DNA of 64,000 nucleotides. Source: Escherichia phage vB_EcoM_Goslar. The stretch lies in sequence record NC_048170.1, one strand, 5' to 3'. Of this stretch, positions 1-64,000 are shown piece by piece (within the stretch, counting starts at the first letter, position 1; the number at the start of each line of letters is the position of its first letter). The position numbers and the translations under genes are program-made. The notes beneath the pieces are model-generated. The model was not told the DNA's origin. It ran no database searches and was given only the letters and a program-made list of their open reading frames with translations.

Positions 1-4
1 TGCG

Positions 5-940
5 TTGCTGCTCGCACAGCTCCCTATGAGATACGACATCTCAGTACAAACTTACTACGACATGATTCTCGATCTTACCCCAGAATTGGGTAATCGTGTC
101 AAGTTGACAACATCAAGATACGCGGGTAAGTTATTCGACGGTGCTTTCTATCCGGGACTGCACGAAGCTATTATCGCAACCGGTGAAAGTCGTCTTATTT
201 CACGTGATGTTCTTGACAACTGGCGTAATTGGTCACCAGTTAGAATCGTGACGCACCCATACGCAAATCTTCGTTACATTCCTCTTCACCAAAAGCAGGT
301 TGAAGAAGGACGAGGTTTTGCGGTCATTATGGTTGATGTGCCTTTGTTAGCGCTACAGTATCGAATGTGGTCTTTGGTCATGGGTCATAACGTCGACGGT
401 AAATGGGTGGTTAAAGAACCGGTTACAAGCTTCCTTGCGAGTTTTCCGTTGGTTAACGCATTATACTCACACAACGATGTTGTTATACGCAATCGTTGTT
501 TGTGGGTATCACCGGCTAAGAATCCACTCAAATCACCAATTTACGTTAACGACCTTGATAACGTATTCAGCCAAGTCGTTCTGTCCGTACAGCATCATTT
601 ATTACGAAGAAGACGAAGCTACACCGATATGCTTAAACAGATACCGAGTTTATACGGGGATCAGTACCAAGCAACCCGAATGGGTTACACCGTCGATCTT
701 CGACAAACACGATGGGCAAGGGATCTGGGTTGTCTGTCATTATGGCAACAACTCGTCACATTGCAAAACGTATCTGAAAGCGTCGGGTTCAGCAGTCAAA
801 TCGATAACGACCTGTACCGTGCTGCTGACCGTAGTCTAAAAGAAGGTAACTGGGAGTCCTCTCCGTTACCTGGCGATTTAAGACGTGAAGTTATCGCACA
901 GGTTGCCGACCTCTTAAAAATTCTTCCCGCCGGTGCATAA
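5..940 (+). CDS. hypothetical protein; 5' end probably outside window
   Basis: ORF open to window start (first codon TTG); no recognisable motif. Confidence 0.4.
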   Translation: MLLAQLPMRYDISVQTYYDMILDLTPELGNRVKLTTSRYAGKLFDGAFYPGLHEAIIATGESRLISRDVLDNWRNWSPVRIVTHPYANLRYIPLHQKQVEEGRGFAVIMVDVPLLALQYRMWSLVMGHNVDGKWVVKEPVTSFLASFPLVNALYSHNDVVIRNRCLWVSPAKNPLKSPIYVNDLDNVFSQVVLSVQHHLLRRRRSYTDMLKQIPSLYGDQYQATRMGYTVDLRQTRWARDLGCLSLWQQLVTLQNVSESVGFSSQIDNDLYRAADRSLKEGNWESSPLPGDLRREVIAQVADLLKILPAGA

Positions 941-960
941 TCACCCCCCTCTTCCCTTGC

Positions 961-990
961 ATCCTCCCAACCCGTAAGGGAAGGGAGGAT
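961..990. terminator. GC-rich stem-loop between convergent genes
   Basis: atcctccc-aa-ccc GTAA ggg-aa-gggaggat inverted repeat between ORF ends at 940 and 1007. Confidence 0.5.
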
Positions 991-1006
991 GGGGTGGTGG
1001 GTTATG

Positions 1007-3160
1007 TTATTCTGCGGTTTCTTGCTTCGGTAAATAACTTGCTGCAATGTCTTGGGCTAACAATGTATTGTTTTTATTCGAGATGAAAATACCGTAACTT
1101 TCCATTAACGCGTAATACGAACGAACGAGCGTAGAGATCAATCGACGAATATCCATACCTTGAATAAAGATATCAGGAAGCCCGGAGGCTTCGATCACCG
1201 GTAATGGTATCGTTAAGTTGCTTATCGTTTTCTTATCGTTACGTACAATCCAATCACGGAAACGTTGTTGTAACCCTTTATCCTCCCAGGAATCAATCCA
1301 ATCGTTAAGAAGCGTTTTGTTCTTCGTCGCCAACGGCACACGAACCCCAACATAGGGCGGTTCCTGGCAATGGCCGTACGATTGAGCAAACACCTCTTCC
1401 CACATATCGTAAGACTGTTTCGTTACCGCAACATGTGGCTTCACTTTAACACGTGTTAAGAAATCGGGATCACCTCGTTTCATGGACTCAACGATTTCGT
1501 TTTCTAACGAGATAATATCATCAAGAACCAATCGAATGCTGATCTTCTCGTTACGTAACAGCTTATCCATGATACCACACATCATGCGTTCAACACGTTT
1601 GACGATCATTTTTGGTGCTGACGCGTCACGCATAACCGGACCTTTCAATTCCAGCTTCGGTGGGTTGATAGGAACCCCCTCACGCATGGTCATGTAACCG
1701 TAATAGTTTTTACCCATCGAGGTTAACGACAGAATCAAGAACATATATTCGTTCTTCATTTCCATCACGTACATATGCTCTTTCGCTACACCGATATTAC
1801 CAGAACACATCGCCATCAGATGAACCGTAATCTGCGTAACCAGATAGATAAGCGTATTTGCTAAGCGCGTCGAAACTGGATTGATCTCCATATTTCCAAA
1901 TCGCCACTGCACCCACTCCTGGCAGGTAAACACCGTCGAGTCGGTATCAGACAACACACCCACTTCACGGATTGCTGATGGGAAAGCATAAACGCCAGCC
2001 GGTTGGTTCTCGGTACGCCAGAATGCCATAATCAAATCTGCGTAGCTTTGAATACGCTGTAGCATTAATTTTGTCGTCGCCGCAGTAAGACGATAACCAA
2101 GTTCATTTCCTTTTTCTAGCGCTACGTAAATCGCTTCCCCGTTCAAGAACTCCGTGCATTGTGCTGTAATCCAAGCGACCGTGTTGTTATCCATGGAAGC
2201 AATAATGGCTTTAGCCTCTTCCATCGTTTCAACAGGTTCGGATGCCAGCTCACATAACGAGTCAAGAAAATCTCGAACAAATTCAGGATTAAGCTCACGT
2301 AACGAGTACAGGTTATTGCTGTACATGTAGCAGGCACGTTCCAACGGTGTTAAACCGGTAATTAACTCCCGGATAGTCAGTTCTTTCTCTGGGTCGAAAG
2401 TATATCGATGCAAGCATTTCGATACGTTAGCCCAAACCTCTTCCGGCGTAGGGTAATGTAGTTTGTATTTTACCATTACCTGCTCAATGGCTTTGCGATC
2501 GCTGTTACGAACAATACTTACGATGTTTTCAATTGCGATATCACAATCGTAATAATGGAAATTGCCCGCAAGGAAGCGTTCGTTGTTCGCATTGGCTGAA
2601 CCTGAAGCACAGCGACATGTTGTCGTTAAACTTGGATGCGCGATCGGATTATAAAAAGGGTTAAACTTGGACGCCTGGGTTCCTGACAAACTGTTGTTGT
2701 CTAACTTGGTGTTGGTTTGTCGTTTATCGTGTAACTCAGCTTCGTCTTTACGTCCGTGTGCTTGCGCTATCGACATTTGTTTCTTTTGTTTCTTACGCAA
2801 CTTACCGTTTTCAACCGCGAAGTCGCTTAGCACACTGGAACGTGTTTCACGTGGATAACAGTTAGCCCATACCGGCGTGATAATTAAATTATTTTCTTTA
2901 ATATCATTGAAGTATTGGCTGAACTTGATGACTTCTTTTTCACGATTTCCTTCGGTACGCTGTGTTAATACAAGACAGTCGGGATCAACCATCCCGTATT
3001 TTCCACCGGGACGAACCGTATCAAGGACAAACTGCAACGCTTCCTGCTGTGATATCCCACGCATGCGCATTAAGAACAGGGTATAATCCTGTACCGCTTC
3101 TTTGGTCATATCCAACGTACGACCATATCCGTTTTCATCGTAAAAGAACGGATTTTCCAT
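1007..3160 (-). CDS. large hypothetical protein with DTDS motif (possibly polymerase-related)
   Basis: 717-aa ORF; segment GVLSDTDSTVF resembles family-B polymerase motif C, but other motifs not found in expected order. Confidence 0.45.
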   Translation of the reverse strand: MENPFFYDENGYGRTLDMTKEAVQDYTLFLMRMRGISQQEALQFVLDTVRPGGKYGMVDPDCLVLTQRTEGNREKEVIKFSQYFNDIKENNLIITPVWANCYPRETRSSVLSDFAVENGKLRKKQKKQMSIAQAHGRKDEAELHDKRQTNTKLDNNSLSGTQASKFNPFYNPIAHPSLTTTCRCASGSANANNERFLAGNFHYYDCDIAIENIVSIVRNSDRKAIEQVMVKYKLHYPTPEEVWANVSKCLHRYTFDPEKELTIRELITGLTPLERACYMYSNNLYSLRELNPEFVRDFLDSLCELASEPVETMEEAKAIIASMDNNTVAWITAQCTEFLNGEAIYVALEKGNELGYRLTAATTKLMLQRIQSYADLIMAFWRTENQPAGVYAFPSAIREVGVLSDTDSTVFTCQEWVQWRFGNMEINPVSTRLANTLIYLVTQITVHLMAMCSGNIGVAKEHMYVMEMKNEYMFLILSLTSMGKNYYGYMTMREGVPINPPKLELKGPVMRDASAPKMIVKRVERMMCGIMDKLLRNEKISIRLVLDDIISLENEIVESMKRGDPDFLTRVKVKPHVAVTKQSYDMWEEVFAQSYGHCQEPPYVGVRVPLATKNKTLLNDWIDSWEDKGLQQRFRDWIVRNDKKTISNLTIPLPVIEASGLPDIFIQGMDIRRLISTLVRSYYALMESYGIFISNKNNTLLAQDIAASYLPKQETAE

Positions 3161-3221
3161 AAATCCTCCAAAAGTTATTTAGTCTGTCTACATCATCTCG
3201 TATATCTGTTAAAAAAGAAGG

Positions 3222-3234
3222 ACGGCATAAAAAA
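3222..3234 (-). promoter_or_regulatory. TTTTTTATGCCGT box following a UUCG-loop hairpin
   Basis: minus-strand hairpin ccgatctggc-TTCG-gctggatcgg then TTTTTTATGCCGTCC, about 70 nt upstream of ATG at 3160. Confidence 0.4.
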
Positions 3235-3458
3235 GAACCGATCCAGCCGAAGCCAGATCGGTTAAAAAGGATAATAACTGACAGAAAGATATCGATGATG
3301 TTCGTGAAACAAGATCTTCTCTCGTGTACAATGATGCTAGATCAGAGGGAGGTTGTAACACGAGAGGTGGTTCGCCAAAGAAGGAATAAAAACACGAACC
3401 TATCTTATTTCACTGATGGCACTAACCACTCAAAATATATAGTACTGTATGTAAAAGT

Positions 3459-3872
3459 TTACTGATTAATCAAGTCGTTAGCAACAATCTTGGTGTAACC
3501 TGCCTGATTAAGAATCTGATTAATTTTCGTTACGTCGGTCGCATCCTCAATAACGATGCTGGGTTTATAGATCAGCGTCTTGGTAACGACGATTGTACTC
3601 TCCTTAATCCAAGGAATCCCTAGAATCACATACTCGCCATCGGCTGTAATGACCTCGACGTAATTGTATTTCGTCGGATCGTTCGGTACACTAGACGGGA
3701 GCCGGGAATAAATCTGTTGGTGAATGGCGTCTACATCACGGCCGTTGCGCACAGCCGTACGATAGTTGTACACGGCGCTAATTTCTACTCCGTTGAAGTT
3801 AACCCCAAGTTCTGGGGCGTATACATCAAAACTCACAACAGAGCCAATCTTTTCTAAATCAGAAGCTGGCAT
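3459..3872 (-). CDS. hypothetical protein
   Basis: 137-aa ORF. Confidence 0.5.
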   Translation of the reverse strand: MPASDLEKIGSVVSFDVYAPELGVNFNGVEISAVYNYRTAVRNGRDVDAIHQQIYSRLPSSVPNDPTKYNYVEVITADGEYVILGIPWIKESTIVVTKTLIYKPSIVIEDATDVTKINQILNQAGYTKIVANDLINQ

Positions 3873-3883
3873 AATAGCATCCT

Positions 3884-4405
3884 TTATTTAAAAATGTATT
3901 CGTATCCGAAGGTCGTCGCCGACCAGACCCGGATAGATGATAGTGTTCCGCCACGATAAAACGTTTTTGTGAATTCCATATCCTGGGCAACACGATAATA
4001 AACACGTCCGATAATACGCACGATAAGGTTTCGTGATAACGATCTCTCCTCGCAGTATTCATCGATAAAGTCATCGTCGATATCCGATAAGACAACATCC
4101 GCAATTTCTTGCAGTAGGTTCCTCATCAGCATCTGCCTTCCTTCGGTACCCCACCCAGACAAACAGTAATCGTCTTCTGCCTGACTATAGATGTCGTTAA
4201 CCGCCTGTTCGAGCAGTTGCTCAAGATAGTAGTCATCGCGTTTTATAACGTGGCGACGGCGCTCAGTGGCGTATTTTTCCATCCTGTGTTTCTCTTGTTC
4301 GGCGTATGTATTAACGACGCCACAGTCTTTTCTGGATCGTCCCACAATGCACGACGAAAACTGGATACTACCATAACGGTAGGATAGATTTGTACAACCT
4401 CCCAT
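3884..4405 (-). CDS. hypothetical protein (start uncertain, likely internal ATG near 4282)
   Basis: ORF overlaps upstream ORF; acidic protein. Confidence 0.35.
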   Translation of the reverse strand: MGGCTNLSYRYGSIQFSSCIVGRSRKDCGVVNTYAEQEKHRMEKYATERRRHVIKRDDYYLEQLLEQAVNDIYSQAEDDYCLSGWGTEGRQMLMRNLLQEIADVVLSDIDDDFIDEYCEERSLSRNLIVRIIGRVYYRVAQDMEFTKTFYRGGTLSSIRVWSATTFGYEYIFK

Positions 4406-4731
4406 CCGTAACGATGTGCGTTAGTCGTACGTCCGACATTGAACAGACATAGCTGATTTAAGAAACAGAGCTGCATCTTCGTAAACAACACCATGTCTTC
4501 ACGTTTAACGTATCCGAGGATATACGCATTCTCGAACGCCTCGCGTGACAAGACGGGACGATTAAGATACCGCAACGACAGTACCAACAACGTTGTTATG
4601 CGCAACGGATCTTCTGGGTCATTCATGGTGCTCAGCTCTGCTTGTAACCAGTCAGGGATAGTAACCGTCAGACGATAGGTATCTGTTCCACGATCAACCA
4701 CATTCAATGTTGAAAAAGGCAACATATCCAT
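4243..4731 (-). CDS. hypothetical protein
   Basis: 162-aa ORF in chain of overlapping minus-strand ORFs. Confidence 0.35.
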   Translation of the reverse strand: MDMLPFSTLNVVDRGTDTYRLTVTIPDWLQAELSTMNDPEDPLRITTLLVLSLRYLNRPVLSREAFENAYILGYVKREDMVLFTKMQLCFLNQLCLFNVGRTTNAHRYGWEVVQIYPTVMVVSSFRRALWDDPEKTVASLIHTPNKRNTGWKNTPLSAVATL

Positions 4732-5269
4732 GAATTCCTTCTAGCTCGAGGTTGTTCTCGCCGGTCTTCGGTAATAACCCACTGGCCGTTAACATCTGCG
4801 TCATCGAGTAGTCAAAGCACGGAAATATCAGGTTAACGGTTTCCTGGATCGCGTCAACATAACTATAAATGGCTTCATAATACTCACCGTCATGATCTAC
4901 GCTAACCAGTTCCTGACACAGTTCTTCGCTTATCATTTCATATACCGGTGGATACCACGATTGAAATGGTCGCTGCATACGTAACGACCAATACTCGTAC
5001 GTCGTATACTGAAGCACGTCATAAGCCGATACGTTAATGCGGTCGAAGAAAGCATACTTGTCCATATGCTGATACAACATCGCCAGCACGGTTTCCAAGC
5101 ACACCGATATCCGCACGCCGTCATCTTTCCCGTTAAGAAAATTAGGTTTCTGCCGATAACGCACAAATGCCGACGGCTTTGATTGCATTATTCCACCACC
5201 AACCATAACGTCATACTCGTATCTAACGTAAAATTGAAATGCCACCAATCTTCTACACGTGGAATCCAC
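4694..5269 (-). CDS. hypothetical protein
   Basis: 191-aa ORF. Confidence 0.35.
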   Translation of the reverse strand: MDSTCRRLVAFQFYVRYEYDVMVGGGIMQSKPSAFVRYRQKPNFLNGKDDGVRISVCLETVLAMLYQHMDKYAFFDRINVSAYDVLQYTTYEYWSLRMQRPFQSWYPPVYEMISEELCQELVSVDHDGEYYEAIYSYVDAIQETVNLIFPCFDYSMTQMLTASGLLPKTGENNLELEGIHGYVAFFNIECG

Positions 5270-5739
5270 GTACGAAGGATTTGGTTAACTTCGCTTCGCA
5301 TCACCGATAAACGACAACGAAAATCGAACTTCTCATCATGACCGTAGTCTTCATGCATGAAAACTTCATCCAAAACGAACTCAAGTTGCATGTCGACATC
5401 ACGGCCAGAGATATTCCGTTTGTACAAATACAACTCAATCGTGTCGTAAAGCAACGTATGAATATCATAATTTCCGTTCGGTGAGAAATAAGGTAATCGC
5501 TCATCGAGCATCGAAAACAGATATTCACTGTAGTTTAATAACGGGATGATGTACCGACGCCCTGTCTGTGGTGTGCGAATATGTATCGAAACCTGACTTG
5601 GGCGCGGAATAACCGACGGCTTAGAATCGTCTCTCTGAAATTGCTCTAAAGATCGCAACAAAGGTGGCCGCATTGTAACTCTCCAACGCCCAATTGTAAG
5701 GCCCTTCCAACATGTGTTCCCATACGTGAATAAACTCAC
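5188..5739 (-). CDS. hypothetical protein (start uncertain)
   Basis: 183-aa ORF overlapping neighbours. Confidence 0.3.
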   Translation of the reverse strand: MSLFTYGNTCWKGLTIGRWRVTMRPPLLRSLEQFQRDDSKPSVIPRPSQVSIHIRTPQTGRRYIIPLLNYSEYLFSMLDERLPYFSPNGNYDIHTLLYDTIELYLYKRNISGRDVDMQLEFVLDEVFMHEDYGHDEKFDFRCRLSVMRSEVNQILRTWIPRVEDWWHFNFTLDTSMTLWLVVE

Positions 5740-6250
5740 TACCGAAGACAGGCTCTAGTGCCATAGTGAGATTCGTAAGTTCTGACGCGGCCGCATGGTA
5801 AGCATCAACATGTCTTTCCATTGACGGATCGTCTTCATTGAAAATACGTTCTGTATCGCCAGCGCGCTCAATAAGTTCGGTAATGAGATCTGTCCATGTC
5901 TCGTGACACGTCATCATTTCCTGTTCTCGACTTAGTATGCCGATGTCTGCGTGGACGCTGGACTCGAACCGGTCTAAAAGGACCCGAAGAACGTGCACCT
6001 TGTCGATGTATTTCACCGTTATCCAGGAAAGCGGTTGCCACCGACTCAGCATCCATCCGGTACTCGGGAACCCCAAACTCATATAGTACGGGTTGCACCG
6101 GACCGAAGACGGAGCGACGTTGTTTAAATCGCTCCTTAAGGGCAAGGCCTTGTTTAATATAAACGGGTTCATTGGCGAGCTGTTCCGCTTTTCGTTTTGC
6201 GTGAGCCAATCGAAGTTCTTCCAATTGCCCAAGCCATTCAAATTGTTCAT
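5621..6250 (-). CDS. hypothetical protein (start uncertain)
   Basis: 209-aa ORF; overlaps 5868..6845 by about 380 nt in another frame. Confidence 0.3.
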   Translation of the reverse strand: MNNLNGLGNWKNFDWLTQNEKRNSSPMNPFILNKALPLRSDLNNVAPSSVRCNPYYMSLGFPSTGWMLSRWQPLSWITVKYIDKVHVLRVLLDRFESSVHADIGILSREQEMMTCHETWTDLITELIERAGDTERIFNEDDPSMERHVDAYHAAASELTNLTMALEPVFGSEFIHVWEHMLEGPYNWALESYNAATFVAIFRAISERRF

Positions 6251-6845
6251 CTGTTAGCTCCTGGGGACGTTCAACAATCGCGCCAGATGGGCAGACATTG
6301 ATCGTGATGTTAATTGACGGCATCGCCATCACTCGAGGATTACTATTACGTACGCGGACAACGTGTTCGGTTGCTGATTTACGATCGACGCAATACTCTG
6401 TTTCTTGGAACTCAAATGCTTTTAACGGTGTTGGTTTTGTTTGACGTTTAGGAACGCGGCCAAGATCGACAATATAGGCATAATCGCACACACGTTCTAT
6501 TCCGTAAATACGGTTATCCGACCAGTTCTTACCAAACAGCTTGTTGTGATGATAAGACAAATATTCGGTTACCATACCCTGGACAACATCGAAGTCTTCT
6601 CGAAATTCAGGTTGGTACCAAATCGGGCCGAGAATATCTGCGAACGATTCATGACGATATCGAGGATCATGTCGAGTCCAGGTCATTCTCTGATTAAGAT
6701 CGAAATCCACCAACAACTCGGTTAATTGCAATTTTTCCTTCGGAGAAAGCTGGCGTTGATGATGCAAACTCAGGCAATCGATAAGCGGTAATGAAACCCA
6801 CGATGCTAATGTGTACAAATCGATCCTGGCTAATCTCTTGGTCAT
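5868..6845 (-). CDS. hypothetical protein
   Basis: 325-aa ORF; Arg-rich C-terminal part may be out-of-frame read-through. Confidence 0.4.
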   Translation of the reverse strand: MTKRLARIDLYTLASWVSLPLIDCLSLHHQRQLSPKEKLQLTELLVDFDLNQRMTWTRHDPRYRHESFADILGPIWYQPEFREDFDVVQGMVTEYLSYHHNKLFGKNWSDNRIYGIERVCDYAYIVDLGRVPKRQTKPTPLKAFEFQETEYCVDRKSATEHVVRVRNSNPRVMAMPSINITINVCPSGAIVERPQELTDEQFEWLGQLEELRLAHAKRKAEQLANEPVYIKQGLALKERFKQRRSVFGPVQPVLYEFGVPEYRMDAESVATAFLDNGEIHRQGARSSGPFRPVRVQRPRRHRHTKSRTGNDDVSRDMDRSHYRTY

Positions 6846-6936
6846 ACTCTTTTCCTAAGTCCCCATTGTTTATACACACGATATCTGGGAATAGTTAAAA
6901 TATACGGCGTAAAACGAAGCAGGAGAGTTTCTGACG

Positions 6937-7257
6937 TCATTTTCTCCCTCTTCGAATACCACCGATACCTCTTTCGTCTAAGACGTCCCAAGCACGCTTT
7001 ATTTCATCCTCCGTTGCTCTGGTATCTGGAGGGACAACCATAACACAGTCGTGGAATGGCCAATGTGTAGGTCTGGGGTTAGCGAACAAATCATCCCATT
7101 CAAATGTCCATTCTTTCTTTGAGCGATTGTAGTAGAGCGTAAGGTACGTGTTGGTATACGCCGGATAACCACGCATAACTTCAATATCCTTACGATCTTG
7201 CCGTTCCTGATTCCAATCGTTAAACCGCTTTCTTATTTTCTCCCACCACTTTCCCAT
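6937..7257 (-). CDS. hypothetical protein
   Basis: 106-aa ORF with RBS AGGAG. Confidence 0.5.
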   Translation of the reverse strand: MGKWWEKIRKRFNDWNQERQDRKDIEVMRGYPAYTNTYLTLYYNRSKKEWTFEWDDLFANPRPTHWPFHDCVMVVPPDTRATEDEIKRAWDVLDERGIGGIRRGRK

Positions 7258-7269
7258 GCTTTCTCCTAC

Positions 7270-7280
7270 ACGGCATAAAA
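7270..7280 (-). promoter_or_regulatory. TTTTATGCCGT box following a UUCG-loop hairpin
   Basis: minus strand: agcctgtcc-TTCG-gggcaggct then TTTTATGCCGTG, 12 nt before ATG at 7257. Confidence 0.45.
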
Positions 7281-7310
7281 GCCTGCCCCGAAGGACAGGC
7301 TCGATAGAAC

Positions 7311-7511
7311 TTAATAACCATCCAATTTCAATGAAGGATGGTTGACGATATGTGCGTGTTTTGCTGGGTCATATAGCTGATATGGAAAATAGCCATGCCA
7401 TTGACGGCCTTGGCATTTCGTACACAGGAACTGACCAACACCTTGTCGATTCTCGTAAGCGAGTTCGGTACTATCAACATGTCCGCAACGTTCGCAGATA
7501 AACAGCGACAT
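7311..7511 (-). CDS. small zinc-ribbon protein
   Basis: 66 aa with CxxC...CxxC (CERCGH...CTKCQG). Confidence 0.45.
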   Translation of the reverse strand: MSLFICERCGHVDSTELAYENRQGVGQFLCTKCQGRQWHGYFPYQLYDPAKHAHIVNHPSLKLDGY

Positions 7512-7548
7512 AGCGCATCCCCATTCACTTGAACCTTTTGGTTCGGCA

Positions 7549-8529
7549 TTAGAAAAGCAAGAAACCGCTATTCTTCGCTTCCGCTACAGTTTCGTCACCA
7601 ACTTTCGGTGCTTGTTGACGTGCGTTACGATGTTCGATGTAACGTTTCGCTTCGTCAGCGATTTGTTTGATAATACCCCCTAAACGATCGGTACTTAAAA
7701 CAAACGACGTCGCTTCACGAATCGGGCTGCTTTCAGGCACAAAACCATCACAGCTATAAATAGCGCTAACACCCATGACTTTTGTCGCGTCTTTCGGATA
7801 AAGCGTACAGAAAGCAATCGGGCTATCGTTCTCTTTCGTCCATTCGTATCCCATGAACGTATTCAGTTCGGTGATCGTCGGTTCCAAACCGGTAACACGT
7901 GGATGGTTTAAGAAGTTTTCCAGGTCGGCGCTGTCAAGACGACGGTTCTCGCCAGAAAACAGAACACAAAGCTGGCTAATAACAACCTGCACGTCCAGGT
8001 TGACATCCTGCTCCGATTTCCCATTTTCGCCATTCATGTGATAGCTAACAATCACTGGACGTTTCAACCCTTCTGCAGCCGCCATCAGTCCTTTGAAGGT
8101 GCGATCGGCGTTGATCGTCTGGCGCTCATCATCGAACGAGGCAACGATACAACACACCACACGTTCACCGCGTTCCAGCAGGTTAGCAACCAACGCAGGA
8201 CCGGCAACAGAACCTGAACCACCGCTCAAACTAAAGACCACGATATTAAATTTACCTGGCGTATGCTTATTGAGAATACCTGGGATTTGTGAACAGATCA
8301 GTTCAGCGTTCTCATCACGCTTCTTACCAGAACCGTCTAACTCACGACCAGCTGCATCTTTAAAGATGTAAATATGATCGTCGCCCAGTGTGCTATCGCG
8401 TAGGTTAGCGCGGCTGGTATCAACATACGTCATGCTGTGTAATCCTTTCGCGACTTCGCCTTCAAATGCTGAGCCGATTTCGCCACCACAACCACCGACA
8501 GCCCAAATATGTACTTGGTTCTCTTGCAT
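7549..8529 (-). CDS. phuZ: tubulin/FtsZ-like GTPase (PhuZ-like)
   Basis: N-terminal WAVGGCGGEIG and SLSGGSGSVAGP (tubulin signature GGGTGSG-like); RBS AGGAG before ATG at 8529. Confidence 0.7.
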   Translation of the reverse strand: MQENQVHIWAVGGCGGEIGSAFEGEVAKGLHSMTYVDTSRANLRDSTLGDDHIYIFKDAAGRELDGSGKKRDENAELICSQIPGILNKHTPGKFNIVVFSLSGGSGSVAGPALVANLLERGERVVCCIVASFDDERQTINADRTFKGLMAAAEGLKRPVIVSYHMNGENGKSEQDVNLDVQVVISQLCVLFSGENRRLDSADLENFLNHPRVTGLEPTITELNTFMGYEWTKENDSPIAFCTLYPKDATKVMGVSAIYSCDGFVPESSPIREATSFVLSTDRLGGIIKQIADEAKRYIEHRNARQQAPKVGDETVAEAKNSGFLLF

Positions 8530-8593
8530 GTGAACTCCTAATTTAATATGTATTTAACGCACAATGAATCTTTCTTTGCTAAAGGGGTGACCC

Positions 8594-9436
8594 ATGGGTG
8601 CTATTGACTACAGTGTAGATCGTATCTGTCGTACAATACCGGCAGACATCCTACAGTATTGCTATATCGATCGCTACGACTGGCGTAATCGCTATCCTCG
8701 TTCCGTAGAAGACATCATTACCGATTGGGTAATCCGTAAACGGGTTATCGGCGACATCGATATCTACGGGGGACTACAAACCGTTATTCCCCTTGATGAT
8801 GCCGGTGTCACTATCGAAGAAGTCACCATCAACTGTTATGTTTTCCACATTCCGTTGGAAGCCACGCAGGGACGTTATATCACGTCTGCATTATCCATTA
8901 TCTCAGGGAGCGTGAACAACTACGGAATAAACTATAACGGGCAATGGGGCGCTTTCAACCAAACCCAATTTCAACGTCAGCTTTGTGGGTGGAACCCCGC
9001 AAGCAACACGTTACAGCAAGGGATGAACGCGTTCGGTCCCATGAACGTTCTTAGTACAGCCAACGTTGATATCATCGCACCTAACACCATCATGGTGAAC
9101 AACGTCACGCCGGTACAATTTCCCCTGAGCCTACGCTGTTTCCTTGCCCACGATCCGGAACTTACCAACCTCAGCATGGAGGTTTGGAACGACTTCTACA
9201 AACTCTGTTTATACGCCACACAAAGTGACATCTACAACAGAACCGTTATCCGTCTCGATAGAGGTGTTACAGCACAAGGACAAGAAGTCGGTGCATTCAA
9301 GGAATACATCGATCGCTTTGCCGATGCTGAAAACACATATCAGGAATTCCTGAACGAAACGTGGGCTGGCGTTGCTGCCTGGAACGATCCACAAACTAAA
9401 CGTCGCGCCATTCGACTACAAACCGGTTACTTCTGA
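8594..9436 (+). CDS. hypothetical protein
   Basis: 280-aa ORF. Confidence 0.55.
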   Translation: MGAIDYSVDRICRTIPADILQYCYIDRYDWRNRYPRSVEDIITDWVIRKRVIGDIDIYGGLQTVIPLDDAGVTIEEVTINCYVFHIPLEATQGRYITSALSIISGSVNNYGINYNGQWGAFNQTQFQRQLCGWNPASNTLQQGMNAFGPMNVLSTANVDIIAPNTIMVNNVTPVQFPLSLRCFLAHDPELTNLSMEVWNDFYKLCLYATQSDIYNRTVIRLDRGVTAQGQEVGAFKEYIDRFADAENTYQEFLNETWAGVAAWNDPQTKRRAIRLQTGYF

Positions 9437-9963
9437 TTAACGACAGCTTCCTCCCTCGGCGTTTTCGAGGGAGGTATTTGCCGTTTGAACACTTTCAGCA
9501 TGTTCGCAAAATCAGCAGCAATAATACAGGCCGAGCTTGATAGCTTATTGCTGAAAATGAGATCGTCCGGTAAACAATCGAACTGAATACCGTATTGCGT
9601 CTTTGTCTCATCAACGATCAATGATGGTGTCGATCTTGTCTTCGCGATGTCGGTGATATACAAACGTAAAAATAATTCACCGTCTTCGCTATCCATAAAA
9701 CGATAAGCGTTACCAGAAAACGCAGCATGCGGCGTAACGATAAATTGAACACGATCGTCGGTCGGATGGATATTTAACCAACGTTCGATATCATTACTAC
9801 TCACATTTCGCATATTTACTACGGTAAAAGCAAATAGCGTATCGTGATGTTTGGAATAATGCAGCACATACGCCGCATCTTTCTTTCCGTGAATCCCTTC
9901 AATGTATTCTATTGTCGTATAGCCGGATTTATATAGCTTTACTTGCGGTTTATCACTCATCAT
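9427..9963 (-). CDS. hypothetical protein (start at ATGATG overlapping upstream stop)
   Basis: ATGA-type overlap with stop of 9960..10259. Confidence 0.45.
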   Translation of the reverse strand: MMSDKPQVKLYKSGYTTIEYIEGIHGKKDAAYVLHYSKHHDTLFAFTVVNMRNVSSNDIERWLNIHPTDDRVQFIVTPHAAFSGNAYRFMDSEDGELFLRLYITDIAKTRSTPSLIVDETKTQYGIQFDCLPDDLIFSNKLSSSACIIAADFANMLKVFKRQIPPSKTPREEAVVNQK

Positions 9964-10259
9964 AACAACCCTTCCCGTTTCATCGCGGCACGCATACTTG
10001 CGTAAAGCGCATTCTTCATTGCACCCGGACGCAACGGATAACAAATCTCATATCGACGTCCTTGTTTTACAGCAATTTTCCTTCCGTTCAGAAACAACGT
10101 GCCGTTATCCAGCAACAACTCACCTTGTAGTACCATGAGTCCTGCTTTAACATGACGTCCTTCTTCTTTAGTTAAGACCTTATAGCCGTGTTTATCCAAT
10201 AACCACAATTCGTAGATACCGTGCGCAGCCTTCGGCATTACTTTCTTCTTCGTCGTCAT
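9960..10259 (-). CDS. hypothetical protein
   Basis: 99-aa ORF. Confidence 0.45.
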   Translation of the reverse strand: MTTKKKVMPKAAHGIYELWLLDKHGYKVLTKEEGRHVKAGLMVLQGELLLDNGTLFLNGRKIAVKQGRRYEICYPLRPGAMKNALYASMRAAMKREGLL

Positions 10260-10271
10260 GGAAGATCCTCC

Positions 10272-10646
10272 TTAAACTCCTTGTCGGATCATCACCAACC
10301 GGAGCATGTTGTATTCCAATGTAGCGCTTTCTAATTCGAATTCATATCGATACCAGAAATTCGGCTCTAATTGACCTACAACACATTTACGAACATCTGT
10401 CTGCACCTTCCTCGACAACACCTGTAACAGTTGTGTTATCTCCGGCTTGAAGTAATACGCCAAACCTAACTGATCAGAATAAAACAGGCCACAATCAAAG
10501 ATGGCCTGTAAAATAACATATTCAACCATCAGGTGACGCGCATCGGGGTCAGGGAATGGCGAACGTAAAGCGAGGTCTAACACATCGACAATTGGGCCGA
10601 CATAAATGGCGGCACGGTACTCACGAATAACACTGATGTTATCCAT
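10272..10646 (-). CDS. hypothetical protein
   Basis: 124-aa ORF. Confidence 0.45.
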   Translation of the reverse strand: MDNISVIREYRAAIYVGPIVDVLDLALRSPFPDPDARHLMVEYVILQAIFDCGLFYSDQLGLAYYFKPEITQLLQVLSRKVQTDVRKCVVGQLEPNFWYRYEFELESATLEYNMLRLVMIRQGV

Positions 10647-10659
10647 GATAACCTATTCG

Positions 10660-11484
10660 TTAACTGTCGCTTTCTGATGTATCGACGTAGTTGAAAATAC
10701 GATCCCGTAAACACTCGTAACGAGGCAACGCACTAAGAATGATCATCTTCAGCTGCATCGCGATCGATACACGTTCTTCATCCGACGCATCGTCTCCCCA
10801 TTTACCCGGCTTAACCTGAATGGGTTCGTGCGGATCCTGCGGGAATATAAAACTTAACAACAGATAATCCGTACGGAACTCCCATACTTCTCGACCGTCG
10901 TTATCGGTTTCTTTACGCAACGTGAAGAGTTGGCGTTCGGTGGTTGGATCCAGCATCAGCGGTCGGCCACGAACAATCTCCAGTTTACGTGGGCTGACGA
11001 ACGTCGTACGTTCAGGAAGGTATTTTTCAACATCATCCGTATCCAACAAGAACAAAATGATATCGTCGAAATACTTCGGTGCGTACGTGTGTATCGGTTC
11101 GCCGTCGCTATACGAAGAGATCTCTTGAAGTATTGGTGTCTTACACGAAAAGTTCTGGCACGAACCACGGGTTATCGGTAAGGTGGTCCATTGATGTTCT
11201 GTAGACAATTCAACAGGCACCAACGGATAATCATCGATGAAGACCACGCACGTTGTACTAATGGGTATTCTTCCATCATTACCTGGTTCAAAAACCAAAC
11301 GTATCTTACCGGTAATCAGCGCCATCTCATCTGGCATTAAATGGCTTGCTGAACGAGCAAGTCTGAAACCGCTCGCCTGTTTATAAGGTTCGGGTTTATA
11401 GCCACGGACAATAAGAGAGACATCCGCAAGTTCAACGCTCACGAATACATCTTTGGTGTCTTCATTGTTCGTCGTTAACGTCAT
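10660..11484 (-). CDS. hypothetical protein
   Basis: 274-aa ORF. Confidence 0.45.
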   Translation of the reverse strand: MTLTTNNEDTKDVFVSVELADVSLIVRGYKPEPYKQASGFRLARSASHLMPDEMALITGKIRLVFEPGNDGRIPISTTCVVFIDDYPLVPVELSTEHQWTTLPITRGSCQNFSCKTPILQEISSYSDGEPIHTYAPKYFDDIILFLLDTDDVEKYLPERTTFVSPRKLEIVRGRPLMLDPTTERQLFTLRKETDNDGREVWEFRTDYLLLSFIFPQDPHEPIQVKPGKWGDDASDEERVSIAMQLKMIILSALPRYECLRDRIFNYVDTSESDS

Positions 11485-12499
11485 TGTTCATTTTCTCCAT
11501 TGCAACAAATCGTTCAAGCTCGCGTAATAAACGCTCTTTTAACGCAGTATCAACTTCCGGAGCATGTTTATCACGATACCACTCTGTCCCGTTGTATTGC
11601 AGGCTAACGTGCCATGTTCCTAACGGGCTTTCCTCTGCAGCAGCAATGAAATTCTTAACGCCGGTTTTGGTAGGATACTCCATGATAGGAACAGCCTGCT
11701 TCAGATCCATTACGGTAAGATCCTGGAAGTTATAATCCAGAAGCGTTAATGCACGTTTGTCGCGTAACAGTAACCCGCAATCTAAGATAGTGAAATCGAT
11801 ACCCCAAAATTGTAGCTTACCACCCGTACTGATAGGAATATGACCGCGATAGACCGCGAGATAGATCTCCCCTTTATCGGTTTCTTTATTGTATCCTGCG
11901 ATGAATGCTGCGGTAATTAACGGCTGATCGCCTTTCGCAAAGAAAACAGGATGCGTACGATAAAGCCAATCATTACGAATTAAATCTGATACTTGACCTA
12001 AACGTGCCGTAGGCACCATTGTCGATCCTAAGTCACCATTACTAACTTCGAATTGGTAATATTCAAACAGAACACCGTCGACTTCTTCTTTGGCGTATGG
12101 CTCACGAGCCGGGTTAGCGAGTAGGTAACGCAACTTGCTATCGATTTCGGTTACGCGTTCCTCATGGGTATCCATACGACTAGCGACGACGAAAGCGGCC
12201 AGATTACGTACGCTAAGGAACACGTCGTCTTTCTCTTGGTCAGTTAGCCCTTCTTCATCTGCTATCGTTGTCCAATGCAGTGGTCCCTCCACCATCTTTA
12301 ACCATTTGTCTTCACGTTCTGGGTAAACAAAGGGTTTATGTACAGGAACATTGGTATGCTGAACGCGCAATAGTAACGAACAAGGGGATTGCATTATCGA
12401 CTCCCATGGCACTATACCACTCGTGACAGCGATGACGTGACGATTAAGAACAAGAGAAGCTGAATAGGTGATGTTATCTAATCCTGGTAATTGATCCAT
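11462..12499 (-). CDS. hypothetical protein
   Basis: 345-aa ORF. Confidence 0.5.
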   Translation of the reverse strand: MDQLPGLDNITYSASLVLNRHVIAVTSGIVPWESIMQSPCSLLLRVQHTNVPVHKPFVYPEREDKWLKMVEGPLHWTTIADEEGLTDQEKDDVFLSVRNLAAFVVASRMDTHEERVTEIDSKLRYLLANPAREPYAKEEVDGVLFEYYQFEVSNGDLGSTMVPTARLGQVSDLIRNDWLYRTHPVFFAKGDQPLITAAFIAGYNKETDKGEIYLAVYRGHIPISTGGKLQFWGIDFTILDCGLLLRDKRALTLLDYNFQDLTVMDLKQAVPIMEYPTKTGVKNFIAAAEESPLGTWHVSLQYNGTEWYRDKHAPEVDTALKERLLRELERFVAMEKMNNDVNDEQ

Positions 12500-12754
12500 G
12501 ATAGGAATCCTTAGTATGTTTGATATGTTGTTTAATTGACATATTAAGTTTAAAAGAGGTTATGTTTTACGTAATGTTAATAACGTATTCTTATCTCTAT
12601 TAAGTTATGTTCTATCTAAAGATAGTAAACAGATATAATGCTCCCCACCTCCCCATTCTCCCAAGTAATACTGGCCTACCGGCCCTCTCCTTTTTAAGGG
12701 AGAGAGTAAGCATTCAGTATTGCTCAAATGAATAAGCAAAACAGTATAAACTTA

Positions 12755-12778
12755 CCGTCTCGAGACAACTCGAGACGG
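12755..12778. terminator. perfect 10-bp hairpin ccgtctcgag-acaa-ctcgagacgg
   Basis: inverted repeat in 300-nt intergenic region, followed on minus strand by T-rich tract. Confidence 0.4.
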
Positions 12779-12807
12779 CGTAGTAGTATCTGTTTATCTC
12801 TTTTATG

Positions 12808-13161
12808 CTAACAGCCTATTTCTGCATGAACCTTTAACGATTCGAATACATCTTCCTTCTTTGTCATCGTCTTGTATAAACGCGATTGAGCGATGATCTT
12901 TATCCATTGTTGGGGATCGTGTAAATTCACATTTTCAAAACGGGGTGGGGTATTATCTCCGTCGAGTCGGATATACCCTAAGAGCAATCCTTCATGGTCT
13001 CCTCGACGGATTTCGATATGTGGTTTGAGGAAGACACGATTGTCTGGTGGATACCAGCTTACGGTGTAGTAATGGTTTCCTGAAACAACGAATTCGTGAA
13101 CGATTTTTGTCTCATCGTCAATGACCGCATTTACGCTGGGAATCATTAATTTTTGAAGCAT
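12808..13161 (-). CDS. hypothetical protein
   Basis: 117-aa ORF. Confidence 0.45.
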   Translation of the reverse strand: MLQKLMIPSVNAVIDDETKIVHEFVVSGNHYYTVSWYPPDNRVFLKPHIEIRRGDHEGLLLGYIRLDGDNTPPRFENVNLHDPQQWIKIIAQSRLYKTMTKKEDVFESLKVHAEIGC

Positions 13162-13745
13162 GGGACATAAACCTCCATCAACATCGCATAAAGCGCACCA
13201 AGCCCATGCAGGACTTGGTTAGGTGCAAAGGTCGGAGTGTAACATACTTGTTCGGTTGGTGCTTGTTGACGTAAGTCTAACGGATCTCCGTTGATAAGCA
13301 TCTGCAGGAGATCAGCATCATCTTGCAATGTGTCTTCATCGATATACGCATCAACACAAAGCAGTCGGTGTAACTGTTCGGGTTTAATTGAAATACCTAC
13401 AACCATGCAGTTGTTGTAGGTGGCGTTGTCCAGAAAGAAGTGGATGACGCCTGCTTGAGGATCGCCACCGTAGTGAAGCCAACGCGTAAAACCAGCCGAC
13501 ATCATCCATAGCGGGTTGTGTTGTAACGCACTGACGACACGGGTCTCGAAATCCAAACCAAACTTCTGGAAGATTGCACCCATCTGGAAACGATCTTCAT
13601 CGAGACGGTAGCGGAATATACAGGCATCCGATCCCGTTGAGTTATCGTACACCGAAAGATACCCACGATGGATTTCCACGGTAACATTGTTATCGTCAAG
13701 CGTAGCGCTCGCAACGCCGTTAGAAAAGGTTGGAACAAAGCTCAT
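13146..13745 (-). CDS. hypothetical protein
   Basis: 199-aa ORF. Confidence 0.45.
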   Translation of the reverse strand: MSFVPTFSNGVASATLDDNNVTVEIHRGYLSVYDNSTGSDACIFRYRLDEDRFQMGAIFQKFGLDFETRVVSALQHNPLWMMSAGFTRWLHYGGDPQAGVIHFFLDNATYNNCMVVGISIKPEQLHRLLCVDAYIDEDTLQDDADLLQMLINGDPLDLRQQAPTEQVCYTPTFAPNQVLHGLGALYAMLMEVYVPCFKN

Positions 13746-14293
13746 CTTGTAATCCTTAATTTACCTGAATGAATTATCGTTGATGGGTCCACGACGCGAC
13801 CATATTTCGCGTTACGTAATACACGATGCCCAAAGAAGTCAGCGGTTTCCAAAACAACCGTATAACAACCCAGCTGATGTTGATGTCCCCAAAACCGTTC
13901 AATGGGAATCCAGCAGGGCGACATGCCTTTGTGTCGCCAATCCGTAACACAGCCGAATTCAGCAAACTGTTCAGTAAACCACTCGTCAATGTCGGTATCC
14001 GTAAAGAGAAACACGTGGTTTTTAACCAGATAAGCGAACCCAGGATAAAAAAGCTGAGGGTCATCTGGGTCACGGAGATAAACACGAAGTTTGTCTAGCG
14101 TACCCTCGACAACGATCGTATCGGGTAATCCCGGCGGCGTGAACCGAAGTTGGAAGTTATCCTCGTTTGCCGAGGCGTTAACCAAATACCCCAATTGAAG
14201 GGGCCGATGCAATTCGAAAAGGTTAAACGTTAATGCATATTCGATATACTCTAATCCTATATTCATGTCTGACCTATGTGGTATGGACGGCAT
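13742..14293 (-). CDS. hypothetical protein
   Basis: 183-aa ORF; 4-nt overlap with downstream gene. Confidence 0.45.
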   Translation of the reverse strand: MPSIPHRSDMNIGLEYIEYALTFNLFELHRPLQLGYLVNASANEDNFQLRFTPPGLPDTIVVEGTLDKLRVYLRDPDDPQLFYPGFAYLVKNHVFLFTDTDIDEWFTEQFAEFGCVTDWRHKGMSPCWIPIERFWGHQHQLGCYTVVLETADFFGHRVLRNAKYGRVVDPSTIIHSGKLRITR

Positions 14294-14398
14294 TGCATTG
14301 CCTTCCGCGAGTGTAATCAGGAAGGTAATGTAGGTTTATTTTAATCTCCATTTCGCGATGATATGACAGTCTTTATTACGTTTACCATCTGAGGGAGC

Positions 14399-15643
14399 AT
14401 GCTCATGTCTTCTATTTTACAGGTGTTTAATGCGCATGCGGAAGGCATTGACATCGACGAGTATTTTGTTAATCAGGTTATCCGTTACGCGACACGCTTC
14501 CGTACGCAAGACCAAGAACACATGCGTTTTTTCGGTGGGGTTCTGTTAGGTGTACAGAAAATCCGATTCACAACAAGACATAACGATACATGGTTTTCAG
14601 ACGTCTTGATGATGGATGAAGAAAGCTTACGACGCGATTTGAGTAAACTACCCTTCTACAATACGCAGACCAACCGTGTTGCCTCAAACGCCTTTAACCT
14701 AAGTTGCTGTTGGTTGCTTTATGCGATCTTCCACAGCAAACAAATCAAAAAAGAAAAGGTTCGTGAAGCCGGGATGCTTGCAGCAATGCAAGTCCTCCAT
14801 TATAAATTCATTTGCGGTCTGGTAGCACGACGTTATCCTTATAACGCTGATCCGGCTATCGCTATTAAAGCGTACGATGAGTTAACCCTCAAATCAGGCA
14901 TCAAGCGCATGAATAGCTGGAATGAGTACATCGACGAACGCTGTAATGCCATCATTGCGCGTAATAGTACACATTTCAGTCGTTGGTCAACCCTGGAACC
15001 TGATAGCGTCGCCGAACGTTTTGTGCGTGATGTGAATACCGGAATCCGTAAGGTTATCAACCGTATCACCGATACGTACTACGCGATGTACGAAGAAGGT
15101 AAGAAGATAGGCACGTCTTCTCAAACTGTAGAGTTAGACGATGGTCTCGCTGTCCGCGATATTAAACGCAACGAAACCACTTATCGTCAATATCTGTTCG
15201 AAATCGCTTATGACCGAACGAGTTTCGTTAAACGCGAACTCATGGTCGTCATCCTTGACGTACACCATACTACCAATCTTTTATCCCTTGAGCGAGCGTT
15301 AAGCTATATCAGCGCTAACGTAGAACGACCGACAAGAGACGGAAAACAGGTCTCTCAGATGTTGCGGCTTGTAATGGAGCATGCTATCGAGTATATCATC
15401 TTGAATAAGGTCGATATGCGCGATCTTACGTTCTTATTCTACATGCGTAACGTGTACACGTCTAACCGCACTAGCAACCCGAAACTGTTAGAACTGCGTA
15501 AAATTGGCTCTGAAGTCATTAAGAAAGCAACCAATGCGAGAAATGACGCTGAGGCTGCGGCGACACGCACCGGTGTCTTTCTGTATATCCTGCTTCGTGT
15601 GTTTAGCCGTAACTATTACGTTCGACGTGCGATGTCACGTTAA
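14399..15643 (+). CDS. hypothetical protein
   Basis: 414-aa ORF. Confidence 0.55.
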   Translation: MLMSSILQVFNAHAEGIDIDEYFVNQVIRYATRFRTQDQEHMRFFGGVLLGVQKIRFTTRHNDTWFSDVLMMDEESLRRDLSKLPFYNTQTNRVASNAFNLSCCWLLYAIFHSKQIKKEKVREAGMLAAMQVLHYKFICGLVARRYPYNADPAIAIKAYDELTLKSGIKRMNSWNEYIDERCNAIIARNSTHFSRWSTLEPDSVAERFVRDVNTGIRKVINRITDTYYAMYEEGKKIGTSSQTVELDDGLAVRDIKRNETTYRQYLFEIAYDRTSFVKRELMVVILDVHHTTNLLSLERALSYISANVERPTRDGKQVSQMLRLVMEHAIEYIILNKVDMRDLTFLFYMRNVYTSNRTSNPKLLELRKIGSEVIKKATNARNDAEAAATRTGVFLYILLRVFSRNYYVRRAMSR

Positions 15644-15796
15644 CAATGTAACGGTAAAACTTTACTGACGTTGGTTATTATTTGAAGCATAGGGCTTCAC
15701 CCAGGAGTACCATCCCTTTAAGTCGTTTGTCCTCTCCTGGTTAACTGTCGTTCTCTCACAGTGCTCGACAGACCAAAAATGCTCAGGCCTCATAGC

Positions 15797-15825
15797 CTCC
15801 TCTGGGAATGGAACCCAGAGGAGGA
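15797..15825. terminator. bidirectional terminator hairpin
   Basis: cctcctctggg-aatggaa-cccagaggagg between convergent genes. Confidence 0.5.
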
Positions 15826-15836
15826 CTATGTTTGCC

Positions 15837-16157
15837 TTAAAATTCAATGCGACCTTTTGTCGTAAACAATACACCTCTTTGCCAACAGAAAAGATCCTCC
15901 GATTGAGCGCAAACACGAATACCCGCATCGAATAGATGTTTTGTTCTAGCGCTTAAACAATCAGGATCTTCTACATACAACAGAAGACGTTGGCATTTAT
16001 TTTGAATGCGTTCGACAAGGATGTTCTTATCGCTTAAAATAAAATGCGCGTTATCTGTTAAGTTATCGTCGGTTTCCAGCTGCTTGACAAGTTTGATTAA
16101 AATACGTAATTGCTCAAGTGTGTCATGATCAAGTGAATCACCCATGGCGTACCTCAA
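15837..16157 (-). CDS. hypothetical protein (probable start MGDSLDHD a few codons inside the ORF)
   Basis: 106-aa ORF; RBS GAGGT before internal ATG. Confidence 0.45.
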   Translation of the reverse strand: MRYAMGDSLDHDTLEQLRILIKLVKQLETDDNLTDNAHFILSDKNILVERIQNKCQRLLLYVEDPDCLSARTKHLFDAGIRVCAQSEDLFCWQRGVLFTTKGRIEF

Positions 16158-16230
16158 CGTTATACGTCGTTTGTATTATAATACGCTATCGTCTCCCCGC
16201 CTGTATTAACGGGGAGTCTGCAAACTACTC

Positions 16231-18462
16231 TTAGAAAAAACCGCCCGGACGGTATTGACCCATCGTCATCCACGCATTACGAGAAATATTCCGTTCATTC
16301 GAAGAGCGGCTTATTTGACGATAAGTATTCGCTCGTTCCTCCCTTGCTTTCGTGATCATCGCATCAATAGAAACAGCCGCTGAATCTTCCCCACGTATTT
16401 TTCCTTTATACGTAAGAAGCTCTGCCTCCAATCGATCCAAGATAAGGCCGTTGGTTTCGGTCTTAAGCAACTCATAGATTTCAGCAACGCGTTGACGAAG
16501 CTTCGCCTGCTGTTGGTTAAGATAAGCTTCATACGGATCGATTTCACCCGTCACAGATGCCGGTAAACGACTCATGACTTTAAGCGGATCGATACCATAA
16601 TGAATCTGTTTCTTAGCGCGCTTGATGAACCACATCGCTAACATCCAGGCGAACGTCATGTCGTCGTGCATTCCATCCTGGTGATCGACACGCCCATCTT
16701 TGATAACCAATCCAAGGATCTCGGAACACAACATCTTATCACGTAATTGCCCGCGGGTTTCTACAATACCTTCCATCAAGATGTCGGAATACAACTCCAT
16801 ACGTTTGCGTGCATCCGTTGTGAAGCCCAAATGCCGTTTACGTTGAGCATACCAACTTTCATCACGCATGCTCAATGGTAATTTCAGGTCTTCGAACATC
16901 GCTGGGTTATCAGCATGTCTGTCCACAATTGTGTTGTATACGCGTTTGAATACGTCGATGCCCGCTTGTCTCAGGAACTCTTCAATTGCGTCTAACAACA
17001 TGATTGCGCTGCTTTTACGTTCAGGAATCAACGTAACGTTCTTAAAACGCATCATGAAGTTGGCCATCCAACGAGCAAAAGAAAGCAAGCTCAGTTTATT
17101 AAAACGTCCTGTCGCAACAACTTCTGCTGTTTCTACATCCACCATCACCAAACCGATAGCGTCACGACCTATTGCATCGCTGGTGTCTAAACCAGCAACC
17201 ACCTTATTGTTCTGCATGTATGTCTCGATTTGACCTCGAGGTATATACCAGTTAATGCAGTAGCCTTCAGGTGAGATCTCGATGTGGTCGATTTCACGTT
17301 GTCCTGCCATGATCATCTCAACCATCTCAGCGGTTAACGGGCTTTCTGCTGAACCGTTGGTCCAGATGTTCATGTAGTCGCGGTCTTTCTGAAGTTTATC
17401 ACCTTCCGTTTCGTTCATGGTTTTTGCTAACCATTCATCACTGAATCCCAACTGAGCATGGTTCCATTGTGCCCCGATCCTGACGGTCGCTTTGCTGAGC
17501 TCGCACGGTACGTTGTTCAATACCGTCTGATGCAGATGCTTTTCGTTACGGCAGTCAAAGAAACTTTCAGAGAACGGCGCGGAACGCATGAAAACTTCAT
17601 AAGCCCATTTGCCTTCGCGTTTATCCAATTCACCTGCTGTTGTCGTATAGATGATACTTGTCAGGTCGCCGTTGCTTAATGCTTCATCGCGTGCCGCACC
17701 CATCGCACCGATACCAGCAGGAACAATAATTTCGATGTATTTCGTAAACGCGGTTTCGTCGCTATGGAATAGCGGGGTTGTTAGACCACGGCCGATGTTT
17801 GTTGCTTGTTTCTTATCCGAACGTGGAATCTTTACCGATAACTTGTTCTTGAAACGTGTGTAGGTTACGTTCTCTTTGTTCGATGAATCCCGACTATCCA
17901 GCGTCCAGAGATACGCAGGTAACAGATCGCGTATACTACGCACGTCTTCTACCGTTTTCGTACGGGCGTCACCGTCTTTTGTTAATTGAATAACCTCGGT
18001 GTTTCGACTACGAACATAGGTTAGATAACAGAACAGTCCTAACATGGTCATGGATTTACCGGTCTGACGTATCTGTATCTGATACCAGTTCGTTCGGGTA
18101 AATATCCCCCAGAGCATCGGAATGTTACCGCGGTTAGCACGGAATGAAATTTTGTTATCACCCGCTTTAGCCGGAACACGCATCACTTCACGGAAGAAGT
18201 ACCATGGATTAAGATAGCATTCCGCACTGATCATCTGAATCTGTTCTGACGTCAAATTCGGTGCGTGGGGATCAACACCAATCAATCTTGGGTTTAATAA
18301 CGCCATGAAAAACGCAGAGTTCCGGACACCGAATTCACGACGATACAAGATCGCTAAATCACGCCAACTTGTGTTTGTTGTTTCCCAGTGTGGAACAGCC
18401 TGAGGAAAATAATCCCAATCTTCCTCAAACAGGATGATTTTCTTCGGATCGACAATCGACAT
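16231..18462 (-). CDS. terL: terminase large subunit
   Basis: Walker A IRQTGKSMT, Walker B/catalytic FHSDETAF, coupling motif IIYTTTAGE; RBS GGAGG. Confidence 0.8.
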   Translation of the reverse strand: MSIVDPKKIILFEEDWDYFPQAVPHWETTNTSWRDLAILYRREFGVRNSAFFMALLNPRLIGVDPHAPNLTSEQIQMISAECYLNPWYFFREVMRVPAKAGDNKISFRANRGNIPMLWGIFTRTNWYQIQIRQTGKSMTMLGLFCYLTYVRSRNTEVIQLTKDGDARTKTVEDVRSIRDLLPAYLWTLDSRDSSNKENVTYTRFKNKLSVKIPRSDKKQATNIGRGLTTPLFHSDETAFTKYIEIIVPAGIGAMGAARDEALSNGDLTSIIYTTTAGELDKREGKWAYEVFMRSAPFSESFFDCRNEKHLHQTVLNNVPCELSKATVRIGAQWNHAQLGFSDEWLAKTMNETEGDKLQKDRDYMNIWTNGSAESPLTAEMVEMIMAGQREIDHIEISPEGYCINWYIPRGQIETYMQNNKVVAGLDTSDAIGRDAIGLVMVDVETAEVVATGRFNKLSLLSFARWMANFMMRFKNVTLIPERKSSAIMLLDAIEEFLRQAGIDVFKRVYNTIVDRHADNPAMFEDLKLPLSMRDESWYAQRKRHLGFTTDARKRMELYSDILMEGIVETRGQLRDKMLCSEILGLVIKDGRVDHQDGMHDDMTFAWMLAMWFIKRAKKQIHYGIDPLKVMSRLPASVTGEIDPYEAYLNQQQAKLRQRVAEIYELLKTETNGLILDRLEAELLTYKGKIRGEDSAAVSIDAMITKAREERANTYRQISRSSNERNISRNAWMTMGQYRPGGFF

Positions 18463-18474
18463 ATAAACTCCTCC

Positions 18475-18501
18475 GATGGAGGGTGCCGGGCACCCTCCAT
18501 C
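18475..18501 (-). promoter_or_regulatory. hairpin abutting terminase RBS
   Basis: gatggagggtgcc/ggcaccctccatc inverted repeat ends 1 nt before GGAGG RBS of terL; also 3' of upstream gene. Confidence 0.45.
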
Positions 18502-18512
18502 GTTGTATTACC

Positions 18513-20252
18513 TTATGCGACTTTACTAATAACGACTGCAGTGATACCAAGATGTAGGTCGACGCCATTCTGTACTTTAATCCAGCGGATATACAGGTTA
18601 GCGTTATCCTGTCCCGTACCACCTGGGACGTTATTGTTCCTATTCCATTGCGAGATTTCGAAACGTTTCTGCACGTTAGGACCAACCATGATTTCAAAGT
18701 GAGTCGGTTCTGGTGCTTTCGATTCCGTCTTCTCAAGATAGAGTGGATGTGTCGGGTAGTAAAGTTGGTTCAACCATTCACCCAGATCTGAGTGTTTGTT
18801 CGTCAAGTCAACATACGCGTTACCAGCAACATCGTAAGTAAACAACGCTTTCGTGTTACGACCGTACACATCCGTTGTCGTCGGTGTTGTTTGCGAGCTG
18901 AACGTTACTGTCCAGTAATCACCGGATGTCGCCGAACCTGCTTGCAGTAACGTCATTCGAATAGTCTGCGTATGACGTACGCGTTTGTAAACAGTAGGAT
19001 CGACTTCATCTAACCAGATGTTGTACGCAAATTCCTGAGGTTGTCCGTATTTCTTCGGATTAAACTCAGGGCTGTTCAGCGCCAATTGTACTTTATCGGT
19101 TACGTTGTAGTATCGTTCACGGTCAACGTTGTACAACCAGAACACCAGCTCGTATCCCACCGCATCAGATACCCATTGTGGATAGCAGAACAGTTTAACA
19201 CTGTATGCCCCTTTCGCTTCTTTAGAAACGACGGTATAAGGTACGCTGATGTGTTTCACTGCGCCAGGTAACGCGTAGGATGTGTCCTCATCATCGTCCA
19301 GGTAGTAGTGTAACGCCAGCGGGTGTTTGCTGTTGATAACCTGGGACGTGAAGACGTTAAGGCCATCCAACACAACCTTGTTGCCAGTAACCGGCCAATG
19401 TTTAATGGATCCGTCGCTGTAGGTGACTTCAGCTTGAAGGTCAACGGAATCCAGGTTGACGTTGATCGGCAACTCAAGCAGTTTGGTATCGCTGCTGTTC
19501 AGCCACGTTGATTTCAGTCGTACCCCGTCTTCCAGAATATATTTAATACCCTGGTCTGGTGTGCGTACATAGTCGGTGATACGAACGATCATACGTTTCA
19601 TGGATAGCGGCTGTGGACCATCGCCATAACCTACCACCATCACCTGCTCAAAATCTTCGACGGGCTTAATGCAGTAACCTTCGCGGGGTGCCCAGATAGC
19701 TTTATTCGTTCCGTCTTTGTAAGCGATAAGCTGACACGGAATAAAGTCACTGATCTTATTCCCACTGTTGTCATACATCGCACTGATGATTTCGCCTTTG
19801 GCGCTGATATCAGAACCACGGAACACGGCGATACGTCGAATATCCGAACCATGCAGATGGAAACGGCGATCGATATTCATCGTAGCAGGGATCGTGTTCG
19901 TATTAATCAATACGCGCCATGTATCGTACGACCATGTCGGATCAATACCCTCAAAGGTTGTCGTCCCATCGTCCTGACCATCGAACGGAGCAGAAAGCTG
20001 ACCGATAAGTTTAAGGGTACTTAGTTTAGTGCGATCGTCTACGGCGATAACACGATATACTGCGTTGGTATCCCAGTCTTCAACTTTATCGTCCACGTTG
20101 GGAACGTAAAGTTTCCAGTCTTCTTCAACGCCATTATAGATCTCTTTATACGCATAGGTGGTATAGCGTCTGTCGAGATCCTGAATAGCGAGTTTATCCG
20201 GATGCTGTTGTGCATAAAGCACCGGATTGGTAATCTCTCTTCCCATTATCAC
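18513..20252 (-). CDS. putative virion structural protein
   Basis: 579-aa ORF, 4-nt overlap with upstream 864-aa ORF; between terminase and tail genes. Confidence 0.45.
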   Translation of the reverse strand: MIMGREITNPVLYAQQHPDKLAIQDLDRRYTTYAYKEIYNGVEEDWKLYVPNVDDKVEDWDTNAVYRVIAVDDRTKLSTLKLIGQLSAPFDGQDDGTTTFEGIDPTWSYDTWRVLINTNTIPATMNIDRRFHLHGSDIRRIAVFRGSDISAKGEIISAMYDNSGNKISDFIPCQLIAYKDGTNKAIWAPREGYCIKPVEDFEQVMVVGYGDGPQPLSMKRMIVRITDYVRTPDQGIKYILEDGVRLKSTWLNSSDTKLLELPINVNLDSVDLQAEVTYSDGSIKHWPVTGNKVVLDGLNVFTSQVINSKHPLALHYYLDDDEDTSYALPGAVKHISVPYTVVSKEAKGAYSVKLFCYPQWVSDAVGYELVFWLYNVDRERYYNVTDKVQLALNSPEFNPKKYGQPQEFAYNIWLDEVDPTVYKRVRHTQTIRMTLLQAGSATSGDYWTVTFSSQTTPTTTDVYGRNTKALFTYDVAGNAYVDLTNKHSDLGEWLNQLYYPTHPLYLEKTESKAPEPTHFEIMVGPNVQKRFEISQWNRNNNVPGGTGQDNANLYIRWIKVQNGVDLHLGITAVVISKVA

Positions 20253-22843
20253 TCACCTTTGATTGTGTAAAACTTCGTGAAGTCCACGCGATCTTTCAAG
20301 AACTCACGACTGACACGTTCTAAGAACCGCAGTTGTTTAACCGTAACTTCGAGCGGCGTCCAACTGTCATGTGGATGAATAGAAACCATACGCCAATCGT
20401 AATTACATAACGCAGGATCGTAGTCATAGAACCATTTATACGGCTCCATGAAATCCATCAGTTTAACGTCCTGCATATCAGGATCGGGATCGATAACACC
20501 ATTGATAAGATCGTACGTTACGGCCATCAGCGTTGGACTGATAAGCTGGTATTTGTTTTCAATCGTTACCGGCGTATCGTACTTCACACGAGGGAAATAC
20601 AAGGACATATAGTCTTCAACGCGTTTATCGGTTTCAAGACTTTTGTCGCGTAGATAATACGTGTCTGTGTTCACGAGACCACGGATAGGGGCAATAACGT
20701 GGTAGATCGCATAAGGCACCCCATCGTTGACTTTGATGTCGGCAGGGTATTGCGTGTCCTCAGCTGTAACCACTTCGCTACGATCGTAAATACGTCCACC
20801 AACCACAATACGAACAACATGATCGTCACGAACATTAAACACATCGTCGTAAGAAAGCTGGTTATGCATCGTCCAACCGGTATCGTAAACGGTTTCACCG
20901 GTTAAGTCCGTACGTGGAAAACCAGTACATCTCACGGTAACCGTGTGCGTGTTCCCTTCACCGAAATACCGTTTCGCGTTGATCACGATCGTTGGCCATT
21001 TTACGATATAATCGATATCGCGTACCAAGCTGTAGCTTTTGGTTGCTTGCTCGTCACCTAACCATACTTCGATTTGACCGGGTTCGAAAGGCAGCGGATA
21101 TTCAACATCAATACCCGTCGTAACATCCAACCATACAGTGTGATTACGATGTTGTATCGTGGTCTTATACGCTAAGAAGTAGGTGTCGAACAATACTAAA
21201 CCGGTTTGCTTTCTTCCATCCAGCGACCATTTTATTACCCCGTTCTCTTCCGTTACCACAGAAGCATCGTCGGTAACATCCTTCCAGGTGTTCGCAACAG
21301 GTTGTCCGTTACGAAGGTTTACGCTATAACAGCGGTAACTCGCCCATTCACGGATTGGGACGTCGGCAACACCCATTACGTAATCAAGCGTTCTCCCACC
21401 AACACCCGATCGACCCTCAACATAGGACGTGGTTTCATATTGCGGATAAAAATGTCGGCCCGCCGGATGTTGCGTGATACCCAATAATAGACCGTCACTG
21501 TCGTACTCAAAGAACGTCGCATTTGCACGCAATCCCCATGGTACTTCAGCAGTAGGTGTACCCATATCGTCAGTAACGCGTTGTGGGCTATCTGCAACCA
21601 GTTTTGCCATCGCGTTATACCCGTAAGCGGAGGTCACCATGTCGATCGTGATATTGCTTTCCTTATTACGCATGATGCGCGTATAATCACTGGCTTCAAG
21701 GGTACGTGCAAAGAACTCAGGTATATTAGCGTTCTGTTCTAACATTGCACCGACGATGACGTCGTCTGGAAGTTTATACAATTCGTGGATGCGGTTATGT
21801 TCGAAGGTTAACTGCGTTTTCAGCCCACTATCGCGGACAACCACTTCCAGGGTTAAATCACGAAGCGATTCTGCTCCATCAACCCGTTCAACGAAGTAGC
21901 TGACATAATCAACAGGAATCCCGTAATCACGATGCGTGAGCATGCGGATACTATTTTCCTGGTTGGTGTGGTAATAACGCCCTTTTCCGTTAGGCCCTTT
22001 CACGTAGATATCAACGTCATCACGATACCGGATTTTAGTATCCGCTTCATCTTTCGGCGGATGAATAAGATACTTCACTTTTTTGTCCAGATCGCTGTTG
22101 TATGTTTTAAGATCTTCTACACGGAAACTATAACGATGAACAACTGTGCCATCATAGATGACCTGAATGCTATCGCCGATCTTAAAACTTGACGGTGGGA
22201 TGTCTTCAACCGCTTCACCATTGATGCTACAGTGCGTCCAACCGATCCCGGTTTCTTGGATCTTTTTACGCCAAGCGTATAGCTGACGCTGCCACTGTAG
22301 AACCTGCGTTGAACTGGTTACAATCCCGCCAAGGACATGCACCTCGCGTCCCGTCGGTTTCGTGTATGACGGATAGCCTTCCGCGAAGTCAGCATTGAGA
22401 TAGGTGCGCCAGTAATAATTGCCAACGCCAAGGTCAGCGATATTCGGTTGGTCGAGCACACAGACCAGCATCGTTTCGTTTTCCAGATTACCCGTCCACG
22501 TTAATGTCAACGGGAATTCTTTACCGTCCTCGGTATAGATATTGTAATACGATCCCTTCACTTCACAGAACTTGCTGAGTTCTCGCCACCATAACCGCCC
22601 AGCCCCGACATTAAAATCCTCCCCCATATGTCGTCCAATAACAAACACATGGAACGTATTCGTATCGTCAGGAAGATTGAATGTACGATGCCAAGCCGTA
22701 AAGTTTTTTACTGCGCCGGTCTTTCCGGTAATACGACGCATCTTGATACGATGCTGGTTGTCCATTAATGGACGGCAGTTCACATTCAGCGCAGCATGAT
22801 TTATCAAGTATTGCGCTGTAGGATTAGAAGCGTTCAACACCAC
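20249..22843 (-). CDS. large putative virion structural protein
   Basis: 864-aa ORF in structural region. Confidence 0.45.
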   Translation of the reverse strand: MVLNASNPTAQYLINHAALNVNCRPLMDNQHRIKMRRITGKTGAVKNFTAWHRTFNLPDDTNTFHVFVIGRHMGEDFNVGAGRLWWRELSKFCEVKGSYYNIYTEDGKEFPLTLTWTGNLENETMLVCVLDQPNIADLGVGNYYWRTYLNADFAEGYPSYTKPTGREVHVLGGIVTSSTQVLQWQRQLYAWRKKIQETGIGWTHCSINGEAVEDIPPSSFKIGDSIQVIYDGTVVHRYSFRVEDLKTYNSDLDKKVKYLIHPPKDEADTKIRYRDDVDIYVKGPNGKGRYYHTNQENSIRMLTHRDYGIPVDYVSYFVERVDGAESLRDLTLEVVVRDSGLKTQLTFEHNRIHELYKLPDDVIVGAMLEQNANIPEFFARTLEASDYTRIMRNKESNITIDMVTSAYGYNAMAKLVADSPQRVTDDMGTPTAEVPWGLRANATFFEYDSDGLLLGITQHPAGRHFYPQYETTSYVEGRSGVGGRTLDYVMGVADVPIREWASYRCYSVNLRNGQPVANTWKDVTDDASVVTEENGVIKWSLDGRKQTGLVLFDTYFLAYKTTIQHRNHTVWLDVTTGIDVEYPLPFEPGQIEVWLGDEQATKSYSLVRDIDYIVKWPTIVINAKRYFGEGNTHTVTVRCTGFPRTDLTGETVYDTGWTMHNQLSYDDVFNVRDDHVVRIVVGGRIYDRSEVVTAEDTQYPADIKVNDGVPYAIYHVIAPIRGLVNTDTYYLRDKSLETDKRVEDYMSLYFPRVKYDTPVTIENKYQLISPTLMAVTYDLINGVIDPDPDMQDVKLMDFMEPYKWFYDYDPALCNYDWRMVSIHPHDSWTPLEVTVKQLRFLERVSREFLKDRVDFTKFYTIKGE

Positions 22844-23771
22844 GGCATGCCTCCAGGAGGTATTTCATGTTGGCTTGGAAATCATTGACATCACGCGCCA
22901 TACGACGCTGATCTGCCATGAGACGAGCCAACACGGTATCACGGTAACCACGATCGTGGTCAGCAGCAGAGCATAAAAGAATAAATGTTGGTGGGTGCTC
23001 TAAAGCAATCCCGGCAACTTCTTTACTATAACCCCCAACCCAACTGTAAGCGGTGATTTCAAACAACAACGCCTGGGTTAACGTGTTCAAACGGGGACTG
23101 ATATTACTTTCTTTTAACGCTGTTACAAAAGCTGCCATGTTAGGGATGTAACCCAGGTTTTCGGTTGCGATACCGATGCTCGCAAAATCGTAACGAAGCG
23201 TTGTCTGGATGGTGCGCACCATAGTTAGTCTTTCATTATTTGTAAGGCTATCTTTAAACAAGCAAAGATAATACCATGCTGTTATGATGGCAACATCACG
23301 ACGTTGTTGAAGGTCCAACCCTAAACGCTGTGTGATTTGTCCGCTAATCCAATCACAAAAGACACGCATCGGGATAGGGCCAAGACGTTCAAAAGGGCGT
23401 GTGCCCAAGGATTCCCATCCTACCTGAAGATACGCACGTGATTGAAGAAAGTTATATTCACGTTCGTTAACAACGGTAGTACGCGATCCTGGGCGTGAAG
23501 TGTCTGTTGGGGTGCGTGCGTAAGCGCGTTGGTCGATAACAACGCGCTGTCCGTCCATCACTGTTTTAATGACCAGCGGATGGCCGAAAGAAGGGATATC
23601 GTCCAACGTATTTTTGTTGCCGATGACTTCGAGAACGGGAGTGTTTACGCCACTTTCTTCACCGGGTGCACTTAACAATCCGCCGACGTAAGCAACTTCG
23701 ATAGCGGTTCGGATACGGTCAATGCCTTTTAGTTTTGTTCCAACAGTTGTGTCGTAAGGAGAGATGAACAT
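22824..23771 (-). CDS. hypothetical protein
   Basis: 315-aa ORF; RBS AAGGA. Confidence 0.5.
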   Translation of the reverse strand: MFISPYDTTVGTKLKGIDRIRTAIEVAYVGGLLSAPGEESGVNTPVLEVIGNKNTLDDIPSFGHPLVIKTVMDGQRVVIDQRAYARTPTDTSRPGSRTTVVNEREYNFLQSRAYLQVGWESLGTRPFERLGPIPMRVFCDWISGQITQRLGLDLQQRRDVAIITAWYYLCLFKDSLTNNERLTMVRTIQTTLRYDFASIGIATENLGYIPNMAAFVTALKESNISPRLNTLTQALLFEITAYSWVGGYSKEVAGIALEHPPTFILLCSAADHDRGYRDTVLARLMADQRRMARDVNDFQANMKYLLEACRGVERF

Positions 23772-23787
23772 ATGTAATTCCTTTATT

Positions 23788-23799
23788 ACGGCATATAAG
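23788..23799 (-). promoter_or_regulatory. TATATGCCGTAAT box (variant of TTTATGCCGT)
   Basis: 17 nt upstream of ATG at 23771. Confidence 0.35.
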
Positions 23800-23914
23800 A
23801 AAACGGGTTAAGCACACAGATTTACGCATAATTGTAATATTTTACGTTATGCCTATGACATTGTGTCACGTGTGCAATTATGTCATACAATTTCCTTAAA
23901 TTAAGGAGAGTTCC

Positions 23915-25987
23915 ATGAGGCTTAAGAATAGCACGCCTCGCGCGATTTTTACGGGCTTTAAAGAGGGTCTTACCACGGATCCGGTTACAGCCCCAGAGAT
24001 CACGCCCATTCACCTCCCGTATGTTTTCATTCAGGGTGGTCGTGGTAAAGAGGACACCTTGCTGTTAACAGGGGACGCCCTGTCTACAGTCTACGGTGAA
24101 GATATGCTGAACTACCGCAGTAAGTACGCTTCTCCAGCAACACTGATTGCTCGTCAGGCTGCTTCTACAGGTAGCGCGATCTTCACAAAACGTTTGGTTG
24201 CGCCGGATGCAACGGCAGCACGCATCCGTATCGGTGTTGAAGTGGTCGCCGATAAACTGGTCGTTTACCAGCGTAACGCTGACGGGTCCTTTGTGAAGGA
24301 CACGCTCGGCAACAAAATCCCTGACGGCGATAAAACCGTTGACGGGTTGAAAATGCGTTGGGTTGTTAACCACGACAAAGATGCCGAAACACCTAATGCT
24401 TTCGGTAAAGATGAAGTGGTTCTCGGACAACTGACTGCAACTGGTGGTGCCCAGAGCAACTACTATCCTATTCTGGATGGATTGGTGAGCTGGCGTGGTG
24501 CTGAAGGGGACAACATCGGCATACGTCTGGAAGCACCGACCGCGCTGAGCAGTAACCCTACCCGTACCGATATTATCGAACGTATCGGTGCTTTCCTGTA
24601 CCGCATTCAGTTCGTGGAACGCAAGTCTTCACGTACTGCGCCGACGGTCATTCGTACGATCAGCGGTATGGAACAAGAAACCTTCGCGTTGCAGGAAGGT
24701 GTTATCCAGCCTGATGACGAAACCGATCTGTCCTTCGGTAAAGTGGTCGTTGACGCCTACGAGTATAATGAGACGGGTAATACCCCGATCTTTGCTCCGA
24801 TGGATCAGATGCATCTTTATCAGAAGAACATCGATGACGTCGTCAAGATGCTGTACGAATCTGAACGCAAAGTTAACAACGATCTGTTAACCGACGTTGA
24901 ATTCGTCGAAGGCCAGATGAACATCTTCACCGGTGTTGATTACAACGGCATCCCGTATCAAACCATCGAAGTTCTCGATGCGGATCAGGGCGGTGCTATC
25001 TTCGACGGTACCAGCACCTTCTACGCGATCGATGGTAGTGACGGTGACGTAAACTGGGATACCTTCGATGCGTTAGCGAAGCAGCAGTTCGAATCGTTCG
25101 GCAACATGGGCGAAGATCTGGAAGACATGGCTTTCTATCCGTTCTCCATCGTGTATGACATTGGTTACAAAGTCGACACGAAGAAAGCGATGGCAAACGT
25201 CTTGTCTCTGCGTCCGGATGTCATGATCATTGCGTCAACCCATACCTGGAAGGGTGTGGAACTGAATGTCGATGAAGAAAGCTCCATGGGCGCAATGCTG
25301 CGTAACTACTACCGTCTGCATCCAGAAAGCGTGCTTTACAATACCCCAGCTTGCCGTGCTGCTGTATTCATGCAATACGGTGAAAGCATCGAAGCGCCAA
25401 GCCTGGGTAAAGTTCCGTTGACGCTGGAAGTTGCTAATAAACTCGCAACTTACATGGGTGCTTCGGATGGTGTTATCCGCGGTACTCGCATCGATAACAA
25501 CCCTGGTAACGTTGTCACAACGATGCGTAAAATCAACAAGACGTATCGTAACGCAACGGTCCGCGATCGTGATTGGGAAAACGGCTTGAACTATGTTCAG
25601 ACCTACAACCGTAATTCCAACTTCTTCCCGGCTTGGGGCACGATCTACAATAACGACCGTTCGGTATGGCGTTCGTTGATCAACGTGATCATCGGTTGCG
25701 ATCTGACGCGTGTCTGCTATCGTCTCTGGGCAGAAACCACCGGTACTACAGGAATGGATGAAACGCTGTTCCTGAAACTGATGGGTGAACGCTTCCTGGA
25801 ATACACCACGGGTCGTTACAACGACCACGTGACTGTTAAGGGACGTTTCTACCTGGATAAAGAAGACGGCTATAACGGCTTCAGCTATCACGGCGATATC
25901 AGCCTGATCGGCGATCCAGGCATGACCGTGGGTACGTTTACCATCACCGGGCTGCGTCGTAACACCGAAGCAGCAGAAGCGGCGTAA
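23915..25987 (+). CDS. major virion structural protein, probably tail sheath
   Basis: 690 aa, strong RBS AAGGAGAG, highly biased codon usage, immediately followed by a 296-aa gene; size/synteny argument only. Confidence 0.5.
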   Translation: MRLKNSTPRAIFTGFKEGLTTDPVTAPEITPIHLPYVFIQGGRGKEDTLLLTGDALSTVYGEDMLNYRSKYASPATLIARQAASTGSAIFTKRLVAPDATAARIRIGVEVVADKLVVYQRNADGSFVKDTLGNKIPDGDKTVDGLKMRWVVNHDKDAETPNAFGKDEVVLGQLTATGGAQSNYYPILDGLVSWRGAEGDNIGIRLEAPTALSSNPTRTDIIERIGAFLYRIQFVERKSSRTAPTVIRTISGMEQETFALQEGVIQPDDETDLSFGKVVVDAYEYNETGNTPIFAPMDQMHLYQKNIDDVVKMLYESERKVNNDLLTDVEFVEGQMNIFTGVDYNGIPYQTIEVLDADQGGAIFDGTSTFYAIDGSDGDVNWDTFDALAKQQFESFGNMGEDLEDMAFYPFSIVYDIGYKVDTKKAMANVLSLRPDVMIIASTHTWKGVELNVDEESSMGAMLRNYYRLHPESVLYNTPACRAAVFMQYGESIEAPSLGKVPLTLEVANKLATYMGASDGVIRGTRIDNNPGNVVTTMRKINKTYRNATVRDRDWENGLNYVQTYNRNSNFFPAWGTIYNNDRSVWRSLINVIIGCDLTRVCYRLWAETTGTTGMDETLFLKLMGERFLEYTTGRYNDHVTVKGRFYLDKEDGYNGFSYHGDISLIGDPGMTVGTFTITGLRRNTEAAEAA

Positions 25988-26002
25988 TGAGAGGAGTCCA
26001 TA

Positions 26003-26893
26003 ATGCGTCCTGATAATACCCTACTCGGTGAACAGGGTGTTGGTGCTCTTAGCAACGCGGCTATGGTCGATATTCGTGCAGGTGCCCAAAACGGGTACAT
26101 CAGCAATATCGGTACGTACGTTGCTAACGCCAACTACATTCCGAACCAAATGTTCTGTCTCCTGCTGGAGGCACCACGTGGTTTCAACTATCTACCTAAC
26201 CCGGATGTACAGATTGGTTATCTGAAGGCGCTGGTAGAAGAGGTTGCGCATTCGATTACCGGTCTGCAACGCGGATTGGAAGTTGAATTCGTTAGCGTCC
26301 CGGTTTCTGGTTCCGGTGAAATCCAGGAAGAAGTTTCTGACGTTAAACGTCCTCGCTCTAACCCGACTTTCGGGATCTATGAGAAAGAAGGTCGTTCCGT
26401 TAGTTACTTCCTGGAACAATGGATCACGTATCTGTTGATGGATCCGGATGCCAAATATCCGATGTTGTCGTCTATCGTATCCACCGGTGGTCCAACCGAC
26501 CTGCTGGCGGATTATCGTAGCGCAACAATGCTGTTCGTTGAACCAGACCGTCAACACAAGAAAGTGGTTAACGCCTGGCTGTGCACGAACATGATGCCTC
26601 ACGGTACCGGTGACTGGACATCACGTCGTAACAAGAACGATGCGCCAAACGTGGTAGAATTGAGCATTCAGTTCACAGCGTTAACACAGACCAACTACGG
26701 TGTGCGTGCTTTTGCACAACGTCTGCTGGATAAGATGAACCTGCTCAAAGTGAACCCGGATTTCCGTCCGGCTTATCTGAGCGACATCGATCCTGCTGTG
26801 GCAGCGCAGAAGGTTGGCTATACCTTCGACTTTGATAACAACGATACCTTTGAGGTACCGAATACTTATCAAAACGTAACACCTCGCGTGTAA
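26003..26893 (+). CDS. probable tail tube protein
   Basis: 296 aa, 15 nt after the sheath-like gene, RBS GAGAGGAG. Confidence 0.4.
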   Translation: MRPDNTLLGEQGVGALSNAAMVDIRAGAQNGYISNIGTYVANANYIPNQMFCLLLEAPRGFNYLPNPDVQIGYLKALVEEVAHSITGLQRGLEVEFVSVPVSGSGEIQEEVSDVKRPRSNPTFGIYEKEGRSVSYFLEQWITYLLMDPDAKYPMLSSIVSTGGPTDLLADYRSATMLFVEPDRQHKKVVNAWLCTNMMPHGTGDWTSRRNKNDAPNVVELSIQFTALTQTNYGVRAFAQRLLDKMNLLKVNPDFRPAYLSDIDPAVAAQKVGYTFDFDNNDTFEVPNTYQNVTPRV

Positions 26894-26918
26894 CGTAAAA
26901 AAAAAAAAGCATATTAAC

Positions 26919-26958
26919 CTCCCTTCCTTCCCTAGCCGTCAAGGCCGGGGAAGGAAGG
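26919..26958. terminator. bidirectional terminator hairpin
   Basis: ccttccttccc...gggaaggaagg; T-rich on plus side, T12 run on minus side (26897-26908). Confidence 0.55.
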
Positions 26959-26970
26959 TTTATGGTTTAT

Positions 26971-27510
26971 TTACTGTTTGTTCGTGGCTTCACGAATGAA
27001 AATGACATCAGGATATTCTTGAGATTCAATGAATTCAGGATTACGATAACGACGAATATGACGCATCGTTGTACAAGCAAGTTTGTAAAGATGTTCCTCC
27101 TCACGTTGTGTTAATAACATCAGTTGCGCGTCTGGAATCACGAATGGGAGTCTTTCATTCACATATTCTCGAAGGTCATCGAGATCATCGTGATGAATGC
27201 CCTCTGAGAGCTTATATAACGCTTCCAGCAATTCTAATCCGCCGAACTGGTAACTTCCTATTGTCGTCGTAAACAATGCGCCAGAACGCGTGGTGGATGC
27301 TCTATCGGCGACATCGTATTGTTCTAACATATATCCGTAGACCATGCTACGTCGATCCAGTGTATCCGTAACGAGATTACGCCACCGTTCCAGTCTTTCG
27401 AGCGCTTTGTCGATAGAGTAAACGATCATGCCATGTTCATCCAACTCTTCCGCAATACCCAATAGTTCGTTGTTGTTAGGTTTTGCTGCACCGATAAGAA
27501 AAACACTCAT
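26971..27510 (-). CDS. hypothetical protein
   Basis: 179-aa ORF. Confidence 0.45.
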   Translation of the reverse strand: MSVFLIGAAKPNNNELLGIAEELDEHGMIVYSIDKALERLERWRNLVTDTLDRRSMVYGYMLEQYDVADRASTTRSGALFTTTIGSYQFGGLELLEALYKLSEGIHHDDLDDLREYVNERLPFVIPDAQLMLLTQREEEHLYKLACTTMRHIRRYRNPEFIESQEYPDVIFIREATNKQ

Positions 27511-27923
27511 TACTCAAACTCCTTATTCCAAAACTCGATTAATGAATCGAGCTGTTCCTTACTGGTTATCTCACCTCCCCTAACAAAATGAAATCGTTCT
27601 TGAATGGCGATCTTTTCAAGGATATCGGTAAGCAAATGACGGTGACAGAAATTTCCTGCAGGACAATAACACCCTAACACCACAACCGGATGGGAGAATA
27701 AAGCCAACCATTCCGGTGTATGATCAACAAAGCTTTTACGCATAAGCGTGTAGTAGCCTGCGGTATATTCATCCTCGGTTAACGTTTTTGATTTGATTCC
27801 TGTAACAAGTTCCCATGAAGGTGCGAAGAGCGGGTTACCTGTTTTCACCGTCGTGTCCAGTAGGAACGCTCGTGTGTCTGAAAGCCAACGATATTTGGCT
27901 AATTGAAGGGTGTATAAAAACAC
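27510..27923 (-). CDS. hypothetical protein with CxC...CHR motif (DUF488-like?)
   Basis: LGCYCPAGNFCHRHLL; GTG start. Confidence 0.35.
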   Translation of the reverse strand: MFLYTLQLAKYRWLSDTRAFLLDTTVKTGNPLFAPSWELVTGIKSKTLTEDEYTAGYYTLMRKSFVDHTPEWLALFSHPVVVLGCYCPAGNFCHRHLLTDILEKIAIQERFHFVRGGEITSKEQLDSLIEFWNKEFE

Positions 27924-28026
27924 AGCGCTAACCCCAAAGGATAAAAATAAAACCTTGACATAACCACCACCGTAGCCCTGTATGGGGCTACGGTGGGGTC
28001 ATACAGAGAGACGTGTTAAGTTACAA

Positions 28027-28506
28027 TCAGTCTTTCAGCAGCTCAGCCGCATACGCGCTGATGTTGTCGCGAATATGCTTAACCTGAGTTGTCGGGAAAG
28101 ATTTCTTATACGCGGTAGTCAGGCGTCCGTAAACCTGTTTCTTCTCGTTAGAGCCGAAACCAACTTCAGCGCTGCGTTGAACCGTTGCAGACACAACGTC
28201 TTTGCCCAGCGGCAGGGTTACAGAAACAACGTCAACCTGTTTGTTATCCGCCATGAACTGCGCGCCAACGCGACCTACCGCCAGACCATGAGCCAGACCG
28301 ATATCGGTGGTCAGTTTCTGTGCTTTTTCCAGGATTTCTTTTTCTTCCGGCGTTACCAGAGTACCCAGGAAATCACTACCTAACTTCTGGCTACCAGATT
28401 CGTCCAGTTTAATACCAGCGGCGATTTTATCAGAAAGAGCCTGAACTTCCGGACGTACGTTAGAAGTGGTTTCAGTCGCTACGGTGGTTTCTACAGCTTC
28501 AGACAT
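28027..28506 (-). CDS. hypothetical protein, probably abundant
   Basis: 159 aa, strongly biased codon usage. Confidence 0.5.
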   Translation of the reverse strand: MSEAVETTVATETTSNVRPEVQALSDKIAAGIKLDESGSQKLGSDFLGTLVTPEEKEILEKAQKLTTDIGLAHGLAVGRVGAQFMADNKQVDVVSVTLPLGKDVVSATVQRSAEVGFGSNEKKQVYGRLTTAYKKSFPTTQVKHIRDNISAYAAELLKD

Positions 28507-28641
28507 GTTAATACTCCAATTAGTTTTTTCGATCGATCAAAAGGATAAAATCAGAAGATTCTTTCTTCATAGGGAAAACACAAGTCGGTTAAGGTTTACT
28601 TCTTAAACTCCTTGCGTTCTATCAGTTAGGTAATATAGACC

Positions 28642-29442
28642 TCAACTTTTTTCCAATAATGCCGCAACGTTCCGTGCGAAACGAATTACCTTGTAATTGC
28701 GGGTCTGTTTGATATCTTCTTCCCCATCACTGTCACCTTCAGACGGATCTTCCCACATGAAGTCTTGTTCGTCCGCTTTCTGTAAATAGCGGTATAACTG
28801 CACCATGCTGCGTGCGGTCGGAGAGATAGCGCGAAGCTCATCCAATTCTTCATCAGTCAACAGAACATGCGGTGAACGCAGTGGTTCCATTGTTGTATTA
28901 CACAACAGACGAATCAGCAGATCGACGCACGGAATAACCGAACCTGGTGAGGCGATTTCTGGGTGTAACGTATAACCCCAATATACGGTGTTAAAATACG
29001 TCAAAACAGCAGGTAGTGACGGATGTTCCATCGCACGGCCAATTTGTTGTCTTACGATAGATGCACGATCGTTCAATACATCGAAAGTAATCTGTTGCGG
29101 TTCCATAACCGCAAGTGAAATACCGTACGCGTCAGCCACACCCAGGATTTCATGAAGGGTCGAACGTTCTTCTTCGGTGGATATTGTCCCGATCGCCTTA
29201 CGCCCCGCAAGGTCAATCAGCATCGGTGAAACAGCTTCTTTAACCGCATTAAAAGAAGCCTGGTAAGCGTGTTTATGAATATACAGTGTCCACGCTAATG
29301 CGCGCTCAGCCGCATGAAGCAGATCGACATAAGACAGTTCTTGATGGCATGGGCCATACACACTCACAGCAAGCTTGGTGGCTTTCTCAGAGGCTTGCAT
29401 AATAACATCTGGTGATTTAGGCATATCGCGTTCTTCTTGCAT
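28642..29442 (-). CDS. hypothetical protein
   Basis: 266-aa ORF. Confidence 0.5.
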   Translation of the reverse strand: MQEERDMPKSPDVIMQASEKATKLAVSVYGPCHQELSYVDLLHAAERALAWTLYIHKHAYQASFNAVKEAVSPMLIDLAGRKAIGTISTEEERSTLHEILGVADAYGISLAVMEPQQITFDVLNDRASIVRQQIGRAMEHPSLPAVLTYFNTVYWGYTLHPEIASPGSVIPCVDLLIRLLCNTTMEPLRSPHVLLTDEELDELRAISPTARSMVQLYRYLQKADEQDFMWEDPSEGDSDGEEDIKQTRNYKVIRFARNVAALLEKS

Positions 29443-29531
29443 CTTTTTAAATTCCTACTTAACAATAAAGTTCATATACGGCGTATGTATCCGTAGAATA
29501 ATGGGTTCTGGTAAGATCTTACATCAAAATG

Positions 29532-29543
29532 ACGGCATAAAAA
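29532..29543 (-). promoter_or_regulatory. TTTTTATGCCGT box following hairpin
   Basis: minus strand: acctccttaccc-acat-gggtaaggaggt then ACTTTTTATGCCGTCA, about 90 nt upstream of ATG at 29442. Confidence 0.4.
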
Positions 29544-29725
29544 GTACCTCCTTACCCATGTGGGTAAGGAGGTTCGTCCATCACGACGAAAGGACGTTAT
29601 GTGACGCGGTGTCCATAACGGCCCTGGTAGCAGGCATTAAAGATAACAAAAAGGATGTAAGTTGAGCTAAACCACCTAAATACGGTAACGATTACTTCCG
29701 TACACAATATAACGCAACATCTTTT

Positions 29726-30535
29726 TTACCAATGATTAAAGCTGCCCGCTTTAACGACGTCACAGCGCAGATGGTTACGTAACTGATCCAGGAAGACAAC
29801 CGGACTGTCACCAGACAACATAGCCAGCGCGTGTTGGCCACCGGAACGAACAACAAGCTCATCAACCATTGGTGCTGTAATCGGGAGATCATACGCATCC
29901 ATGATTGCCTTGGCTTCCTGTTCTACGTCTTTCTGGAACCCTTCCATCGTCGGAGAGTCATATTTGGTTGCAAACTCGATCCCAGGTAAGTTAACGTAAT
30001 CGTAAGTCATGACACGGGTCATAACACGACGGCGCTCACGTTGCCAGATCTGAGGATCGGTTAACGCGCGAACCGAAAAACATACGTTCACTAGCGGTGT
30101 TTCAAAATCTTTACGTAATGGATCACCGTACGGTCCGCAAGGAATAACATCCCCCATCACCATCACGACAGGACGACCACGACGATCACGTCCAGCTTCC
30201 TCTAACCAAATCTTAGAAAAGCAATGGCTTACCTTCGTTTCTTCGATTCGTAATGCCCGCTGCAAAAAGCTGGTTGCATCCTGACCGATCTCTGGTTTAG
30301 GGTGACCGTATTCACCTTTCAACGAACGATTGCGTGCGTTTGTTTGCAATAAACTGTTTTCCAGGAACAGCGGTTTCGAACGCTCAAGTTCGTAATATTC
30401 TTCGGTATTGTTAAAACAGTTAAACCCGCCTATAACACAGGTGTAGGCACCGTCAGCATTAGGACGGATAATACCTTTCTTATTCACACCAAGATAACTG
30501 GTGCAAACAAGATTACTAATTGGTGGTTGCATCAT
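29726..30535 (-). CDS. hypothetical protein
   Basis: 269-aa ORF. Confidence 0.5.
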   Translation of the reverse strand: MMQPPISNLVCTSYLGVNKKGIIRPNADGAYTCVIGGFNCFNNTEEYYELERSKPLFLENSLLQTNARNRSLKGEYGHPKPEIGQDATSFLQRALRIEETKVSHCFSKIWLEEAGRDRRGRPVVMVMGDVIPCGPYGDPLRKDFETPLVNVCFSVRALTDPQIWQRERRRVMTRVMTYDYVNLPGIEFATKYDSPTMEGFQKDVEQEAKAIMDAYDLPITAPMVDELVVRSGGQHALAMLSGDSPVVFLDQLRNHLRCDVVKAGSFNHW

Positions 30536-30583
30536 AACCCCTTTATAAGCAACTGAATGAAAAAAGCGTTACATTCCCGCTTT

Positions 30584-30597
30584 TACGTCAAGAAGGT
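30584..30597 (-). promoter_or_regulatory. ACCTTCTTGACGTA box (copy 2)
   Basis: identical 14-mer to 33856-33869, about 49 nt upstream of ATG at 30535. Confidence 0.4.
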
Positions 30598-30614
30598 GAC
30601 GCGTAAGCGTTATA

Positions 30615-31346
30615 TCACCATTCATACGATCCGGCGCACTGATGCCCCAACAGTACCAACGCGTCGTCTTTGGCAGCTAGGTATTTCTCTAACGTTATCC
30701 GTGAAACAGACACATTAGAGAAATCCATCACACCTAAGCGATGATCGTAATGGTTAATTTGCATCCGGTAGTAACCTTTCTTTACCACCAGAAACTCGCC
30801 TTGACGCAACCATAGCGGAACGTTGTCAACCTCCGCATGGATATAAAACACTGGACATTCTGTCGTAACGGAGTTTTCCTTCCCATCGCTATCTGTAATC
30901 TTCCCTTTGGGAACAGCCGCGATAAAACATTCTCCGATACGCTCGGTTTGATACCCGTTTGGATAGCGCGGATCGTGAAATAACCAGTGCTCATCGCTAA
31001 TATCAACATCGGATAATAACGTACGATGTGGACGTAAGGCGATATCAAACGGAACACGATAAATAACGTACCCGCCTAACCAATGGGCTAAGTGACCGCC
31101 AGAAAAATACTGCTTGATTGCGGTACTGTAACCGTATATACAACCCATCAAACTGCTGGATACACAGATCCTTGGAAACGACCCGTCTTCCATACGCAAA
31201 GTACGTTGAGGGATACGTGGCATCATCGTTTTCAGTTCGGTATCGGTGCTGATGTGCAATAAACCGAAAGGAAGCGTTTTACTCGGCACCCACGCACAAC
31301 GTTCCATAATCGCTCTTGGGACAATAGTCTCGATAGACGATAACAT
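30615..31346 (-). CDS. hypothetical protein
   Basis: 243-aa ORF. Confidence 0.5.
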   Translation of the reverse strand: MLSSIETIVPRAIMERCAWVPSKTLPFGLLHISTDTELKTMMPRIPQRTLRMEDGSFPRICVSSSLMGCIYGYSTAIKQYFSGGHLAHWLGGYVIYRVPFDIALRPHRTLLSDVDISDEHWLFHDPRYPNGYQTERIGECFIAAVPKGKITDSDGKENSVTTECPVFYIHAEVDNVPLWLRQGEFLVVKKGYYRMQINHYDHRLGVMDFSNVSVSRITLEKYLAAKDDALVLLGHQCAGSYEW

Positions 31347-31347
31347 A

Positions 31348-32058
31348 TCACCCCCTCAGAATCGCTTCTGTTTCGCTGATCGTATCCGCAGGATAAACCA
31401 AACTACTATCGATTGCGTTATTCACGTAACCACCCATTAAGTTGGTGATGGTGTTTGTGCCGCTATCGATAATGTTTCGTAATCCGATGTCGATGGCTTT
31501 TAAGGTGCTGCGTTCCTCATCCGAAAGCAAACGCCATGCTCGACGACGATCGTTGGGGTCACGTGTGGTGATAGAAGCCAGAACAGAATAGATGCTGCTA
31601 TCCGCATTCAGTTTAACGCCTGCCAATTTCGCTGACGTGTAGAGCAGCTGATATTTTTCTTTCTCAGTGTACCACCATGGCACCTTACCGAGCGTATAGA
31701 TCTCGTTATACATCAGCCATGGGAAAGAGTTTCGCATCACGACATCGGTCGACACCAACACCGTGTCGCCGGGAAGAAACACAAATTCATAAAACGGCTG
31801 GCCATCCATGGTAATTTCACGGATGTCAGAAGGGTCGATATGGAGCTGGGTCAATGCGTGGCTGACACCATACTGACCATCAGGAAGAATAATCGGGCAG
31901 CACGCACAAACCCGGTTCTCACTCCCGATGATAGATAAACCCAATCCCTCGTAACGGACGGGTGTCAGAATCGAACACCCGCCACGAGTAACAACAGATT
32001 TATCTTCTTGTATGTCCCAGTCCGCAAGCACCGCAGCACCGTTGCGGACAAGCGCCAT
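31348..32058 (-). CDS. hypothetical protein
   Basis: 236-aa ORF. Confidence 0.5.
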   Translation of the reverse strand: MALVRNGAAVLADWDIQEDKSVVTRGGCSILTPVRYEGLGLSIIGSENRVCACCPIILPDGQYGVSHALTQLHIDPSDIREITMDGQPFYEFVFLPGDTVLVSTDVVMRNSFPWLMYNEIYTLGKVPWWYTEKEKYQLLYTSAKLAGVKLNADSSIYSVLASITTRDPNDRRRAWRLLSDEERSTLKAIDIGLRNIIDSGTNTITNLMGGYVNNAIDSSLVYPADTISETEAILRG

Positions 32059-33582
32059 TTACACCTCGCTAATCTGGATAACGTAAAGCTGCTGGACCAC
32101 GTAATCGGTGGTCAGATGCATCGTTGCGATGGTTGCTGCTTCGAACACCGTGAGTTCAGGACGTTCACGCATAATCAAATCGATCTCATCGATAAGACGG
32201 TTAACGCCTTGAGCGTCTTCATGATGCATCGTTTTCACGTACAGCGTACGGAAATACTGCTGGAAATTAGCTACGTCGGTATCGGTAAGGGTAGCAACTT
32301 CACCACGCACAATTTCCATGACCTTCTTACGGGTATCTTCATCGAGGTCCACAGTAATCAGATCAGCAAATACACCCTGCAATGCCAGCGCATATGCACG
32401 TAAGCGGTTTGCGGCTTGCTGGCTGGCTTTCATGTTGATGTAGTTACGGTAATGCTGCATGAAGCCTGCGCCGTTAGCCAGCAGCTCATCTTTACTGATG
32501 AGTTCGCGCTCTAACAGGACAGCTGCGGTTAGTGCTTCCGGTGAACCGCCTTCTTGCAGATAACCCATGTAGACATCCGCGTTAACGAAAATCGTCATCG
32601 TTGACGCATCTTCAGCACGTTGAATCTGAGAAGCTGACGGTGCAGAAAGAATCAGTTCACCACGCTCCATACGCAGAATACGATCACGACCGACGCGTGC
32701 CATCCCGTTGATCGCCGCAGCACGAGCTTGTTGCATTTTAGCGCGGTAGTTTTCAAGCATCATGTCGTTGCCGTCCTGGATGTCTTCCAGCAGGTTAACG
32801 GCCCACATATAGCAGAGGAATGCAGGAGTTGCCGCAGCGCGGGAACCGTGGAATGCAACGTTATCGCTATCCGGATATGTAATCAGATAAGCGGTGTTGT
32901 TCGAAGAAGGAGCGGAACCACGGAAGAAATAGTTGTAGATGTCTTCCAGTGCCTGATCGCTCATCCCTTCCGTCGCTTGCTGTACAAAACGATCCAGGTT
33001 TTCATTACCGGTATACAGCAACGTACGCAGCTTGTCACCAGTGATAAACGCAAGCTTTTCGGTTGGGGTGAAATCGTTATTAATCGAAATCAAGCCATTG
33101 AGATCGTAATCGCTAACTAAGGCCTGGTACTCTTCGGAGTTATAAAACTCAGGATAGTAACTCAGACTTACCGTCGGGATCAGTTTCGGTGCCAGGATGA
33201 TCGAATCGATACGTTTTTCCAGTTCCGGGTACAGCGCACGGCATTTCGGCAGGATGGTATTACGCGCCAACTCTTTGGCATACACCACTTTTTCCACCAC
33301 GTCTTGAACTGCGGTCTGTAAAACTTCATCGTGGATATAAACCTCGCGTTCGCTGGCAGGTGCTACAACGCCATCTTCGGTTTCATCGAGTGTTTCAGCA
33401 ACAACCATACGTTCAGCACTAAGTTGCACCAACGCATCCGCGTCTTCCGGTGGCTGGTTCCAATGCATGGTTTCACAAACCGCGGCTAACGGGGTACCTG
33501 GAATCGCAGCGACGATTTGGTTACGTTTGATAAACCCTTCGACAATAGGCTCAACAGCATAAACGGTTTTATTGGTGATCAT
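32059..33582 (-). CDS. hypothetical protein (possible virion protein)
   Basis: 507-aa ORF. Confidence 0.5.
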   Translation of the reverse strand: MITNKTVYAVEPIVEGFIKRNQIVAAIPGTPLAAVCETMHWNQPPEDADALVQLSAERMVVAETLDETEDGVVAPASEREVYIHDEVLQTAVQDVVEKVVYAKELARNTILPKCRALYPELEKRIDSIILAPKLIPTVSLSYYPEFYNSEEYQALVSDYDLNGLISINNDFTPTEKLAFITGDKLRTLLYTGNENLDRFVQQATEGMSDQALEDIYNYFFRGSAPSSNNTAYLITYPDSDNVAFHGSRAAATPAFLCYMWAVNLLEDIQDGNDMMLENYRAKMQQARAAAINGMARVGRDRILRMERGELILSAPSASQIQRAEDASTMTIFVNADVYMGYLQEGGSPEALTAAVLLERELISKDELLANGAGFMQHYRNYINMKASQQAANRLRAYALALQGVFADLITVDLDEDTRKKVMEIVRGEVATLTDTDVANFQQYFRTLYVKTMHHEDAQGVNRLIDEIDLIMRERPELTVFEAATIATMHLTTDYVVQQLYVIQISEV

Positions 33583-33815
33583 TACTGCGCTCCCTCCAAC
33601 GCATTACTACCTACGGGTTCTTTGGTTTCCAGACGGCTGTTTAGGCGCGCAGCAACCGCATCTTCCAATCCCAACGGCATAACCTTTTTGTTCACGTCAG
33701 GATCGGCGGCATCATTACCAACGGTTTGACGTACGACCTCAGCAACCAACGTTACCGCGTTCGTCAGCGCAACAAAGCTCGCTGCCCGAGCCGTGTTAAG
33801 TTGTTCTTGGTTCAT
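33582..33815 (-). CDS. small hypothetical protein
   Basis: 77-aa ORF. Confidence 0.4.
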   Translation of the reverse strand: MNQEQLNTARAASFVALTNAVTLVAEVVRQTVGNDAADPDVNKKVMPLGLEDAVAARLNSRLETKEPVGSNALEGAQ

Positions 33816-33846
33816 TCACTTTTCCTTTTAATGTCAGAGCATCGCA

Positions 33847-33869
33847 TTCTTGACATACGTCAAGAAGGT
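33847..33869 (-). promoter_or_regulatory. ACCTTCTTGACGTA box (copy 1) within palindrome TTCTTGAC-GTAT-GTCAAGAA
   Basis: about 41 nt upstream of ATG at 33815, directly after beta-gene terminator. Confidence 0.45.
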
Positions 33870-33890
33870 ACTGCGTTCAGCGAAATAAAC

Positions 33891-33916
33891 GAGCAGGGGC
33901 ATGAAGCCCCCTGCTC
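33891..33916. terminator. terminator hairpin after RNAP beta-like gene
   Basis: gagcaggggg-c-atgaa-g-ccccctgctc immediately after stop; T-rich on both sides. Confidence 0.55.
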
Positions 33917-36900
33917 TTATTTGGCGTCGTTAAAATAAATATCAACAGCTCGTTCCGTTGCGTAGAGGAGACCAAGATTCACAGTCCCAACCACTTCCGG
34001 TGAACCGATGATACGGTTAGCGATACTGGTGCCACTGAAGATAGCATCAAGGGTGTGCCCGTCTTCGGTTTTGTTCACACCATGACCCACGGAAGAGACA
34101 ACGGATTTCGCTTGTGCTGCGAAGGTACCTTTATCACCCATCCCCGCACCAAGGTCGTAACGCATGAAAATACGGATGGCGATCTGGTTCTCGCCTAACG
34201 GATTACCGTCTATTCTTACGTTACTGTTGTTGATACGCCCCGTTGTTGCTTCGTTGAGTTTCAGTTCCTTAACGCGTTTAGCTCGTGCTTTATCCGCATC
34301 GCCGACGAGCGCTGCCATGGTTTCACTCATATCCTCAATCTGAGCGCGGTACAATACATCGATCTGTACAACTTCACCATGAACGTCAGCACGTGGGTTA
34401 TACTGACTCATACGCCGTAATGCTTCAACGGCTTCCTGACTCTCATCACTCAGATCGGTCGCAATCGGTTCTTCCAGTGTTGCAAGGATCGTTCGTGGTT
34501 CAACATGATCGCCGATTTTCACGAGACCACGAATGTTGAGATGGGCGTCAACGATGAGTGTACGACTCTTAATCGATGGTGTTACGAGACGATCGGCAAG
34601 ATTGTCGAAGATATACGAACTGTCCTCGTGCGTCTCTGGAATATCCAGAATACCGACAAGAGACAGAACACCTGCGCGCCAAACAACCTGACCTGGGTTC
34701 CACCAATCGCGTTTAAAATAAAGACGATGGAAAACCACCACATCCTGATCCTTAACGCGATCCCCGACTTTATAATCGGTAATGAGATCGTGAGGATAAT
34801 ACTTACCTGGTCCTTTCCCGATTATCGTGCCGAGTTGGAAAACCTCTTCTCCTAACTCTGGATCGTCGTATTGTATCGTAAGCGCAGTTTTGGTGACCTT
34901 CTTAACAACACCATCGCCTTGGGCAGCTGCTGCGAAGAGTTTACCAACACGATGCGCGATGACTGTCTCGCCACCCGTACGCCATGGTTGTACATCGTAA
35001 CCTTCAGCAGCAATCATGCGGTTGTGTTGGATTCCGACAAAAACCAGACGTTTTCCATCGTCACGGTCTACAGCCGGAACAGCTAACGCCGACGTACTCA
35101 TTACCGATGAGATACCATCTGTCTTTTCATCGAATGGTCGTGTTTCACCATACACCGACACGATATTAGCATTAGGTGCAAGGTAAGCAGAGATACCCAC
35201 ATCCCCACTATCTTTCGTACCCTCTGACACAATACCAACATCAGACTTGTCGTATTCACGATCGCGTGCGCGTCGAAGCGATGTCTTTGAACGACCTCCG
35301 ATACCGGTCATCGTTGCTTCTTCACCTTGCTTGATATCCAGCATTGGGTTGGTTTCATCAATGACGATAGAAGCACTGTCGTCAAGGATTTGGTTCCAAA
35401 CGCTCACCGGACTGATTGAGATCTTCTGTCGGTTGCCTTGGCTGCTGTTCTCATTCTGACGAATAGCGCCAACCAGGTCCTTATACACCAATTCAGCGAA
35501 CTTATCGTACGTTTTAAAACGTTGGTAGTTCACATCGTTCGTGTTAGGTGCCCAATCATCCAGAAGCAGTTCAACAGCACGCAGTAGCAACATGGCGAAA
35601 TCAGTAGGTTCTCCCATGTTCTGTAATAGCGTACGGCTTACCGGATCAACGAAAAGACGCTCCATGAGTTCAAGTTCGCGTAAATGGCGAACCTTAAGTC
35701 CAGCACCATCGACAACGTTAAAATAGATATCACGATTGTCAAAAGCGCCGCGAGCGTAACCGATGTAGTTACGGTACTCGTTAAACCCACCCAGCAACAA
35801 CGTCGTCATGCGATCGTCTTTACTGAAAATCAAACTTTCATCGTCAAAGCTCACCGCGAATTCATCTGCTGCTAACCCCATACGAGAACCACGAGGTACC
35901 GTACGATAGTTTGCTTTAAGATGTTCTAATAACGGGGTAAGTCCGCCCAGATAACTTAGAACAACGCCAACCGGAATACGTACACCCATGAATTCAAGAT
36001 CGGCGGCTTCGATCGGCATCTTAGCCGCATTGATACCGAAGAAATCAGGGAACGTCCCTACAGGTGTTGGTGTTTGTCCTGACTGACAGATATAGAGCTG
36101 ATTGCGTTCATCGATCGCTAGGAACTCACCCGATGTGTTACGTGCGAACGTCAGGAGTCCTTCGGCTAACTGTTCGTTGAACCGATCTTCCCCAATGAAC
36201 TCCGGCAATGTTTTTATATCGAGACGTATATCCCAATCAGCAAATTGGATTTGGGTATAGTTGCGTGCAAGCACAGCGAAGTAATACGGGACTTTGACAG
36301 CCGGATCAAAGACGTTACCACGTTTTAACGTTGTTAAGGGTGAGGACTTATCGTAATACATCGCCGTAAGTTGACGTGTTAGCCAACGACCGGCGTTATT
36401 AACGACGCGCTCTGAACGTTTAACAAACACCTTACCGTAGGCGGTACTTAATGCAACTTCGGATGATGATACCTTTCTAATAGGTTTATCAACACGTTGT
36501 TTACGCATCCGGTACTTGATGCCGTTAACAACATAAATGCCATCCTTACGAACCTTCGGCAACATCACCGGGAACGTGGTTGGGACACCGCCTACAGGGG
36601 CCAGTTTAATCGTGATGACTTGATAATCCCCCATCACGTCAACAACATCTTCGACTTTATATCCCGTAACAGGGTAACCTGCTTGCTGTACCGCAACAAC
36701 GGCAGCTGCGATGTCCTTTTGCATTACATGCTCAACGTAATGTTTATCCCACACCGCAAGCGTCGATTTACATAGGCTCTTATCGACGATAACATCCGCT
36801 TCCGGCATAACCTTTGCGGGAGCTAATTTTGCGGCTTTTGGTTTAACTTCAACATACTCGGCAAGCGTGAGTCCAGAACCGTCGGGCGCTTCGATTTCAT

Positions 36901-38263
36901 GAATAGCGTCGGCATTACGCATCGCTGCTTTATATTGGACGCCGCTTAACTGACCCGCATCCGCCAGATCGCTCGCGCGCACCAACACCGCATCCGATAA
37001 CGACTGAATATATTCACCGTGCGTTTTTGGTAACGTTGCCGCGTCAAAGACATCAACCTTTTCTTCTTCGGTATCGTCGGTAACGACTTCGAAGAGATCG
37101 TCGGTAATGTCCTGATCTTCATCGGGTTGGAAATCTGGTTGTACTTCTACCCCGGGTACTTCACGGACATCTTCGAACGCGCGTTCTACAATGGCGTTCC
37201 ACGCATCAGCGTCATCGTCTTCATCCGACCCACCGACCAACTCCGCTTCTAACTCGTCGGGGTCAAGAACAGTGGCCAGATCCTCCCCGTTAGGAAGCAT
37301 GACGTCACGATCATCGTACTCCGCATCCGGGCTGTCCGCAAGAATATCTCGCTCTTGACGAAGAACCTGTTCCTCTTCTTGTTTCTGTTCTTCTTCATTC
37401 GCACTCTGCGACCACAGACGTGTTACCGCCATCATCCAACGACGCTGGAAGGTTTCAAGTGTCGTTTTATCGAGTTCTTCCCCTTCCTTTACAAGTCCGG
37501 TACGCCATTCTTCCAGTAGACCAAGATTCAGCGTAAAGAAGTACACACCGTCTGTAAATACAACGTTAAGCTTATCCAGCGTGGCTCTGTCTAACGAAGC
37601 CATCGTGCTGTTCTCACGATCGACGCCCAGCCAGCGGAAGAAGTCAAAGAACGACAGCTCCTCCGGCGTGGCGAAATTCATGAGGTTGTTACGGGTCGGT
37701 GCCTGTTGCGTGGTACGCATCAACGAAATCTTCGGCAATGTTGACGGTATACGGAACAACAAAAAGTGTTGACGATCGCTTTGCTGTGCGATTTCGTTGG
37801 CTTTCGACCAAATTGTTTTACGCACGTTGAACCATTCATCATACCAACGGGTGAGCGTTGGACGATAGATGTACATGTGGTTAAGATGTGCGTAGTTAGC
37901 AACGATCTGAGCGTTGATGTTTTTCTCCACCGTACTTAGATCGGTAACCAAACGAAAACGACGATGCGATGCACGATAATCCAATTTCGCTCGTGGAAGT
38001 TGGAATCGTTGATCGCGTCGAGGTGCACCCTGTTTGGTTGCGAGATCATCAGCAAACGAAATCCATAGTTGAGCACTTTCTTTACTCAGCATGTATTCGT
38101 TTTCTGGAGGACCTATCAATGAAGGATCCGTTGCGGTGTAATGATAGACAGCATAACGCGGCAGCTGCAATAGCTGCACTAAACGTAATCTCGGTGACAA
38201 TAGCTCTTGGTAGCGTCTGACACCAAACTGTCGGTAGTAATCAAGGTATTTAAGTTTTGCCAT
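33917..38263 (-). CDS. multisubunit RNA polymerase beta-like subunit
   Basis: NPMLDIKQGEEATMTGIGGRSKTSLRRARD...SEGTKDSGDVGISAYLAPNANI resembles beta NPLSEITHKRR..GPGGLTRERAG..ETPEGPNIGLI; GDKGTF...GHGVNKTEDGHTLDAIFSGTSI resembles GDKMAGRHGNKGV block; RBS GGAG. Confidence 0.55.
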   Translation of the reverse strand: MAKLKYLDYYRQFGVRRYQELLSPRLRLVQLLQLPRYAVYHYTATDPSLIGPPENEYMLSKESAQLWISFADDLATKQGAPRRDQRFQLPRAKLDYRASHRRFRLVTDLSTVEKNINAQIVANYAHLNHMYIYRPTLTRWYDEWFNVRKTIWSKANEIAQQSDRQHFLLFRIPSTLPKISLMRTTQQAPTRNNLMNFATPEELSFFDFFRWLGVDRENSTMASLDRATLDKLNVVFTDGVYFFTLNLGLLEEWRTGLVKEGEELDKTTLETFQRRWMMAVTRLWSQSANEEEQKQEEEQVLRQERDILADSPDAEYDDRDVMLPNGEDLATVLDPDELEAELVGGSDEDDDADAWNAIVERAFEDVREVPGVEVQPDFQPDEDQDITDDLFEVVTDDTEEEKVDVFDAATLPKTHGEYIQSLSDAVLVRASDLADAGQLSGVQYKAAMRNADAIHEIEAPDGSGLTLAEYVEVKPKAAKLAPAKVMPEADVIVDKSLCKSTLAVWDKHYVEHVMQKDIAAAVVAVQQAGYPVTGYKVEDVVDVMGDYQVITIKLAPVGGVPTTFPVMLPKVRKDGIYVVNGIKYRMRKQRVDKPIRKVSSSEVALSTAYGKVFVKRSERVVNNAGRWLTRQLTAMYYDKSSPLTTLKRGNVFDPAVKVPYYFAVLARNYTQIQFADWDIRLDIKTLPEFIGEDRFNEQLAEGLLTFARNTSGEFLAIDERNQLYICQSGQTPTPVGTFPDFFGINAAKMPIEAADLEFMGVRIPVGVVLSYLGGLTPLLEHLKANYRTVPRGSRMGLAADEFAVSFDDESLIFSKDDRMTTLLLGGFNEYRNYIGYARGAFDNRDIYFNVVDGAGLKVRHLRELELMERLFVDPVSRTLLQNMGEPTDFAMLLLRAVELLLDDWAPNTNDVNYQRFKTYDKFAELVYKDLVGAIRQNENSSQGNRQKISISPVSVWNQILDDSASIVIDETNPMLDIKQGEEATMTGIGGRSKTSLRRARDREYDKSDVGIVSEGTKDSGDVGISAYLAPNANIVSVYGETRPFDEKTDGISSVMSTSALAVPAVDRDDGKRLVFVGIQHNRMIAAEGYDVQPWRTGGETVIAHRVGKLFAAAAQGDGVVKKVTKTALTIQYDDPELGEEVFQLGTIIGKGPGKYYPHDLITDYKVGDRVKDQDVVVFHRLYFKRDWWNPGQVVWRAGVLSLVGILDIPETHEDSSYIFDNLADRLVTPSIKSRTLIVDAHLNIRGLVKIGDHVEPRTILATLEEPIATDLSDESQEAVEALRRMSQYNPRADVHGEVVQIDVLYRAQIEDMSETMAALVGDADKARAKRVKELKLNEATTGRINNSNVRIDGNPLGENQIAIRIFMRYDLGAGMGDKGTFAAQAKSVVSSVGHGVNKTEDGHTLDAIFSGTSIANRIIGSPEVVGTVNLGLLYATERAVDIYFNDAK

Positions 38264-38266
38264 GGG

Positions 38267-38446
38267 TTAGGCTCCACGAGGTCCCGTTAAGTTGCGTAAT
38301 AGGAACGCAACCGTATCGTAACCAATATCAATGTTGAATTTATTTTTACCACTTACCCAGAAAGCTCGCTTCTTGTGCGAGTTGGTAATTTCGTCAATAG
38401 CTTCCATGGAATAAAGAACGTTAACCGAGACCGTATCACCGTCGAA
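38267..38446 (-). CDS. RNAP beta-prime-like subunit, exon 2
   Basis: frame translates FDGDTVSVNVLYSMEAIDEITN...GYDTVAFLLRNLTGPRGA*, colinear with E. coli beta-prime after DFDGD; below 60-codon ORF-track cutoff. Confidence 0.6.
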   Translation of the reverse strand, partial: FDGDTVSVNVLYSMEAIDEITNSHKKRAFWVSGKNKFNIDIGYDTVAFLLRNLTGPRGA

Positions 38447-38930
38447 CCTTGTCTTCGCCTCAGGTCGCTACGCTGAGACCGCCTGCATGGATACGTACAT
38501 CACAGGCTGCTTGCACTTTCATGCAAGAGGAGACTATATCAAACCGTCAGCTTCACTTTCTCGATCATATCGAGAATGCGGCGCTGAAGTATTCTTCAGC
38601 AGCACCTGTTACGGTAACCTACACTTCGAAGACGCTTGTCCTCTACAGGGTGGTAAATCCCTTAGTCGTTGAACCTGCGTTGTTTCACATTCTTACAACC
38701 AAGAATGCCGTATTGCTACGCAATAACCAGGCTGCTGATTGCCCATTGTCTCGCACCTTAGCACCGCTTACGCGGCTTTTCTTTCAGCCTAAGCCTCTTA
38801 CGGAGGTAGTGCATCTCAACTGTTGTTTCTGCCTTTCGGCACCTCATGGGTCGTTGAGCTTTAGGGGTTCCCAGCAATTCGTAGGTTTTTCAAGCACTCC
38901 CTTTCAGGAATACCGGACCTTATAGAAAAG
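38447..38930 (-). ncRNA. group I intron catalytic core (3' part of intron)
   Basis: minus strand: AATTGCTGGGAA (38879-38868), AATCAGCAGCC (38740-38730), GTTCAACGACTAAG (38674-38661), GATATAGTCTCC (38540-38529) in P-Q-R-S order; no ORF of 60 codons or more on the coding strand. Confidence 0.6.
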
Positions 38931-40403
38931 CTATTTATTCAAGTATCTGAAATCCCACTTATCCTTACGTCTATTATCGCACTTGATGTCAGGATGTCTA
39001 ACACGGTGTTGAATCGTAGTCGCTGGTAATTGACTCACATTCACAGCCGATTTCGCGCCAAGAACAATTGTTTTTGTGTTGTCCGGACGAGTAACTTCTA
39101 CCGCTCGATGATGTTTACGTAACACATCACGCCAATACTCACGCCGTTCCGGTTCCGCGTATTCGAGCATATAACCGTTGGTATCGACCAGACCGTAACT
39201 CTCGTTTAAACGAGAGGTGGCGGCTGGTCTACTAATACCAATCGCTTTAGCCGCGTCAACCACGGTTTTATACGGGGTCTCATTACCGTCTCTATCTACA
39301 ACCACAATAAAATCTGGACGCGAATCGAGCAGCTGCTGTCTTCGTTCAAGGGCTTGTTGATGAAGCACCTTATTAACATGTTCGAACCCGTAACCTTCTG
39401 GACCGTGCCACCCTGGATTGTTATTCGCTCGATAAAGTATCGTCGCAGATTTCACTCCCGTCTGACGTGACGCCTCGTTCGCACTATGGACAACCGTGGT
39501 AGTGCCATCAGGGTGATATATCCGTATCTGGTTCATTATACCAGAACCAACGAAATTACCATCAGCTGATTTAATGTCCGGCCAGGGTTGTGGATCATCT
39601 TTGAATTTAACCACCCAACGGTTGTTAAACAATTTGACTTTCCGAGCATGTTTACCTAATGTCGTGTCTGTAACACCGGCTACAGCAGAGGCTTGCGCGA
39701 TACTAGGATATTCCGTGACCACATCTTCTTCAGTATCCCAAAGGAGAACCGGTTTGTTATCATCACGTAGTCCGGTCTCAACCGCATGTAGAATATTTCT
39801 AAGGCGGGTTGCCCATTCTAGATTGTCTAACGCGTAATTCCACTTATCGCCATCAAGATGGTTAACGTCCATCCTATCGACATCAGCCGGATAATCTTTC
39901 CACGCTAAGAGCAGACAGCGATGAAGCGATCTTCTCTGGGATTTAAATCGGCAATCATGCTGCATACTAACGAAAACATAGCTATCGTCAACACACCAGT
40001 GAGGACACTGACGGCCAGTAATACGGTTGATGATTCTACCTTTCCGGTTGGCCAAATAACGAGTGTGTCCGGGAATGACACGATAACCTGGGTACTTAGC
40101 GATTTCGTAAGCAGGCTCGAACCGATAGGATAAATTATCAACATCCCAGTTAGATTCGTCACCATCAACAAACATCGCTTTGACGTATTTCTGTGTTTCA
40201 ATATCAACCAGGATGTTTTTGTGTGCGATACAAATCAATGCTGGGATATTGAATTCGCGACCGGCTATGATAACCGTGTCGCCATTTCTCGGTACCTCGA
40301 CGTGGGTATCGCGATACCGTAAGTTTCCATAGCCGTCTATTTCAATCCAGCTTAAAAACGGAATGGGTATAAACTCTTTTTCAGATACTCGCCATTTAAA
40401 CAT
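38931..40403 (-). CDS. HNH homing endonuclease (intron-encoded)
   Basis: HNH motif VNHLDGDKWNYALDNLEWATRLRN; C-terminal repeated DNA-binding-like modules (SIAQASAVAGVTDTTLGKHARK, TVVDAAKAIGISRPAATSRL). Confidence 0.8.
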   Translation of the reverse strand: MFKWRVSEKEFIPIPFLSWIEIDGYGNLRYRDTHVEVPRNGDTVIIAGREFNIPALICIAHKNILVDIETQKYVKAMFVDGDESNWDVDNLSYRFEPAYEIAKYPGYRVIPGHTRYLANRKGRIINRITGRQCPHWCVDDSYVFVSMQHDCRFKSQRRSLHRCLLLAWKDYPADVDRMDVNHLDGDKWNYALDNLEWATRLRNILHAVETGLRDDNKPVLLWDTEEDVVTEYPSIAQASAVAGVTDTTLGKHARKVKLFNNRWVVKFKDDPQPWPDIKSADGNFVGSGIMNQIRIYHPDGTTTVVHSANEASRQTGVKSATILYRANNNPGWHGPEGYGFEHVNKVLHQQALERRQQLLDSRPDFIVVVDRDGNETPYKTVVDAAKAIGISRPAATSRLNESYGLVDTNGYMLEYAEPERREYWRDVLRKHHRAVEVTRPDNTKTIVLGAKSAVNVSQLPATTIQHRVRHPDIKCDNRRKDKWDFRYLNK

Positions 40404-40410
40404 TTCAATA

Positions 40411-40440
40411 CCTATTAATTACCACTTTCATATTAATAGG
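40411..40440 (-). promoter_or_regulatory. AT-rich 9-bp hairpin just upstream of HNH start codon
   Basis: minus strand cctattaat-atgaaagtggta-attaatagg ending 8 nt before ATG. Confidence 0.35.
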
Positions 40441-40490
40441 TTTAAAAGTTAAATTTGCCAGAAAACTGGCATTTTGTTAGCCTTTCCTTG

Positions 40491-41957
40491 ATCACCGCCA
40501 AGTCCGGCGAGGTATGGCGCAGGGACAATAGTAGTTTCTACGAACGAGGCATTAGGTAACCAGTCGGGGTATTCCCACGCAATAAATCGCTCATCCGTTA
40601 TTGGTTCCCAGTTACTATCAAGTTCAGTTTTCGGTTTTGCTGCAACGGTCGTACGCGCGTAACAGGTTAACGGAATGACGGATTGCATACCCGATACCGG
40701 ATAACGTGTTACCATTGCAGCCAGGTTATTCCAGTATTTATATCCTGCGATATACACTAATTCGGTATACGTGATAGGGTGAACATCTGCACCAGGTTTG
40801 TTAAGCATCTCCGGAGGTAATTCACTCATACCACGGAATAACCGAAACGAATCATTGTTCACATAGACAAGACAAAGATATCGTCCATTAACCATGATAG
40901 GTTCGTTACGCACACCCGGATCGCTTAAGGTGTTCAGTAAGCGTTCTATTCCGTCCCAGGTTGTAAAGTCATCGATGGTGTCTGGATCAAGCGTGACGCG
41001 TTCACGTTCCATCGTTTCGGTATCAATAAGTTCAACTTCTGTAACATCACGGACAAATATTTCCTGCAAAATCCCCGTACGTAATGCATGTTGCGTTACA
41101 GGGAGAGCAGCTTTACTCATCTGGTATAACCCTAACTGAACCGCGGTACAGGAAGGCTGGTTAGGCGACCCTAGTACCTCCGTTGTGGGGTTAATTGCTG
41201 AAATAACGTTACGGGTTGAGTTCCAAACGCGACGTGAACCAAACTTACCTTGGAAGATCCCTTTCTTACCTTGGAACATATCCAACAACAAAGCGTAGAT
41301 ATCGTTAAATGTTCTCTGTAAGCTCCAGCGCTGGCCGTCGTAAACGGGATCAGAATAATCTTTTAATCCATCGGGGACGGTGTTAGAAATTGCAAGGAAA
41401 CGACGATACAACTCTGTAATCTCTTGCTCGCTTTCATACCCGCCTTCTTTTACTTCTATTTCACGTAAGCCTGCAGGCAATACCAGTAAGTGACGGGTCA
41501 TCGCTTTGAACATGTTCTCTTCGACAACTTTAATTCGTAGCTCTCGTTGAGCTGAGCCCGTTGAAACGAACTTGATATCCGCGACGTGTTGTGCAAAGAA
41601 CCCGTATCCTGTTTGTCCTGTTAACGCATCAGACGCAACGAAGTCGCGTTGTTCAGGATCCCAACGAGCGTACGCCTTCCCCGACATGATATCACCATAG
41701 AGGTGTTTTAGTCGAATGAGGCGGTCGTAAATGACAGGGTGCAGGATTTCAACTTTACATTCAATCACCGCAAATCGACGGTCTCGATCTTCACTACCCG
41801 CACTACCAAAGATGGTGTAAGAATAGAAACCATCATCGTGGAAATTACCGGTGCTTGGGTCACGAATGCTCATGCTCGTGATCTTGGGGAGAAAACGTAA
41901 CTGCTGTTTATCGAGGTGTAAAATGCTAATGTTAAACGGCTCTCTGACTTTAGCCAT
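40491..41957 (-). CDS. RNAP beta-prime-like subunit (N-terminal fragment), exon 1
   Basis: RBS GAGGAG before ATG at 41957; blocks LLVLPAGLREIEV, KKGIFQGKFGSRRVWNSTRNVISAINP, RYPVSGMQSVIP align with [41 protein letters not shown]; ORF-track tail past 40491 is intron read-through. Confidence 0.6.
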
Positions 41958-42202
41958 GGAGACACTCCTCTTTACCACCACCGGCTGCGGCGGTATCATC
42001 TGAACACACGAGAGACGTAATGGGTGATGGCGTCACCCATCGCTTCCTTGCTTGAGGCGAGGAAGTTATTAGGTTACGTACCTGCGTGATAAAATCAAGC
42101 AGGCGATGTGTGAAGTTACGCTTCAACATTATCAATGCCGAAGGTAAACTTCGTGCATCACGTTCCAACGTAACATGGGAACGTATCGAACTGGAGGTAT
42201 AC

Positions 42203-45200
42203 ATGGTAGATAAAACCCGTGTTGAGGGTGATGATAATTGGGATAACTGGGATGAAGACTTCTCCCTGGATCTCGATTTTAACGAACCCAAAGACGATCG
42301 TAAACCGATAACACGCTTTGCGATAGGAGCGGTTAAAGGTGCTGCTGAGGATCTTACTTCCTACGAAAGAATGAAGGAGATCGCCAGAAACGCATTGCCT
42401 AAGGGCTACAGCGACGGTATGGATCTTATCGATTCCGCCGTCGGATCCACGAAGGAACTATACAATGAAGCCGTTCGTGACGTTCTTCCTAAGGTCCAAA
42501 GCTCAAAACGGTTAGCAGCACAACTGACCAAGAAATACCGTGCGAGCATGCCCGATTTCTCGAAGAAAATTCTTGAGCAATGGGAGCGAGAAGCCAAGGA
42601 AGAAGACGAACGTAAACAAGCTGAAGAAGCCCTTCGTCAACGCATGGCGAGCGCGGGGGACGATGAGATCGCCCGCAAGGTTGCCGAGGCATTAGGCGAA
42701 TCAGCAAACCAAAGCGCGGATCAGTTTGCTGAACAGCAAGCGAAAGAAAGTATCCGTGACGATATCGCTGACAAACGGTACGCTGTAACCAACAAACAAA
42801 TGAGTGCGATGCAAGAAGGCGTCGCCAAGATGGTTGGTTTCAACAATGAATTCGCTGCACGCTACATGCGTAAAAGCCTGGAACTGAAATATCGTTCCTT
42901 AGCGATTCAACGTGCAAGTTTCGATCAGCATAAAAAGTTAGCCGAAGTCTATATCGGTCTATTACAAAACATCCAGAAGAATACGGCTTTACCTGATGCA
43001 GCTAAAGCGAAGATGTCGGAAGAATTCCGTCGTAGTGCATACCAACGTTTCTTTGGTAATGCGTTAGATGCGATGGGTTCTTTCGAGAACCGTTTCTTTG
43101 CCGATGTTAAGAAGAACCTCGCCACCAACGCATTAGGTGCTTTAAAAGGCGTCGTGTCTGGCGCAAACGATGCGTTATACGGTTTAAACGAAGCACGTGA
43201 CTCGATGTCCATGATGGACGGGATGGGGTCAGAAGGCGATATTAAGGAAATGCAAGGAAGGATGTTGGGTCAGTTCATTGGCTCAACTGTCGCGCCGTGG
43301 ATGGCTAATAAAGGCAGGATGGCGTTACGCGATTTAGCAAAACGTCACCCCAATGCTAAATTCGCAGGTGCGTTAAAAGCCGTGGATCAAGGTGGTGAGG
43401 CTGCCGCTTACACGACGCGTAATCTCGGTAAACTGCTCCAGGAAGATATTCGTAAGAACGAATTCAATCTTAGCGATCCATTTTACAAGCAATTGTTACG
43501 CGGCGCAGGGCGTTGGGCGTTCAACATGGACAGCGGACGTAACTTCCGTGTGATGAACGACACCGCTGAAACACTGGCAGAGCAAACATCTTTCGACGGT
43601 TTAACCTACCGCAGCATCAACGAGGTTATTCCGGGCTTTCTTGCACGCATTCTGAAAAGCAGTGAGGGTATCCGCACCGGAAACAGCGATCCTGACTACG
43701 AGGTCTATGACGGCATCAGCGGGCAATTCGTGGCTCAGCGCACGCGCGAACAAAGCGTCAACGACACGCTGTTTAACAAACGTTCGTTTGGTTATTACGC
43801 AAGCCGTTTCAATGAGGTTATCTCGGTCATCGATCCCGATAAACAATTATCGGAAAAAGCCAGAAAGGCGCTGGCCAAGCAGTTGGCACGAGATAGCGAC
43901 GCAAACATTGCATTCGACCCAGCTCGTTTTACGGATGAAAGCAACTTCGATCGTAGTATCGACCGTGACGCTATTAAGGAACTTTCCACATACTTTCGAG
44001 ACCGTTACGGTATTCGTGATGATGTCAACGATAAGGGCGAACGTCATCAGGTCATTGGAAACCGCGGGCAATATTACACGGAACGTAACCGAGCTGACCT
44101 TCGCTACGGAAATCTGAAATCGTTACAACCGGATATTCAGCGTAACCTTAACCTACTGAAACGTACTGGTGACGTCCAATATCTGGAACGTATCGGTATC
44201 GTAACGAGAAATAGCGACGGAAGCTACTCAGTTAATCACGATCGGTATTTCTCTGAAATCGATCGATACATCGACCGACCGGAGTACGCTGACCGCGGCG
44301 ATGTTAATACGCGATTAACCGCTCAGGAAACAAGAGCGCTGGCGTTGGGTTATCGTGACGCAAAACCATCAACTGGTGACGTCCAAAATGCGGGTCTGCC
44401 GAACATCGATCGTAAGGCTGCTGGAACAGTAACCGTTGATGAAAACATCGGCTACGATAAATGGTGGAACGACGCTGGCGTTATCACTACATCGCTTGAA
44501 GAACAGAATCGAGCATGGCAAGAACTCTATCTCGAAGCGTTATCTGAAGCATCCGAACAACGTGTCGAAATGCTTGCGTTGCTGAAAGCCATTTCTGAGA
44601 AAGACTGGTCTAATAACGTTTCGCTGGATGGTGAAGACGTACCTGAAGGTGCAGCGCCCATTTCATTTATCGATCGCGCCAAACAAAAACTCGGCGGACG
44701 CAACCTCTTTAAAGGTGGCCGTAATCTCCTCTGGAAAGGAATTAAAAATACCGCACGATTGGGTGTTAAAGGCGCACGTTGGGGTGCAGAACGTACATTA
44801 GGTAGTTTGGTAAATTCCGGCCGACGTATTATCAATTTCAACCGTTTTGTGTTCGGCGCATTATCCAAGGTCGATCAGGTTCCGTTTGACATTTACGTTA
44901 AAGGGGAATCCCAACCACGCATACTGGCTGCCAAACTTCGTCAGGGGTTATACTTCGACGAGGCGACAGGAAAAGCCGTAAAACGGATGAAGGATATCAA
45001 AGGCCCACTCGTTGATGCGGATGGAAACGTCGTAATCAGCAACGAGGATATCGAGAAAGGGCTGGTCACTCGCGCTGGTCGTGCCTTTGAGAATTCAGGA
45101 CTTAAGGCGTGGGCGCATGAAGGTCTTAATGGAATAACGACGGTATTAAGTCTGCCACGGATGTTAAAACGCGGTGCGGTTGAGATCTACAAACAGCTTG

Positions 45201-48200
45201 ACAGAACACCCGACGTTTACGTCAAGGGAGAATCAACGCCTCGTCTATTATCCATGGTGTTAGCAGCGGGTGGGTATTTCCGTCGCTCTGATGGGCAAGT
45301 CATCAAAAATCTTGAAGACATCGATGGTGATGTTGTTGATGCACAAGGTAACGTCGTACTTACGCTTGCCGACATGCAGAAAGGACTTGTCGATAAATAC
45401 GGTAAAGCGATTCGTCGCTTAAAAGAAAAGCTCATCAACTTCGGTGTGAAAGCTTTCACGTTACCGTTAACCTTACTACGCAAGACAAAGGACATCCTTA
45501 AAGCCCTTCCAGGTAAAACCGTTAACGGTCTACGACGGATGGGATTAAATTTCCAATCACCTGACGCATTACTGGTGGGAACAACGTCGAGCATGGTAGA
45601 TCGGCTCGATGCGATTTACCAGCTTCTTGACCAGCGTATGCCGGGTGGTGATAAGGATTACCGCGATTGGGATGGCGATGGTGTTCGAGAAGGATCGTTG
45701 GAAGACCTGAAACGTAAACGTGCAGCCAAGGAAAACGGTGAGGATGACGCAGGCAAAGATTCCAATAAAGGGGAAGAAAAGGAGAAGAAACGAGGATTAC
45801 TCGGAAGCCTTTTCGATATGCTCGGCGATACCGCATTAGGTAAACGCCTCATGGCGAGTCCGCTTGGAAAAATTCTAGGTGGTCTTGGGGCGGTGTTAAG
45901 CGGCGGTGCATCGTTAACCGGGTTGTTGGGCAAAGGTCTCATTAGAGGAACCGGTGCACTGGTCAAGGGAGGACTAAGTGCGGCAGGATGGTTAGGACGT
46001 GGTGCGTTAATGGCGGGCGGGGCCGCATTGAACGCCGTTGGTGGGTTATCGGGATTAGGTGCATTCCTCATCTCACCTGTTGGGCTTGCTATCGCTGGCG
46101 GCGCATTGGCTGCTTATGCTGGATGGAAGATCTATCAGCATTTCGCCGAGAAGCCTGACCCGATGCAGAAGCTCCGTCTTATCGCATACGGTGTAAAAGG
46201 TGACGATAAAGACTTCAATAAGAAGCTGCTTGCGACAGAAACATACCTCACCGACCATGTGGTTATGACCGGGGATACCATCGGATTCGATCCGAAAGCC
46301 GATTCTGAAAAGATTCTCGAAATCTGGGAATTGTCCCTGGAAGATTCCGACCGAATGAACGAATGGAAACGTTGGTATCTACATCGTTTTATTCCTGTTT
46401 TCGCTCGTGCGTACAAACTCTGGAAAGAGCATATGCCGGACGAGAAGAAATACATGGAAATGGATAAATATCCAAACGGTGAGAACAAAGTGAAATGGTC
46501 GGAAGCGTTTATCTGGCCTTCCGATAGTCCTGATGGTCCGTATTACGTCGAAGCTAACCCGTTGGGTTCTTCTGGTGCGACGCGTTATATTGCTGGTCAA
46601 GACGTCAAAACCTTGATGCTGAAACAACTCGAAGCCATCAAGAAAGAGTACCAGAATCAGATTAAGCAATACTCTCATGATGAGGCTATTGCTGATTGGT
46701 CACGGATGTCTGACACACAACGTAAATCCGTTGCGCCTAACGCATTACGCGGTCAGAAAGCGTCGTTACGTTTTAACGATAAACGTTACAACAGTGCTGG
46801 CGCTAAAGGACGACAGAAACTGGATGCAACCGCGGTTATTGAAAGCGTAGACCGCCGCGGCAGGAAATGGGTTGCCGGTGGATACATCGATGAACTCACC
46901 AGTCTCCGTGTTCGCGCGTACGGTATCAAGGTTCCGTTGTTAAGCCAGATAAAAGTGCTGATGGAACTTGAAGACGCTGTAGAACCTGGCGTTGTCGCTG
47001 AAGGTAAAGGTGTTAAATACGGTGGCGATCTTGTCGCGCTCTACAAGAAATTCGCGACGAAGTTCGGAAGAGACGTTAACAGCAAGCATGATCAGGATAT
47101 CTGGTTTGCTTGGATGAATAACCGTTTCCTGCCCGTCTTTTTAACCTATTACCAACAAGTTAGCGAAATGGGCGGTCAAGGACTTCTGTCCGACGTGGTA
47201 CAGAACCTGAAAGACAGCCAGCGTTGGGAAATCGGTGAAGCACTTGTCGCAACGCAATACCGTGATGAGAAAGGTGCATTACAGCCTGTATGGTCGTGGA
47301 ACAGTTGTGGTTTCTCCGGTACTGAAGCTAACACCACCAGCAGTTCAACAAAGAGCCAACTCGATCTGTTAAAAGAATATGCGGATAAAGAGAAGGTTCG
47401 TGAGAAGAACGCGGAAGCATCGCAAGAGGATACCGATAAATTATCGAAGATCCAAGAGCTGATGATGAAGCAGGCTGGGTACGAGAAGAAAGACGGTGTC
47501 TGGCAGAAGAAATCTCGCATTACTGGTGGGATGAGTAACTCCGAAGCGAATTACAACCCCAATGGGAATAAGGTCGGTGCAAGCAGCTTTACTGCTTCGG
47601 CTACTTCCAATGCGGGATTGGGATCAACCGGCGATCTTACTGGATTGCCTAACATGGGCTTACAGAAACCGGCAACGGGACCGGGTCCTGAAGCTGGACG
47701 TCGTGCGCTTGTTAAATCCGCTGTAAAACGCGGTATTACCGATCCAATGGAAATGGCGATGTTCCTTGCGAACATCGAACATGAATCGGGGAACTACACT
47801 CACGTACGTGAGGGGAACTATAAGACACCTGAGCGTCTTAAACAGGTCTTCCCTTACAAATTCCGTGATGTGCAGGATGCCGCACAGACGATCAGCATGG
47901 GGCCGGAAGCGGTATTCGAACGTGTGTATGGTAATCGTAAAGACCTAGGAAACACACAGAAAGGAGACGGGGCGAAGTATTTAGGACGTGGATTCATTCA
48001 GGTTACCGGTAAAGCTAACTACGCTCGTCTGTCTAAGACCTTGAATAAGGATCTTGTCAGCGATCCGACATACCTGGAAACGCCGGAAGGTGCAGCGGAA
48101 GGTAGTGTTGCATGGTGGCTCAACCGAGGTAACGTATTACGCGATCCCGCAAAACGGGGTGACGTGCGCCAAGTTCGTTATCTGGTTAATGGTGGCTATA

Positions 48201-48868
48201 ACGGATTACGTGATGTTGAACAACGTTCTGCATATTGGATTCAGGCGGCTAAGAATGGCACCCTGAAGAAAATGATGGACGAGTTATCAGGGTCAACATC
48301 AGACGATCAAGCTGAAGGACCGACCACTGCCGAACAGGTGAAGAACGAAGCAGCACAAGAGGCAAACGGAACACCAGCTGTAAGCAACGATCCGCAAGCC
48401 CCAGTATCTTCTACTACCCCTGAAGCTAAACCGTCTGCAGCTGCCGGGACGGCCCCAGCACCTGGAGAAGCATCACCAACGCCTGGAAGTTTCGAAACAG
48501 CAAAAGCCGCGGCAGGACAACCGACATCAACTCCAGCACCTAGCGATTTGCCGTCAAACCCGGGCGCAAATCGAGGGATATCGGTTCCGAATACGCCTGC
48601 ACAGGTTGCACAGTCTGCGACACAAACGTCGGCTGCAAGTGAGAACTTCTACGGTAGCGCAGGTGAAATTCTCCGACAGCAGCTGACCACGCAGCAGAAC
48701 ATCGAGAAGAACACCGGTAGAACGAATGAACTTATTTCGGAATTAATCCAAGCCGTTAAGGGTTCTTCTATCGGTAAGGGTTCTGCAGGTCCTTCTCAAC
48801 AACAGACGATGTCGCTACCTAATCGTCCGCAAGGAATCTCTCCAACACGGACAAGGTACGCACAGTAG
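42203..48868 (+). CDS. giant virion-associated protein with GH19-type lysozyme domain
   Basis: start MVDKTRVE with RBS GGAGG; FLANIEHESGNY...YLGRGFIQVTGKANY lysozyme/chitinase-like block; Gly-rich hydrophobic segment GGLGAVLSGGASLTGLLG...AIAGGALAAYAGW. Confidence 0.6.
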   Translation: MVDKTRVEGDDNWDNWDEDFSLDLDFNEPKDDRKPITRFAIGAVKGAAEDLTSYERMKEIARNALPKGYSDGMDLIDSAVGSTKELYNEAVRDVLPKVQSSKRLAAQLTKKYRASMPDFSKKILEQWEREAKEEDERKQAEEALRQRMASAGDDEIARKVAEALGESANQSADQFAEQQAKESIRDDIADKRYAVTNKQMSAMQEGVAKMVGFNNEFAARYMRKSLELKYRSLAIQRASFDQHKKLAEVYIGLLQNIQKNTALPDAAKAKMSEEFRRSAYQRFFGNALDAMGSFENRFFADVKKNLATNALGALKGVVSGANDALYGLNEARDSMSMMDGMGSEGDIKEMQGRMLGQFIGSTVAPWMANKGRMALRDLAKRHPNAKFAGALKAVDQGGEAAAYTTRNLGKLLQEDIRKNEFNLSDPFYKQLLRGAGRWAFNMDSGRNFRVMNDTAETLAEQTSFDGLTYRSINEVIPGFLARILKSSEGIRTGNSDPDYEVYDGISGQFVAQRTREQSVNDTLFNKRSFGYYASRFNEVISVIDPDKQLSEKARKALAKQLARDSDANIAFDPARFTDESNFDRSIDRDAIKELSTYFRDRYGIRDDVNDKGERHQVIGNRGQYYTERNRADLRYGNLKSLQPDIQRNLNLLKRTGDVQYLERIGIVTRNSDGSYSVNHDRYFSEIDRYIDRPEYADRGDVNTRLTAQETRALALGYRDAKPSTGDVQNAGLPNIDRKAAGTVTVDENIGYDKWWNDAGVITTSLEEQNRAWQELYLEALSEASEQRVEMLALLKAISEKDWSNNVSLDGEDVPEGAAPISFIDRAKQKLGGRNLFKGGRNLLWKGIKNTARLGVKGARWGAERTLGSLVNSGRRIINFNRFVFGALSKVDQVPFDIYVKGESQPRILAAKLRQGLYFDEATGKAVKRMKDIKGPLVDADGNVVISNEDIEKGLVTRAGRAFENSGLKAWAHEGLNGITTVLSLPRMLKRGAVEIYKQLDRTPDVYVKGESTPRLLSMVLAAGGYFRRSDGQVIKNLEDIDGDVVDAQGNVVLTLADMQKGLVDKYGKAIRRLKEKLINFGVKAFTLPLTLLRKTKDILKALPGKTVNGLRRMGLNFQSPDALLVGTTSSMVDRLDAIYQLLDQRMPGGDKDYRDWDGDGVREGSLEDLKRKRAAKENGEDDAGKDSNKGEEKEKKRGLLGSLFDMLGDTALGKRLMASPLGKILGGLGAVLSGGASLTGLLGKGLIRGTGALVKGGLSAAGWLGRGALMAGGAALNAVGGLSGLGAFLISPVGLAIAGGALAAYAGWKIYQHFAEKPDPMQKLRLIAYGVKGDDKDFNKKLLATETYLTDHVVMTGDTIGFDPKADSEKILEIWELSLEDSDRMNEWKRWYLHRFIPVFARAYKLWKEHMPDEKKYMEMDKYPNGENKVKWSEAFIWPSDSPDGPYYVEANPLGSSGATRYIAGQDVKTLMLKQLEAIKKEYQNQIKQYSHDEAIADWSRMSDTQRKSVAPNALRGQKASLRFNDKRYNSAGAKGRQKLDATAVIESVDRRGRKWVAGGYIDELTSLRVRAYGIKVPLLSQIKVLMELEDAVEPGVVAEGKGVKYGGDLVALYKKFATKFGRDVNSKHDQDIWFAWMNNRFLPVFLTYYQQVSEMGGQGLLSDVVQNLKDSQRWEIGEALVATQYRDEKGALQPVWSWNSCGFSGTEANTTSSSTKSQLDLLKEYADKEKVREKNAEASQEDTDKLSKIQELMMKQAGYEKKDGVWQKKSRITGGMSNSEANYNPNGNKVGASSFTASATSNAGLGSTGDLTGLPNMGLQKPATGPGPEAGRRALVKSAVKRGITDPMEMAMFLANIEHESGNYTHVREGNYKTPERLKQVFPYKFRDVQDAAQTISMGPEAVFERVYGNRKDLGNTQKGDGAKYLGRGFIQVTGKANYARLSKTLNKDLVSDPTYLETPEGAAEGSVAWWLNRGNVLRDPAKRGDVRQVRYLVNGGYNGLRDVEQRSAYWIQAAKNGTLKKMMDELSGSTSDDQAEGPTTAEQVKNEAAQEANGTPAVSNDPQAPVSSTTPEAKPSAAAGTAPAPGEASPTPGSFETAKAAAGQPTSTPAPSDLPSNPGANRGISVPNTPAQVAQSATQTSAASENFYGSAGEILRQQLTTQQNIEKNTGRTNELISELIQAVKGSSIGKGSAGPSQQQTMSLPNRPQGISPTRTRYAQ

Positions 48869-48878
48869 TCATTAGTTA

Positions 48879-48899
48879 AGGGCGGGAATCTCCCGCCCT
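48879..48899 (+). terminator. hairpin after giant gene
   Basis: agggcggga-atc-tcccgccct then TCTTCTT. Confidence 0.4.
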
Positions 48900-48917
48900 C
48901 TTCTTGAGGAATGTTAC

Positions 48918-51059
48918 ATGGGTATTCTTGTTCAAAACGCCCTAATTACCAAACAAGCGTTTTTATTACCAGGCGATAGCAGCACGCTTAGTGCCGACAT
49001 GATTAAAGCGAGACATACACCGTATTCCTACGATAACGTCGATGATACCACCTTAGGTGGGAACTGGGTGCTTAACCCACCGCCGCAATATACCAAATTT
49101 GCCGACATCAAAGAACGCCGACGTGCGGTTATGCCGGGATCAACGGGCATGGGTCGAGGCTATAGTGAAAGCATTAACAGCTTTAAAGAGGTCGTTACGT
49201 TACGATTCGGTAAACCTCGCTTTACAGGCGCAAGTATCTTCTTTACTGATTTCTACGATGCGGATGTTGCCGTAACGGTTAAAACCGGTCGCGATCCCGG
49301 TATCCTTTATTACGCAGCCAAAGCGTATACCACCGTTCTTTCTTACCTCACACCTCTACCCTACTTGTATATGGTTGGACGTATTGGTCGATATTTCCTG
49401 GGTAAGCCTACCAGTCAATATTACTATCAAGTACCAACCATGCATGTGTATTGGGCGTCTTTCCAGACGCTGGTAAACCAAACAGCGATAAACATGGGTC
49501 TTATCGCCGGTGCCGGTAAAGATAAAGGCTACGTGGAAGAAGGAGGTACCGTACTCCATCAATATTCAATCGGTGGTCAGAACGTTGAAGAATTCATCAA
49601 CTACGCGTCTAAGACGCTACCTGGGATTTATAAGAAAGGTGGTGGGATCGATATCTACCAGATTGCAACACGTCGTCAGCGTATACAGAACGCATGGGTA
49701 CGTCGTATTCAATCCATGATGGAAAACGATTACTCGTCTTACGAAGAATTCTGGAACGATCTTGATAAACGACTTGATAGCGGAGCGTTTCCATCGGATG
49801 TAACCGGCCGTACGCTAACGCAGTATCTCGCCGACACACAGAAGTCTGCTGTTTACAGCGCGACAGCTGGTGATAATAAACAAACGATGGACGACCTTTT
49901 ATTCGGAAGGGCCTCGTACACCAATAAAGATGCTGACGCCAACTTCAATGTCTCAGCGGCTACCTCCGACGGAGGTACGTCAACACAGAGTCAGGGTACA
50001 ACAGCCAATGTCGGTAATTCAACGTCAGGGACAACACAGGCTTCAACAGCAGCATCAACAGCTGGAGGCGCGAACGTACAGAGCAAAGGAATCGGGCAAA
50101 CGAACGCAGCCGAAGAAGCTACGTTTCTTGATCTGATGGATGCTGAATTGGCCGACGGTGCTCAGTTCATCAGTTTTCGAGTCGATTCTGTCACCAGTGT
50201 AACCGAAACGTTTTCAAACAGCGCTTCAGAAAGTTCTATCGCGCAGACGATGAACAGTCGTGCGCAAGCGAACATCGAACGTCGTTTCACCCTCTCCGGT
50301 GGTAATACCGGTTGGGCTGTACTGGACGAAGCCATCAAAGCCGGTTCCGACCTCGTCAATGGTGCTATTTCCGGGATGGGTCTGGATGGTATTTTTGGTG
50401 CCTTCATGGGTTCCGGCTTCGCTGACATTCCGAAATTCTATTCTGGTTCATCGGTAAGTCTTCCGCGTGCAGATCTGACGATGGAATTACGTTCCTGGAG
50501 TGGGGATCGCTGGTCGATCTTTACGAACCTCATGGTACCTCTTTTAGCGATCCTTGCAGGCGGTTTGCCTCAGGCTACCGGTAAATCGTCCTACGGGATG
50601 CCGTTCATGTGTGAGTGTTATATTCCCGGTAAAGTCCAGATTAAAATGGGCCTTATCGACAACATCACTGTGACGCGTCATGTTGGAAACGTGCCGTCAA
50701 CACGTGAGCGGTTACCGTTAGGCATCGATGTCAGCTTCAGTGTTTATGATCTGTCGTCCATCGTCGCAATGCCGATCACAACGACAGCCGCATCGATCGC
50801 AAAATTAGATCCTCGTGGCTTCTTAAGTGATCTTCTTGCTGACGATACTCCACTCAACAACTATCTTGCTGTGTTATCGGCATTGACGCTTACGGAACAA
50901 GTTTACATGATTCCGGATTTAAGTCGTCGCATGCATAAAACCATGGCTGATATCGATAGTTTCTGGAGCAAAGGTAATTTTGCTAGCTGGTTGTCTGACA
51001 CCATGCCTGGCAGGATAGCATCAGGGCTGTTATGGAAACGTACAGAACGACCGTTCTGA
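48918..51059 (+). CDS. putative virion structural protein
   Basis: 713-aa ORF with Ser/Thr/Gly-rich central region. Confidence 0.5.
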   Translation: MGILVQNALITKQAFLLPGDSSTLSADMIKARHTPYSYDNVDDTTLGGNWVLNPPPQYTKFADIKERRRAVMPGSTGMGRGYSESINSFKEVVTLRFGKPRFTGASIFFTDFYDADVAVTVKTGRDPGILYYAAKAYTTVLSYLTPLPYLYMVGRIGRYFLGKPTSQYYYQVPTMHVYWASFQTLVNQTAINMGLIAGAGKDKGYVEEGGTVLHQYSIGGQNVEEFINYASKTLPGIYKKGGGIDIYQIATRRQRIQNAWVRRIQSMMENDYSSYEEFWNDLDKRLDSGAFPSDVTGRTLTQYLADTQKSAVYSATAGDNKQTMDDLLFGRASYTNKDADANFNVSAATSDGGTSTQSQGTTANVGNSTSGTTQASTAASTAGGANVQSKGIGQTNAAEEATFLDLMDAELADGAQFISFRVDSVTSVTETFSNSASESSIAQTMNSRAQANIERRFTLSGGNTGWAVLDEAIKAGSDLVNGAISGMGLDGIFGAFMGSGFADIPKFYSGSSVSLPRADLTMELRSWSGDRWSIFTNLMVPLLAILAGGLPQATGKSSYGMPFMCECYIPGKVQIKMGLIDNITVTRHVGNVPSTRERLPLGIDVSFSVYDLSSIVAMPITTTAASIAKLDPRGFLSDLLADDTPLNNYLAVLSALTLTEQVYMIPDLSRRMHKTMADIDSFWSKGNFASWLSDTMPGRIASGLLWKRTERPF

Positions 51060-51076
51060 TATTCACTGCATAAACC

Positions 51077-51108
51077 CCCTCTCCCAACCCGTGAGGGAAG
51101 GGAGAGGG
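51077..51108. terminator. bidirectional terminator hairpin with GTGA tetraloop
   Basis: ccctctccc-aa-ccc GTGA ggg-aa-gggagaggg between convergent genes. Confidence 0.5.
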
Positions 51109-51114
51109 AATATG

Positions 51115-52182
51115 TTAACCTAACGTTACCGTCGGTAAATCAGGATAAAGTTTCTTCAAGCCTGCCATCGTGGTGGTAGTTGTATAATTCTTACCCATTA
51201 CGGCGAGAGATGCGTATTTCCTACTGCGGGAGAAAAGAGAATAGAACCCACTGGATGTTTCCATCCACATCGTGAGGAGTTCTGCATCGTTACCGTGATA
51301 GTTCGTTTTACCCCATCCAGGTTTAAACGCATCAGCAAAATCAATTAAACGCGAGGCTTCAGCGTCGTATTCTTTAAGGGTAATGTACGATGGAATGCGG
51401 TAGTTACGAAACAGTAACGTAATGAGTTCAGGGACAACGCTACGGGCACGTTCAGCCGTGATAAGTTCGGTGATCACAGCAGCTGTACGGAAATCGCCGT
51501 TAAGACCAACGCTGCTTAACGATTCCGCTAAAGTGGTCGCCATCGCCACTTTATCCTCCGCTGACCCAGAGTCATACAGACTACGCACATCGATGTAGTT
51601 GCCTGCTAATGCGGCTTGACGAATCAACGATGTGACAACTGTCCGGTTCGTCTTATAGTCGTTGTAGCTGAATTCGGTTCGCGTTTTCCCTTGATCGTCG
51701 AGATACCGATCGACAATCGTCGACAGTTTATAATACTCATCGCCCGACATCAGACTATCGAGAAGCTTAACGTTTCCATCTTTATCAATAAGCTTCCCTA
51801 ACGCGCCATTGGATTGCTGGTTAATGGTGCTGTAAATCTGGTCTTTTACTTGCGATAGGATGTTATCGGTTGACGATATATTCAGGCCAGTAACATCTTT
51901 GATCTTATTCATCAACGCATTTTCATTCAGGGAGATTTTGCCTCCGCTGATATCGATGAAAGAATTAAGATCGCTTATGGAAATCAGGTTTCCTGTTAAC
52001 GCCGATAATGTACTATTGATACTGTTCGTAATACTGCTGCGAAAACTGGTTAACGCATCCGCCGCTGAAACAGCGGTACCGCTAACCGCTTTAAGGAGCG
52101 TATCACGCCCTGTCGAAAAGTCACTGGTGATGGTTTTGATCTTGGACGTATCTATACTCGGCAGTTTGTCGTAAAGACTCAT
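51115..52182 (-). CDS. hypothetical protein (start MSLYDKLP)
   Basis: RBS GGAGG before ATG at 52182; ORF-track start is further upstream. Confidence 0.5.
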   Translation of the reverse strand: MSLYDKLPSIDTSKIKTITSDFSTGRDTLLKAVSGTAVSAADALTSFRSSITNSINSTLSALTGNLISISDLNSFIDISGGKISLNENALMNKIKDVTGLNISSTDNILSQVKDQIYSTINQQSNGALGKLIDKDGNVKLLDSLMSGDEYYKLSTIVDRYLDDQGKTRTEFSYNDYKTNRTVVTSLIRQAALAGNYIDVRSLYDSGSAEDKVAMATTLAESLSSVGLNGDFRTAAVITELITAERARSVVPELITLLFRNYRIPSYITLKEYDAEASRLIDFADAFKPGWGKTNYHGNDAELLTMWMETSSGFYSLFSRSRKYASLAVMGKNYTTTTTMAGLKKLYPDLPTVTLG

Positions 52183-52210
52183 CACGTCCTCCTGAAAAAG
52201 AAAAAAGAAA

Positions 52211-52220
52211 TACGGCATAA
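52211..52220 (-). promoter_or_regulatory. TTTATGCCGT box following hairpin
   Basis: minus strand agcctacccac-cattgt-gtgggtaggct then TTTATGCCGTAT, 29 nt upstream of ATG at 52182. Confidence 0.45.
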
Positions 52221-52264
52221 AGCCTACCCACACAATGGTGGGTAGGCTAAGATCAACATCGATG

Positions 52265-52777
52265 TTAAACTTCTTCGTTTTCTGAACCTAACGATTCAGC
52301 ATCTGGATCGTCAACAGGAATTGTTGCATCAAAATACCGTTTCGTATGCGTGGTTGTATATCCTACGCTATCTGTGATGGAAATCGTAAACGTGACTTCC
52401 CTTGCACGGATTAAGCGTAGTTTATTCATGAAGTTACGGAACGGCATCGATCCCCGATTCAACTCCTTAATGACGTTTCCTCGAATACTGGAAATGTCTT
52501 TATTCGTTTTATCAGGATGTCGTTTCTTCACATCACGCATATGTCGGGTAATATACGAATTGAGCTGATTTGCGCCGATCCCTCTCTCCGTATAAATCTG
52601 CAACAGGAACTCCGTAAGGAAATCCTGTCTACCCGTAGGCGTCCAGAAATTGTTACCGTGATGGTAGTTAGTCGCTCGTCCTCGATTGCTTTGAGGATTT
52701 TCATCATCGCTTTCATCACGACGCTTAAGCGGATTAATGCGTGCGCGGAAAGAGACTTCATTATATTTATTTGTCAT
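52265..52777 (-). CDS. hypothetical basic protein (start MTNKYNEV)
   Basis: ATGA overlap with stop of 52774..53289. Confidence 0.45.
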   Translation of the reverse strand: MTNKYNEVSFRARINPLKRRDESDDENPQSNRGRATNYHHGNNFWTPTGRQDFLTEFLLQIYTERGIGANQLNSYITRHMRDVKKRHPDKTNKDISSIRGNVIKELNRGSMPFRNFMNKLRLIRAREVTFTISITDSVGYTTTHTKRYFDATIPVDDPDAESLGSENEEV

Positions 52778-53289
52778 AATACACCAGTGTACTGACTGAG
52801 TGCGAAGGTTAGGAGTTCGCAACAGTCTCTCGCTAGTTTCCTTGTTTTGCGTAATCCATAAGCCGCATCCAAATCGTCCCGTTCCGCCAGCGCGTCTAAC
52901 CACGTCGCAAGTATGCGTCCATACTCGATAACGTCGCGCATGAGAACGTCGAACTGGATAACACGACCATCGGCATCAGCAAGCCAACGATTGAATGTGA
53001 TTTGTGGTGCTAGTATTGCATATGTTCTCTCCTCTAATGCGATTATGTTTATGTTGCCTTCGTTATCGAACGCTTGATGCCAACGGCGAAGGTCAAGCAT
53101 CAACGACTCAGCGTCCATATACCACAACGGTAAATACGTTTTACGTGCAACGCGTATATCGTAGATGTTGTGAACCCAGGACGTTGTTTTGTAAAGCAAC
53201 AAGAGTTCGTTTAACCGTTGCCTATCATCTTGAAACGTCTTCCTTTTATAACGCTGGAACGCACGCCTCAAGAAAAAGCGATGTAACAT
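52774..53289 (-). CDS. hypothetical protein
   Basis: 171-aa ORF. Confidence 0.5.
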   Translation of the reverse strand: MLHRFFLRRAFQRYKRKTFQDDRQRLNELLLLYKTTSWVHNIYDIRVARKTYLPLWYMDAESLMLDLRRWHQAFDNEGNINIIALEERTYAILAPQITFNRWLADADGRVIQFDVLMRDVIEYGRILATWLDALAERDDLDAAYGLRKTRKLARDCCELLTFALSQYTGVL

Positions 53290-53422
53290 GGCATCACCTA
53301 TGTATCATTCTTGCAGGCATCAATGAAGCCATCACAAGAAGGTAACGTTATACGTCGCCTTCATGACAGTCATCATGAAGGTAATATAGTCCTGTTATTT
53401 TTTTCAATACGGAGAATGTAAA

Positions 53423-54052
53423 ATGAGCGAATATGGTGTTGCCCCCGTAGATGATGAACCGCAAGAAGCACCTGATAAATTCGAGGTCCGTCTTGACGAA
53501 ACCCGTAATATCCGCCAACGATTTATTCAACGCCTTGAAATGCTATTAGATAGCGAATTCAAAGATTTCGAGCGTAATCCTGGCGCTGATAACAAAGCCA
53601 TCGTCGACGTCGAAAACGTCGACCGAATAGGTAAGCTGTTGTTGAAATCGTTGGGCGATAACGACAAAGTCGACTTAACGTTGAAACGTATCAGTGCCGA
53701 CCAGGCCATGAACGACAGCGCGTTGAAAACAGCACAAGCCCTAACCGAAACCATGCTGCGCCGCTTAGGTCAGATGGATCAACATCCTCTCGCAGCAGGG
53801 GCTGTTTATGAAGGCGAAGTCGTGAAGCCAGTCACACCTGAAGAACGTGATCGTCGACTTGGTTTTGCGTCATTGGAAGAGTTCGATAGTAAGGAGTTTT
53901 CACCAGGCGTTCTCATCCAGGGACGTGTCGAAGAAACCAGTGATGCTTTCTACGCTAGAATGGCTCAACTGACGGCGTCGGTTCGTGAGGAGGTATCTCA
54001 GAAGATGGCTGCAGACCATCAGTCTTCGGAGGCGTCACACGAGGAGGAATAA
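53423..54052 (+). CDS. hypothetical acidic protein
   Basis: 209-aa ORF. Confidence 0.5.
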   Translation: MSEYGVAPVDDEPQEAPDKFEVRLDETRNIRQRFIQRLEMLLDSEFKDFERNPGADNKAIVDVENVDRIGKLLLKSLGDNDKVDLTLKRISADQAMNDSALKTAQALTETMLRRLGQMDQHPLAAGAVYEGEVVKPVTPEERDRRLGFASLEEFDSKEFSPGVLIQGRVEETSDAFYARMAQLTASVREEVSQKMAADHQSSEASHEEE

Positions 54053-54743
54053 AATAACTGAACCATTTTATTCCAAAGAACCGCATGAACATCACAGGTG
54101 CGTTAGAAAGTTCGATTGCTTCGTAAAGTTTATCATAAGCCAGATCGGAATCAGGGATGGTTTCACTGATTCGTCTGGCTACAACCAATACGTTACAAAT
54201 CGGATTGTCTTCTAACAGCATCTGATTGGGGAGGTGCCAGCGTTTGAAATCGTAAAAGAACATCGCATTATACGTCTTACGGATTTCTGACGGATGCAGT
54301 GTGGCCGGATGACGGTAAATAATCTCAACGCTATCTTGCGCGCCGAGGTATTGCTGGATGCCTTCTTTTAACGCAATTGCAGCATCTCCCACAAATTCAA
54401 ACGGGTACGTATTCACATGAACCGAAAAATCCGGTGCAGCAATCCCTGTCAAGCGGTCTTTCATGTAGTCCGCTACCACGTAACATAATCGCCACATCAA
54501 CTCCGTCGGAATGCATTTATCGAGAATGGTTTCATCGATATTTGCCAACGCACCCTTAAACTCTTCGTAAGTGTAAGTAACACCCGCCTGCTTCTCCGGC
54601 TCCAGGTTATAGGGTCGGTAATGCCATTTCTTCCCCCACTTTCTGATAGCCTCCGGATCCAACGTTGTTGCTACCGCCATTTCGATATCAAGCAGCGCCT
54701 CGAGTTCTACGTACACCGTCACTAACGCCGCACTTCCAATCAT
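53955..54743 (-). CDS. hypothetical protein
   Basis: 262-aa ORF; 3' end overlaps convergent gene by about 100 nt. Confidence 0.45.
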   Translation of the reverse strand: MIGSAALVTVYVELEALLDIEMAVATTLDPEAIRKWGKKWHYRPYNLEPEKQAGVTYTYEEFKGALANIDETILDKCIPTELMWRLCYVVADYMKDRLTGIAAPDFSVHVNTYPFEFVGDAAIALKEGIQQYLGAQDSVEIIYRHPATLHPSEIRKTYNAMFFYDFKRWHLPNQMLLEDNPICNVLVVARRISETIPDSDLAYDKLYEAIELSNAPVMFMRFFGIKWFSYFIPPRVTPPKTDGLQPSSEIPPHEPTPSVEPF

Positions 54744-55447
54744 CGTTGCTCTCCAGCTTCACCGGTTAACATCTGCATATCGGGAGACGTTTTAATTTTC
54801 TTCTCGTACTCTTTTGTTTGTTTGAATACCAACTCACCGATTTCTTCCAATTCTTCAACGGTGACGGTATGCAAATAAAGCAACGGAATAATCCAGGTAT
54901 TCGCACGAAGCATATCCCGAATATCATCAACGGTGGGTAATTCCGTAAAGAACTGTTCGTCTACCGCGAATAAATCCCGGGCGATACCATCCACCAGTTT
55001 ATGATTGCTTTCATGGATCCATGCAAAACTTCCAGCAAGATGATCGATAAGTATATCGATATCATCGACCGTTGAGAACACTGTACGGCGAACATGCGTT
55101 GTGAGGTCCATCGTAAAACCCATTAACGAAGGGGTTTCCTCAGAACGGAGTTCACGCCAAAGACGGATCATGTTTTCAGGGATAAACAAATCATGGATGA
55201 ACGTCACACTGAATTTCGTAACCCAGTCACGAATTGTTGCCCCTTTGGAATATTGTTGCGGCGGGGAATACAAATACACCCAGCGTTTTGTGTACGCGAT
55301 AACTTCCTTTCGCATCGCTGCATCTAAAACAAGCACGTAACGATCGGAAGCAAGCTCTTCTAATAAAAGCTCGAACGCGGTATCACTCTCTGGGGAGAAC
55401 GATCGTTTTATTTCTGCGATACGTCGTGATAACCGACCACGTAACAT
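54740..55447 (-). CDS. hypothetical protein
   Basis: 235-aa ORF. Confidence 0.5.
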   Translation of the reverse strand: MLRGRLSRRIAEIKRSFSPESDTAFELLLEELASDRYVLVLDAAMRKEVIAYTKRWVYLYSPPQQYSKGATIRDWVTKFSVTFIHDLFIPENMIRLWRELRSEETPSLMGFTMDLTTHVRRTVFSTVDDIDILIDHLAGSFAWIHESNHKLVDGIARDLFAVDEQFFTELPTVDDIRDMLRANTWIIPLLYLHTVTVEELEEIGELVFKQTKEYEKKIKTSPDMQMLTGEAGEQR

Positions 55448-55449
55448 AA

Positions 55450-56124
55450 TTAGCCCTCATCAAGGTTATTCTGGAGATGCATCGCGGTGAGGATAACGCC
55501 AACCGCCGAAACCGATTTTGCCTTGCTGTCTTCAGGGAGCTGCTCCAAGCTTACGGTACCTGTTTCTAACAGCATGCGGTTCATCGCGTTGAACTTCTTA
55601 TCGTCACCACCACGAGCCTGCATCAGTTCTCGGTTCACGTTCGGCATCGAGCGTCCTAACGTTGCTTGCATTTCCGGCTGACTCCAAGTGGAACCTTTAC
55701 TATCACCCGTCGGCTGATTGGTGAGCTGGTCCTTGGTGTTGTTGTTTTTCGGAATCGATATTTTAGCACTCAACGTTTCGGCTTGTCGGCGGTTTGGAAT
55801 CAAGTACAATCTGGTTGGACGGTCACGAAGCACCAGTTGTCCTGTTTTCTGGTCGGTGAGGTAAATACGCTGGAAGAAAGGGAAACCGTATTTCTTACCG
55901 ACTTCCAACGCACGTTTTATCGTCACCTCGTTTTTGTTCATGTTGGGTACCCAGATGGGTAGAATCTCTTTCTTATCCCGACATAAACGCATATAGGCAT
56001 CAAACGTCTCATCATCGATTTCAGCAAAACGTTTTTTGTAAATAGCGTAAGTCGGGCTCGATTCACCCACCAGGTCTTTGATATACCCAAGAATGAATTT
56101 TTCTGCTGCAGCGCGGTTGGACAT
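55450..56124 (-). CDS. hypothetical protein
   Basis: 224-aa ORF. Confidence 0.5.
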   Translation of the reverse strand: MSNRAAAEKFILGYIKDLVGESSPTYAIYKKRFAEIDDETFDAYMRLCRDKKEILPIWVPNMNKNEVTIKRALEVGKKYGFPFFQRIYLTDQKTGQLVLRDRPTRLYLIPNRRQAETLSAKISIPKNNNTKDQLTNQPTGDSKGSTWSQPEMQATLGRSMPNVNRELMQARGGDDKKFNAMNRMLLETGTVSLEQLPEDSKAKSVSAVGVILTAMHLQNNLDEG

Positions 56125-56133
56125 AAACGTCTC

Positions 56134-56475
56134 CTATTGTCGTGTCTGTTGCGGAAATACCCGAAACACCTGGACAATGATGTTCTTGTCCTCGCGGTTG
56201 GCGATGTCGATCATGTGTTTTGTTCCAGGACTTTTGAAATCCCAGAACGCAATTAAATGCGTAATGACATCGCCCATCCACTCATTGCGTCTGAATCCAG
56301 CACCTTTACGATAAGGGCCATCCCAATCGGCAGGAAACGTGGTGTATTTAAACCCGTAATCCTTCGCATAGCGGCGCACGTGCAAATCAGCACCTGAACG
56401 CGCACCGCCAGCAATGAGATGAACTTTGTCGTGAGGGAGGTTATGTAACATCTGGTTCATACGCTTTTCGAACAA
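56134..56475 (-). CDS. SLOG-fold / DUF2493-like protein
   Basis: LIAGGARSGADL...FPADWDG...GAGFRRNEWM...IAFWDFKSPGTKHMI. Confidence 0.55.
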   Translation of the reverse strand: MFEKRMNQMLHNLPHDKVHLIAGGARSGADLHVRRYAKDYGFKYTTFPADWDGPYRKGAGFRRNEWMGDVITHLIAFWDFKSPGTKHMIDIANREDKNIIVQVFRVFPQQTRQ

Positions 56476-56528
56476 GGGATAATCATCCCAGTAGCGTGAT
56501 CCTGATACCCCTACACGATAGGGTTCGC

Positions 56529-56849
56529 TTATCTTCCACCGCGCAATGACTTTACGTTGCGTGCGATAAAGGGTGCAACGTAATCACGGAAATTATGGAT
56601 CCATCCTTTAATGGGTTGGTTGTCTAGTAAGCACTCACGTACCGAAAACGTACTTACTTCTAATACGCCGAACTGTAGTCGCCAATAGCGATTGATTTCA
56701 GCTTGGGTATGTTCTAATGTCATGTACTCAGGAACACGAGCCAATAGGTCGTGTTTAAATTGCTCAGCAATCGCTGGTTGATGTGACGCAATTGTCTGCG
56801 TGATAACATCAATCAGTTCATGCGCATGCTTGATAGCAGGTGCGGTCAT
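56529..56849 (-). CDS. hypothetical protein
   Basis: 106-aa ORF. Confidence 0.45.
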   Translation of the reverse strand: MTAPAIKHAHELIDVITQTIASHQPAIAEQFKHDLLARVPEYMTLEHTQAEINRYWRLQFGVLEVSTFSVRECLLDNQPIKGWIHNFRDYVAPFIARNVKSLRGGR

Positions 56850-56861
56850 TTATTTAGCCTT

Positions 56862-58352
56862 TTATTTTTTACTCGGACGATTCAATGCGGGTACCGGGTT
56901 CTTTGGTTGCTTTGTCTTTTCATCCATCCAGTACGGGAAGTACTCACCGGTACGCATACGCAATAAGTCCATTGTGGACAGGAACGGCAGTGGGTTAGGA
57001 TCGTCCAAATACGTCCAGTAACCACGCGTGTTTAACAATACATCCCAATCGAAACCTTTTGCTTTAAGATCGTCGTACAGTTCCTGTGGGGTGCAATACA
57101 GCTGTGGGTTTTCGTAAACCTCTTGACGCCAGAGATTATGCATCTGACACAGCTCCGACGTGATTTCCAGAGCACGCTGTAAATACTCATCCTCTTCGCA
57201 AAGAGAACGAATGGTCGTACGCTGCAACGCAACATCCGGATAAATATCCAAATATACCGTTGAAGCACCATCAGCTGATTTACCACCTGACGCATGCATA
57301 CCCCAACCACGCATCCAATCTTTATCGCGCAGGTAGTGGTATTCCGTTAATGATGGTTTAACCCCTTCGCTCTGACTAACCACAATCGGGAACGGTAAGC
57401 CGGTGGGTCCGTTTTTAGCACGCATGTTGAAGACTTGAATCAACTGCAGATCGGTATCCCCGATAAGGTTGTCACCAGGCCCACGCGGATAAAGGACGCG
57501 TTTATCGGCGTTCTGAAGAATCGTCAGTTTATCGATTTTCCAGAGGTTATTCGTATAAAACGTGAAGCGTTCCGGGACGTTCTTAAACTTCTCATCGCCC
57601 TTAAACCCTTTCAGTTTTCGTACCGGCTGCTGTCCAGGCATACCACCGACGTTTACACCATCACCAAGGTGGGCAGTCATGGTAATGTAGATACCCGCCG
57701 ACGCTGTGAGTACTGGCATCTGTGATAAAATCTGGCTTTTCGCTGCTGCGGAACGCATCGCTTCAGCATTCAGTTTTGCACCACCAGCGGTTTCTTTATC
57801 GAACAATGCATCAACAGCATCGATTGGTAACCCAGAGAAACTGTCGATGAGTACAACGGTCGGCAACCACCAGGTATAGTTCTCACCGTGTTTATTAATA
57901 AACGGAACGGCTTTGCGTTGAGATTTATCTTTGACCTTGTCGTCACGGAATTTCTTAATCGCATCAAACCAAATGTTACCGCTCATCTGAACAGCATCGG
58001 TGATAAACACACGTTCTTCTTCGAAAAGATCGACACCTGCGATATTAGACATGTTCATCGCAAGCGTTAAGATACGTGTTGTCGTTAACGACATTTCTGT
58101 GTCGTAAACGCTACTATTGCTGTTTGCGTAACGATCGATAACGCGTAACAAGCGAAACATTATGAACGTGGTTTTGTTCATGTTGCCGCGAGCGCCTGCG
58201 CCCTCAACAAGCATCATGCCGCCATTACAAATGCTTTCACCGTGTTTACCGACATAGTACCGACCACCAGATGTGGGAATATCCATTAAGCAACCAATGT
58301 TGAGATTAAAACGCATCTCTTCACCAGGAGAAAGGTACTTATTAAGATTCAT
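56862..58352 (-). CDS. RecA-fold ATPase, possibly UvsX/RecA-like recombinase
   Basis: VEGAGARGNMNKTTF (P-loop-like), VVLIDSFSGL (Walker B-like). Confidence 0.4.
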   Translation of the reverse strand: MNLNKYLSPGEEMRFNLNIGCLMDIPTSGGRYYVGKHGESICNGGMMLVEGAGARGNMNKTTFIMFRLLRVIDRYANSNSSVYDTEMSLTTTRILTLAMNMSNIAGVDLFEEERVFITDAVQMSGNIWFDAIKKFRDDKVKDKSQRKAVPFINKHGENYTWWLPTVVLIDSFSGLPIDAVDALFDKETAGGAKLNAEAMRSAAAKSQILSQMPVLTASAGIYITMTAHLGDGVNVGGMPGQQPVRKLKGFKGDEKFKNVPERFTFYTNNLWKIDKLTILQNADKRVLYPRGPGDNLIGDTDLQLIQVFNMRAKNGPTGLPFPIVVSQSEGVKPSLTEYHYLRDKDWMRGWGMHASGGKSADGASTVYLDIYPDVALQRTTIRSLCEEDEYLQRALEITSELCQMHNLWRQEVYENPQLYCTPQELYDDLKAKGFDWDVLLNTRGYWTYLDDPNPLPFLSTMDLLRMRTGEYFPYWMDEKTKQPKNPVPALNRPSKK

Positions 58353-58450
58353 TGGGTAAAGACTCCTTCGATTCTTCGACTAATTCTTAGTGTTCAGAGA
58401 ATAACTATTTTTAGTTAAGACTGACAACCGCTATTTCCACGAGGACAATC

Positions 58451-59293
58451 ATGCATAAATTTACCATTCCTGAAGACCCGATTACACTGCAGACCCTTTG
58501 GGATTCACATCGTGCTTTATCAATGGAAGGCTTTGCGCAAGACTTCGCTTCACTTACCGCAGTAACGAACCTTCGTAGTATGTTTACTAACGGTAAGAAG
58601 TTCGTTACCGATTGGCTTAAGAAACGTGATGTGACGGTTTATCCTAAAGTCTTCGATGACCTCGATACCATCTTTAGCAACAACGCTTACAGCGATCTCA
58701 TTGGGTATCGCGCTTTTATTCCGAATGGTTTAAATGCGCCGATGTCAGATTATGTTGTCGCTTTAACCCAGAGTCTGGATAGCGTAATTGGCACCATCCT
58801 ACCCGATTTGGATAAGTTGACCGTAACGTGCGCTAAAGCCGTCAACGACGTTAACTTCCGTCGTAGTAGTGGTATGGCTCAAACACTACCTAAAAACGAT
58901 CCAGAGAACGTTCTAGAGACGTTACGTGCGATGTTCAAACAAGGGACGGTAACACAGACCACTGTAGGCCGTGCATATAAGAACGAAGATGATATTCGTC
59001 AGATCGGAAAAGATCTGGATGCTTCCCGTATCCGTGCGCTTGACGTTAATCCTAAAGACGTGAAGAAGGCAATCGAACGTTTCATGGAGGTAGCTGACCG
59101 TTTAACCGAAATCCTGGTTCAAGACTACAACGAAGGTGCGGTGAGTAACGCAATGATTCGCGATATTAGCGACGCTATCTACCAAACAGCCAAACAGGCT
59201 GAGCTGTATGCGTTTCTCGTGAACGCTTTGGCTGAGGCGATCATCGCATATAACGACACTTGGGACGCTGTTAAAAAGAACGCGAAAAAATAA
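58451..59293 (+). CDS. hypothetical protein
   Basis: 280-aa ORF. Confidence 0.5.
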   Translation: MHKFTIPEDPITLQTLWDSHRALSMEGFAQDFASLTAVTNLRSMFTNGKKFVTDWLKKRDVTVYPKVFDDLDTIFSNNAYSDLIGYRAFIPNGLNAPMSDYVVALTQSLDSVIGTILPDLDKLTVTCAKAVNDVNFRRSSGMAQTLPKNDPENVLETLRAMFKQGTVTQTTVGRAYKNEDDIRQIGKDLDASRIRALDVNPKDVKKAIERFMEVADRLTEILVQDYNEGAVSNAMIRDISDAIYQTAKQAELYAFLVNALAEAIIAYNDTWDAVKKNAKK

Positions 59294-59301
59294 CATAATA
59301 A

Positions 59302-59337
59302 CCCACCCTACTACCCCGTTAAGGGCGGTAGGGTGGG
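59302..59337. terminator. bidirectional terminator hairpin
   Basis: cccaccctac...gtagggtggg between convergent genes, followed by TTTATTTGCCGTAT. Confidence 0.5.
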
Positions 59338-59344
59338 ATAAGGT

Positions 59345-59776
59345 TTATTTGCCGTATAGTTGTACCACTCGTTGTGTCGTAGGAACGCAGACTCTTACCA
59401 GAAGCTTCTTAATCTCCTGACGAATCGTTGCTTTATCATCATAATAAAGCCATGGCGGAACGCGTTGCATTATGCACTGCACGGCTTCATCGTAGTTCGT
59501 CGTCTCATTAAGTAACGTCTCACTATCCAGATCTTTCCATGCAGTAATACCAAGTCGCGCAGCAAACATCAACGCTGAAACCGACTCAGCTATCTCCAAT
59601 CGCTCATTCATATCCGCAAGACCTTTTAGCATGATGTAATTATCATCATGCTGATGTAAGGTGCCATACAAACTTCCGAAGAGAAGTATACGTTTAGCTT
59701 TTGCGGTTAAGAGGAACGACAGGAGAGCGTGTTTCAACGGTTGTTTCTCACGTTCTACCTGTTCGACCATCACCAT
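59345..59776 (-). CDS. hypothetical protein
   Basis: 143-aa ORF. Confidence 0.5.
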   Translation of the reverse strand: MVMVEQVEREKQPLKHALLSFLLTAKAKRILLFGSLYGTLHQHDDNYIMLKGLADMNERLEIAESVSALMFAARLGITAWKDLDSETLLNETTNYDEAVQCIMQRVPPWLYYDDKATIRQEIKKLLVRVCVPTTQRVVQLYGK

Positions 59777-59779
59777 TGA

Positions 59780-61318
59780 TTACTCCAACACATAACGTGG
59801 GTTACTGTATATGTTAGCCCATATACCAACGTCGTCTCCTGATTCGATAATCACAGCGAAACGAAACGCAACATCAGATTCACGATAAGTTACCGCGTAC
59901 GCTTTCGTTTCTGGCGATGCTAAATAGCTCAAGTTCAGACGTTGAGGTAGGTCTAACCCCAAGGACATGGTACAAGACGTAACGCCCTGCTTATCGGGGG
60001 TCAGTCTGTAATTCACGTCCACCTTCAAGCTTTTCGTAACCTGCGTAATCGCACTATGCACTTTGGTAACCGTTTTGCCTTTCTTATCCTTTTCTGTTTC
60101 GAAAAGAACGTCGGTAATTTCGGTTACAACCAGGCGCGGTGTGGATTCGCGGTTAGCATCCAGCCATTCATCCAGCAACGTCTTTAAGAAGTTCAAGGAA
60201 TCAATCGCGCGCCAAGCAAGGTTAGGTGGATTGCACGCTTCCATTAGAATGGCTGTGTTGGATCCACCTAGCGGAAGATGCACGCTCTTACCGAGGCCCG
60301 TCGGACGCATCGTAAGATCGCACTCGCCCTCAAGAATATCGCGATGATACTGACGATGATGAAGGTTATCCGTGTATGCGATATACACTGACTCCGTTGT
60401 CCCATGCTCTAATACCCGAGATGCATGCGTACGCATAATCTCAACAGCATCATCCGGCTTGCTTAAATAGATAACACTGTACGCACTATCGCTAATCCTT
60501 TTCCCTAACTCAAGACGTCCCTTGTTGTCTTTATCAGTGTTACCACCGAAATAGATGTAGCGGCCATCTTTCGCACGCTCTTGCTGCTGGTTGGTGGTAA
60601 AGTAGCAGCGTGAGAACGTAAAGAACGGGCTTATTTCCGGTTCGGGGCTCCAATACCCCTTAGCCGGAAGTTCGCGGCGTATTTGGGTTCTTACAGCCCA
60701 GTCCTGGTTTTGTGACAGATATGTTCCACGCGTTGCCAGCATATCCGCACGTTCGTTACCAACATTGCCCTCATGTCCAGGAACGTAGCGCAGCGAAATA
60801 TCGATAGCGTCGCGCTTCGCATCCCTTATCGCGCTATCGAGTTTCCGCCACCGTTCCGCATTCATTAACGGTTTATTGTCGGATTTAACCCAGTTGTTCT
60901 CTCGCCAGTTAGCAAGATGGTTGGTGGCACCTACAACAACATATTGGCTGTCCGACAACAGCTGGATCCGTTTTGCCCCCTTTGCTTTTCCAAGTTCAAT
61001 CGCACGTATTGCAGCATCCAACTCAGCCTGATTGTTCGTTACGTTGAAACCCAAAGCCTCTAACTCATCCACGTATTCCTTGGGTTCGACCAGCACAGCG
61101 TCTTTAGGAAAGTCGAGTTTAGGGTCAACATAACCGTATTGCGTTGGTTTGGGCTTCCCACTTTTTGAGGGTTCCAAGGTGCCTTTTATTTCTTTCACCA
61201 TATCGTAGGTGTAGCCGTGCACGCCGTAGCCACCATACCCACTCGATGTTGGACGGGATCCTCCATCACAGTAGAAAACGGCACCGAGCTCAGTATTTCC
61301 TGCCATTGTAAACCTCAT
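59780..61318 (-). CDS. RNase H-domain protein with C-terminal extension
   Basis: N-terminal FYCDGGS...NNQAELDAAIRAIE...LLSDSQYVV...NW...GHEGNVGNERADMLA matches RNase HI catalytic blocks. Confidence 0.7.
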   Translation of the reverse strand: MRFTMAGNTELGAVFYCDGGSRPTSSGYGGYGVHGYTYDMVKEIKGTLEPSKSGKPKPTQYGYVDPKLDFPKDAVLVEPKEYVDELEALGFNVTNNQAELDAAIRAIELGKAKGAKRIQLLSDSQYVVVGATNHLANWRENNWVKSDNKPLMNAERWRKLDSAIRDAKRDAIDISLRYVPGHEGNVGNERADMLATRGTYLSQNQDWAVRTQIRRELPAKGYWSPEPEISPFFTFSRCYFTTNQQQERAKDGRYIYFGGNTDKDNKGRLELGKRISDSAYSVIYLSKPDDAVEIMRTHASRVLEHGTTESVYIAYTDNLHHRQYHRDILEGECDLTMRPTGLGKSVHLPLGGSNTAILMEACNPPNLAWRAIDSLNFLKTLLDEWLDANRESTPRLVVTEITDVLFETEKDKKGKTVTKVHSAITQVTKSLKVDVNYRLTPDKQGVTSCTMSLGLDLPQRLNLSYLASPETKAYAVTYRESDVAFRFAVIIESGDDVGIWANIYSNPRYVLE

Positions 61319-61356
61319 TAATCATTGTCCGTATGATAGCCCAAAGTTGTACGGTA

Positions 61357-61908
61357 TTACCGATTACCGTCGGTTGACGTTGGTTGATCGCGATCGACTT
61401 TCATTGACCGCAGTTTTCCGCCGTTAATTACACATTGATTGCGCTGTTTGGCGGAGGTCAGACTATTACAGACGTAATAGGTATCGATAAAACGTTCAAC
61501 GCGTTCTTGAAACTCCCTCTCGTCAACTTTCTCTTTTTCAAAAGTTCGTAACGCCCGATCAACCTCACCCTGGAGAATCCGGTTCTGTTCAACCATACTG
61601 TCGATTAAACGGCCTCGTACTTCGTTCGATGTGTAAAGTTGACGAATCAGTTCTCGGTTGGTGTCTCGCGCATAACGCAATGTTGCATTTTCCTGACGTA
61701 AACTACTCACGTCAGCCATCAAGGTAATGATTTTTTCGCCAGCGAATAACGTCACGATACCCAATACGATGAAAAAGCCCGTAATCAAGAATATCGAGGA
61801 CTGTCGAGCTCCATCTCGACGATAGCGTGTGGGCGGTCGCTTACTTCGCCGAAACAACTCGCGAAGAAAAGGGAAAAGCCAGGGCAACGCCTTGAGTGTA
61901 GTAAACAT
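61357..61908 (-). CDS. membrane protein with N-terminal TM helix and coiled coil (spanin-like topology)
   Basis: start MFTTLKAL with RBS AAGGA; hydrophobic SSIFLITGFFIVLGIVTLFAG then heptad-like charged region. Confidence 0.35.
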   Translation of the reverse strand: MFTTLKALPWLFPFLRELFRRSKRPPTRYRRDGARQSSIFLITGFFIVLGIVTLFAGEKIITLMADVSSLRQENATLRYARDTNRELIRQLYTSNEVRGRLIDSMVEQNRILQGEVDRALRTFEKEKVDEREFQERVERFIDTYYVCNSLTSAKQRNQCVINGGKLRSMKVDRDQPTSTDGNR

Positions 61909-61962
61909 GCGTGTGTCCTTGATAGTATGAAATTTCCAATACAACTTAACCGAGGACGTCGA

Positions 61963-63303
61963 ATGATTAGTATTTTTGGTTTTTATACGTACAAAGGGTA
62001 CGCTAATAACCACCCAAAAACCACGGCGAAATTCGGTGAGTTCAGTCAGCACAGTGCTACGTTCAGTCGCGAAATCGGCATCTATACCAACACGGCGTAC
62101 GCACGTACGACCTTATTAGTGTTGAATGCCGAAAACGAAGCTGGTGAAGCACAAACGCTGAATGACGACACCGCAGGCCGCATTCTTCAGGTTGGTCAAT
62201 GGTTGCTGGAAAAAGCCGCATCGGGCGAAATCCAGGAAGACCGAGACCAAGTTATCGATTACCTAAAAGACGACTTCACAACGTATCTGGATTCTATCGA
62301 CATCCCAACACCCACCACCGATGGCACAGTCTATCTACCAGCGTGGATCAGTTTCAAGATAACGGCCACCGGCGATGTTGTCAAGATTTGGTTGTCTGAT
62401 AGCGTATTCCAAAGTCAATATCCAAAATACGAATATGAAGTCGTTCCCCCTGTTCCTAAGGATCAGTTAGATACCTTCTTCGAAGATCTGGCAACATTGA
62501 AGAAACTGGTTGACAGTCGAAGCAGCGAGAAACTGACCGAAGAAATCAACGAGGTGCGCGACCAATTCCCAGACACACAATTGTGGACGAAAACCTATAA
62601 AGCGTACGATTACACCGACGATTCGAAATACATTAATACCGATTGGACGGTGATTATCTACGGTGCAGCAGGTAACAACATTGATAATATCAAGGAGTTC
62701 CTGCAAAACTGGATTCTTAGCAATAGCACGCACGGACGTCCAGACTGGGAAATCGTTCTGCCGGATCTTTTTATTCCGACGGAACACATCTTCATCCCGA
62801 TCTGGAACCGCCACAGTGCTCCAGAAATGACCAATCAGGCACGTATTTATAGTCCTATCTTCGATGATTCGTTGATGGATACCTACCTGAAAAACTTTGC
62901 TGATGGTTACGGCGAAACCGCCGAAGTCCGTAAGTCGCTTCAAGCGGTGCCGACGTTGTGGCGCTCGATCGGTTTCTTAAGTGTCGGTAACTCACGTAAC
63001 CGAGACGGTAAACTTAAGTTCTACGATCGTTGGCCACAATACGCGCTCATCAGCACAACCAGCATCGACATTAACCGTATCGACGATGCGACACGTGAAT
63101 TCATCACGTTCACTTACGAAATGCTGAAACTGGCAGAATCGCTCACCGAAGACGACCCGGTACCGTTGGGTTATAGTCGTGTTACGCGTGGTAGCAATAG
63201 CTTCTTAGCGAAAAGCCACAACGATGTTCAGTATCTCTTCTTAACAAAAGAAGCGTTCCTGAAGAAAATGCCGGATGAAGCCGACACGCCTGTTGGAGGT
63301 TGA
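61963..63303 (+). CDS. hypothetical protein
   Basis: start MISIFGFY with RBS GAGGA. Confidence 0.5.
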   Translation: MISIFGFYTYKGYANNHPKTTAKFGEFSQHSATFSREIGIYTNTAYARTTLLVLNAENEAGEAQTLNDDTAGRILQVGQWLLEKAASGEIQEDRDQVIDYLKDDFTTYLDSIDIPTPTTDGTVYLPAWISFKITATGDVVKIWLSDSVFQSQYPKYEYEVVPPVPKDQLDTFFEDLATLKKLVDSRSSEKLTEEINEVRDQFPDTQLWTKTYKAYDYTDDSKYINTDWTVIIYGAAGNNIDNIKEFLQNWILSNSTHGRPDWEIVLPDLFIPTEHIFIPIWNRHSAPEMTNQARIYSPIFDDSLMDTYLKNFADGYGETAEVRKSLQAVPTLWRSIGFLSVGNSRNRDGKLKFYDRWPQYALISTTSIDINRIDDATREFITFTYEMLKLAESLTEDDPVPLGYSRVTRGSNSFLAKSHNDVQYLFLTKEAFLKKMPDEADTPVGG

Positions 63304-63305
63304 TT

Positions 63306-63932
63306 ATGGCTGTAACACGCATGACGCCAAGTCCCGGTGCGGTCGGGGTATTCACAGTATCAGCGCCGTTTTCCGTTGGTACGTCAACGCTATATACCGT
63401 TACAGCGTTACGCCGATTCAGCGAAGTCATCGGTAGTGGAATCGATCTATTTACGGAACTGTACGAACCGTTATCAATAGACAAATCCACTTTCGAAGCG
63501 CATCTCGAAGCGAATGCTTATCTCGTCACGTTGCAACCGGATTATGGTGCGCCCGTACTGGTACCCGATACGTATATCACGTCGTACCCAAAGAACGATT
63601 CCTTGCGGTATCGTCGCATTATTCTGGGTATCGATTTCGGGCCTCTTCCTCCCGGTCTTGACCTTTCGTATTTAACAACGATATTGAAAGGTAAGGCTAG
63701 TGATATTCTTGGTGTCGAACCTGAAGTTAAAACGATGGAAATCACTCTCGATGATACCGTTACTCAGGAACAACATCAGATAAACGAAGCCCGTCGTCAG
63801 GCTGCGATAAAAGAACGAGATACCATTTACGCACGCTGTGAAACGCAAGAGAAGCAGATAACGGCTTTACTTGCAACCCAAAAGCAACTTATCAAATTGC
63901 TTCAAGACGCCGGTATCAATCCGACACCTTAA
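63306..63932 (+). CDS. hypothetical protein
   Basis: start MAVTRMTP with RBS GGAGG, 2 nt after upstream stop. Confidence 0.5.
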   Translation: MAVTRMTPSPGAVGVFTVSAPFSVGTSTLYTVTALRRFSEVIGSGIDLFTELYEPLSIDKSTFEAHLEANAYLVTLQPDYGAPVLVPDTYITSYPKNDSLRYRRIILGIDFGPLPPGLDLSYLTTILKGKASDILGVEPEVKTMEITLDDTVTQEQHQINEARRQAAIKERDTIYARCETQEKQITALLATQKQLIKLLQDAGINPTP

Positions 63933-63938
63933 CATATT

Positions 63939-63980
63939 CCCTCCTCCTTCCCTGATGGGTTGGAGGAGGGTTATGCCGTC
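63939..63980 (+). promoter_or_regulatory. hairpin followed by TTATGCCGTC box
   Basis: ccctcctcc-ttccc-tgat-gggtt-ggaggaggg then TTATGCCGTCAAGC then A16. Confidence 0.4.
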
Positions 63981-64000
63981 AAGCAAAAAAAAAAAAAAAA

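Follow-up and report, generated by a model that had tools for sequence, protein, structure and literature searches.

A conserved region upstream of the tail sheath gene of a phiKZ-like jumbo phage as a probable late promoter with a structured leader

What drives expression of the tail sheath gene in this phage, and what are the inverted repeats in front of that gene? In the 64,000-nt stretch of phage DNA analysed here (the window), the sheath gene is read divergently from a gp28-like gene, and a sequence-only reading had described the region between the two as a divergent control region with an operator-type site. We propose that the right-hand 80 nt of this region are best explained as a late promoter together with the 5' leader of the sheath-tube operon of a phiKZ-like jumbo phage, an explanation to which we assign a probability of roughly 0.55. 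The window instance most likely belongs to a known promoter class, that of the phiKZ-type late promoters.

The intergenic region and its flanking genes

The intergenic region occupies positions 23772-23914, and a coordinate check agreed with the sequence-only reading that 143 nt separate the start codons of two divergent genes, at 23771 on the minus strand and at 23915 on the plus strand. The minus-strand gene (22824-23771) codes for a gp28-like vertex-binding protein (PF25614 PhiKZ_VTX, E=1.7e-88), the N-terminus of which, MFISPYDTTV, is invariant among homologues; the annotated N-terminus of phiKZ gp28 agrees with the one conserved across the family. The plus-strand gene (23915-25987), earlier called sheath-like, is a real tail sheath gene judging from its matches to PF20961 (2.2e-56) and phrog_3242 (5.4e-190) and from the tail tube gene that comes next on the same strand (26003-26893; PF23806, 8.9e-113). 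The window also codes for PhuZ tubulin, a DNA polymerase, a terminase, a head protease and RNA polymerase β-like subunits, the genes of the latter being located at 33917-38263 and 40449-41999 (phrog_3148 and phrog_2986). These β-like genes indicate a split multisubunit RNA polymerase of the phage's own, a feature that goes with the phiKZ class of late promoters. The phage is, by its gene content, a phiKZ-like, nucleus-forming jumbo phage: the tubulin PhuZ is encoded, the RNA polymerase genes are split, and the sheath and tube genes are read divergently from a gp28-like gene. A nucleotide search of GenBank phages gave no match, and the best GenBank protein match of the sheath is ~33% identical at most; in all, the sheath is present in 288 GenBank records. 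Near-identical genomes were found in IMG/VR and in metagenome assemblies, and in a scan of viral contigs with the repeat pattern only two near-identical IMG/VR contigs matched. In the sister clade (L003-L006, below the L003 clade) gp28 is about 60% identical.

The RNA polymerase β-like genes enclose a pair of elements of a different kind. A 490-aa ORF on the minus strand (38931-40403), which matches HNH endonucleases, is directly followed downstream by a group I intron (38510-38938, minus strand; Rfam RF00028, 67.7 bits, E=4.9e-15). The two have the appearance of an intron and a homing endonuclease placed within or next to the RNA polymerase genes of the phage.

The repeats that drew attention to the intergenic region are all in place: TATGACA (23854-23860) and TGTCATA (23881-23887) on the plus strand are the arms of an inverted repeat, the centre of which is the palindrome CACGTG (23867-23872). 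In our repeat search each arm proved to be 8 bp long without a mismatch (TATGACAT, 23854-23861; ATGTCATA, 23880-23887), with 18 nt between the two, and the whole plus-strand feature, made up of the arms, an inner imperfect palindrome and the CACGTG centre, spans 23854-23887. The same search returned TACGCATAA (23823-23831) with TTATGCCTA (23847-23855), CATAATTG (23827-23834) with CAATTATG (23875-23882), AATTGTA (23830-23836) with TACAATT (23886-23892) and, on the plus strand, the perfect palindrome TCCTTAA-A-TTAAGGA (23893-23899/23901-23907). The first three of these additional repeats we took to be clade-specific or due to chance, because their left arms lie at least partly in the left part of the region, which is not conserved in the L003 clade.

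A single 8-bp inverted repeat is no more than chance could give, as one of this size was reached in 11.7% of 2000 dinucleotide shuffles of the region. As a whole, the region contains six 7-mer inverted-repeat pairs versus 0.87 expected (six or more were found in 0.7% of shuffles) and three TATG versus 0.27 expected at the window-wide density. It is conservation, and not repeat statistics, that shows the main feature to be real.

Selection on the right-hand 80 nt and a layout shared by relatives

We aligned the intergenic region in eight genomes and afterwards checked it in twelve. The left part, on the gp28 side, has diverged past reliable alignment between the window clade and the L003 clade. 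The 80-nt block that follows (23832-23911, plus strand), which covers the predicted sheath promoter and leader, is under purifying selection: relative to the L003 clade it carries five substitutions in 80 nt (at 23874, 23880, 23888, 23889 and 23900), which corresponds to about 94% identity. In the same clades the four-fold degenerate sites of the flanking genes are 22-41% identical, that is, saturated, and identity in other intergenic regions is 39-59%. Within about 10 kb, the 60-nt window with the highest conservation falls inside the block, and synonymous differences reappear within the first ten sheath codons, right past the ATG. Since the neighbouring sites are saturated and synonymous changes resume past the ATG, the block has been kept by selection and not by recent transfer. 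The repeats, whose conservation in relatives the sequence-only reading had named as a point to check, are strongly conserved between the two clades, and the proposal of a divergent control region upstream of the sheath gene holds, with the repeats under strong selection.

The three TATG of the plus strand differ in their history. The one at 23854 is invariant in all 12 related genomes, the one at 23848 is AATG in the L001 subclade, and the one at 23879 is TGTG in the L003 clade. The second of them is a part of TTATGCC (23847-23853, at -10 to -4 of the predicted start), which had been counted among "TTATGCC variants on both strands". This plus-strand copy is present and polymorphic: it reads TAATGCC in the near-identical genomes L001, L011 and L013, matching the (T)AAT that most relatives carry at about this position, and thus it is not a repeated operator half-site. 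The minus-strand variants are TTATGCG (23831 to 23825) and TATGCCGT (23795 to 23788), and the latter is a motif in its own right, to which we return below.

The divergent arrangement of gp28 and sheath genes is kept in 16 of 16 GenBank relatives and in 24 of 27 distant metagenomic relatives, in which gp28 is 22-32% identical in tblastn, and a layout of four parts recurs between the two genes. It starts with an A/T-rich stretch, often containing (T)AAT, usually 2-3 nt before TATG; next comes TATG itself, with A as the following base except in a few lineages that have G or T; then a short palindrome, the sequence of which varies between lineages; and finally a box, yATAnnAT(T/C). In the window the box is CATACAATT (23884-23892, plus strand; AATTGTATG when read on the minus strand), so that the right arm TGTCATA consists of the end of the palindrome and the CATA that opens the box. 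The layout reads GTAATATTTTACGCTAATGAC-TATGACGTGCGGCAGCCTTGTCGCATGAC-CATACCATT in the metagenomic lineage L017, TATGGCACTGCTAG...CTAATAGTGAAC-CATACCATT in Erwinia phage RAY, TATGTGACAGTG...CACTGTAC...-CATACGATT in Pseudomonas phage EL and TATGATTGACTGTTAGTTAACACT-CATAACATC in phiKZ.

To count such sites we used a composite pattern of TATG and box, a regular expression that was set on the metagenomic loci and the lower spacing bound of which was later relaxed from 18 to 14 nt. The pattern is present in 10 of the 16 GenBank phages, which were fetched after it had been defined. When each of 32 lineages was represented by one member, it was found on the sheath strand in 20 of the 32 intergenic regions, versus 0.65 in shuffles, and on the other strand in three. 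In the 64-kb window it occurs once, at the sheath locus. Among the selected sites the gap between TATG and box ranges from 17 to 47 nt, with hairpin potential kept. A family-wide module of hairpin plus box appears to be undescribed in the literature that we searched.

The same comparison bears on two further explanations of the block. The first is coding: a small upstream ORF or leader peptide could run from ATG 23849 to TAA 23897-23899 (MPMTLCHVCNYVIQFP) or in an overlapping frame that ends with TAA 23902-23904. In its favour, no stop codon interrupts the frame that begins with ATG in either clade, the second frame would make two of the five substitutions synonymous, and for L003 a 32-aa ORF was called at this place in the source record. 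We nevertheless regard this explanation as very improbable, because all changes in the ATG frame are non-synonymous, the second frame has an upstream in-frame TAA and neither an ATG nor a ribosome-binding site in the window, and neither frame is kept in the distant relatives that retain the layout; the five substitutions are themselves too few for a decision.

The second is a host sigma-70 promoter with TACAAT of the box as its -10 and GTGTCA as its -35 element, which we consider, taken together with the possibility of a chance repeat without function, the least credible of all the readings discussed here. One match, GTGTCA-17-TACAAT, agrees with the consensus at 9 of 12 positions, the variants of the box in the family fit TAnnAT, and phiKZ has TTGACT-15-TAACAT. 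A 9/12 match is at the chance level (0.7 expected per region), phiKZ has no mapped start downstream of its box, and it was shown that phiKZ development is independent of the host RNA polymerase (PMC4666361, PMC7598289). A repeat without function is excluded by the conservation described above.

A predicted late start and a probable structured leader

The late promoters of phiKZ have the consensus T(-3)ATG(+1), each base of which is needed by the purified non-virion RNA polymerase in vitro (PMC4666361), and TATG is bound as single-stranded non-template DNA in a pocket of a β-like subunit (PMC12809450). Other determinants, mainly downstream, are also required, and in these a consensus is not recognisable (PMC4666361, PMC7598289, PMC7618050). 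phiKZ carries the same divergent gp28/gp29 pair, and in the ONT-cappable-seq table for this phage the late promoter P010, with a start at 20273(+) and an upstream sequence ending in ...TTAATATCTATGA, heads transcription unit TU014 and the units of the sheath gene PHIKZ029. We count the G of the P010 TATG at 20272, which is within the stated 2-nt resolution of the method.

TATGA at 23854-23858 is the positional counterpart of P010. In both phages gp28 is divergent from the sheath and tube genes, the distance from the T of TATG to the sheath ATG is 61 nt in the window and 67 nt in phiKZ, an A/T-rich stretch with AAT stands upstream, and a CATAnnAT box follows, in P010 20-30 nt downstream. The TATG at 23854-23857 is thus found upstream of a structural gene at a place that matches a mapped late start, and it is invariant in 12 genomes; the start itself is, in this phage, predicted from sequence. 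The two loci differ in that the sequence around the core is unrelated, the start is mapped in phiKZ and predicted here, and the palindrome of the window clade is longer, richer in G+C and centred on CACGTG.

By the phiKZ rule, the non-virion multisubunit RNA polymerase of the phage would start transcription at G23857 of TATGACA, reading the four TATG bases in the single-stranded non-template strand. The A/T-rich stretch upstream (GTAATATTTTAC ... TTAT/TAAT) would be a part of the same promoter. Its quasi-palindrome GTAATATTTTAC (23834-23845) is a candidate upstream element: as GTAATATTTTACG (23834-23846) it is also present upstream of a matching TATGAC in L017, the gp28 of which is only 28% identical. 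GTAATATTTTAC is similar to two phiKZ motifs, the early CTATATTAC and the middle AAanTTACc.

Two other places in the window carry related sequences. A second TATGACA, followed by TTTATTACG, is found at 14362-14398 (plus strand), 37 nt upstream of a structural-type gene (14399-15643); it is like the sheath promoter core and is without the box. CTATATTAC itself is found in an intergenic region at 28629-28637 (minus strand), upstream of the ORF at 28027-28506, and is a candidate early promoter of the virion polymerase, because published early promoters of phiKZ have the same sequence as their core (...gatCTATATTACtaa...).

Because the first ~30 nt transcribed from G23857 are palindromic, the sheath mRNA would begin with a 5'-terminal stem-loop, and the inverted repeat noticed at first would then be the outer stem of this structure plus the TAT just before +1. 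In the RNAalifold consensus, 23855-23861 pair with 23880-23886 and 23862-23865 with 23873-23876. A comparison of the stem between the window and L003 clades gave no compensatory double change and just two one-sided compatible changes, the two stem substitutions of the L003 clade (U-A to U-G and U-G to U-A), both of which keep the pairing. The window's own hairpin is thermodynamically ordinary, with z of about +0.5 for the interval from +1 to the box and of -0.6 to -1.1 for longer segments, and in the phiKZ group the hairpin is weak, AU-rich and without covariation.

The potential to form a hairpin becomes apparent across lineages. When the interval from +1 to the box was compared with dinucleotide shuffles over 20 lineages, the mean z was -1.68 and the Stouffer Z was -7.5, and in 18 of the 20 the stem starts no more than about six nt from +1. 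Folding is better on the sense than on the antisense strand in 16 of the 20 lineages (Wilcoxon p=0.012), with Stouffer Z of -6.6 for the sense strand versus -3.7 for the antisense strand. The stem pairs differ between lineages and yet remain complementary, the third transcribed base, for instance, being in a C-G, U-A or G-C pair; this comparison was made by eye, since MAFFT failed to register the right arms of the hairpins. The covariance models R1 and R2 recovered only the subgroup L018/L020/L024/L027/L029, with weak matches to L017 and to Erwinia phage pEa_SNUABM_54, and the hairpins are too short and diverse for one covariance model. An Rfam covariance-model search of 23700-24000 gave no match up to E=10. 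The preference for the sense strand together with the kept pairing points to a structure in single-stranded sense nucleic acid, which may be RNA or possibly the non-template DNA strand.

These observations bear on the proposed operator-type site, in which a probably dimeric regulator would bind TATGACA-N20-TGTCATA or CACGTG and control one or both promoters. Such a site would be in agreement with the near-complete conservation, palindrome centre included, in two clades with saturated synonymous sites, with the enrichment of the region in inverted repeats, and with the overlap with the predicted start, where a repressor would act. It would also resemble operators of the lambda/LexA type, which place an inverted repeat over a start site between divergent genes. 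Here, however, conservation of the feature is confined to the window and L003 clades, and elsewhere the sequence and length of the inner palindrome and the spacing of the arms vary, so that a constant half-site spacing is lacking. No second copy and no other match with three or fewer mismatches was found in the 64-kb window, which thus shows no regulon of such sites; the folds favour the sense strand, G-U pairs numbering 26 in the sense folds versus 15 in the antisense ones; and the arms themselves are the TATG core, which in phiKZ is a mapped late start, and the beginning of the box. We therefore consider an operator improbable.

If the sheath mRNA starts at G23857, two more elements would follow the stem-loop: the conserved box (CAUACAAUU in the transcript), which would be single-stranded, and a second hairpin pairing the ribosome-binding site. 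The palindrome TCCTTAA-A-TTAAGGA (23893-23907, plus strand) is predicted to form an RNA hairpin that pairs the Shine-Dalgarno sequence AGGAG (23904-23908), and its sole substitution, found in the L001 and L003 clades, is at the central unpaired base 23900. The leader would determine how stable this very abundant late mRNA is and how well it is translated, and the ill-defined "downstream determinant" of such promoters may correspond to a part of the leader.

5'-terminal stem-loops of the ompA type stabilise bacterial and phage mRNAs, and membership in this class needs structure only. The predicted sheath leader is like them in that, in 18 of 20 lineages, a hairpin starts within about six nt of the predicted 5' end of what would be a very abundant late mRNA; it differs in that within the clade conservation extends to loop bases and flanks and in that the hairpin is followed by a conserved box, which would be single-stranded. 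Conservation of the loop bases is as strong as that of the stem in the window clade, which means that sequence as well as structure is under selection and that a stability hairpin alone is an insufficient explanation. The box, too, needs an explanation of its own, because its ATA and ATT would be unpairable in RNA that starts at G23857.

A conserved small RNA derived from a 5' UTR was described upstream of the tail gene gp182 in phiKZ and gp277 in 201phi2-1 (PMC11512511). That RNA is likewise the leader of a late tail gene, with sequence and predicted fold conserved across giant-phage genera; it belongs to another gene and ends at a premature terminator, giving a short RNA (PMC11512511). On the sheath strand past the hairpin we found no terminator-like stem with a T-run. 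A hairpin with a box as a feature of late promoters in general was rejected: both hairpin and box are missing from P119L, the reference late promoter of phiKZ, which means that the element is not general to late promoters, and the window TATGCCGT sites are also without such a hairpin.

The minus strand and the meaning of the sheath module

The right arm and the box raise the possibility of a promoter facing the other way. Read on the minus strand, they give AATTGTATG-AC, which could be a mirrored TATG-type promoter directed toward the gp28-like gene; the repeat would then be two opposite-strand copies of an extended core, and the palindrome would give both mRNAs a 5' hairpin. Such a face-to-face pair could coexist with the late promoter and leader of the sheath operon. 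On the minus strand the box reads AAT-N2-TAT-R, like the plus-strand (T)AAT-N2/3-TATG and like several published phiKZ late promoters, among them ...AATTCTATG and ...AATCTTATG, and it is this reading of the conserved box that keeps the model alive. In addition, TATGACAT is identical on both strands of the window. In the L003 clade, which is without TATGCCGT at this place, the right arm is the sole intergenic minus-strand TATG besides one that overlaps with the start codon. The distance from the sheath TATG to the gp28 start is ~15 nt in SPN3US-like phages, so that any gp28 promoter there must be located to the right of this TATG.

Against this, the minus-strand reading is TATA and not TATG in seven of 20 representatives, while phiKZ needs every base of TATG in vitro, and the hairpins fold better on the sheath strand. 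The phiKZ ONT-cappable-seq data contain no minus-strand start near 20293 and place the gp28-side starts at 20123 and 21311. The first of these, the late start P009 at 20123(-), lies 84 nt inside the annotated gp28 ORF, and the second, at 21311(-), antisense within the sheath gene, begins the sole unit in the phiKZ table that covers the entire gp28. Finally, gp28 in the window clade is already preceded by a TATGCCGT, 24 nt from its start. On this evidence we hold a face-to-face pair to be unlikely, though less so than an operator.

The TATGCCGT copy in question (23788-23795, minus strand) is 24 nt upstream of the start codon of the gp28-like gene, and the start predicted from it would be G 23792. 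The sequence-only reading was right in singling out the TATGCC type of motif, which behaves like a promoter core. TATGCCGT is found seven times in the window versus 2.25 expected, a number reached in 0 of 100 shuffles, and six of the seven copies are intergenic, most of them directly behind terminator hairpins and aimed at the next gene. TATGCCGT may well represent a second class of promoters that is common in this phage, and the gp28-like gene most likely has its own TATGCCGT promoter at 23795-23788. This copy is kept in the L001 subclade and absent from the L003 clade; at the L003 locus one TATGCCGT is present behind the tube gene, in the same arrangement.

The other TATGCCGT copies in the window are located at 3222-3229, 7270-7277, 29532-29539, 52212-52219 (minus strand), 63972-63979 (plus strand) and 33674-33681 (minus strand), and the usual form of the junction, stem-TTT(T)ATGCCGT, amounts to a terminator-promoter junction motif. 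From the copy at 52219 it follows that the GTG called as the start of the ORF at 51115-52233 lies too far upstream. A further repeat, CCAACCCGTnAGGGAAGGGAG, occurs at 967-987 (plus strand), 51084-51104 (plus strand) and 63943-63963 (minus strand), each time inside a G+C-rich hairpin downstream of genes (3 matches versus 0 expected), and two gaps between convergent genes, 941-1006 and 51060-51114, contain it. It may be a family of terminator sequences, similar to the conserved terminator motifs reported for phiKZ and 201phi2-1. Homopolymer A runs are found in intergenic regions at 26897-26909 (13 bases), just past the tube gene, and at 63986-64000 (at least 15 bases), just past a TATGCCGT site; 16 of the 17 A7/T7 runs in the window are non-coding.

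The four bases TATG are the sole defined signal of phiKZ-like late promoters, and the region described here is a natural test case for what else such promoters may contain. The sheath promoter and leader are extremely conserved, and the upstream (T)AAT, TATG, palindrome and mirrored box recur in many genera, the cultured relatives with this layout including phiKZ, EL and RAY. If the ordinary reading alone is true, the region is a late promoter with a structured leader. It is possible, and in our estimate somewhat doubtful, that the succession of TATG, hairpin and yATAnnATT is an undescribed cis-element present in much of the phiKZ-like jumbo-phage family, which would be either a mirrored promoter pair around a palindrome or a signal in the leader RNA or the non-template strand that provides the determinant so far undefined in promoter studies of the phiKZ non-virion polymerase. 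The window also provides two signatures for the annotation of this lineage of jumbo phages, namely TATGCCGT directly behind terminators and the sheath module.

Follow-up and report, generated by a model that had tools for sequence, protein, structure and literature searches.

The window analysed here, a 64,000-nt stretch of DNA, belongs to a phiKZ-like, nucleus-forming (Chimalliviridae) jumbo phage of a kind that is common in metagenomes and is also present in assemblies of bacterial isolates, GCA_020395325.1 being one. A megablast of positions 29000–35000 against annotated phages, complete E. coli genomes, and plasmids gave no match, and the closest annotated phage protease is <40% identical. 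The genes of interest are all on the minus strand, and their order is as follows. A gene for a vRNAP-beta-like protein is followed by a canonical terminator at 33881–33916, i.e., a hairpin GAGCAGGGGGC..GCCCCTGCTC and then GTTTATTTCG, recognized by terminator scan, by alignment, and by its phiKZ motif. Then comes a 77-aa ORF at 33582–33815, found in the ORF list and in the gene calls of public contigs and with PHROG matches, and after it lie ORFs of 507 aa, 236 aa (virion structural), and 243 aa. Next is the prohead protease gene at 29726–30535, a Peptidase_S80 member like phiKZ gp175 (Pfam PF20034, 1.3e-78; PHROG head maturation protease). Public gene calls place the protease start at the second ATG, 30532.

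The 14-mer ACCTTCTTGACGTA has exactly two exact copies in the window, located by exact-match search and by direct reading. Both are on the minus strand and both are intergenic: copy 1, at 33869–33856, precedes the 77-aa ORF, and copy 2, at 30597–30584, precedes the protease gene. The ATGs at 33815 and 30535 start 41 and 49 nt past the 3′ ends of copies 1 and 2, respectively. A sequence-only reading of this DNA had drawn attention to two identical minus-strand 14-mers upstream of two genes, and its positions and distances are reproduced here.

Taken alone, an exact 14-mer repeat is unremarkable, because ~25 distinct dispersed direct repeats of at least 14 nt occur in the same window. Among these, ACCTTCTTGACGTA alone has its two copies both in intergenic DNA, against a chance expectation of ~0.12 such pairs, given that intergenic DNA is 7% of the window on a crude ORF map. 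The stronger evidence comes from a comparison set of ~24 strains, one sister genome (L134; JACXXQ010000003.1), and one outgroup. In the strain alignment, each 14-mer copy is part of a separate inserted segment, 41 nt long in one case and 46 nt in the other. Across 10.7 kb, only two indels larger than 8 nt separate L134 from the window clade, and each carries a copy of the 14-mer; for this reason the pair is beyond chance. The probability that two independent ~45-nt insertions share an exact 14-mer by chance is estimated at roughly 4e-6, and the joint probability of the pattern is roughly 1e-5 or less. Thus, despite the many other exact repeats in the window, a chance coincidence is close to negligible as an explanation and is effectively refuted by the L134 alignment gaps; the earlier proposal of a shared element that is real and non-random stands.

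Both insertions are found in every sampled member of one clade (~24 genomes); neither the sister genome nor the outgroup has them, and there the same genes nearly touch. With the outgroup as root, a neighbour-joining tree puts L134 in a basal position. The outgroup is syntenic, with the same genes in the same order, and its junctions are 3 nt at the cassette 1 site, from the vRNAP-beta stop codon to the start of the 77-aa gene, and 23 nt at the cassette 2 site. To judge from these alignments, both copies are recent, lineage-specific insertions and are not ancestral promoters or operators of the flanking genes, because the sister genome and the outgroup have the same gene order without either.

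Cassette 1 is a 41-nt segment, 33829–33869, that starts exactly at the 14-mer. It is defined by the alignment gap in L134 and by the 3-nt outgroup junction, its junctions show ‘TA’ microhomology, and it contains a palindrome that folds back perfectly. The vRNAP-beta terminator lies upstream of it and is retained in L134. The palindrome, TTCTTGAC-GTAT-GTCAAGAA at 33847–33866, was described in the earlier reading and is as described there: its 8-nt arms (33847–33854 and 33859–33866) are 100% complementary and 4 nt apart. In RNA the 8-bp stem is extended by an outer CGCA/UGCG helix (33872–33875 with 33843–33846), for a folding energy of −14 kcal/mol. Across the ~24 genomes the 16 stem positions are invariant, while the loop varies among GTAC, GTAT, GCAT, and GCAC. 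Most strains carry GTAC at the centre, which makes a perfect 20-bp palindrome. The arms reach 10–12 bp in some strains; in L161, a changed base at position 3 of the motif gives a longer stem of 10 bp, and the palindrome is 24 bp. The hairpin is followed by no U-tract and in this respect lacks a feature of intrinsic terminators.

Cassette 2, at 30566–30611, is a 46–47-nt segment absent from L134 and the outgroup, as seen from the alignment gap and the 23-nt outgroup intergenic region. It is bordered at both ends by the direct repeat TAACGC, which runs on as TT on both sides. As in cassette 1, a stem-loop is present, with the 14-mer as its 5′ half. This stem-loop, T, extends over 30560–30602 and reads GCGU.ACCUUCUU...GGGAAUGU.ACGC and then U6. 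Over the alleles its stem is 12–15 bp, with energies of −12.3 to −18.6 kcal/mol, and U5–8 follows; that is, it has the stem and the U-tract of an intrinsic terminator. RNA folding also gives a competing upstream hairpin, A (30578–30609; CGCUU-AC-GCGUCA[CCUUCU]UGACGU-AA-AAGCG), which excludes the terminator fold. Stem-loop T is the minimum-energy fold in the alleles with GAAGG, at −13.9 to −18.6 kcal/mol, the lowest value being that of L001. In the allele of the window, T (−12.3 kcal/mol) is weaker than A (−14.0 kcal/mol), and A is the minimum-energy fold.

Helix 1 of T is 94% paired across 7 distinct alleles, including a G-C to A-U double change, and A is 98.7% paired, with 5 pairs that vary one-sidedly yet stay paired. 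The natural substitutions at copy 2 keep pairing (G-C to A-U in L131, wobbles in L135, U-G to U-A), and the U-G wobbles of the stem pair only in RNA of the gene-sense strand. Covariation statistics for the two folds are not significant with 7 alleles; the substitutions are all transitions, which often preserve wobble pairing by chance. Copy 2 is missed by a simple ungapped terminator scan on account of its interrupted stem. On its sequence features, the copy 2 stem-loop looks like an intrinsic terminator or attenuator placed before the prohead protease gene.

How far the likeness between the cassettes extends beyond the 14-mer was judged by shuffling. The similarity 3′ of the 14-mer is not significant, as 835 of 2000 shuffles score equally well, so that homology is not established for the cassettes in full. 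By direct reading, CCTTC pairs with GAATG in the same register in both. Natural variants of the 14-mer are A/G at position 1, C>A at position 3, loss of one T, C>G at position 11, and T/C at position 13, and these changes keep or extend the base-pairing. A search of other phages for the source of the inserted DNA returned chance-level matches only.

The earlier reading had suggested a genome-wide search for the 14-mer. As a recurring signal the motif is not borne out: no third copy occurs in 112 kb, which is at least 47% of the genome. On the complete genome IMGVR_UViG_3300011560_000001 the searched stretch lies between positions 64,664 and 176,999. In the same 112 kb, coding sequence contains 0 matches at one mismatch or fewer, so that the possible objection that the motif is as frequent inside genes falls away. 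Blastn-short with both whole intergenic regions found nothing further than the 14-mer, a hairpin-pattern search found no additional family member, and the sub-motifs TGACGT, CTTGAC, and CCTTCT show no meaningful intergenic enrichment. The 20-mer palindrome of copy 1 is absent from all other IMG/VR contigs, and an Rfam 15 search of 30450–34000 gave no match at an E-value of 5 or lower.

The anatomy of the insertions, their presence/absence pattern and its phylogenetic polarity, the folds, and the allele patterns are directly established, and our interpretation is as follows. With a probability of about 0.5, we suggest that these are two paralogous hairpin cassettes, identical by descent, that act at the RNA level, in mRNA. 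Two related stem-loop cassettes of ~41 and ~46 nt would have been inserted at two junctions of one late virion-gene cluster, both on the stem branch of one clade of a Chimalliviridae jumbo phage. We infer an origin by copying: the 14-nt identity would reflect common descent, either of one cassette from the other or of both from one source, probably through templated insertion or template switching. At copy 1 a later fold-back would have created the palindrome, and base-pairing may since then have kept the sequences similar. At the second junction, a hairpin rich in pyrimidines in its 5′ arm and in purines in its 3′ arm would have been put directly before a pre-existing T-run. For transcription from the 243-aa gene into the protease gene, the predicted result is leaky intrinsic termination or attenuation, the strength of which would be set by competition with hairpin A and would differ between alleles. 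Cassette 1 would place a stable hairpin, free of a U-tract, downstream of the vRNAP-beta terminator and ahead of the ribosome-binding site for the 77-aa ORF, most likely as a structured leader or inter-cistronic element for RNA stability, processing, or pausing. The terminator activity of cassette 2 and any role of cassette 1 are read from sequence and are put forward as such. The cassettes are probably a matter of ordinary gene-expression tuning, with no new promoter or regulator site, and the findings do not argue for a new class of promoter or for a new regulator.

The proposed action in mRNA must be weighed against the view that the cassettes are a neutral by-product, i.e., functionless templated or slippage insertions tolerated between genes, with the 14-nt identity as a mutational footprint. 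The borders of the insertions are what such events would leave, namely TAACGC with TT on both sides at cassette 2 and ‘TA’ microhomology with a perfect fold-back palindrome at cassette 1; there are two copies only; and the ~4–5 changes in the 14-mer across strains are not far below a rough neutral expectation. However, both cassettes are fixed in all ~24 sampled genomes of a very widespread clade, the stems are preserved or improved while the loops drift, and a hairpin exactly before a T-run is unlikely to be without transcriptional effect. On balance we think a purely neutral origin and maintenance unlikely. Of similarly low probability, in our judgement, is a DNA operator, at which a phage-encoded dimeric protein would bind a full site at copy 1 and a half-site at copy 2, co-regulating the 77-aa operon and the protease in the phage nucleus. 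The sequence-only reading had seen a dimeric protein-binding site here. The perfect dyad with 8-bp arms at copy 1 agrees with that suggestion, and a perfect DNA palindrome of 20 bp in most strains and 24 bp in L161 is equally what the operator of a dimer would look like. Variation is confined to the central bases, a pattern known from many operators. Moreover, a single branch gained the two sites together, L134 having neither, and in the first 7 copy-2 alleles a 13-mer is free of substitutions despite variable flanks (estimated p ~0.03). Copy 2 speaks against the suggestion: it is a single half-site and the 5′ arm of a terminator-like stem-loop, with no second half-site (3 of 10 positions match the expected partner), and later strains alter its 14-mer, one T being lost in 3 genomes and position 11 changing C>G. 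In addition, the differences in the 3′ arm use G-U wobbles, which are relevant only in RNA; 47% of the genome contains no more than two sites; and no candidate binding protein was identified.

A promoter is rather improbable too. Despite its TTGACG, the motif had earlier been judged unfit as a sigma-70 promoter, and this is confirmed: a sigma-70 scan gave no site overlapping either copy, and by reading, the hexamers 16–18 nt after TTGACG match TATAAT at no more than 3 of 6 positions. The 14-mer could instead be an upstream element for the non-virion (or virion) RNA polymerase of the phage, with the start in the hairpin loop (GTA|YG or GTA|AA); if so, loop-initiated transcripts would lack the 5′ arm and escape the hairpin. 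Copy 1 of the window does contain TATG, the core of the phiKZ late promoter, in which transcription starts at the G (PMC12809450, PMC7598289). Moreover, TATGTCAA is found at 33857, 27962, and 12543, each time 39–44 nt ahead of a start codon, and a strong terminator directly precedes copy 1, a sensible place for transcription to restart. However, all four TATG bases are required in phiKZ (PMC12809450, PMC7598289), and an invariant TATG is found at neither copy. It is a minority allele at copy 1, where other strains have TACG, CATG, or CACG, and copy 2 has TAAA at the matching position; at the phage's conserved hairpin-plus-TATGCCG sites, unlike copy 1, TATG is invariant, even in L134. Further, the same essential genes are expressed in L134 and in the outgroup, neither of which has the element, and it stands before no other gene in 112 kb. 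We likewise have little confidence that the 14-mer is a recognition sequence for a trans-acting phage factor, acquired with both sites on one branch. Such a factor might be an RNA- or DNA-binding protein with control over how far the non-canonical RNA polymerase of the jumbo phage reads through, in a nut-like antitermination or attenuation at the protease gene. Alternatively, it might be the machinery of a self-copying hairpin element, which would make the cassettes a miniature self-copying regulatory element in Chimalliviridae. We know of no N-like factor for jumbo-phage polymerases. As for ChmC, the eCLIP paper on this protein gives no binding motif.

Among known systems, the terminators of phiKZ-type phages resemble the hairpin cassettes. 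Between their genes, these phages use numerous hairpin terminators whose 5′ arms are rich in C/U and whose 3′ arms are rich in G/A (PMC10914365), of the form CCYCCCC..GGGRRGG and then TTATKYYGT (Putzeys et al. 2024, PMC10914365). In the window this canonical form, a hairpin plus TTTTATGCCGT, is abundant. Copy 2 shares with it an intergenic stem-loop in a Chimalliviridae genome, a pyrimidine-rich 5′ arm, a purine-rich 3′ arm, and a T-run. In contrast, the copy 2 stem is AU-richer and interrupted, and its tail is TTTTTTCATTCAGT instead of TTATKYYGT; the tail of copy 1, TGCGATGC, is not canonical either. Copy 1 lacks any T-run, and both cassettes differ from the phiKZ-type terminators in being lineage-specific insertions with a common 14-mer. 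REP/MITE-like repeats resemble the cassettes as ~40-nt imperfect palindromes between operon genes that are present or absent by lineage. They can attenuate transcription or stabilise mRNA, and they have border direct repeats, as does cassette 2. Both cassettes are present or absent as units, with TAACGC(TT) at the borders of one and only ‘TA’ at those of the other. Unlike such repeats, however, they lack terminal inverted repeats, lie in a phage genome, and come with no identified RAYT or transposase; and where REP/MITE families have many dispersed copies, there are two here in 112 kb.

The promoter-early stem-loops (PeSLs) of T4-type phages are mobile cassettes with a recognisable early promoter, flanking variable genes. 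Like the cassettes, they are short, repeated intergenic stem-loop modules of large lytic phages and are thought to be spread by recombination, whereas the cassettes have no evident promoter and their flanking genes are conserved core virion genes. In lambda nutL and nutR, the boxB loop is a conserved recognition element, and the put sites of HK022 are likewise antitermination sites in RNA. The likeness is in a short hairpin sequence that acts, or is predicted to act, in RNA, with two copies per phage genome, near terminators. The difference is that the copy 1 loop varies freely and that the 14-mer is in different structural contexts at its two copies. Finally, the stoperators and start-associated sequences of mycobacteriophages are short asymmetric or palindromic repeats, identical between sites and in one orientation upstream of genes. 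Each genome has tens of them, bound by a known repressor, whereas the 14-mer has two copies and no known binder.

Middle and late transcription control in nucleus-forming jumbo phages is poorly understood. The late promoter of phiKZ is only TATG, and middle and late promoters are not predicted by bioinformatics (PMC7598289). The clade offers a natural experiment, in that closely related genomes of very abundant gut phages differ by two short hairpin cassettes in a core virion-gene cluster. The terminator-like structure before the prohead protease gene would be a simple, testable handle on termination and read-through by phage polymerases, and the case illustrates how regulatory hairpins may arise and get copied in a jumbo phage genome.

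Some smaller observations concern matches of other kinds. In L006, a relative at 40% protein identity, TTGACGTAA lies upstream of the protease gene, with no hairpin or wider similarity, and is probably a coincidence. Copy 2 could also be taken for a mimic of the anti-Shine-Dalgarno sequence (UCACCUUCUU vs. the 16S rRNA 3′ end UCACCUCCUU); this was set aside as a general property of the pyrimidine-rich arms of these phages' terminators. The window contains 12 inexact matches of the 14-mer, all with 3 mismatches and sharing no common context. One is the palindrome partner of copy 1, and the others are in coding sequence or in the stretch 61319–61926, which probably holds an unannotated gene.

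Exact copies of ACCTTCTTGACGTA occur at two places in the window, both on the minus strand (copy 1, 33869-33856; copy 2, 30597-30584), and no third exact copy is present there. From copy 1 to the ATG of a 77-aa ORF (33582-33815) is 41 nt. For copy 2, the distance is 49 nt to the next gene's first ATG and 52 nt to the second, the one used by public gene calls. Copy 1 is set in the palindrome TTCTTGAC-GTAT-GTCAAGAA, whose arms (33847-33854 and 33859-33866) are 100% complementary, and a promoter scan found no sigma-70-like site that includes either copy. The sequence-only reading was thus correct about the identical pair, the perfect palindrome and the lack of a sigma-70 promoter.

Upstream of copy 1 is a 1448-aa ORF for a virion-RNA-polymerase (vRNAP) beta-like subunit (phrog_3148), and the gene after copy 2 encodes a Peptidase_S80 prohead protease like phiKZ gp175. 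At or immediately beyond the window's left edge are chimallin, a tubulin and a divergent DNA polymerase. Together, these genes identify the source as a nucleus-forming phiKZ-like (Chimalliviridae) jumbo phage of ~236-241 kb. Annotated collections of phages, plasmids and E. coli gave no close relative. The phage is extremely widespread in public assemblies: identical proteins are indexed in 751 blocks for the protease and 1300 blocks for a 236-aa protein. These assemblies include metagenomes and a small number of NCBI genomes (GCA_020395325.1, GCA_044979225.1, GCA_039902845.1), and many of the contigs are near-complete at 236-241 kb.

An exact 14-mer repeat is by itself nothing unusual in the window, since ~25 distinct dispersed direct repeats of at least 14 nt are found there. 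Among these, copies 1 and 2 form the only pair with both members intergenic. About 0.12 such pairs are expected given an intergenic share of 7%, itself an over-estimate because the simple ORF map leaves long "intergenic" stretches (61319-61926, 5529-5867 and 10045-10271) that probably harbour missed genes or genes with other start codons. What decides between chance and non-chance is the comparison with related genomes: ~24 of the same species, 95-98% identical to the window; a sister genome, L134, 85-89% identical; and an outgroup with a protease identity of 72-75%. Across a 10.7-kb alignment, exactly two segments longer than 8 nt are missing from L134. Cassette 1 (33869-33829, 41 nt) starts at the first base of copy 1, and cassette 2 (30611-30566, 46-47 nt) contains copy 2. 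The outgroup has the same gene order as the window, with gaps of 3 nt from the vRNAP-beta stop to the 77-aa gene and 23 nt from a 243-aa gene to the protease gene. In an outgroup-rooted neighbour-joining tree, L134 is basal to the clade with both cassettes; by parsimony, a single branch acquired the two. Because two independent ~45-nt insertions would share an exact 14-mer with an estimated probability of at most 1e-5, the cassettes have a common origin or a common selected sequence. The pair is a real, non-random feature, coincidence being scarcely credible, and the evolutionary picture is tidy: two related cassettes, jointly gained.

The cassette 2 stem-loop, the 5′ arm of which is the 14-mer, lies directly 5′ of a T-run, TGTTTTCATTT, that is already there in L134. 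Alleles with GAAGG in the 3′ arm of the stem have as their minimum-energy structure (-13.9 to -18.6 kcal/mol) GCGU.RCCUUCUU...GGGAAGGU.ACGC and then U5-8, a predicted intrinsic-terminator shape. Natural variants keep the pairing (G-C to A-U in L131, wobbles in L135, U-G to U-A), and helix 1 is 94% paired across alleles. A mutually exclusive upstream hairpin, CGCUU-AC-GCGUCA[CCUUCU]UGACGU-AA-AAGCG, is better preserved (98.7% paired). In the GAATG allele of the window it is the more stable fold, -14.0 versus -12.3 kcal/mol for the terminator. Thus, copy 2 resembles a leaky terminator or attenuator placed before the protease gene, and its strength would depend on the allele. Against shuffle controls, pairing conservation was not significant (seven distinct alleles, transitions only); the allele data are compatible with pairing, short of proof.

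Cassette 1 is located 11 nt past the tail of a canonical vRNAP-beta terminator, which L134 also has, and ~18 nt from the downstream ribosome-binding site. Copy 1 folds into an 8-bp stem with an outer 4-bp helix (-14 kcal/mol) and has no U-tract 3′ of the hairpin. The 16 stem positions show zero variation across strains. The loop is GTAC in the majority and otherwise GTAT, GCAT or GCAC, so that the TATG of the window is a minority allele.

Our preferred reading, at a probability of roughly 0.5, is a pair of paralogous stem-loop cassettes that act in RNA and owe their identity to common descent: copy 2 would dampen read-through into the protease gene, and copy 1 would serve as a structured leader or as a hairpin between cistrons. 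The mechanism is probably ordinary in kind: intergenic hairpins, one of them terminator-like. The dimeric binding site proposed from the sequence would make the palindrome an operator. A GTAC loop gives a perfect 20-bp palindrome, and in L161, where motif position 3 is C>A, the stem reaches 10 bp and the palindrome 24 bp; however, an operator is possible at copy 1 only, and the comparative data favour another reading, leaving this one unlikely. In phiKZ, the late promoter is a TATG at the transcription start, all four bases of which are needed (PMC12809450, PMC7598289). A phage-polymerase promoter starting in the loop, where most strains carry another tetranucleotide, is slightly less likely again. 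Templated insertion without function is about as unlikely as the operator.

Conservation of the 14-mer is not strict. At copy 2, position 1 is A or G, three genomes are short of one T and a C>G change is seen at position 11 in a single genome; at copy 1, positions 3 and 13 vary. The folds tolerate these changes or are improved by them. Past the 14-mer, the two cassettes show no significant similarity, yet both pair CCTTC with GAATG in an identical register. The genome-wide search proposed earlier was run on 112 kb, 47% of the genome (contig IMGVR_UViG_3300011560_000001, 64,665-176,998), and gave no further 13-mer copy at up to one mismatch. The 20-mer palindrome was not found in other IMG/VR contigs, nor was an Rfam match in the cassette region.

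Terminators of phiKZ consist of a hairpin and then TTATKYYGT (PMC10914365). A hairpin + TTTTATGCCGT module at 29539, 23795, 7277, 3229 and 52219 (minus) and 63972 (plus) matches this motif and contains the TATG late-promoter core, and the window uses the same transcription-signal grammar as phiKZ. By the simple ORF map, five of seven TATGCCGT copies are intergenic; for a sixth (52219), the gene's true start probably lies downstream of the motif. At 29539, the one module site checked in the strain alignment, every strain has TATG, L134 included, and compensatory changes are seen in the hairpin. In contrast, neither 14-mer cassette fits the phiKZ-type terminator motif.

TATGTCAA is found on the minus strand at 33857, 27962 and 12543, 39-44 nt before three start codons. 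The copy at 27962 comes immediately after a terminator hairpin; its TATG is conserved, and its TCAAG varies between strains. A 308-nt AT-rich intergenic region (12500-12807) has repeated TTAATATG/CATATTAA-type motifs, an 8-mer of which occurs four times in the window, always in intergenic DNA. Early (vRNAP) promoters may be clustered here.

A group I catalytic intron (Rfam RF00028, 38510-38938, minus; 67.7 bits, E 5.8e-15) lies between two ORFs, one of 490 aa (38931-40403) and the 1448-aa vRNAP-beta-like one, whose 547-aa and 1447-aa counterparts are directly adjacent in the outgroup. In L132, L001 and L002, an insertion of ~460-500 nt at ~35054, absent from the window, has stop codons in all three sense-strand frames and splits the vRNAP-beta-like gene. 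Gene calls for L162, L165, L167, L168, L176 and L178-L180 give the C-terminal part as an ORF of its own (366 aa). The insertion has no Rfam match at the curated (gathering) score threshold and may be another intron-like element. Shortly downstream of chimallin, L147 carries an extra gene (L147 positions 16855-17835), lacking in the other strains, for a 326-aa HNH_3/NUMOD1 homing-endonuclease-like protein.

Follow-up and report, generated by a model that had tools for sequence, protein, structure and literature searches.

The 1448-aa open reading frame directly behind the β' gene in the window (the 64-kb stretch of Goslar DNA analyzed here) very probably encodes βN, the large β-like subunit of a multisubunit virion RNA polymerase (vRNAP), and the phage would be a divergent phiKZ-like jumbo phage of the nucleus-forming kind. 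The homology of this protein, its domain content, the point at which its chain is split, the locations of the genes for its partners and the conserved spacing behind β'N are direct observations. Because the gene lies directly behind β'N, as in phiKZ, we regard it as belonging to a divergent but ordinary representative of the well-described phiKZ-type system, and the βN of Goslar as a new divergent member of an already known family. An earlier note, made from the letters of this DNA, had reported a β-like ORF of this length, and it is present as described (Table 1).

Table 1. Features of the polymerase region of the window
Feature	Position	Strand	Basis or remark
Proposed β' C-terminal-most fragment, 236 aa	31348..32058	-	phiKZ gp176 / SPN3US gp244 homolog; PHROG 2926
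Intrinsic-terminator-like element	33891..33916	-	9-bp GC-rich hairpin then GTTTATTT, directly 3' of β stop codon
βN gene, 1448 aa	33917..38263	-	ORF list; phiKZ gp178 / SPN3US gp241 family
GGAG Shine-Dalgarno core of β-like gene	38272..38275	-	inside the final codons of β' exon 2; 8 nt before ATG
β'N exon 2, 59 codons + TAA	38267..38446	-	translation; aligned to L005 and PA7, homologs lacking the intron
Group I intron in β'N, after GGD codon	38447..40490	-	Rfam RF00028
Intron catalytic core	38510..38938	-	Rfam RF00028, 67.7 bits
HNH/NUMOD homing-endonuclease ORF in intron, 490 aa	38931..40403	-	Pfam HNH_3 + NUMOD1; phiKZ gp179-like
β'N exon 1, 489 codons, ATG at 41957	40491..41957	-	phiKZ gp180 homolog
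Giant lysozyme-domain gene, 2260 aa, endolysin domain	42086..48868	+	phiKZ gp181-like
β C-terminal fragment, 224 aa	55450..56124	-	phiKZ gp149 / SPN3US gp218 family

Homology of the 1448-aa protein to RNA polymerase β

The earlier note had proposed similarity to RNA polymerase β and had named profile searches as the means by which that proposal could be refuted; the similarity was upheld. The PHROG 3148 profile ('RNA polymerase beta subunit') matches residues 4-1443 with E=0, the alignment covering profile positions 2-1420 of 1424, and phiKZ gp178 is 32% identical over residues 2-1433. At least 80% of the 1448-aa query is covered in 223 phage records. Compared with the PDB, a 49-sequence family profile matched T. 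thermophilus β (RpoB; E=2.6e-16) over its collinear stretches 118-139, 395-464, 533-656 and 822-871. Likewise, the best 50 Foldseek matches of an AlphaFold (AF2) model limited to residues 560-1448 (pLDDT 89.3, pTM 0.82) were all bacterial β chains (E<=1.8e-24, down to 5e-27), with 11-14% identity in the structural alignments and a TM of ~0.5 normalised to the query. Single-sequence searches revealed no RNA polymerase: neither the 1448-aa nor the 224-aa protein had a Pfam match with the cutoff relaxed to E<=10, and phmmer against the PDB found nothing. What supports the assignment to β is thus the profile matches, the structure model and membership of the family.

The N-terminal ~400 aa are without β homology, a feature of the family. 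They comprise an α/β domain that is unrelated to β and confidently folded over residues 1-300, for which no PDB relative was found, and an acidic disordered linker at residues about 290-410, within which residues 315-408 come out as both disordered and acidic. Residues ~450-1448 are homologous to bacterial β, through the GDK/two-lysine DPBB block inclusive, and carry the β core, with lobes, fork, Rif-region equivalent, flap and a β DPBB with its ED pair. The F-like and H-like blocks noted before were recovered as DRDDGKR (residues 1066-1072) and GMGDKGTF…AQAKSV (1374-1388), and the ED motif is ETHEDSS (1210-1216). K1378, K1386 and D1214 (K819, K827 and D655 in the numbering used for the family comparison) are invariant across the 49 sequences, E1213 (E654) is kept in at least 90% of them, and the GGR fork motif is invariant or nearly so across these distant homologs. 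K1378 and K1386 would be the two catalytic-site lysines of the β DPBB. The chain ends 60 residues past the H-like block, compared to the 'about 50' given earlier. As judged from aligned relatives, this early end after the GDK/two-lysine block is family-wide: the search returned 2020 cluster representatives at E<=1e-3, and among the best 150 of these, whose lengths were inspected, nearly all measured 1300-1590 aa (the others were shorter fragments) and the match extended to the last residues in nearly all.

Residues 560-1448 have the fold of bacterial RpoB, and the protein shares with it conserved blocks in collinear order, both DPBB lysines and the ED pair. In contrast to RpoB, which is a single chain, the β of the window carries its last ~210 residues on a separate polypeptide (the 224-aa protein), has an extra N-terminal region of ~400 residues and yields no detectable Pfam RNA_pol_Rpb2 domains. 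Gene order differs as well, with β'N preceding β here and rpoB preceding rpoC in bacteria, and these phages have no known α or ω partners (PMC7598289).

Partner subunits and the β'N intron

The earlier note had supposed that the C-terminal β region is encoded elsewhere, and had advised a search for split subunits; run over the window, this search placed both that region and one β' C-terminal fragment inside it. The 224-aa protein is 38.8% identical to gp149 (E=3e-42), matches PHROG 3233 (E=1e-65) and is 27% identical to the SPN3US-like βC of phage SPFM16. A 13-sequence profile of its family aligns with E. coli RpoB 1161-1315 in a match that is weak (E=0.0015), specific and collinear, and the nine best matches of this profile are all E. 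coli-type RpoB. By these alignments the gp149 homolog is the missing C-terminal region of β, and it would supply in trans the β C-terminus that clamps onto β'. The β' subunit, in turn, would be made of three pieces, namely an intron-split β'N bearing DFDGD, a gp80-like middle piece encoded outside the window and a gp176-like piece. The gp80-like piece was not found within the 64-kb window, while the 236-aa protein is 28.6% identical to gp176 (E=2e-30), and gp176/gp244 have been proposed to be the C-terminal-most piece of β' (PMC5105663, PMC7598289).

PHROG 2986 matches the product of β'N exon 1 (E=3e-161), and phiKZ gp180 is 38% identical to it, aligned over 41957..40491. A β'N family profile matches the β' N subunit of phage AR9 (E=2.8e-13) and E. 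coli β' 211-356 (E~5e-6), and DFDGD is invariant in the family. On the strength of these matches, the gene upstream of βN is a β' N-terminal subunit. The splice sites are placed after T40491 and after G38447, so exon 2 runs from 38446 to 38267; it begins FDGDTVSVNV… and thereby contributes the final three acidic residues of D-F-D-G-D. Sequence comparison confirms exon 2 as real, because a group I intron core is recognized by Rfam and because in the intron-less L005 (a 60-70% relative) the gene is uninterrupted and 547 aa long, its C-terminus corresponding to exon 1 plus exon 2. The β'N of phiKZ is likewise interrupted at the exact same codon (GAD/GGD followed by FDGD) by a group I intron that holds an HNH ORF, although this ORF measures 490 aa here and 357 aa in phiKZ, with 31% identity. 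Long-read RNA-seq of phiKZ left splicing of the equivalent intron undetected (PMC10914365), which we count against our interpretation.

Gene order and comparison with phiKZ and SPN3US

βN lies directly downstream of β'N and upstream of the gp177, gp176 and gp175 homologs. The arrangement is that of phiKZ, with gp181 divergent from gp180-(gp179 intron)-gp178-gp177.1-gp177-gp176-gp175, and the same order is found in seven other phages, including PA7, Xoo-sp14, Eowyn, FLC9, Phabio and PhiPA3. The gene for the gp181-like giant tail lysin is on the opposite strand, as had been claimed, but does not follow the polymerase genes; it is upstream of β' exon 1 and transcribed divergently from β'N. phiKZ gp178 (1451 aa, compared to 1448 aa here) aligns with the window protein end to end and has the same end point after the GDK block. 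The two phages differ in that βN shares only the above 32% amino acid identity and no nucleotide-level similarity, the acidic linker is not alignable with gp178, and the gp149 homolog and the β gene are ~17 kb apart here versus ~27 kb in phiKZ.

In phiKZ, co-immunoprecipitation recovers gp178, gp149, gp180 and gp80 together as the vRNAP (PMC10612078), which consists of five polypeptides including gp176 (PMC12809450, PMC7598289), and results equivalent to presence in purified virions and absence from the phage nucleus have been obtained for gp180 and gp178 (PMC10612078). SPN3US has the same five-piece plan (gp241 βN, gp218 βC, gp240 β'N, gp42 β'M and gp244 β'C), with a βC of ~222-224 aa and a β'C of ~236-240 aa in that phage and the window, and gp241 also possesses a ~400-residue N-terminal region unrelated to β (PMC5105663). 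Virions of a gp241 amber mutant lose all vRNAP subunits, and the ~400-aa N-terminal extension of gp241 has been proposed as a head-targeting domain (PMC5105663). Essentiality, and the loss of vRNAP from heads, were shown by genetics and proteomics for SPN3US only. By analogy with gp241, the most likely role of the N-terminal ~400 residues of βN is to guide the pre-assembled polymerase into the prohead. We infer that βN is packaged in the virion; the vRNAP would then be injected together with the DNA and transcribe early genes. Head packaging, injection and early transcription are known for phiKZ, SPN3US, 201phi2-1 and others (PMC10612078, PMC5105663).

Alternative identities and the β'N/βN junction

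Since each of the two jumbo-phage polymerases is assembled from split β/β'-like pieces and the single-sequence annotation 'RNA polymerase beta subunit' does not distinguish between them, we considered whether the gene belongs instead to the non-virion enzyme (nvRNAP), which is middle/late and nucleus-resident. This is highly improbable. The best, full-length matches of the 1448-aa protein are to gp178 rather than to gp71-73 or gp123; a tblastn search of the window with gp71, gp73 and gp74 found no RNA polymerase match; and the PDB profile matches include neither of the solved nvRNAP β chains, those of phiKZ and AR9. The nvRNAP β of phiKZ (gp123 + gp71-73) and of AR9 is likewise a split β homolog, but with the split in another position (PMC7598289) and with its two-lysine DPBB fragment (gp71-73) as a separate, shorter protein (PMC8287921); it is without the N-terminal head-targeting extension and is unpackaged; the neighbors of βN, by contrast, are head/virion genes, namely the gp175 protease, gp176 and gp181 homologs. 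It would be equally surprising if the protein were a degenerate, catalytically dead β relic kept only for a structural role in the head or in ejection. Its extreme divergence from bacterial β, its large non-β N-terminal region and the failure of Pfam RpoB models to detect it fit such a relic, yet the conservation of the two lysines, ED pair and fork motif argues against one, as do the invariant DFDGD of its partner β'N and the need for phiKZ vRNAP in rifampicin-insensitive early transcription (PMC13282480, PMC8287921).

The junction of β'N and βN reads CGT GGA GCC TAA CCC ATG (38278..38261, minus strand) just as the earlier note had it, with GGAG inside the last exon 2 codons and 3 nt between the stop (38269..38267) and the β ATG (38263..38261). 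GGAG, GAGG or AGGA occurs within 17 nt upstream of 18 of the 25 confident window genes, compared to 7.9% of random 17-mers; the Shine-Dalgarno (SD) motif of the β-like gene is typical for Goslar and thus not special. The distance from β'N stop to βN start is 3 nt in the window, 1 in L005, 2 in PA7/phiKZ and in Eowyn, −4 in FLC9, 3 in Phabio, 5 in PhiPA3 and 24 in Xoo-sp14, i.e. −4 to +5 nt in 7 of 8 genomes, whose proteins are only ~30-40% identical. The pair therefore displays the sequence features of coupled genes, namely a close stop and start, an SD within the upstream ORF and a spacing kept in relatives, and this spacing suggests that β'N and βN are probably translationally coupled. Ribosomes ending β'N would probably re-initiate on β, leading to near-equimolar synthesis of both partners. 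That the tight junction instead reflects genome compaction only, with β initiated independently at its own GGAG and no functional coupling, is a real possibility, albeit one we doubt. The abundance of SD-like cores, the equally tight packing of many neighboring genes (33582/33582, 32059/32058, 31348/31346) and the Xoo-sp14 spacer agree with it, as does the predicted local RNA hairpin, a weak 6-bp stem in which GUGG of the SD region pairs with CCAUGG and which is no better than shuffled controls (z=−1.06); GGAG could support independent initiation. Against it stand the spacing kept at such low identity, the status of the β'N and βN products as obligate partners forming the active-site DPBB pair, and the expectation that a terminating ribosome would open the stem. 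Together, β'N and βN probably form one late transcription unit ending at the hairpin after the β stop, which is the strongest terminator-like site within 31000-42400.

Identity of the 1448-aa β-like protein

Megablast comparison of positions 33917-42000 with 50,697 phage records gave no nucleotide-level match, and the phage thus has no close cultured relative. At the protein level, tblastn with the 1448-aa product found 311 jumbo-phage records at 30-37% identity, 223 of which cover at least 80% of the query. The protein matched PHROG 3148 ('RNA polymerase beta subunit') end to end (E=0), and phiKZ gp178 aligned with residues 2-1433 at 32% identity. A word-indexed homolog search, which gave 3 proteins only, was replaced by an exhaustive search of representatives: phmmer with residues 560-1448 against 1.84 billion cluster representatives returned 2020 matches at E≤1e-3, 1259 of them at E≤1e-30. 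Among the best 150 of these 2020 representatives, nearly all are 1300-1590 aa long, the others being shorter fragments, and in nearly all the alignment stops no more than a few residues short of the C-terminal end.

Single-sequence searches of Pfam and the PDB yielded nothing relevant for either the 1448-aa protein or the 224-aa protein discussed below; since such searches are blind here, profiles and structure prediction were needed. A 49-sequence family profile matched T. thermophilus (Tth) β (1iw7_C) with E=2.6e-16, over stretches that are collinear (Tth β 118-139, 395-464, 533-656 and 822-871 of 1119). Columns that are invariant, or nearly so, comprise G-GGR (fork), DDxKR, an ED pair (E1213/D1214) and GDK…K (K1378, K1386). 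With an AlphaFold2 model of residues 560-1448 as query (mean pLDDT 89.3, pTM 0.82), the top 50 Foldseek matches in the PDB were all bacterial RNAP β chains (E 5e-27 to 1.8e-24, probability 1.00; query-normalised TM ≈0.5). The RNAP β similarity that the earlier note had left to profile searches is therefore present, in profile and in fold.

These findings support the view that the 1448-aa gene is the standard βN, the large β subunit gene of the jumbo-phage virion RNA polymerase (vRNAP), at its standard location in a very divergent phage. Three other readings of the protein, namely that it is a subunit of the non-virion RNA polymerase (nvRNAP), a dead structural relic, or a full-length β that merely lost its C-terminus, were rejected. 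At 30-37% identity to any cultured phage, βN is of use in delimiting the polymerase's invariant core.

Features of the vRNAP loci and associated genes in the window
Feature	Coordinates	Strand	Evidence or remark
PhuZ-type tubulin gene	7549..8529	-	PHROG 4733, E=2e-68
Homolog of gp176 / SPN3US gp244, 236 aa	31348..32058	-	28.6% identity, E=2e-30, PHROG 2926
Hairpin, 9 bp (7 GC), then GTTTATTT (T-tract)	33916..33891	-	begins one base past the β stop codon
Polyacidic linker of βN, residues 290-410	37034-37396	-	model and charge count
N-terminal α/β domain of βN, residues 1-~290	37394-38263	-	model
Whole intron with HNH/NUMOD ORF	38447-40490	-	inside the β'N gene
Group I intron core	38510..38938	-	Rfam, 67.7 bits (gathering score 50)
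490-aa ORF with HNH_3 and NUMOD1 domains	38931..40403	-	domain search
βC gene, 224 aa	55450..56124	-	PHROG 3233, E=1e-65
UvsX-like neighbour of βC	56862-58352		arrangement as in phiKZ
RNase H-like neighbour of βC	59780-61318		arrangement as in phiKZ

The β C-terminus and the remaining subunits

The final matched block of βN (GDK…IDAIF) corresponds to Tth β 822-871 and is followed by ~40 further family positions, after which ~210 bacterial β residues are unaccounted for. In phiKZ, the remaining β residues are provided by gp149, which at 224 aa has the same length as the C-terminal piece in the window, βC. tblastn with gp149 matched 56124..55462 (minus strand) at 38.8% identity (E=3e-42), and a 13-sequence βC family profile aligned to E. 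coli RpoB 1161-1315 of 1342 (E=0.0015), a match that takes in the QQP-GG…GE-E segment; the best nine matches were all E. coli-type RpoB. Judged by the end of βN and the alignment of βC, the two pieces abut on the β sequence. The prediction that the β C-terminus is encoded elsewhere was thus correct, and the gp149-type gene lies ~17 kb from βN, within the window. Two IMG/VR contigs, including the 237.5-kb IMGVR_UViG_3300011560_000001, are 99% identical at this locus.

The phiKZ virion polymerase consists of gp178, gp149, gp180, gp80 and gp176 (PMC12809450), and the SPN3US counterparts are βN gp241, βC gp218, β'N gp240, β'M gp42 and β'C gp244 (PMC5105663; review PMC7598289). Three genes downstream of βN lies the gp176-like gene, whose 236-aa product corresponds to the piece proposed in those phages as the C-terminal-most β' fragment. 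tblastn with phiKZ gp80, the middle β' piece, had no match within the window at E≤1e-3, and PHROG scans of 43 window ORFs (all those of ≥400 aa and most unnested ones of ≥150 aa) identified no further RNAP family. With a gp80 homolog absent from the window and the other pieces present, four of the five expected vRNAP genes lie within it. To our knowledge, phage polymerases of this type are without α, ω and σ.

A group I intron in the β'N gene

A 516-aa ORF at 40449..41999 (minus strand) matched PHROG 2986 (profile positions 3-484 of 539) and, by tblastn, phiKZ gp180, with 38% identity from 41957 to exactly 40491. L005, an intron-free metagenomic relative that is 60% identical to the window in the β protein and 70% in β'N, has an unbroken 547-aa β'N gene reading …KGLGGDFDGDTVSVNAVYSMEAI…LRNLTGPRN*. 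By comparison with L005, splicing would occur after T40491 (…GGC GGT GAT/) at the 5' site and after G38447 (…AAGG/TTC GAC GGT GAT…) at the 3' site. Spliced β'N has 489 + 59 = 548 aa with GGD/FDGD restored; in the catalytic D-F-D-G-D motif, the intron separates the first D from the rest. An 8-sequence β'N family profile matched the β' N subunit of the AR9 nvRNAP (7S00_d, E=2.8e-13), with the DFDGD segment pairing with AR9 DYDGD, and also E. coli β' 211-356 (E≈5e-6). These results support a single intron-split β' N-terminal gene made up of the 516-aa ORF, the HNH ORF and the 59-codon tail; the frame upstream of βN is exon 2 of β', as had been claimed, given the Rfam intron core, the continuous gene of L005 and the profile match to β'.

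phiKZ also carries a group I intron there (RF00028, 92.2 bits in Rfam; 36346-37790 of its locus, L003). Its gp180 ORF ends …ILAPLGAD*, and FDGDTVSFNAVYS… picks up ~1.4 kb downstream, ending 2 nt before gp178; this exon 2 starts FDGDTVSF, and the RefSeq gp180 annotation is exon 1 alone. Window and phiKZ therefore share the insertion codon. The intron is missing from the β'N genes of PA7 and L005, and such patchiness is to be expected of a homing element. In phiKZ, no splicing was detected by long-read RNA-seq (PMC10914365). A β'N protein without exon 2 would miss the last three acidic residues of DFDGD.

In PhiPA3 (L023, 2498-8232), an endonuclease gene (210) inserted in the βN gene itself leaves this as two annotated ORFs, genes 211 and 209, indicating that the vRNAP gene struck by mobile elements differs between lineages.

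The β'N-βN junction

Exon 2 and βN meet at …CGT GGA GCC TAA CCC ATG… (38278..38261, minus strand), where TAA (38269..38267) closes the short frame and ATG (38263..38261) starts the 1448-codon ORF, which has its stop at 33917. GGAG lies at 38275..38272, 8 nt 5' of the ATG. The earlier note, which described the β-like gene as coupled to the exon 2 stop, had reported this string with its stop, ATG and GGAG, and all were confirmed. SD-like cores (GGAG/GAGG/AGGA) were found upstream of 18 of the 25 confidently assigned window genes versus in 7.9% of random 17-mers, which marks the motif as this genome's standard ribosome-binding signal.

The distance from β'N stop to βN start is 3 nt in the window and in Phabio, 2 nt in PA7, phiKZ and Eowyn, 1 nt in L005, 5 nt in PhiPA3 and 24 nt in Xoo-sp14, with a 4-nt overlap in FLC9. 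From this spacing, translational coupling of the pair is likely. That tight spacing persists among lineages with protein identities of only 30-40% is compatible with coupled translation of two partners that form the active centre together; genome compaction would produce such spacing in any case. RNA folding of the junction produced a weak 6-bp stem alone (GUGG with CCAUGG, z=−1.06), and hence no evidence for a regulatory structure.

The N-terminal region of βN and further-reaching readings

The model of residues 1-559 (mean pLDDT 84) comprises an α/β domain (residues 1-~300, pLDDT >90), a low-confidence stretch (315-408, pLDDT <50), and a portion (415-559) that is folded again and runs into the β core. 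Segment 290-410 contains 47 D/E versus 7 K/R, forming a disordered polyacidic linker of ~100-120 residues. The N-terminal domain is kept across the gene family at 20-30% identity, while the linker is variable; neither has a relative among solved structures. All functional evidence on this region comes from SPN3US, in which an amber mutation in gp241 removed all vRNAP subunits from heads, and whose authors proposed that the extension of ~400 residues serves to direct the enzyme, already assembled, into the prohead (PMC5105663).

The N-terminal domain and linker could together serve as a module dedicated to loading a multisubunit polymerase into the capsid and ejecting it, and the acidic linker might mimic DNA and so hold the enzyme off the packaged genome. 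Synthesis of β might likewise be gated by splicing: with the β start 3 nt after exon 2, ribosomes would reach exon 2 only after intron removal, and coupled translation would then make β synthesis dependent on splicing of the β'N message, tying the stoichiometry of both partners to intron excision. We rate these two readings as unlikely. Both the N-terminal module and the β start behind exon 2 are common to the whole gene family, phiKZ having the same layout, and are not specific to the window. Existing knowledge is unchanged, as the split plan, gene order and intron site were already described for phiKZ and SPN3US; the significance is mainly one of annotation, with a phiKZ-like nucleus-forming jumbo phage recognised and its vRNAP genes placed.

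Gene order, transcription and phage type

On the minus strand, β'N exon 1, the intron with its HNH ORF, exon 2, βN, a hairpin and a 77-aa ORF (33582-33815) are followed by a 507-aa ORF, the gp176-like gene, a 243-aa ORF and a gp175-like head protease gene. Upstream of β'N, and divergently transcribed, is the gene for a 2260-aa gp181-like tail lysin. This order is that of phiKZ, and is also found in PA7, Xoo-sp14, Eowyn, FLC9, Phabio, PhiPA3 and L005. No other terminator-like site in 11 kb is as strong as the hairpin after the β stop, which points to a transcription unit formed by β'N and βN. The gap of ~100 nt between βN and the 77-aa ORF is the sole sizeable intergenic space of the gene block. 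A scan of 31000-42400 for σ70-like promoters found 16 versus 16.8 in shuffles; such an absence of excess is expected, because the phage uses its own polymerases.

Six consecutive minus-strand ORFs at 3884-6845 (162-325 aa; overlapping maximal frames, GC content unremarkable) matched no PHROG family and none of the 58 phiKZ proteins tested. The PhuZ-type tubulin gene places the phage in the nucleus-forming, phiKZ-like Chimalliviridae.

Follow-up and report, generated by a model that had tools for sequence, protein, structure and literature searches.

The closest described counterpart of the locus examined here is found in phage phiKZ, in which gp179 is treated as an intron-encoded homing endonuclease of the RNA polymerase (RNAP) operon, located upstream of orf180 (PMC12676376, PMC11512511, PMC10914365). 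The placing of the gp179 intron in gp180 is a prediction of Mesyanzhinov 2002, as cited in PMC10914365, PMC11512511 and PMC12676376, and ONT-cappable-seq detected no spliced reads for this element under the conditions used (PMC10914365). A few spliced reads were observed for the virion RNAP (vRNAP) intron of 201phi2-1, gp273/274 (PMC11512511). In PhiPA3, gp210, an endonuclease encoded by an intron of the neighbouring gene, nicks the intron-less allele and mediates phage-phage competition (Birkholz et al. 2024, PMC11620839).

In this study, we analysed a 64,000-nt stretch of DNA from Escherichia phage vB_EcoM_Goslar (NC_048170.1), hereafter the window. Our data indicate that the region described in Table 1 is very probably a mobile group IA intron, inserted between the first Asp and the Phe codons of the catalytic (G/A)DFDGD motif and carrying a homing endonuclease. 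It is a further example of a kind already known from phiKZ gp179/gp180, at the same site, and reveals no new kind of element or mechanism. The host genes are orthologous (39% aa identity), the insertion point, between D and F of G(A/G)DFDGD, is identical, the IA-type cores with P7.1/P7.2 are homologous, and so are the HNH endonucleases. In phiKZ, as in the window, the guide GUCC follows the ORF, which places the ORF in the P1 loop. The two elements differ in that gp179 has 357 aa against 490 aa here, with about 200 extra C-terminal residues in the latter, and in that the guide lies ~337 nt from the 3' splice site in phiKZ but ~475 nt here, as a result of large P5, P6 and P8 extensions. Moreover, the Goslar window represents a distant lineage, as the region had no match among 50,697 phage records in a near-identity DNA search and the best protein identity was 42%.

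The PhiPA3 gp210 intron (vRNAP beta gene gp211/209) is likewise a group I intron with an HNH ORF and interrupts a jumbo-phage virion RNAP gene at a pair of catalytic-site Asp residues, but it resides in the neighbouring gene, the gp178 homologue, at a site that is empty in the window. The gp273/274 intron also interrupts the gene for a subunit of the virion RNAP in a phiKZ-like phage, although the gene, for the beta N-terminal subunit, and the site are different. In the window, J6/7-P7 reads GUUCAACGACUA and J8/7 reads GAUAUAGUCU, in agreement with the Rfam group I consensus for these segments (GUUCAaAGACUA and GAUAUAGUCU, respectively). The same J6/7-P7 and J8/7 motifs are carried by the group IA2 introns of T4 td, nrdB and nrdD, which further resemble the present intron in having P7.1/P7.2 and in interrupting an essential enzyme in a conserved catalytic region; in T4, however, P6a or P9.1 holds the ORFs, which encode endonucleases of GIY-YIG or other types, whereas the HNH ORF of the window is in the P1 loop. 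The DNA-polymerase introns of SPO1 and SP82 encode the HNH nicking endonucleases I-HmuI and I-HmuII, and are thus comparable phage group I introns with an HNH nicking endonuclease (an activity only predicted for the window ORF), but they reside in another host gene, and the match in sequence, at E = 0.0098, is marginal.

Table 1. Coordinates of the split vRNAP gene, its intron and the adjacent beta-like gene in the window
Feature	Position	Strand	Remarks
5' exon, phiKZ gp180 homologue	40491..41999	minus	ends CTT GGC GGT GAT (LGGD)
Read-through of exon-1 frame into intron	40449..40490	minus	13 codons, QGKANKMPVFWQI, and stop
Group I intron, IA-type, 2044 nt	38447..40490	minus	starts CAAGG, ends GACAAGG; omega-G at 38447; boundaries fixed by L004
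P1 and P1-extension, 5' strand	40478..40493	minus	exon G40493-A40492-U40491 and intron C40490 pair with guide
HNH homing-endonuclease ORF, 490 aa	38931..40403	minus	in P1 loop
P1-extension 3' strand and internal guide sequence	38915..38933	minus	UAGCUUUUCU (38933..38924) includes ORF stop codon
Ribozyme core	38510..38938	minus	Rfam RF00028 match
P2	38913..38894	minus	core helix
P3	38885..38881 and 38622..38618	minus	5' and 3' strands
P4	38876..38871 and 38738..38733	minus	5' and 3' strands
P7	38667..38663 and 38536..38532	minus	5' and 3' strands
P7.1	38662..38647	minus	4/4 pairs with compensatory changes
P7.2	38643..38628	minus	6-bp hairpin, by inspection
P8	38615..38543	minus	core helix
P9	38527..38510	minus	core helix
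3' peripheral hairpins	38447..38509	minus	P9.1 38507..38481, P9.2 38480..38457, terminal ...GAAGACAAGG with omega-G
3' exon	38264..38446	minus	60 codons, FDGDTVSVNVLY...LTGPRGA, and stop; completes catalytic DFDGD loop
vRNAP beta-like gene, phiKZ gp178 homologue, 1448 aa	33917..38263	minus	uninterrupted in the window

The initial annotation had proposed a beta-prime-like gene split into a 516-aa ORF (41999..40449, minus strand) and a colinear frame beginning at 38446, and both are present. The ORF terminates in ...PAPYLAGLGGDQGKANKMPVFWQI followed by a stop codon, while the 3' frame (38446..38264) reads FDGDTVSVNVLYSMEAIDEITN...AFLLRNLTGPRGA up to its own stop. Joining the exons gave an in-frame protein of 562 aa with ...GGDFDGDTV..., or 548 aa when counted from M15. 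Although ATG 41999 opens the ORF, the homologues start at M15 (ATG 41957), an invariant column of the alignment, and this ATG is the probable true start of the gene. The spliced protein matched PHROG 2986 with 597.6 bits over residues 17-557, and in the PDB it matched the AR9 nvRNAP beta' chains 7S00 and 7S01, the GDYDGD of 7S01 being aligned with the reconstituted GDFDGD. Pfam had no match for either the spliced beta-prime subunit or the beta-like protein, which made the PHROGs and PDB searches necessary. The gene order is that of phiKZ gp181/gp180/gp178, and the flanking gp181-like and gp178-like genes are also arranged as in KTN4. These results support the view that the split gene encodes a beta-prime-like N-terminal subunit of a phiKZ gp180-type virion RNAP; judging by orthology, the encoded RNAP would be packaged in the virion and transcribe early genes.

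An alignment of the spliced protein to uninterrupted orthologues of jumbo phages was among the checks first suggested for this locus. The protein aligned in one piece with 284 of them, over 97-99% of its length and with 38-42% identity, and in the alignments with KTN4 and pEa_SNUABM_37 the junction was free of gaps. The catalytic DFDGD loop exists only after joining (GGDFDGD), its counterpart in KTN4 being GADFDGD. A C-terminal tail shared by the relatives, or a separate start for the 3' frame, had been named as observations that would speak against a split gene. The tail ...DQGKANKMPVFWQI is not common to the relatives, as L004 reads through GGDFDGD and the start of the L005 intron differs, and no start codon precedes FDGD in the 3' frame, whose first ATG is at 38407. 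The read-through residues QGKANKMPVFWQI would occur only on the product of unspliced RNA. Gene callers will present this locus as an RNAP subunit truncated at 516 aa, an orphan gene for an HNH protein and 0.5 kb that looks non-coding, which the present reading corrects for this lineage. The phiKZ RefSeq record shares this annotation gap, with a gp180 of 490 aa ending in ...GAD.

The splice junction was fixed by a natural control, an intron-less allele in the IMG/VR genome L004 (IMGVR_UViG_3300011560_000001), with 95.8% nt identity across the gene. Its DNA reads GGT GGG GAC TTT GAT GGT GAT at this point, which at the protein level is the predicted exon-exon junction, and its 562-aa product equals the predicted spliced protein save one V/I residue elsewhere. 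The joining of GGT GAT to TTC GAC that had been proposed, with GGDFDGDTV in frame, is exactly what this allele shows; again, T40491 closes the 5' exon and G38447 the intron, as had been read from the sequence. An intron-less allele in a phage that is ~96% identical provides unusually clean comparative evidence for the exact junction of a gp180-site intron, whose splicing in phiKZ itself is reported to be without direct evidence, and together with the one-piece alignment to the 284 orthologues it puts the arrangement far beyond chance. Exon 2 is 98-99.5% conserved with relatives and its frame is kept. Introns at the same codon boundary were found in phiKZ (Rfam 92.2 bits), L005, L016 and L031, that of L005 lacking the ORF, while the metagenome contigs L034 and L035 (~238 kb each) harbor the intron with its ORF. 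That the interruption reflects faulty or chimeric assembly, or that it is an intein or a translational bypass and not an RNA intron, has only its a-priori possibility in its favour and is exceedingly improbable. The ORF-containing junction, with the exact 5' junction 24-mer, occurs in both of these independent contigs (the genome-contig and viral-contig collections gave 0 matches to this 24-mer), which is not what an assembly artefact would produce; the exon-frame stop codons and separate ORF of the insert exclude an intein; and the insert matches a ribozyme covariance model.

The pentamer CAAGG, which the initial annotation had pointed out at both intron ends, is indeed present, and since both copies lie inside the intron it causes no ambiguity of the junction. 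A functional role as a terminal repeat was considered and rejected, since L005 lacks the 5' copy and in phiKZ, L016 and L031 neither terminus is CAAGG. With homologues lacking it, the pentamer has no general role, and on this comparison its occurrence at both termini is a coincidence.

The covariance-model search that had been suggested for the insert identified Rfam RF00028 (cmscan, 67.7 bits; gathering score 50; E = 2.5e-16; 38938..38510, minus strand; model positions 1-253) as the sole Rfam match in the window. The proposed group I intron was thereby recovered, and the ORF-free structured segment noticed after the HNH ORF corresponds to this match. The presence of P7.1 and P7.2 shows an intron of group I, IA type, predicted to be self-splicing; the core also has large P5 and P6 extensions. 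When the ribozyme core was used in a distant DNA search, the matches were confined to 35-70 nt of the conserved core in unrelated phage introns. Covariation was counted over P4, P5, P7 and P7.1 in seven introns, where 99.2% of the cells were paired and 9 of the 18 pairs showed changes on both sides; none of 500 shuffles scored as high, and slid controls were 31-54% paired. P3, P6, P7.2 and P9, being out of register in MAFFT, were left out of this count, and the pairing of P3, P7.2 and P9 was inspected by eye. All seven introns compared end in G, which in the window is the omega-G, G38447. Between the window and L005, 24 of the 475 core positions differ, all of them in loops, peripheral extensions or helix-neutral positions and none in P3, P4 or P7; this pattern of substitution shows purifying selection on the ribozyme.

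A usual short P1 hairpin, with the guide just past the 5' splice site, was not found; the guide, G38919-G38918-U38917-C38916(-C38915), sits after the ORF. The exon GAU (40493..40491) pairs with GUC (38918..38916), U40491 standing opposite G38918 as the U-G wobble of the 5' splice site, and GGAAAGGCUA (40487..40478) forms the 5' side of a 10-bp extension helix that closes the ORF-containing loop. The HNH ORF had initially been called free-standing; its HNH nature is upheld by Pfam, but the ORF is not free-standing, as it sits inside the P1 loop of the intron. The same P1-extension architecture is displayed by L016 (a 12-bp helix) and L005 (a hairpin). The guide GUC(C/G) is conserved in seven homologous introns, six of which have GUCC, and GUCC follows the ORF in every ORF-containing version; in L032, an intron with a shifted site, the exon is CGAU and the guide is correspondingly GUCG, which is a compensatory change. 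P1 in the window is short, with three exon base pairs and C40490-G38919, position -4 being a U/C mismatch, and it needs a long-range contact of 1.57 kb across the ORF. For P10 (3' exon against guide), nothing convincing was seen in the window, and L005 offered only UUC/GAA.

We suggest that both exons and the intron would be transcribed as a single precursor, in which the exon GAU (Asp503) would pair with the distant GUC just past the endonuclease ORF to form P1. An external guanosine would attack after U40491, the terminal G38447 would dock and the exons would be ligated, so that the mRNA would encode the subunit in full, with ...LGGDFDGDTV... and a length of 562 aa (548 aa if M15 is the start). 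The short P1, as well as the missing spliced reads of the phiKZ homologue in ONT-cappable-seq (PMC10914365), would also fit a decayed remnant that does not splice, leaving a truncated 516-aa subunit or two polypeptides, with the catalytic loop split, or a pseudogene. Such decay is highly improbable, for with no start codon before FDGD in the 3' exon the lack of splicing would cost an essential enzyme its three catalytic Asp residues. Furthermore, the ribozyme core scores above the Rfam cut-off with P3, P4 and P7 free of L005 differences, the in-frame exon 2 is conserved as described above, and the arrangement is kept in three HEG-containing genomes that are 3-4% apart.

Several matches support the identification of the intron ORF as an HNH homing endonuclease. 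Pfam HNH_3 was found at residues 176-203 (33.6 bits; cut-off 24.8), PHROG 59 matched at 1.9e-26, and phiKZ gp179 showed 31% identity over 228 aa (E = 2e-29), while NUMOD1, a DNA-binding module of the kind that follows the HNH motif in I-HmuI-type enzymes, was below the Pfam cut-off of 22.8, at 21.2 bits. Among solved structures the ORF matched I-HmuI (1U3E) alone; the HNH motif, VNHLDGDKWN...NLEWAT, can be aligned with that of I-HmuI, and over the whole protein the match is marginal (E = 0.0098). An exact-protein look-up of the 490-aa product returned no record. A predicted hairpin (40450..40395) contains the Shine-Dalgarno sequence and AUG of the endonuclease. L034, a metagenome copy with 96% identity, retains an intact ORF, and its codon changes, 28 synonymous and 6 non-synonymous, show that the endonuclease is under purifying selection.

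The endonuclease would act on co-infecting relatives whose allele of this gene lacks the intron, nicking or cutting that allele, and recombinational repair would then copy the intron, with some flanking exon sequence, into it. The window, L034 and L035 (with the ORF), L005 (ORF-less) and L004 (intron-less) are all 95-97% identical, which implies that all three stages of the homing cycle co-circulate. Another reading, in which the ribozyme splices while the endonuclease is inactive or domesticated and the element is a vertically inherited passenger, deserves some weight but is unlikely. The intron cores of the window and L005 are ~95% identical, which equals the genome background and fits vertical descent; an ORF-less form exists (L005); and phiKZ orf179 deletion mutants are readily isolated, so that the gene is not strictly essential (PMC12676376). 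Against these points stand the intact ORF with its excess of synonymous changes, the intact HNH motif, and the coexistence of intron-less, ORF-less and ORF-containing alleles among ~96%-identical phages. In addition, substitutions cluster at the insertion site (5/12 nt in L004; in L005, 9 of the 30 nt that close exon 1), a footprint such as cleavage, co-conversion or target-site escape should leave, and we retain a mobile intron as the preferred reading.

A second intron site was recognized in the adjacent beta gene, between DRDD and GKR (between 35057 and 35056). This is the PhiPA3 gp210 site, which is occupied by a group I intron in both L004 and L005 and is empty in the window. The window is endonuclease-armed at the beta-prime site and empty at the beta site, while L004 displays the reverse. 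The exon flanks of empty or differently occupied sites are locally hyper-diverged, mostly through silent changes. By analogy with PhiPA3 gp210, for which interference against phiKZ was shown, it is tentatively conceivable, though we consider it doubtful, that the introns of these co-circulating ~238-kb lineages might act as reciprocal interference weapons, with the silent substitutions as target-site immunity, and not as inert passengers. The set of intron-less, ORF-less and ORF-containing alleles and the reciprocal occupancy of the gp178-type site lend themselves to work on the dynamics of the homing cycle and on how introns mediate competition between jumbo phages. In L005, ORF-less introns were observed at both the beta-prime and the beta sites.

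Among the explanations considered for the interrupted RNA polymerase gene of Escherichia phage vB_EcoM_Goslar, the best by a wide measure of confidence is a mobile IA group I intron with an HNH endonuclease in a gp180-type gene. On re-reading the window sequence, all coordinates of the initial annotation were correct, and its observation is real and was correctly interpreted. With cuts behind T40491 and ahead of T38446, 2044 nt ending in G38447 are excised; the last 0.48 kb of them, 38930 to 38447, contain no ORF. Joining of the exons (GGTGAT|TTCGAC) restores the catalytic loop as claimed, giving an in-frame 562-aa protein with ...LGGDFDGDTV..., whose junction-spanning stretch is ...YLAGLGGDFDGDTVSVNVLY.... 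The possibility that 38446..38267 is a separate gene with its own start was also checked; no start codon exists in this frame upstream of FDGD, the first being the ATG at 38407, and therefore it is not a separate gene supplying the catalytic loop.

Coordinates and lengths of the split gene, its neighbours, the second intron site and the related contigs
Feature	Sequence	Position or length	Strand	Description
5' ORF	window	41999..40449	minus	516 aa, ends ...PAPYLAGLGGDQGKANKMPVFWQI, then stop
Endonuclease ORF	window	40403..38931	minus	490 aa
3' frame	window	38446..38264	minus	reads FDGDTVSVNVLYSMEAIDEITN...LTGPRGA, then stop
gp181-like structural hydrolase	window	42086..48868	divergent	2260 aa, upstream of the split gene
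gp178-like beta subunit	window	38263..33917	minus	1448 aa, directly downstream, PHROG 3148
Second group I intron site	window	35057|35056	minus	beta gene, after ...DRDD; empty
Second intron	L004	about 10903-12500		403-aa HNH/NUMOD ORF inside, Rfam 51.4 bits
Second intron	L005	about 11413-11870		ORF-less, Rfam 54 bits
Contig L034	OGZS01000006.1	237,972 bp		ORF-containing intron, 96-97% identical to window
Contig L035	ERZ1643250 NODE-25	238,169 bp		ORF-containing intron, 96-97% identical to window

With the predicted spliced protein as query, IMG/VR yielded two relatives, both with about 96% DNA identity to the window. L004 (IMGVR_UViG_3300011560_000001, 237.5 kb) has the gene in one piece, with the sequence ...CTT GGT GGG GAC TTT GAT GGT GAT ACG..., and the gene's 562-aa product equals the conceptual spliced protein except for one V/I difference elsewhere. 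This natural intron-less allele agrees with the proposed junction and fixes it, which is an added value of this study as a control. L005 (IMGVR_UViG_3300045988_173921) carries a 510-nt intron without ORF at the same point (Rfam 64.9 bits). When the spliced protein was aligned to beta-prime proteins of jumbo phages lacking the insert, as the initial annotation had proposed, tblastn aligned it unbroken, over 97-99% of its length, to 284 uninterrupted orthologues, with no gap at the junction against KTN4 (LGADFDGDTVSF) and pEa_SNUABM_37 (LGGDYDGDTM). The window's exact 24-nt exon/intron junction was also detected in L034 and L035, two independent metagenome contigs, each probably the complete genome of a phage of this lineage; an assembly artefact is therefore excluded, and the wider alternative of an artefact, intein or bypass has a negligible probability.

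The gene was claimed to be RNAP beta-prime-like, and the spliced protein matches PHROG 2986 ("RNA polymerase beta subunit") with 597.6 bits, the beta-prime chains of the AR9 non-virion RNAP in PDB (7S00/7S01, E = 4e-4), where the alignment sets LSALSGDYDGDVLNI opposite LAGLGGDFDGDTVSV, as well as plastid and cyanobacterial beta-prime chains. Together with a gene order that is the same as in phiKZ and KTN4, these matches identify the split gene as the orthologue of phiKZ gp180, the vRNAP beta-prime N-terminal subunit. The true start is probably the ATG at 41957, because the homologues begin at M15 (MAKVREPFNI...), 14 codons inside the 41999 ORF; the 14-codon extension is also found in L004. The proteins most similar to this subunit, at about 42% identity, are those of Erwinia, Salmonella and Proteus jumbo phages, and a near-identity search of 50,697 phage records revealed no DNA-level match among deposited phage genomes.

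The covariance-model search of the minus strand, also proposed initially, found Rfam Intron_gpI over 38938..38510 at full model length (67.7 bits against a gathering score of 50; E = 2.5e-16), the sole Rfam family above threshold in the 64-kb window. The match displays GGUUCAACGACUA as J6/7-P7 and GAUAUAGUCU as J8/7-P7, and hairpins P7.1 and P7.2 sit between P7 and the 3' strand of P3, a hallmark of subgroup IA phage introns. The core was aligned with six homologous introns, from phiKZ, four IMG/VR contigs and Vibrio phage vB_pir03, and covariation was counted for P4, P5, P7 and P7.1 only, the helices in register under MAFFT. Across these helices of the seven introns, standard pairs occupied 99.2% of cells and both sides had changed in 9 of 18 pairs; none of 500 shuffles reached these values, and pairing fell to 31-54% when the partner strand was slid as a control. 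The group I assignment is thus upheld by both score and covariation. Of the 475 core positions from the guide sequence onward, 24 are not the same in the window and L005; no such position lies in P3, P4 or P7 and all are in loops, peripheral extensions or helix-neutral positions, so that constraint on the RNA is evident; a dead intron or a split protein is a very improbable reading. Following established group I biology, guanosine-initiated self-splicing would restore the DFDGD loop.

The internal guide sequence, GUC within AAGGUCCGG (38921..38913), lies directly after the endonuclease ORF and away from the 5' splice site. Exon G40493-A40492-U40491, the GAU codon of Asp503, pairs with C38916-U38917-G38918, which places a U-G wobble at the splice site, and intron C40490 pairs with G38919. 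By sequence inspection, a 10-bp P1 extension (GGAAAGGCUA, 40487..40478, with UAGCUUUUCU, 38933..38924, which takes in the ORF stop codon) closes a loop containing the entire endonuclease ORF. The HNH ORF accordingly lies between the exon parts as first described, but inside this loop rather than free-standing. The short P1, with a U/C mismatch at position -4, and the lack of any convincing P10 in the window make this the weakest structural point. Among homologous introns, L016 has a 12-bp closing helix and guide GUCC, the phiKZ guide GUCC overlaps the end of orf179, and the ORF-less L005 intron has a simple hairpin in place of the ORF, RNAfold pairing GGAUAA with UUGUCC. Again, in L032 (IMGVR_UViG_3300047563_000033), an ORF-less group I intron of a gp180 homologue (5449-5800) is displaced downstream by 6 nt from the usual position (GADYD|GDT, not GAD|YDGD), and its guide GUCG matches exon CGAU, a compensatory change.

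The CAAGG pentamer noted at both intron termini is present (40490-40486 and 38451-38447); we regard it as coincidence, its 5' copy being absent from L005 and neither end being CAAGG in phiKZ, L016 or the further homologous intron L031. Putzeys et al. (PMC10914365) reported the same word as repeats on either side of a 34-nt spliced fragment, itself unexplained, in gp2 of phage LUZ24.

The ORF was described as an HNH homing endonuclease, which is borne out by Pfam HNH_3 (33.6 bits, cut-off 24.8), PHROG 59 "HNH endonuclease" (1.9e-26) and its clearest relative, phiKZ gp179 (31% identity over 228 residues, E = 2e-29). A NUMOD1 match was below the Pfam threshold, and the only solved structure matched, marginally, was I-HmuI (1U3E, E = 0.0098). 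The L034 copy is intact; its 36 nt differences amount to 28 synonymous and 6 non-synonymous codon changes, a ratio that indicates purifying selection on the predicted protein. The endonuclease AUG and its AGG Shine-Dalgarno are buried in a predicted hairpin with a long stem (40450-40395, minus; fold z-score -2.4), which would fit restrained translation. We also observed a terminator-like stem, UGCCAG-UUUU-CUGGCA with an A/U-rich tail (40471-40456, minus). Both hairpins lie in the stretch leading from the 5' splice site to the endonuclease start, and they may control endonuclease expression.

The element is already known in kind from phiKZ, which shares the arrangement of gp180, orf179 (HNH), group I core (Rfam 92.2 bits) and a 3' exon reaching gp178. 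In NC_004629.1 (6158-6345 and 7787-9259), gp180 has an annotated length of 490 aa with ...PLGAD at its end, and the 61-codon 3' exon FDGDTVSFNAVY...GEPKQRD and the ribozyme stand without annotation; KTN4, though close to phiKZ, lacks the insert and encodes a 550-aa protein. Mesyanzhinov 2002 (as cited in PMC10914365) predicted the phiKZ proteins gp56, gp72 and gp179 to be intron endonucleases, PMC11512511 lists introns in the RNAP subunit genes gp55 and gp180, and gp179 has been termed an intron-encoded homing endonuclease within the RNAP operon, orf179 deletion mutants being obtainable (PMC12676376). ONT-cappable-seq detected no phiKZ splicing under the conditions tested (PMC10914365). Among 27 gp180 homologues fetched from IMG/VR, an interruption exactly at the site or no more than 6 nt away is present in four; the site is therefore recurrently occupied. 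In Vibrio phage vB_pir03 (MT811961.1), a group I intron (2860-4180, Rfam 54.7 bits, guide GUCC) interrupts a paralogous beta-prime gene at NAD|FDGD, and this gene is annotated as two 'RNA polymerase beta prime subunit' CDSs; the last exon base is apparently C (GAC) and not U, which would replace the U-G wobble.

At 95-97% nucleotide identity, the site exists in three states, ORF-containing (window, L034, L035), ORF-less (L005) and empty (L004), adding a snapshot of the homing cycle. In the 12 nt around the site, L004 departs from the window at 5, all synonymously and with C instead of T at -1, against a background of 4.2% over the gene (binomial probability 8e-5, about 0.01 corrected for position); in L005, 9 of the final 30 nt of exon 1 do not match the window. 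Such divergence clustered at the site is the footprint expected of co-conversion in homing or of selection for target-site escape, which it cannot tell apart. By analogy with established HNH homing, the endonuclease would drive the intron into intron-less alleles during mixed infection; it is likely still active, and an element that splices and is immobile is an unlikely alternative beside the intact ORF and the polymorphic site. Additionally, the DRDD site of the beta gene is the one described for the intron of PhiPA3 gp210, a functionally characterised HNH nicking endonuclease from the neighbouring vRNAP beta gene that interferes with phiKZ (PMC11620839). Its occupancy is reciprocal to that of the beta-prime site, a further value of the comparison being these two neighbouring RNAP intron sites, and its exon flanks are locally very diverged as well.
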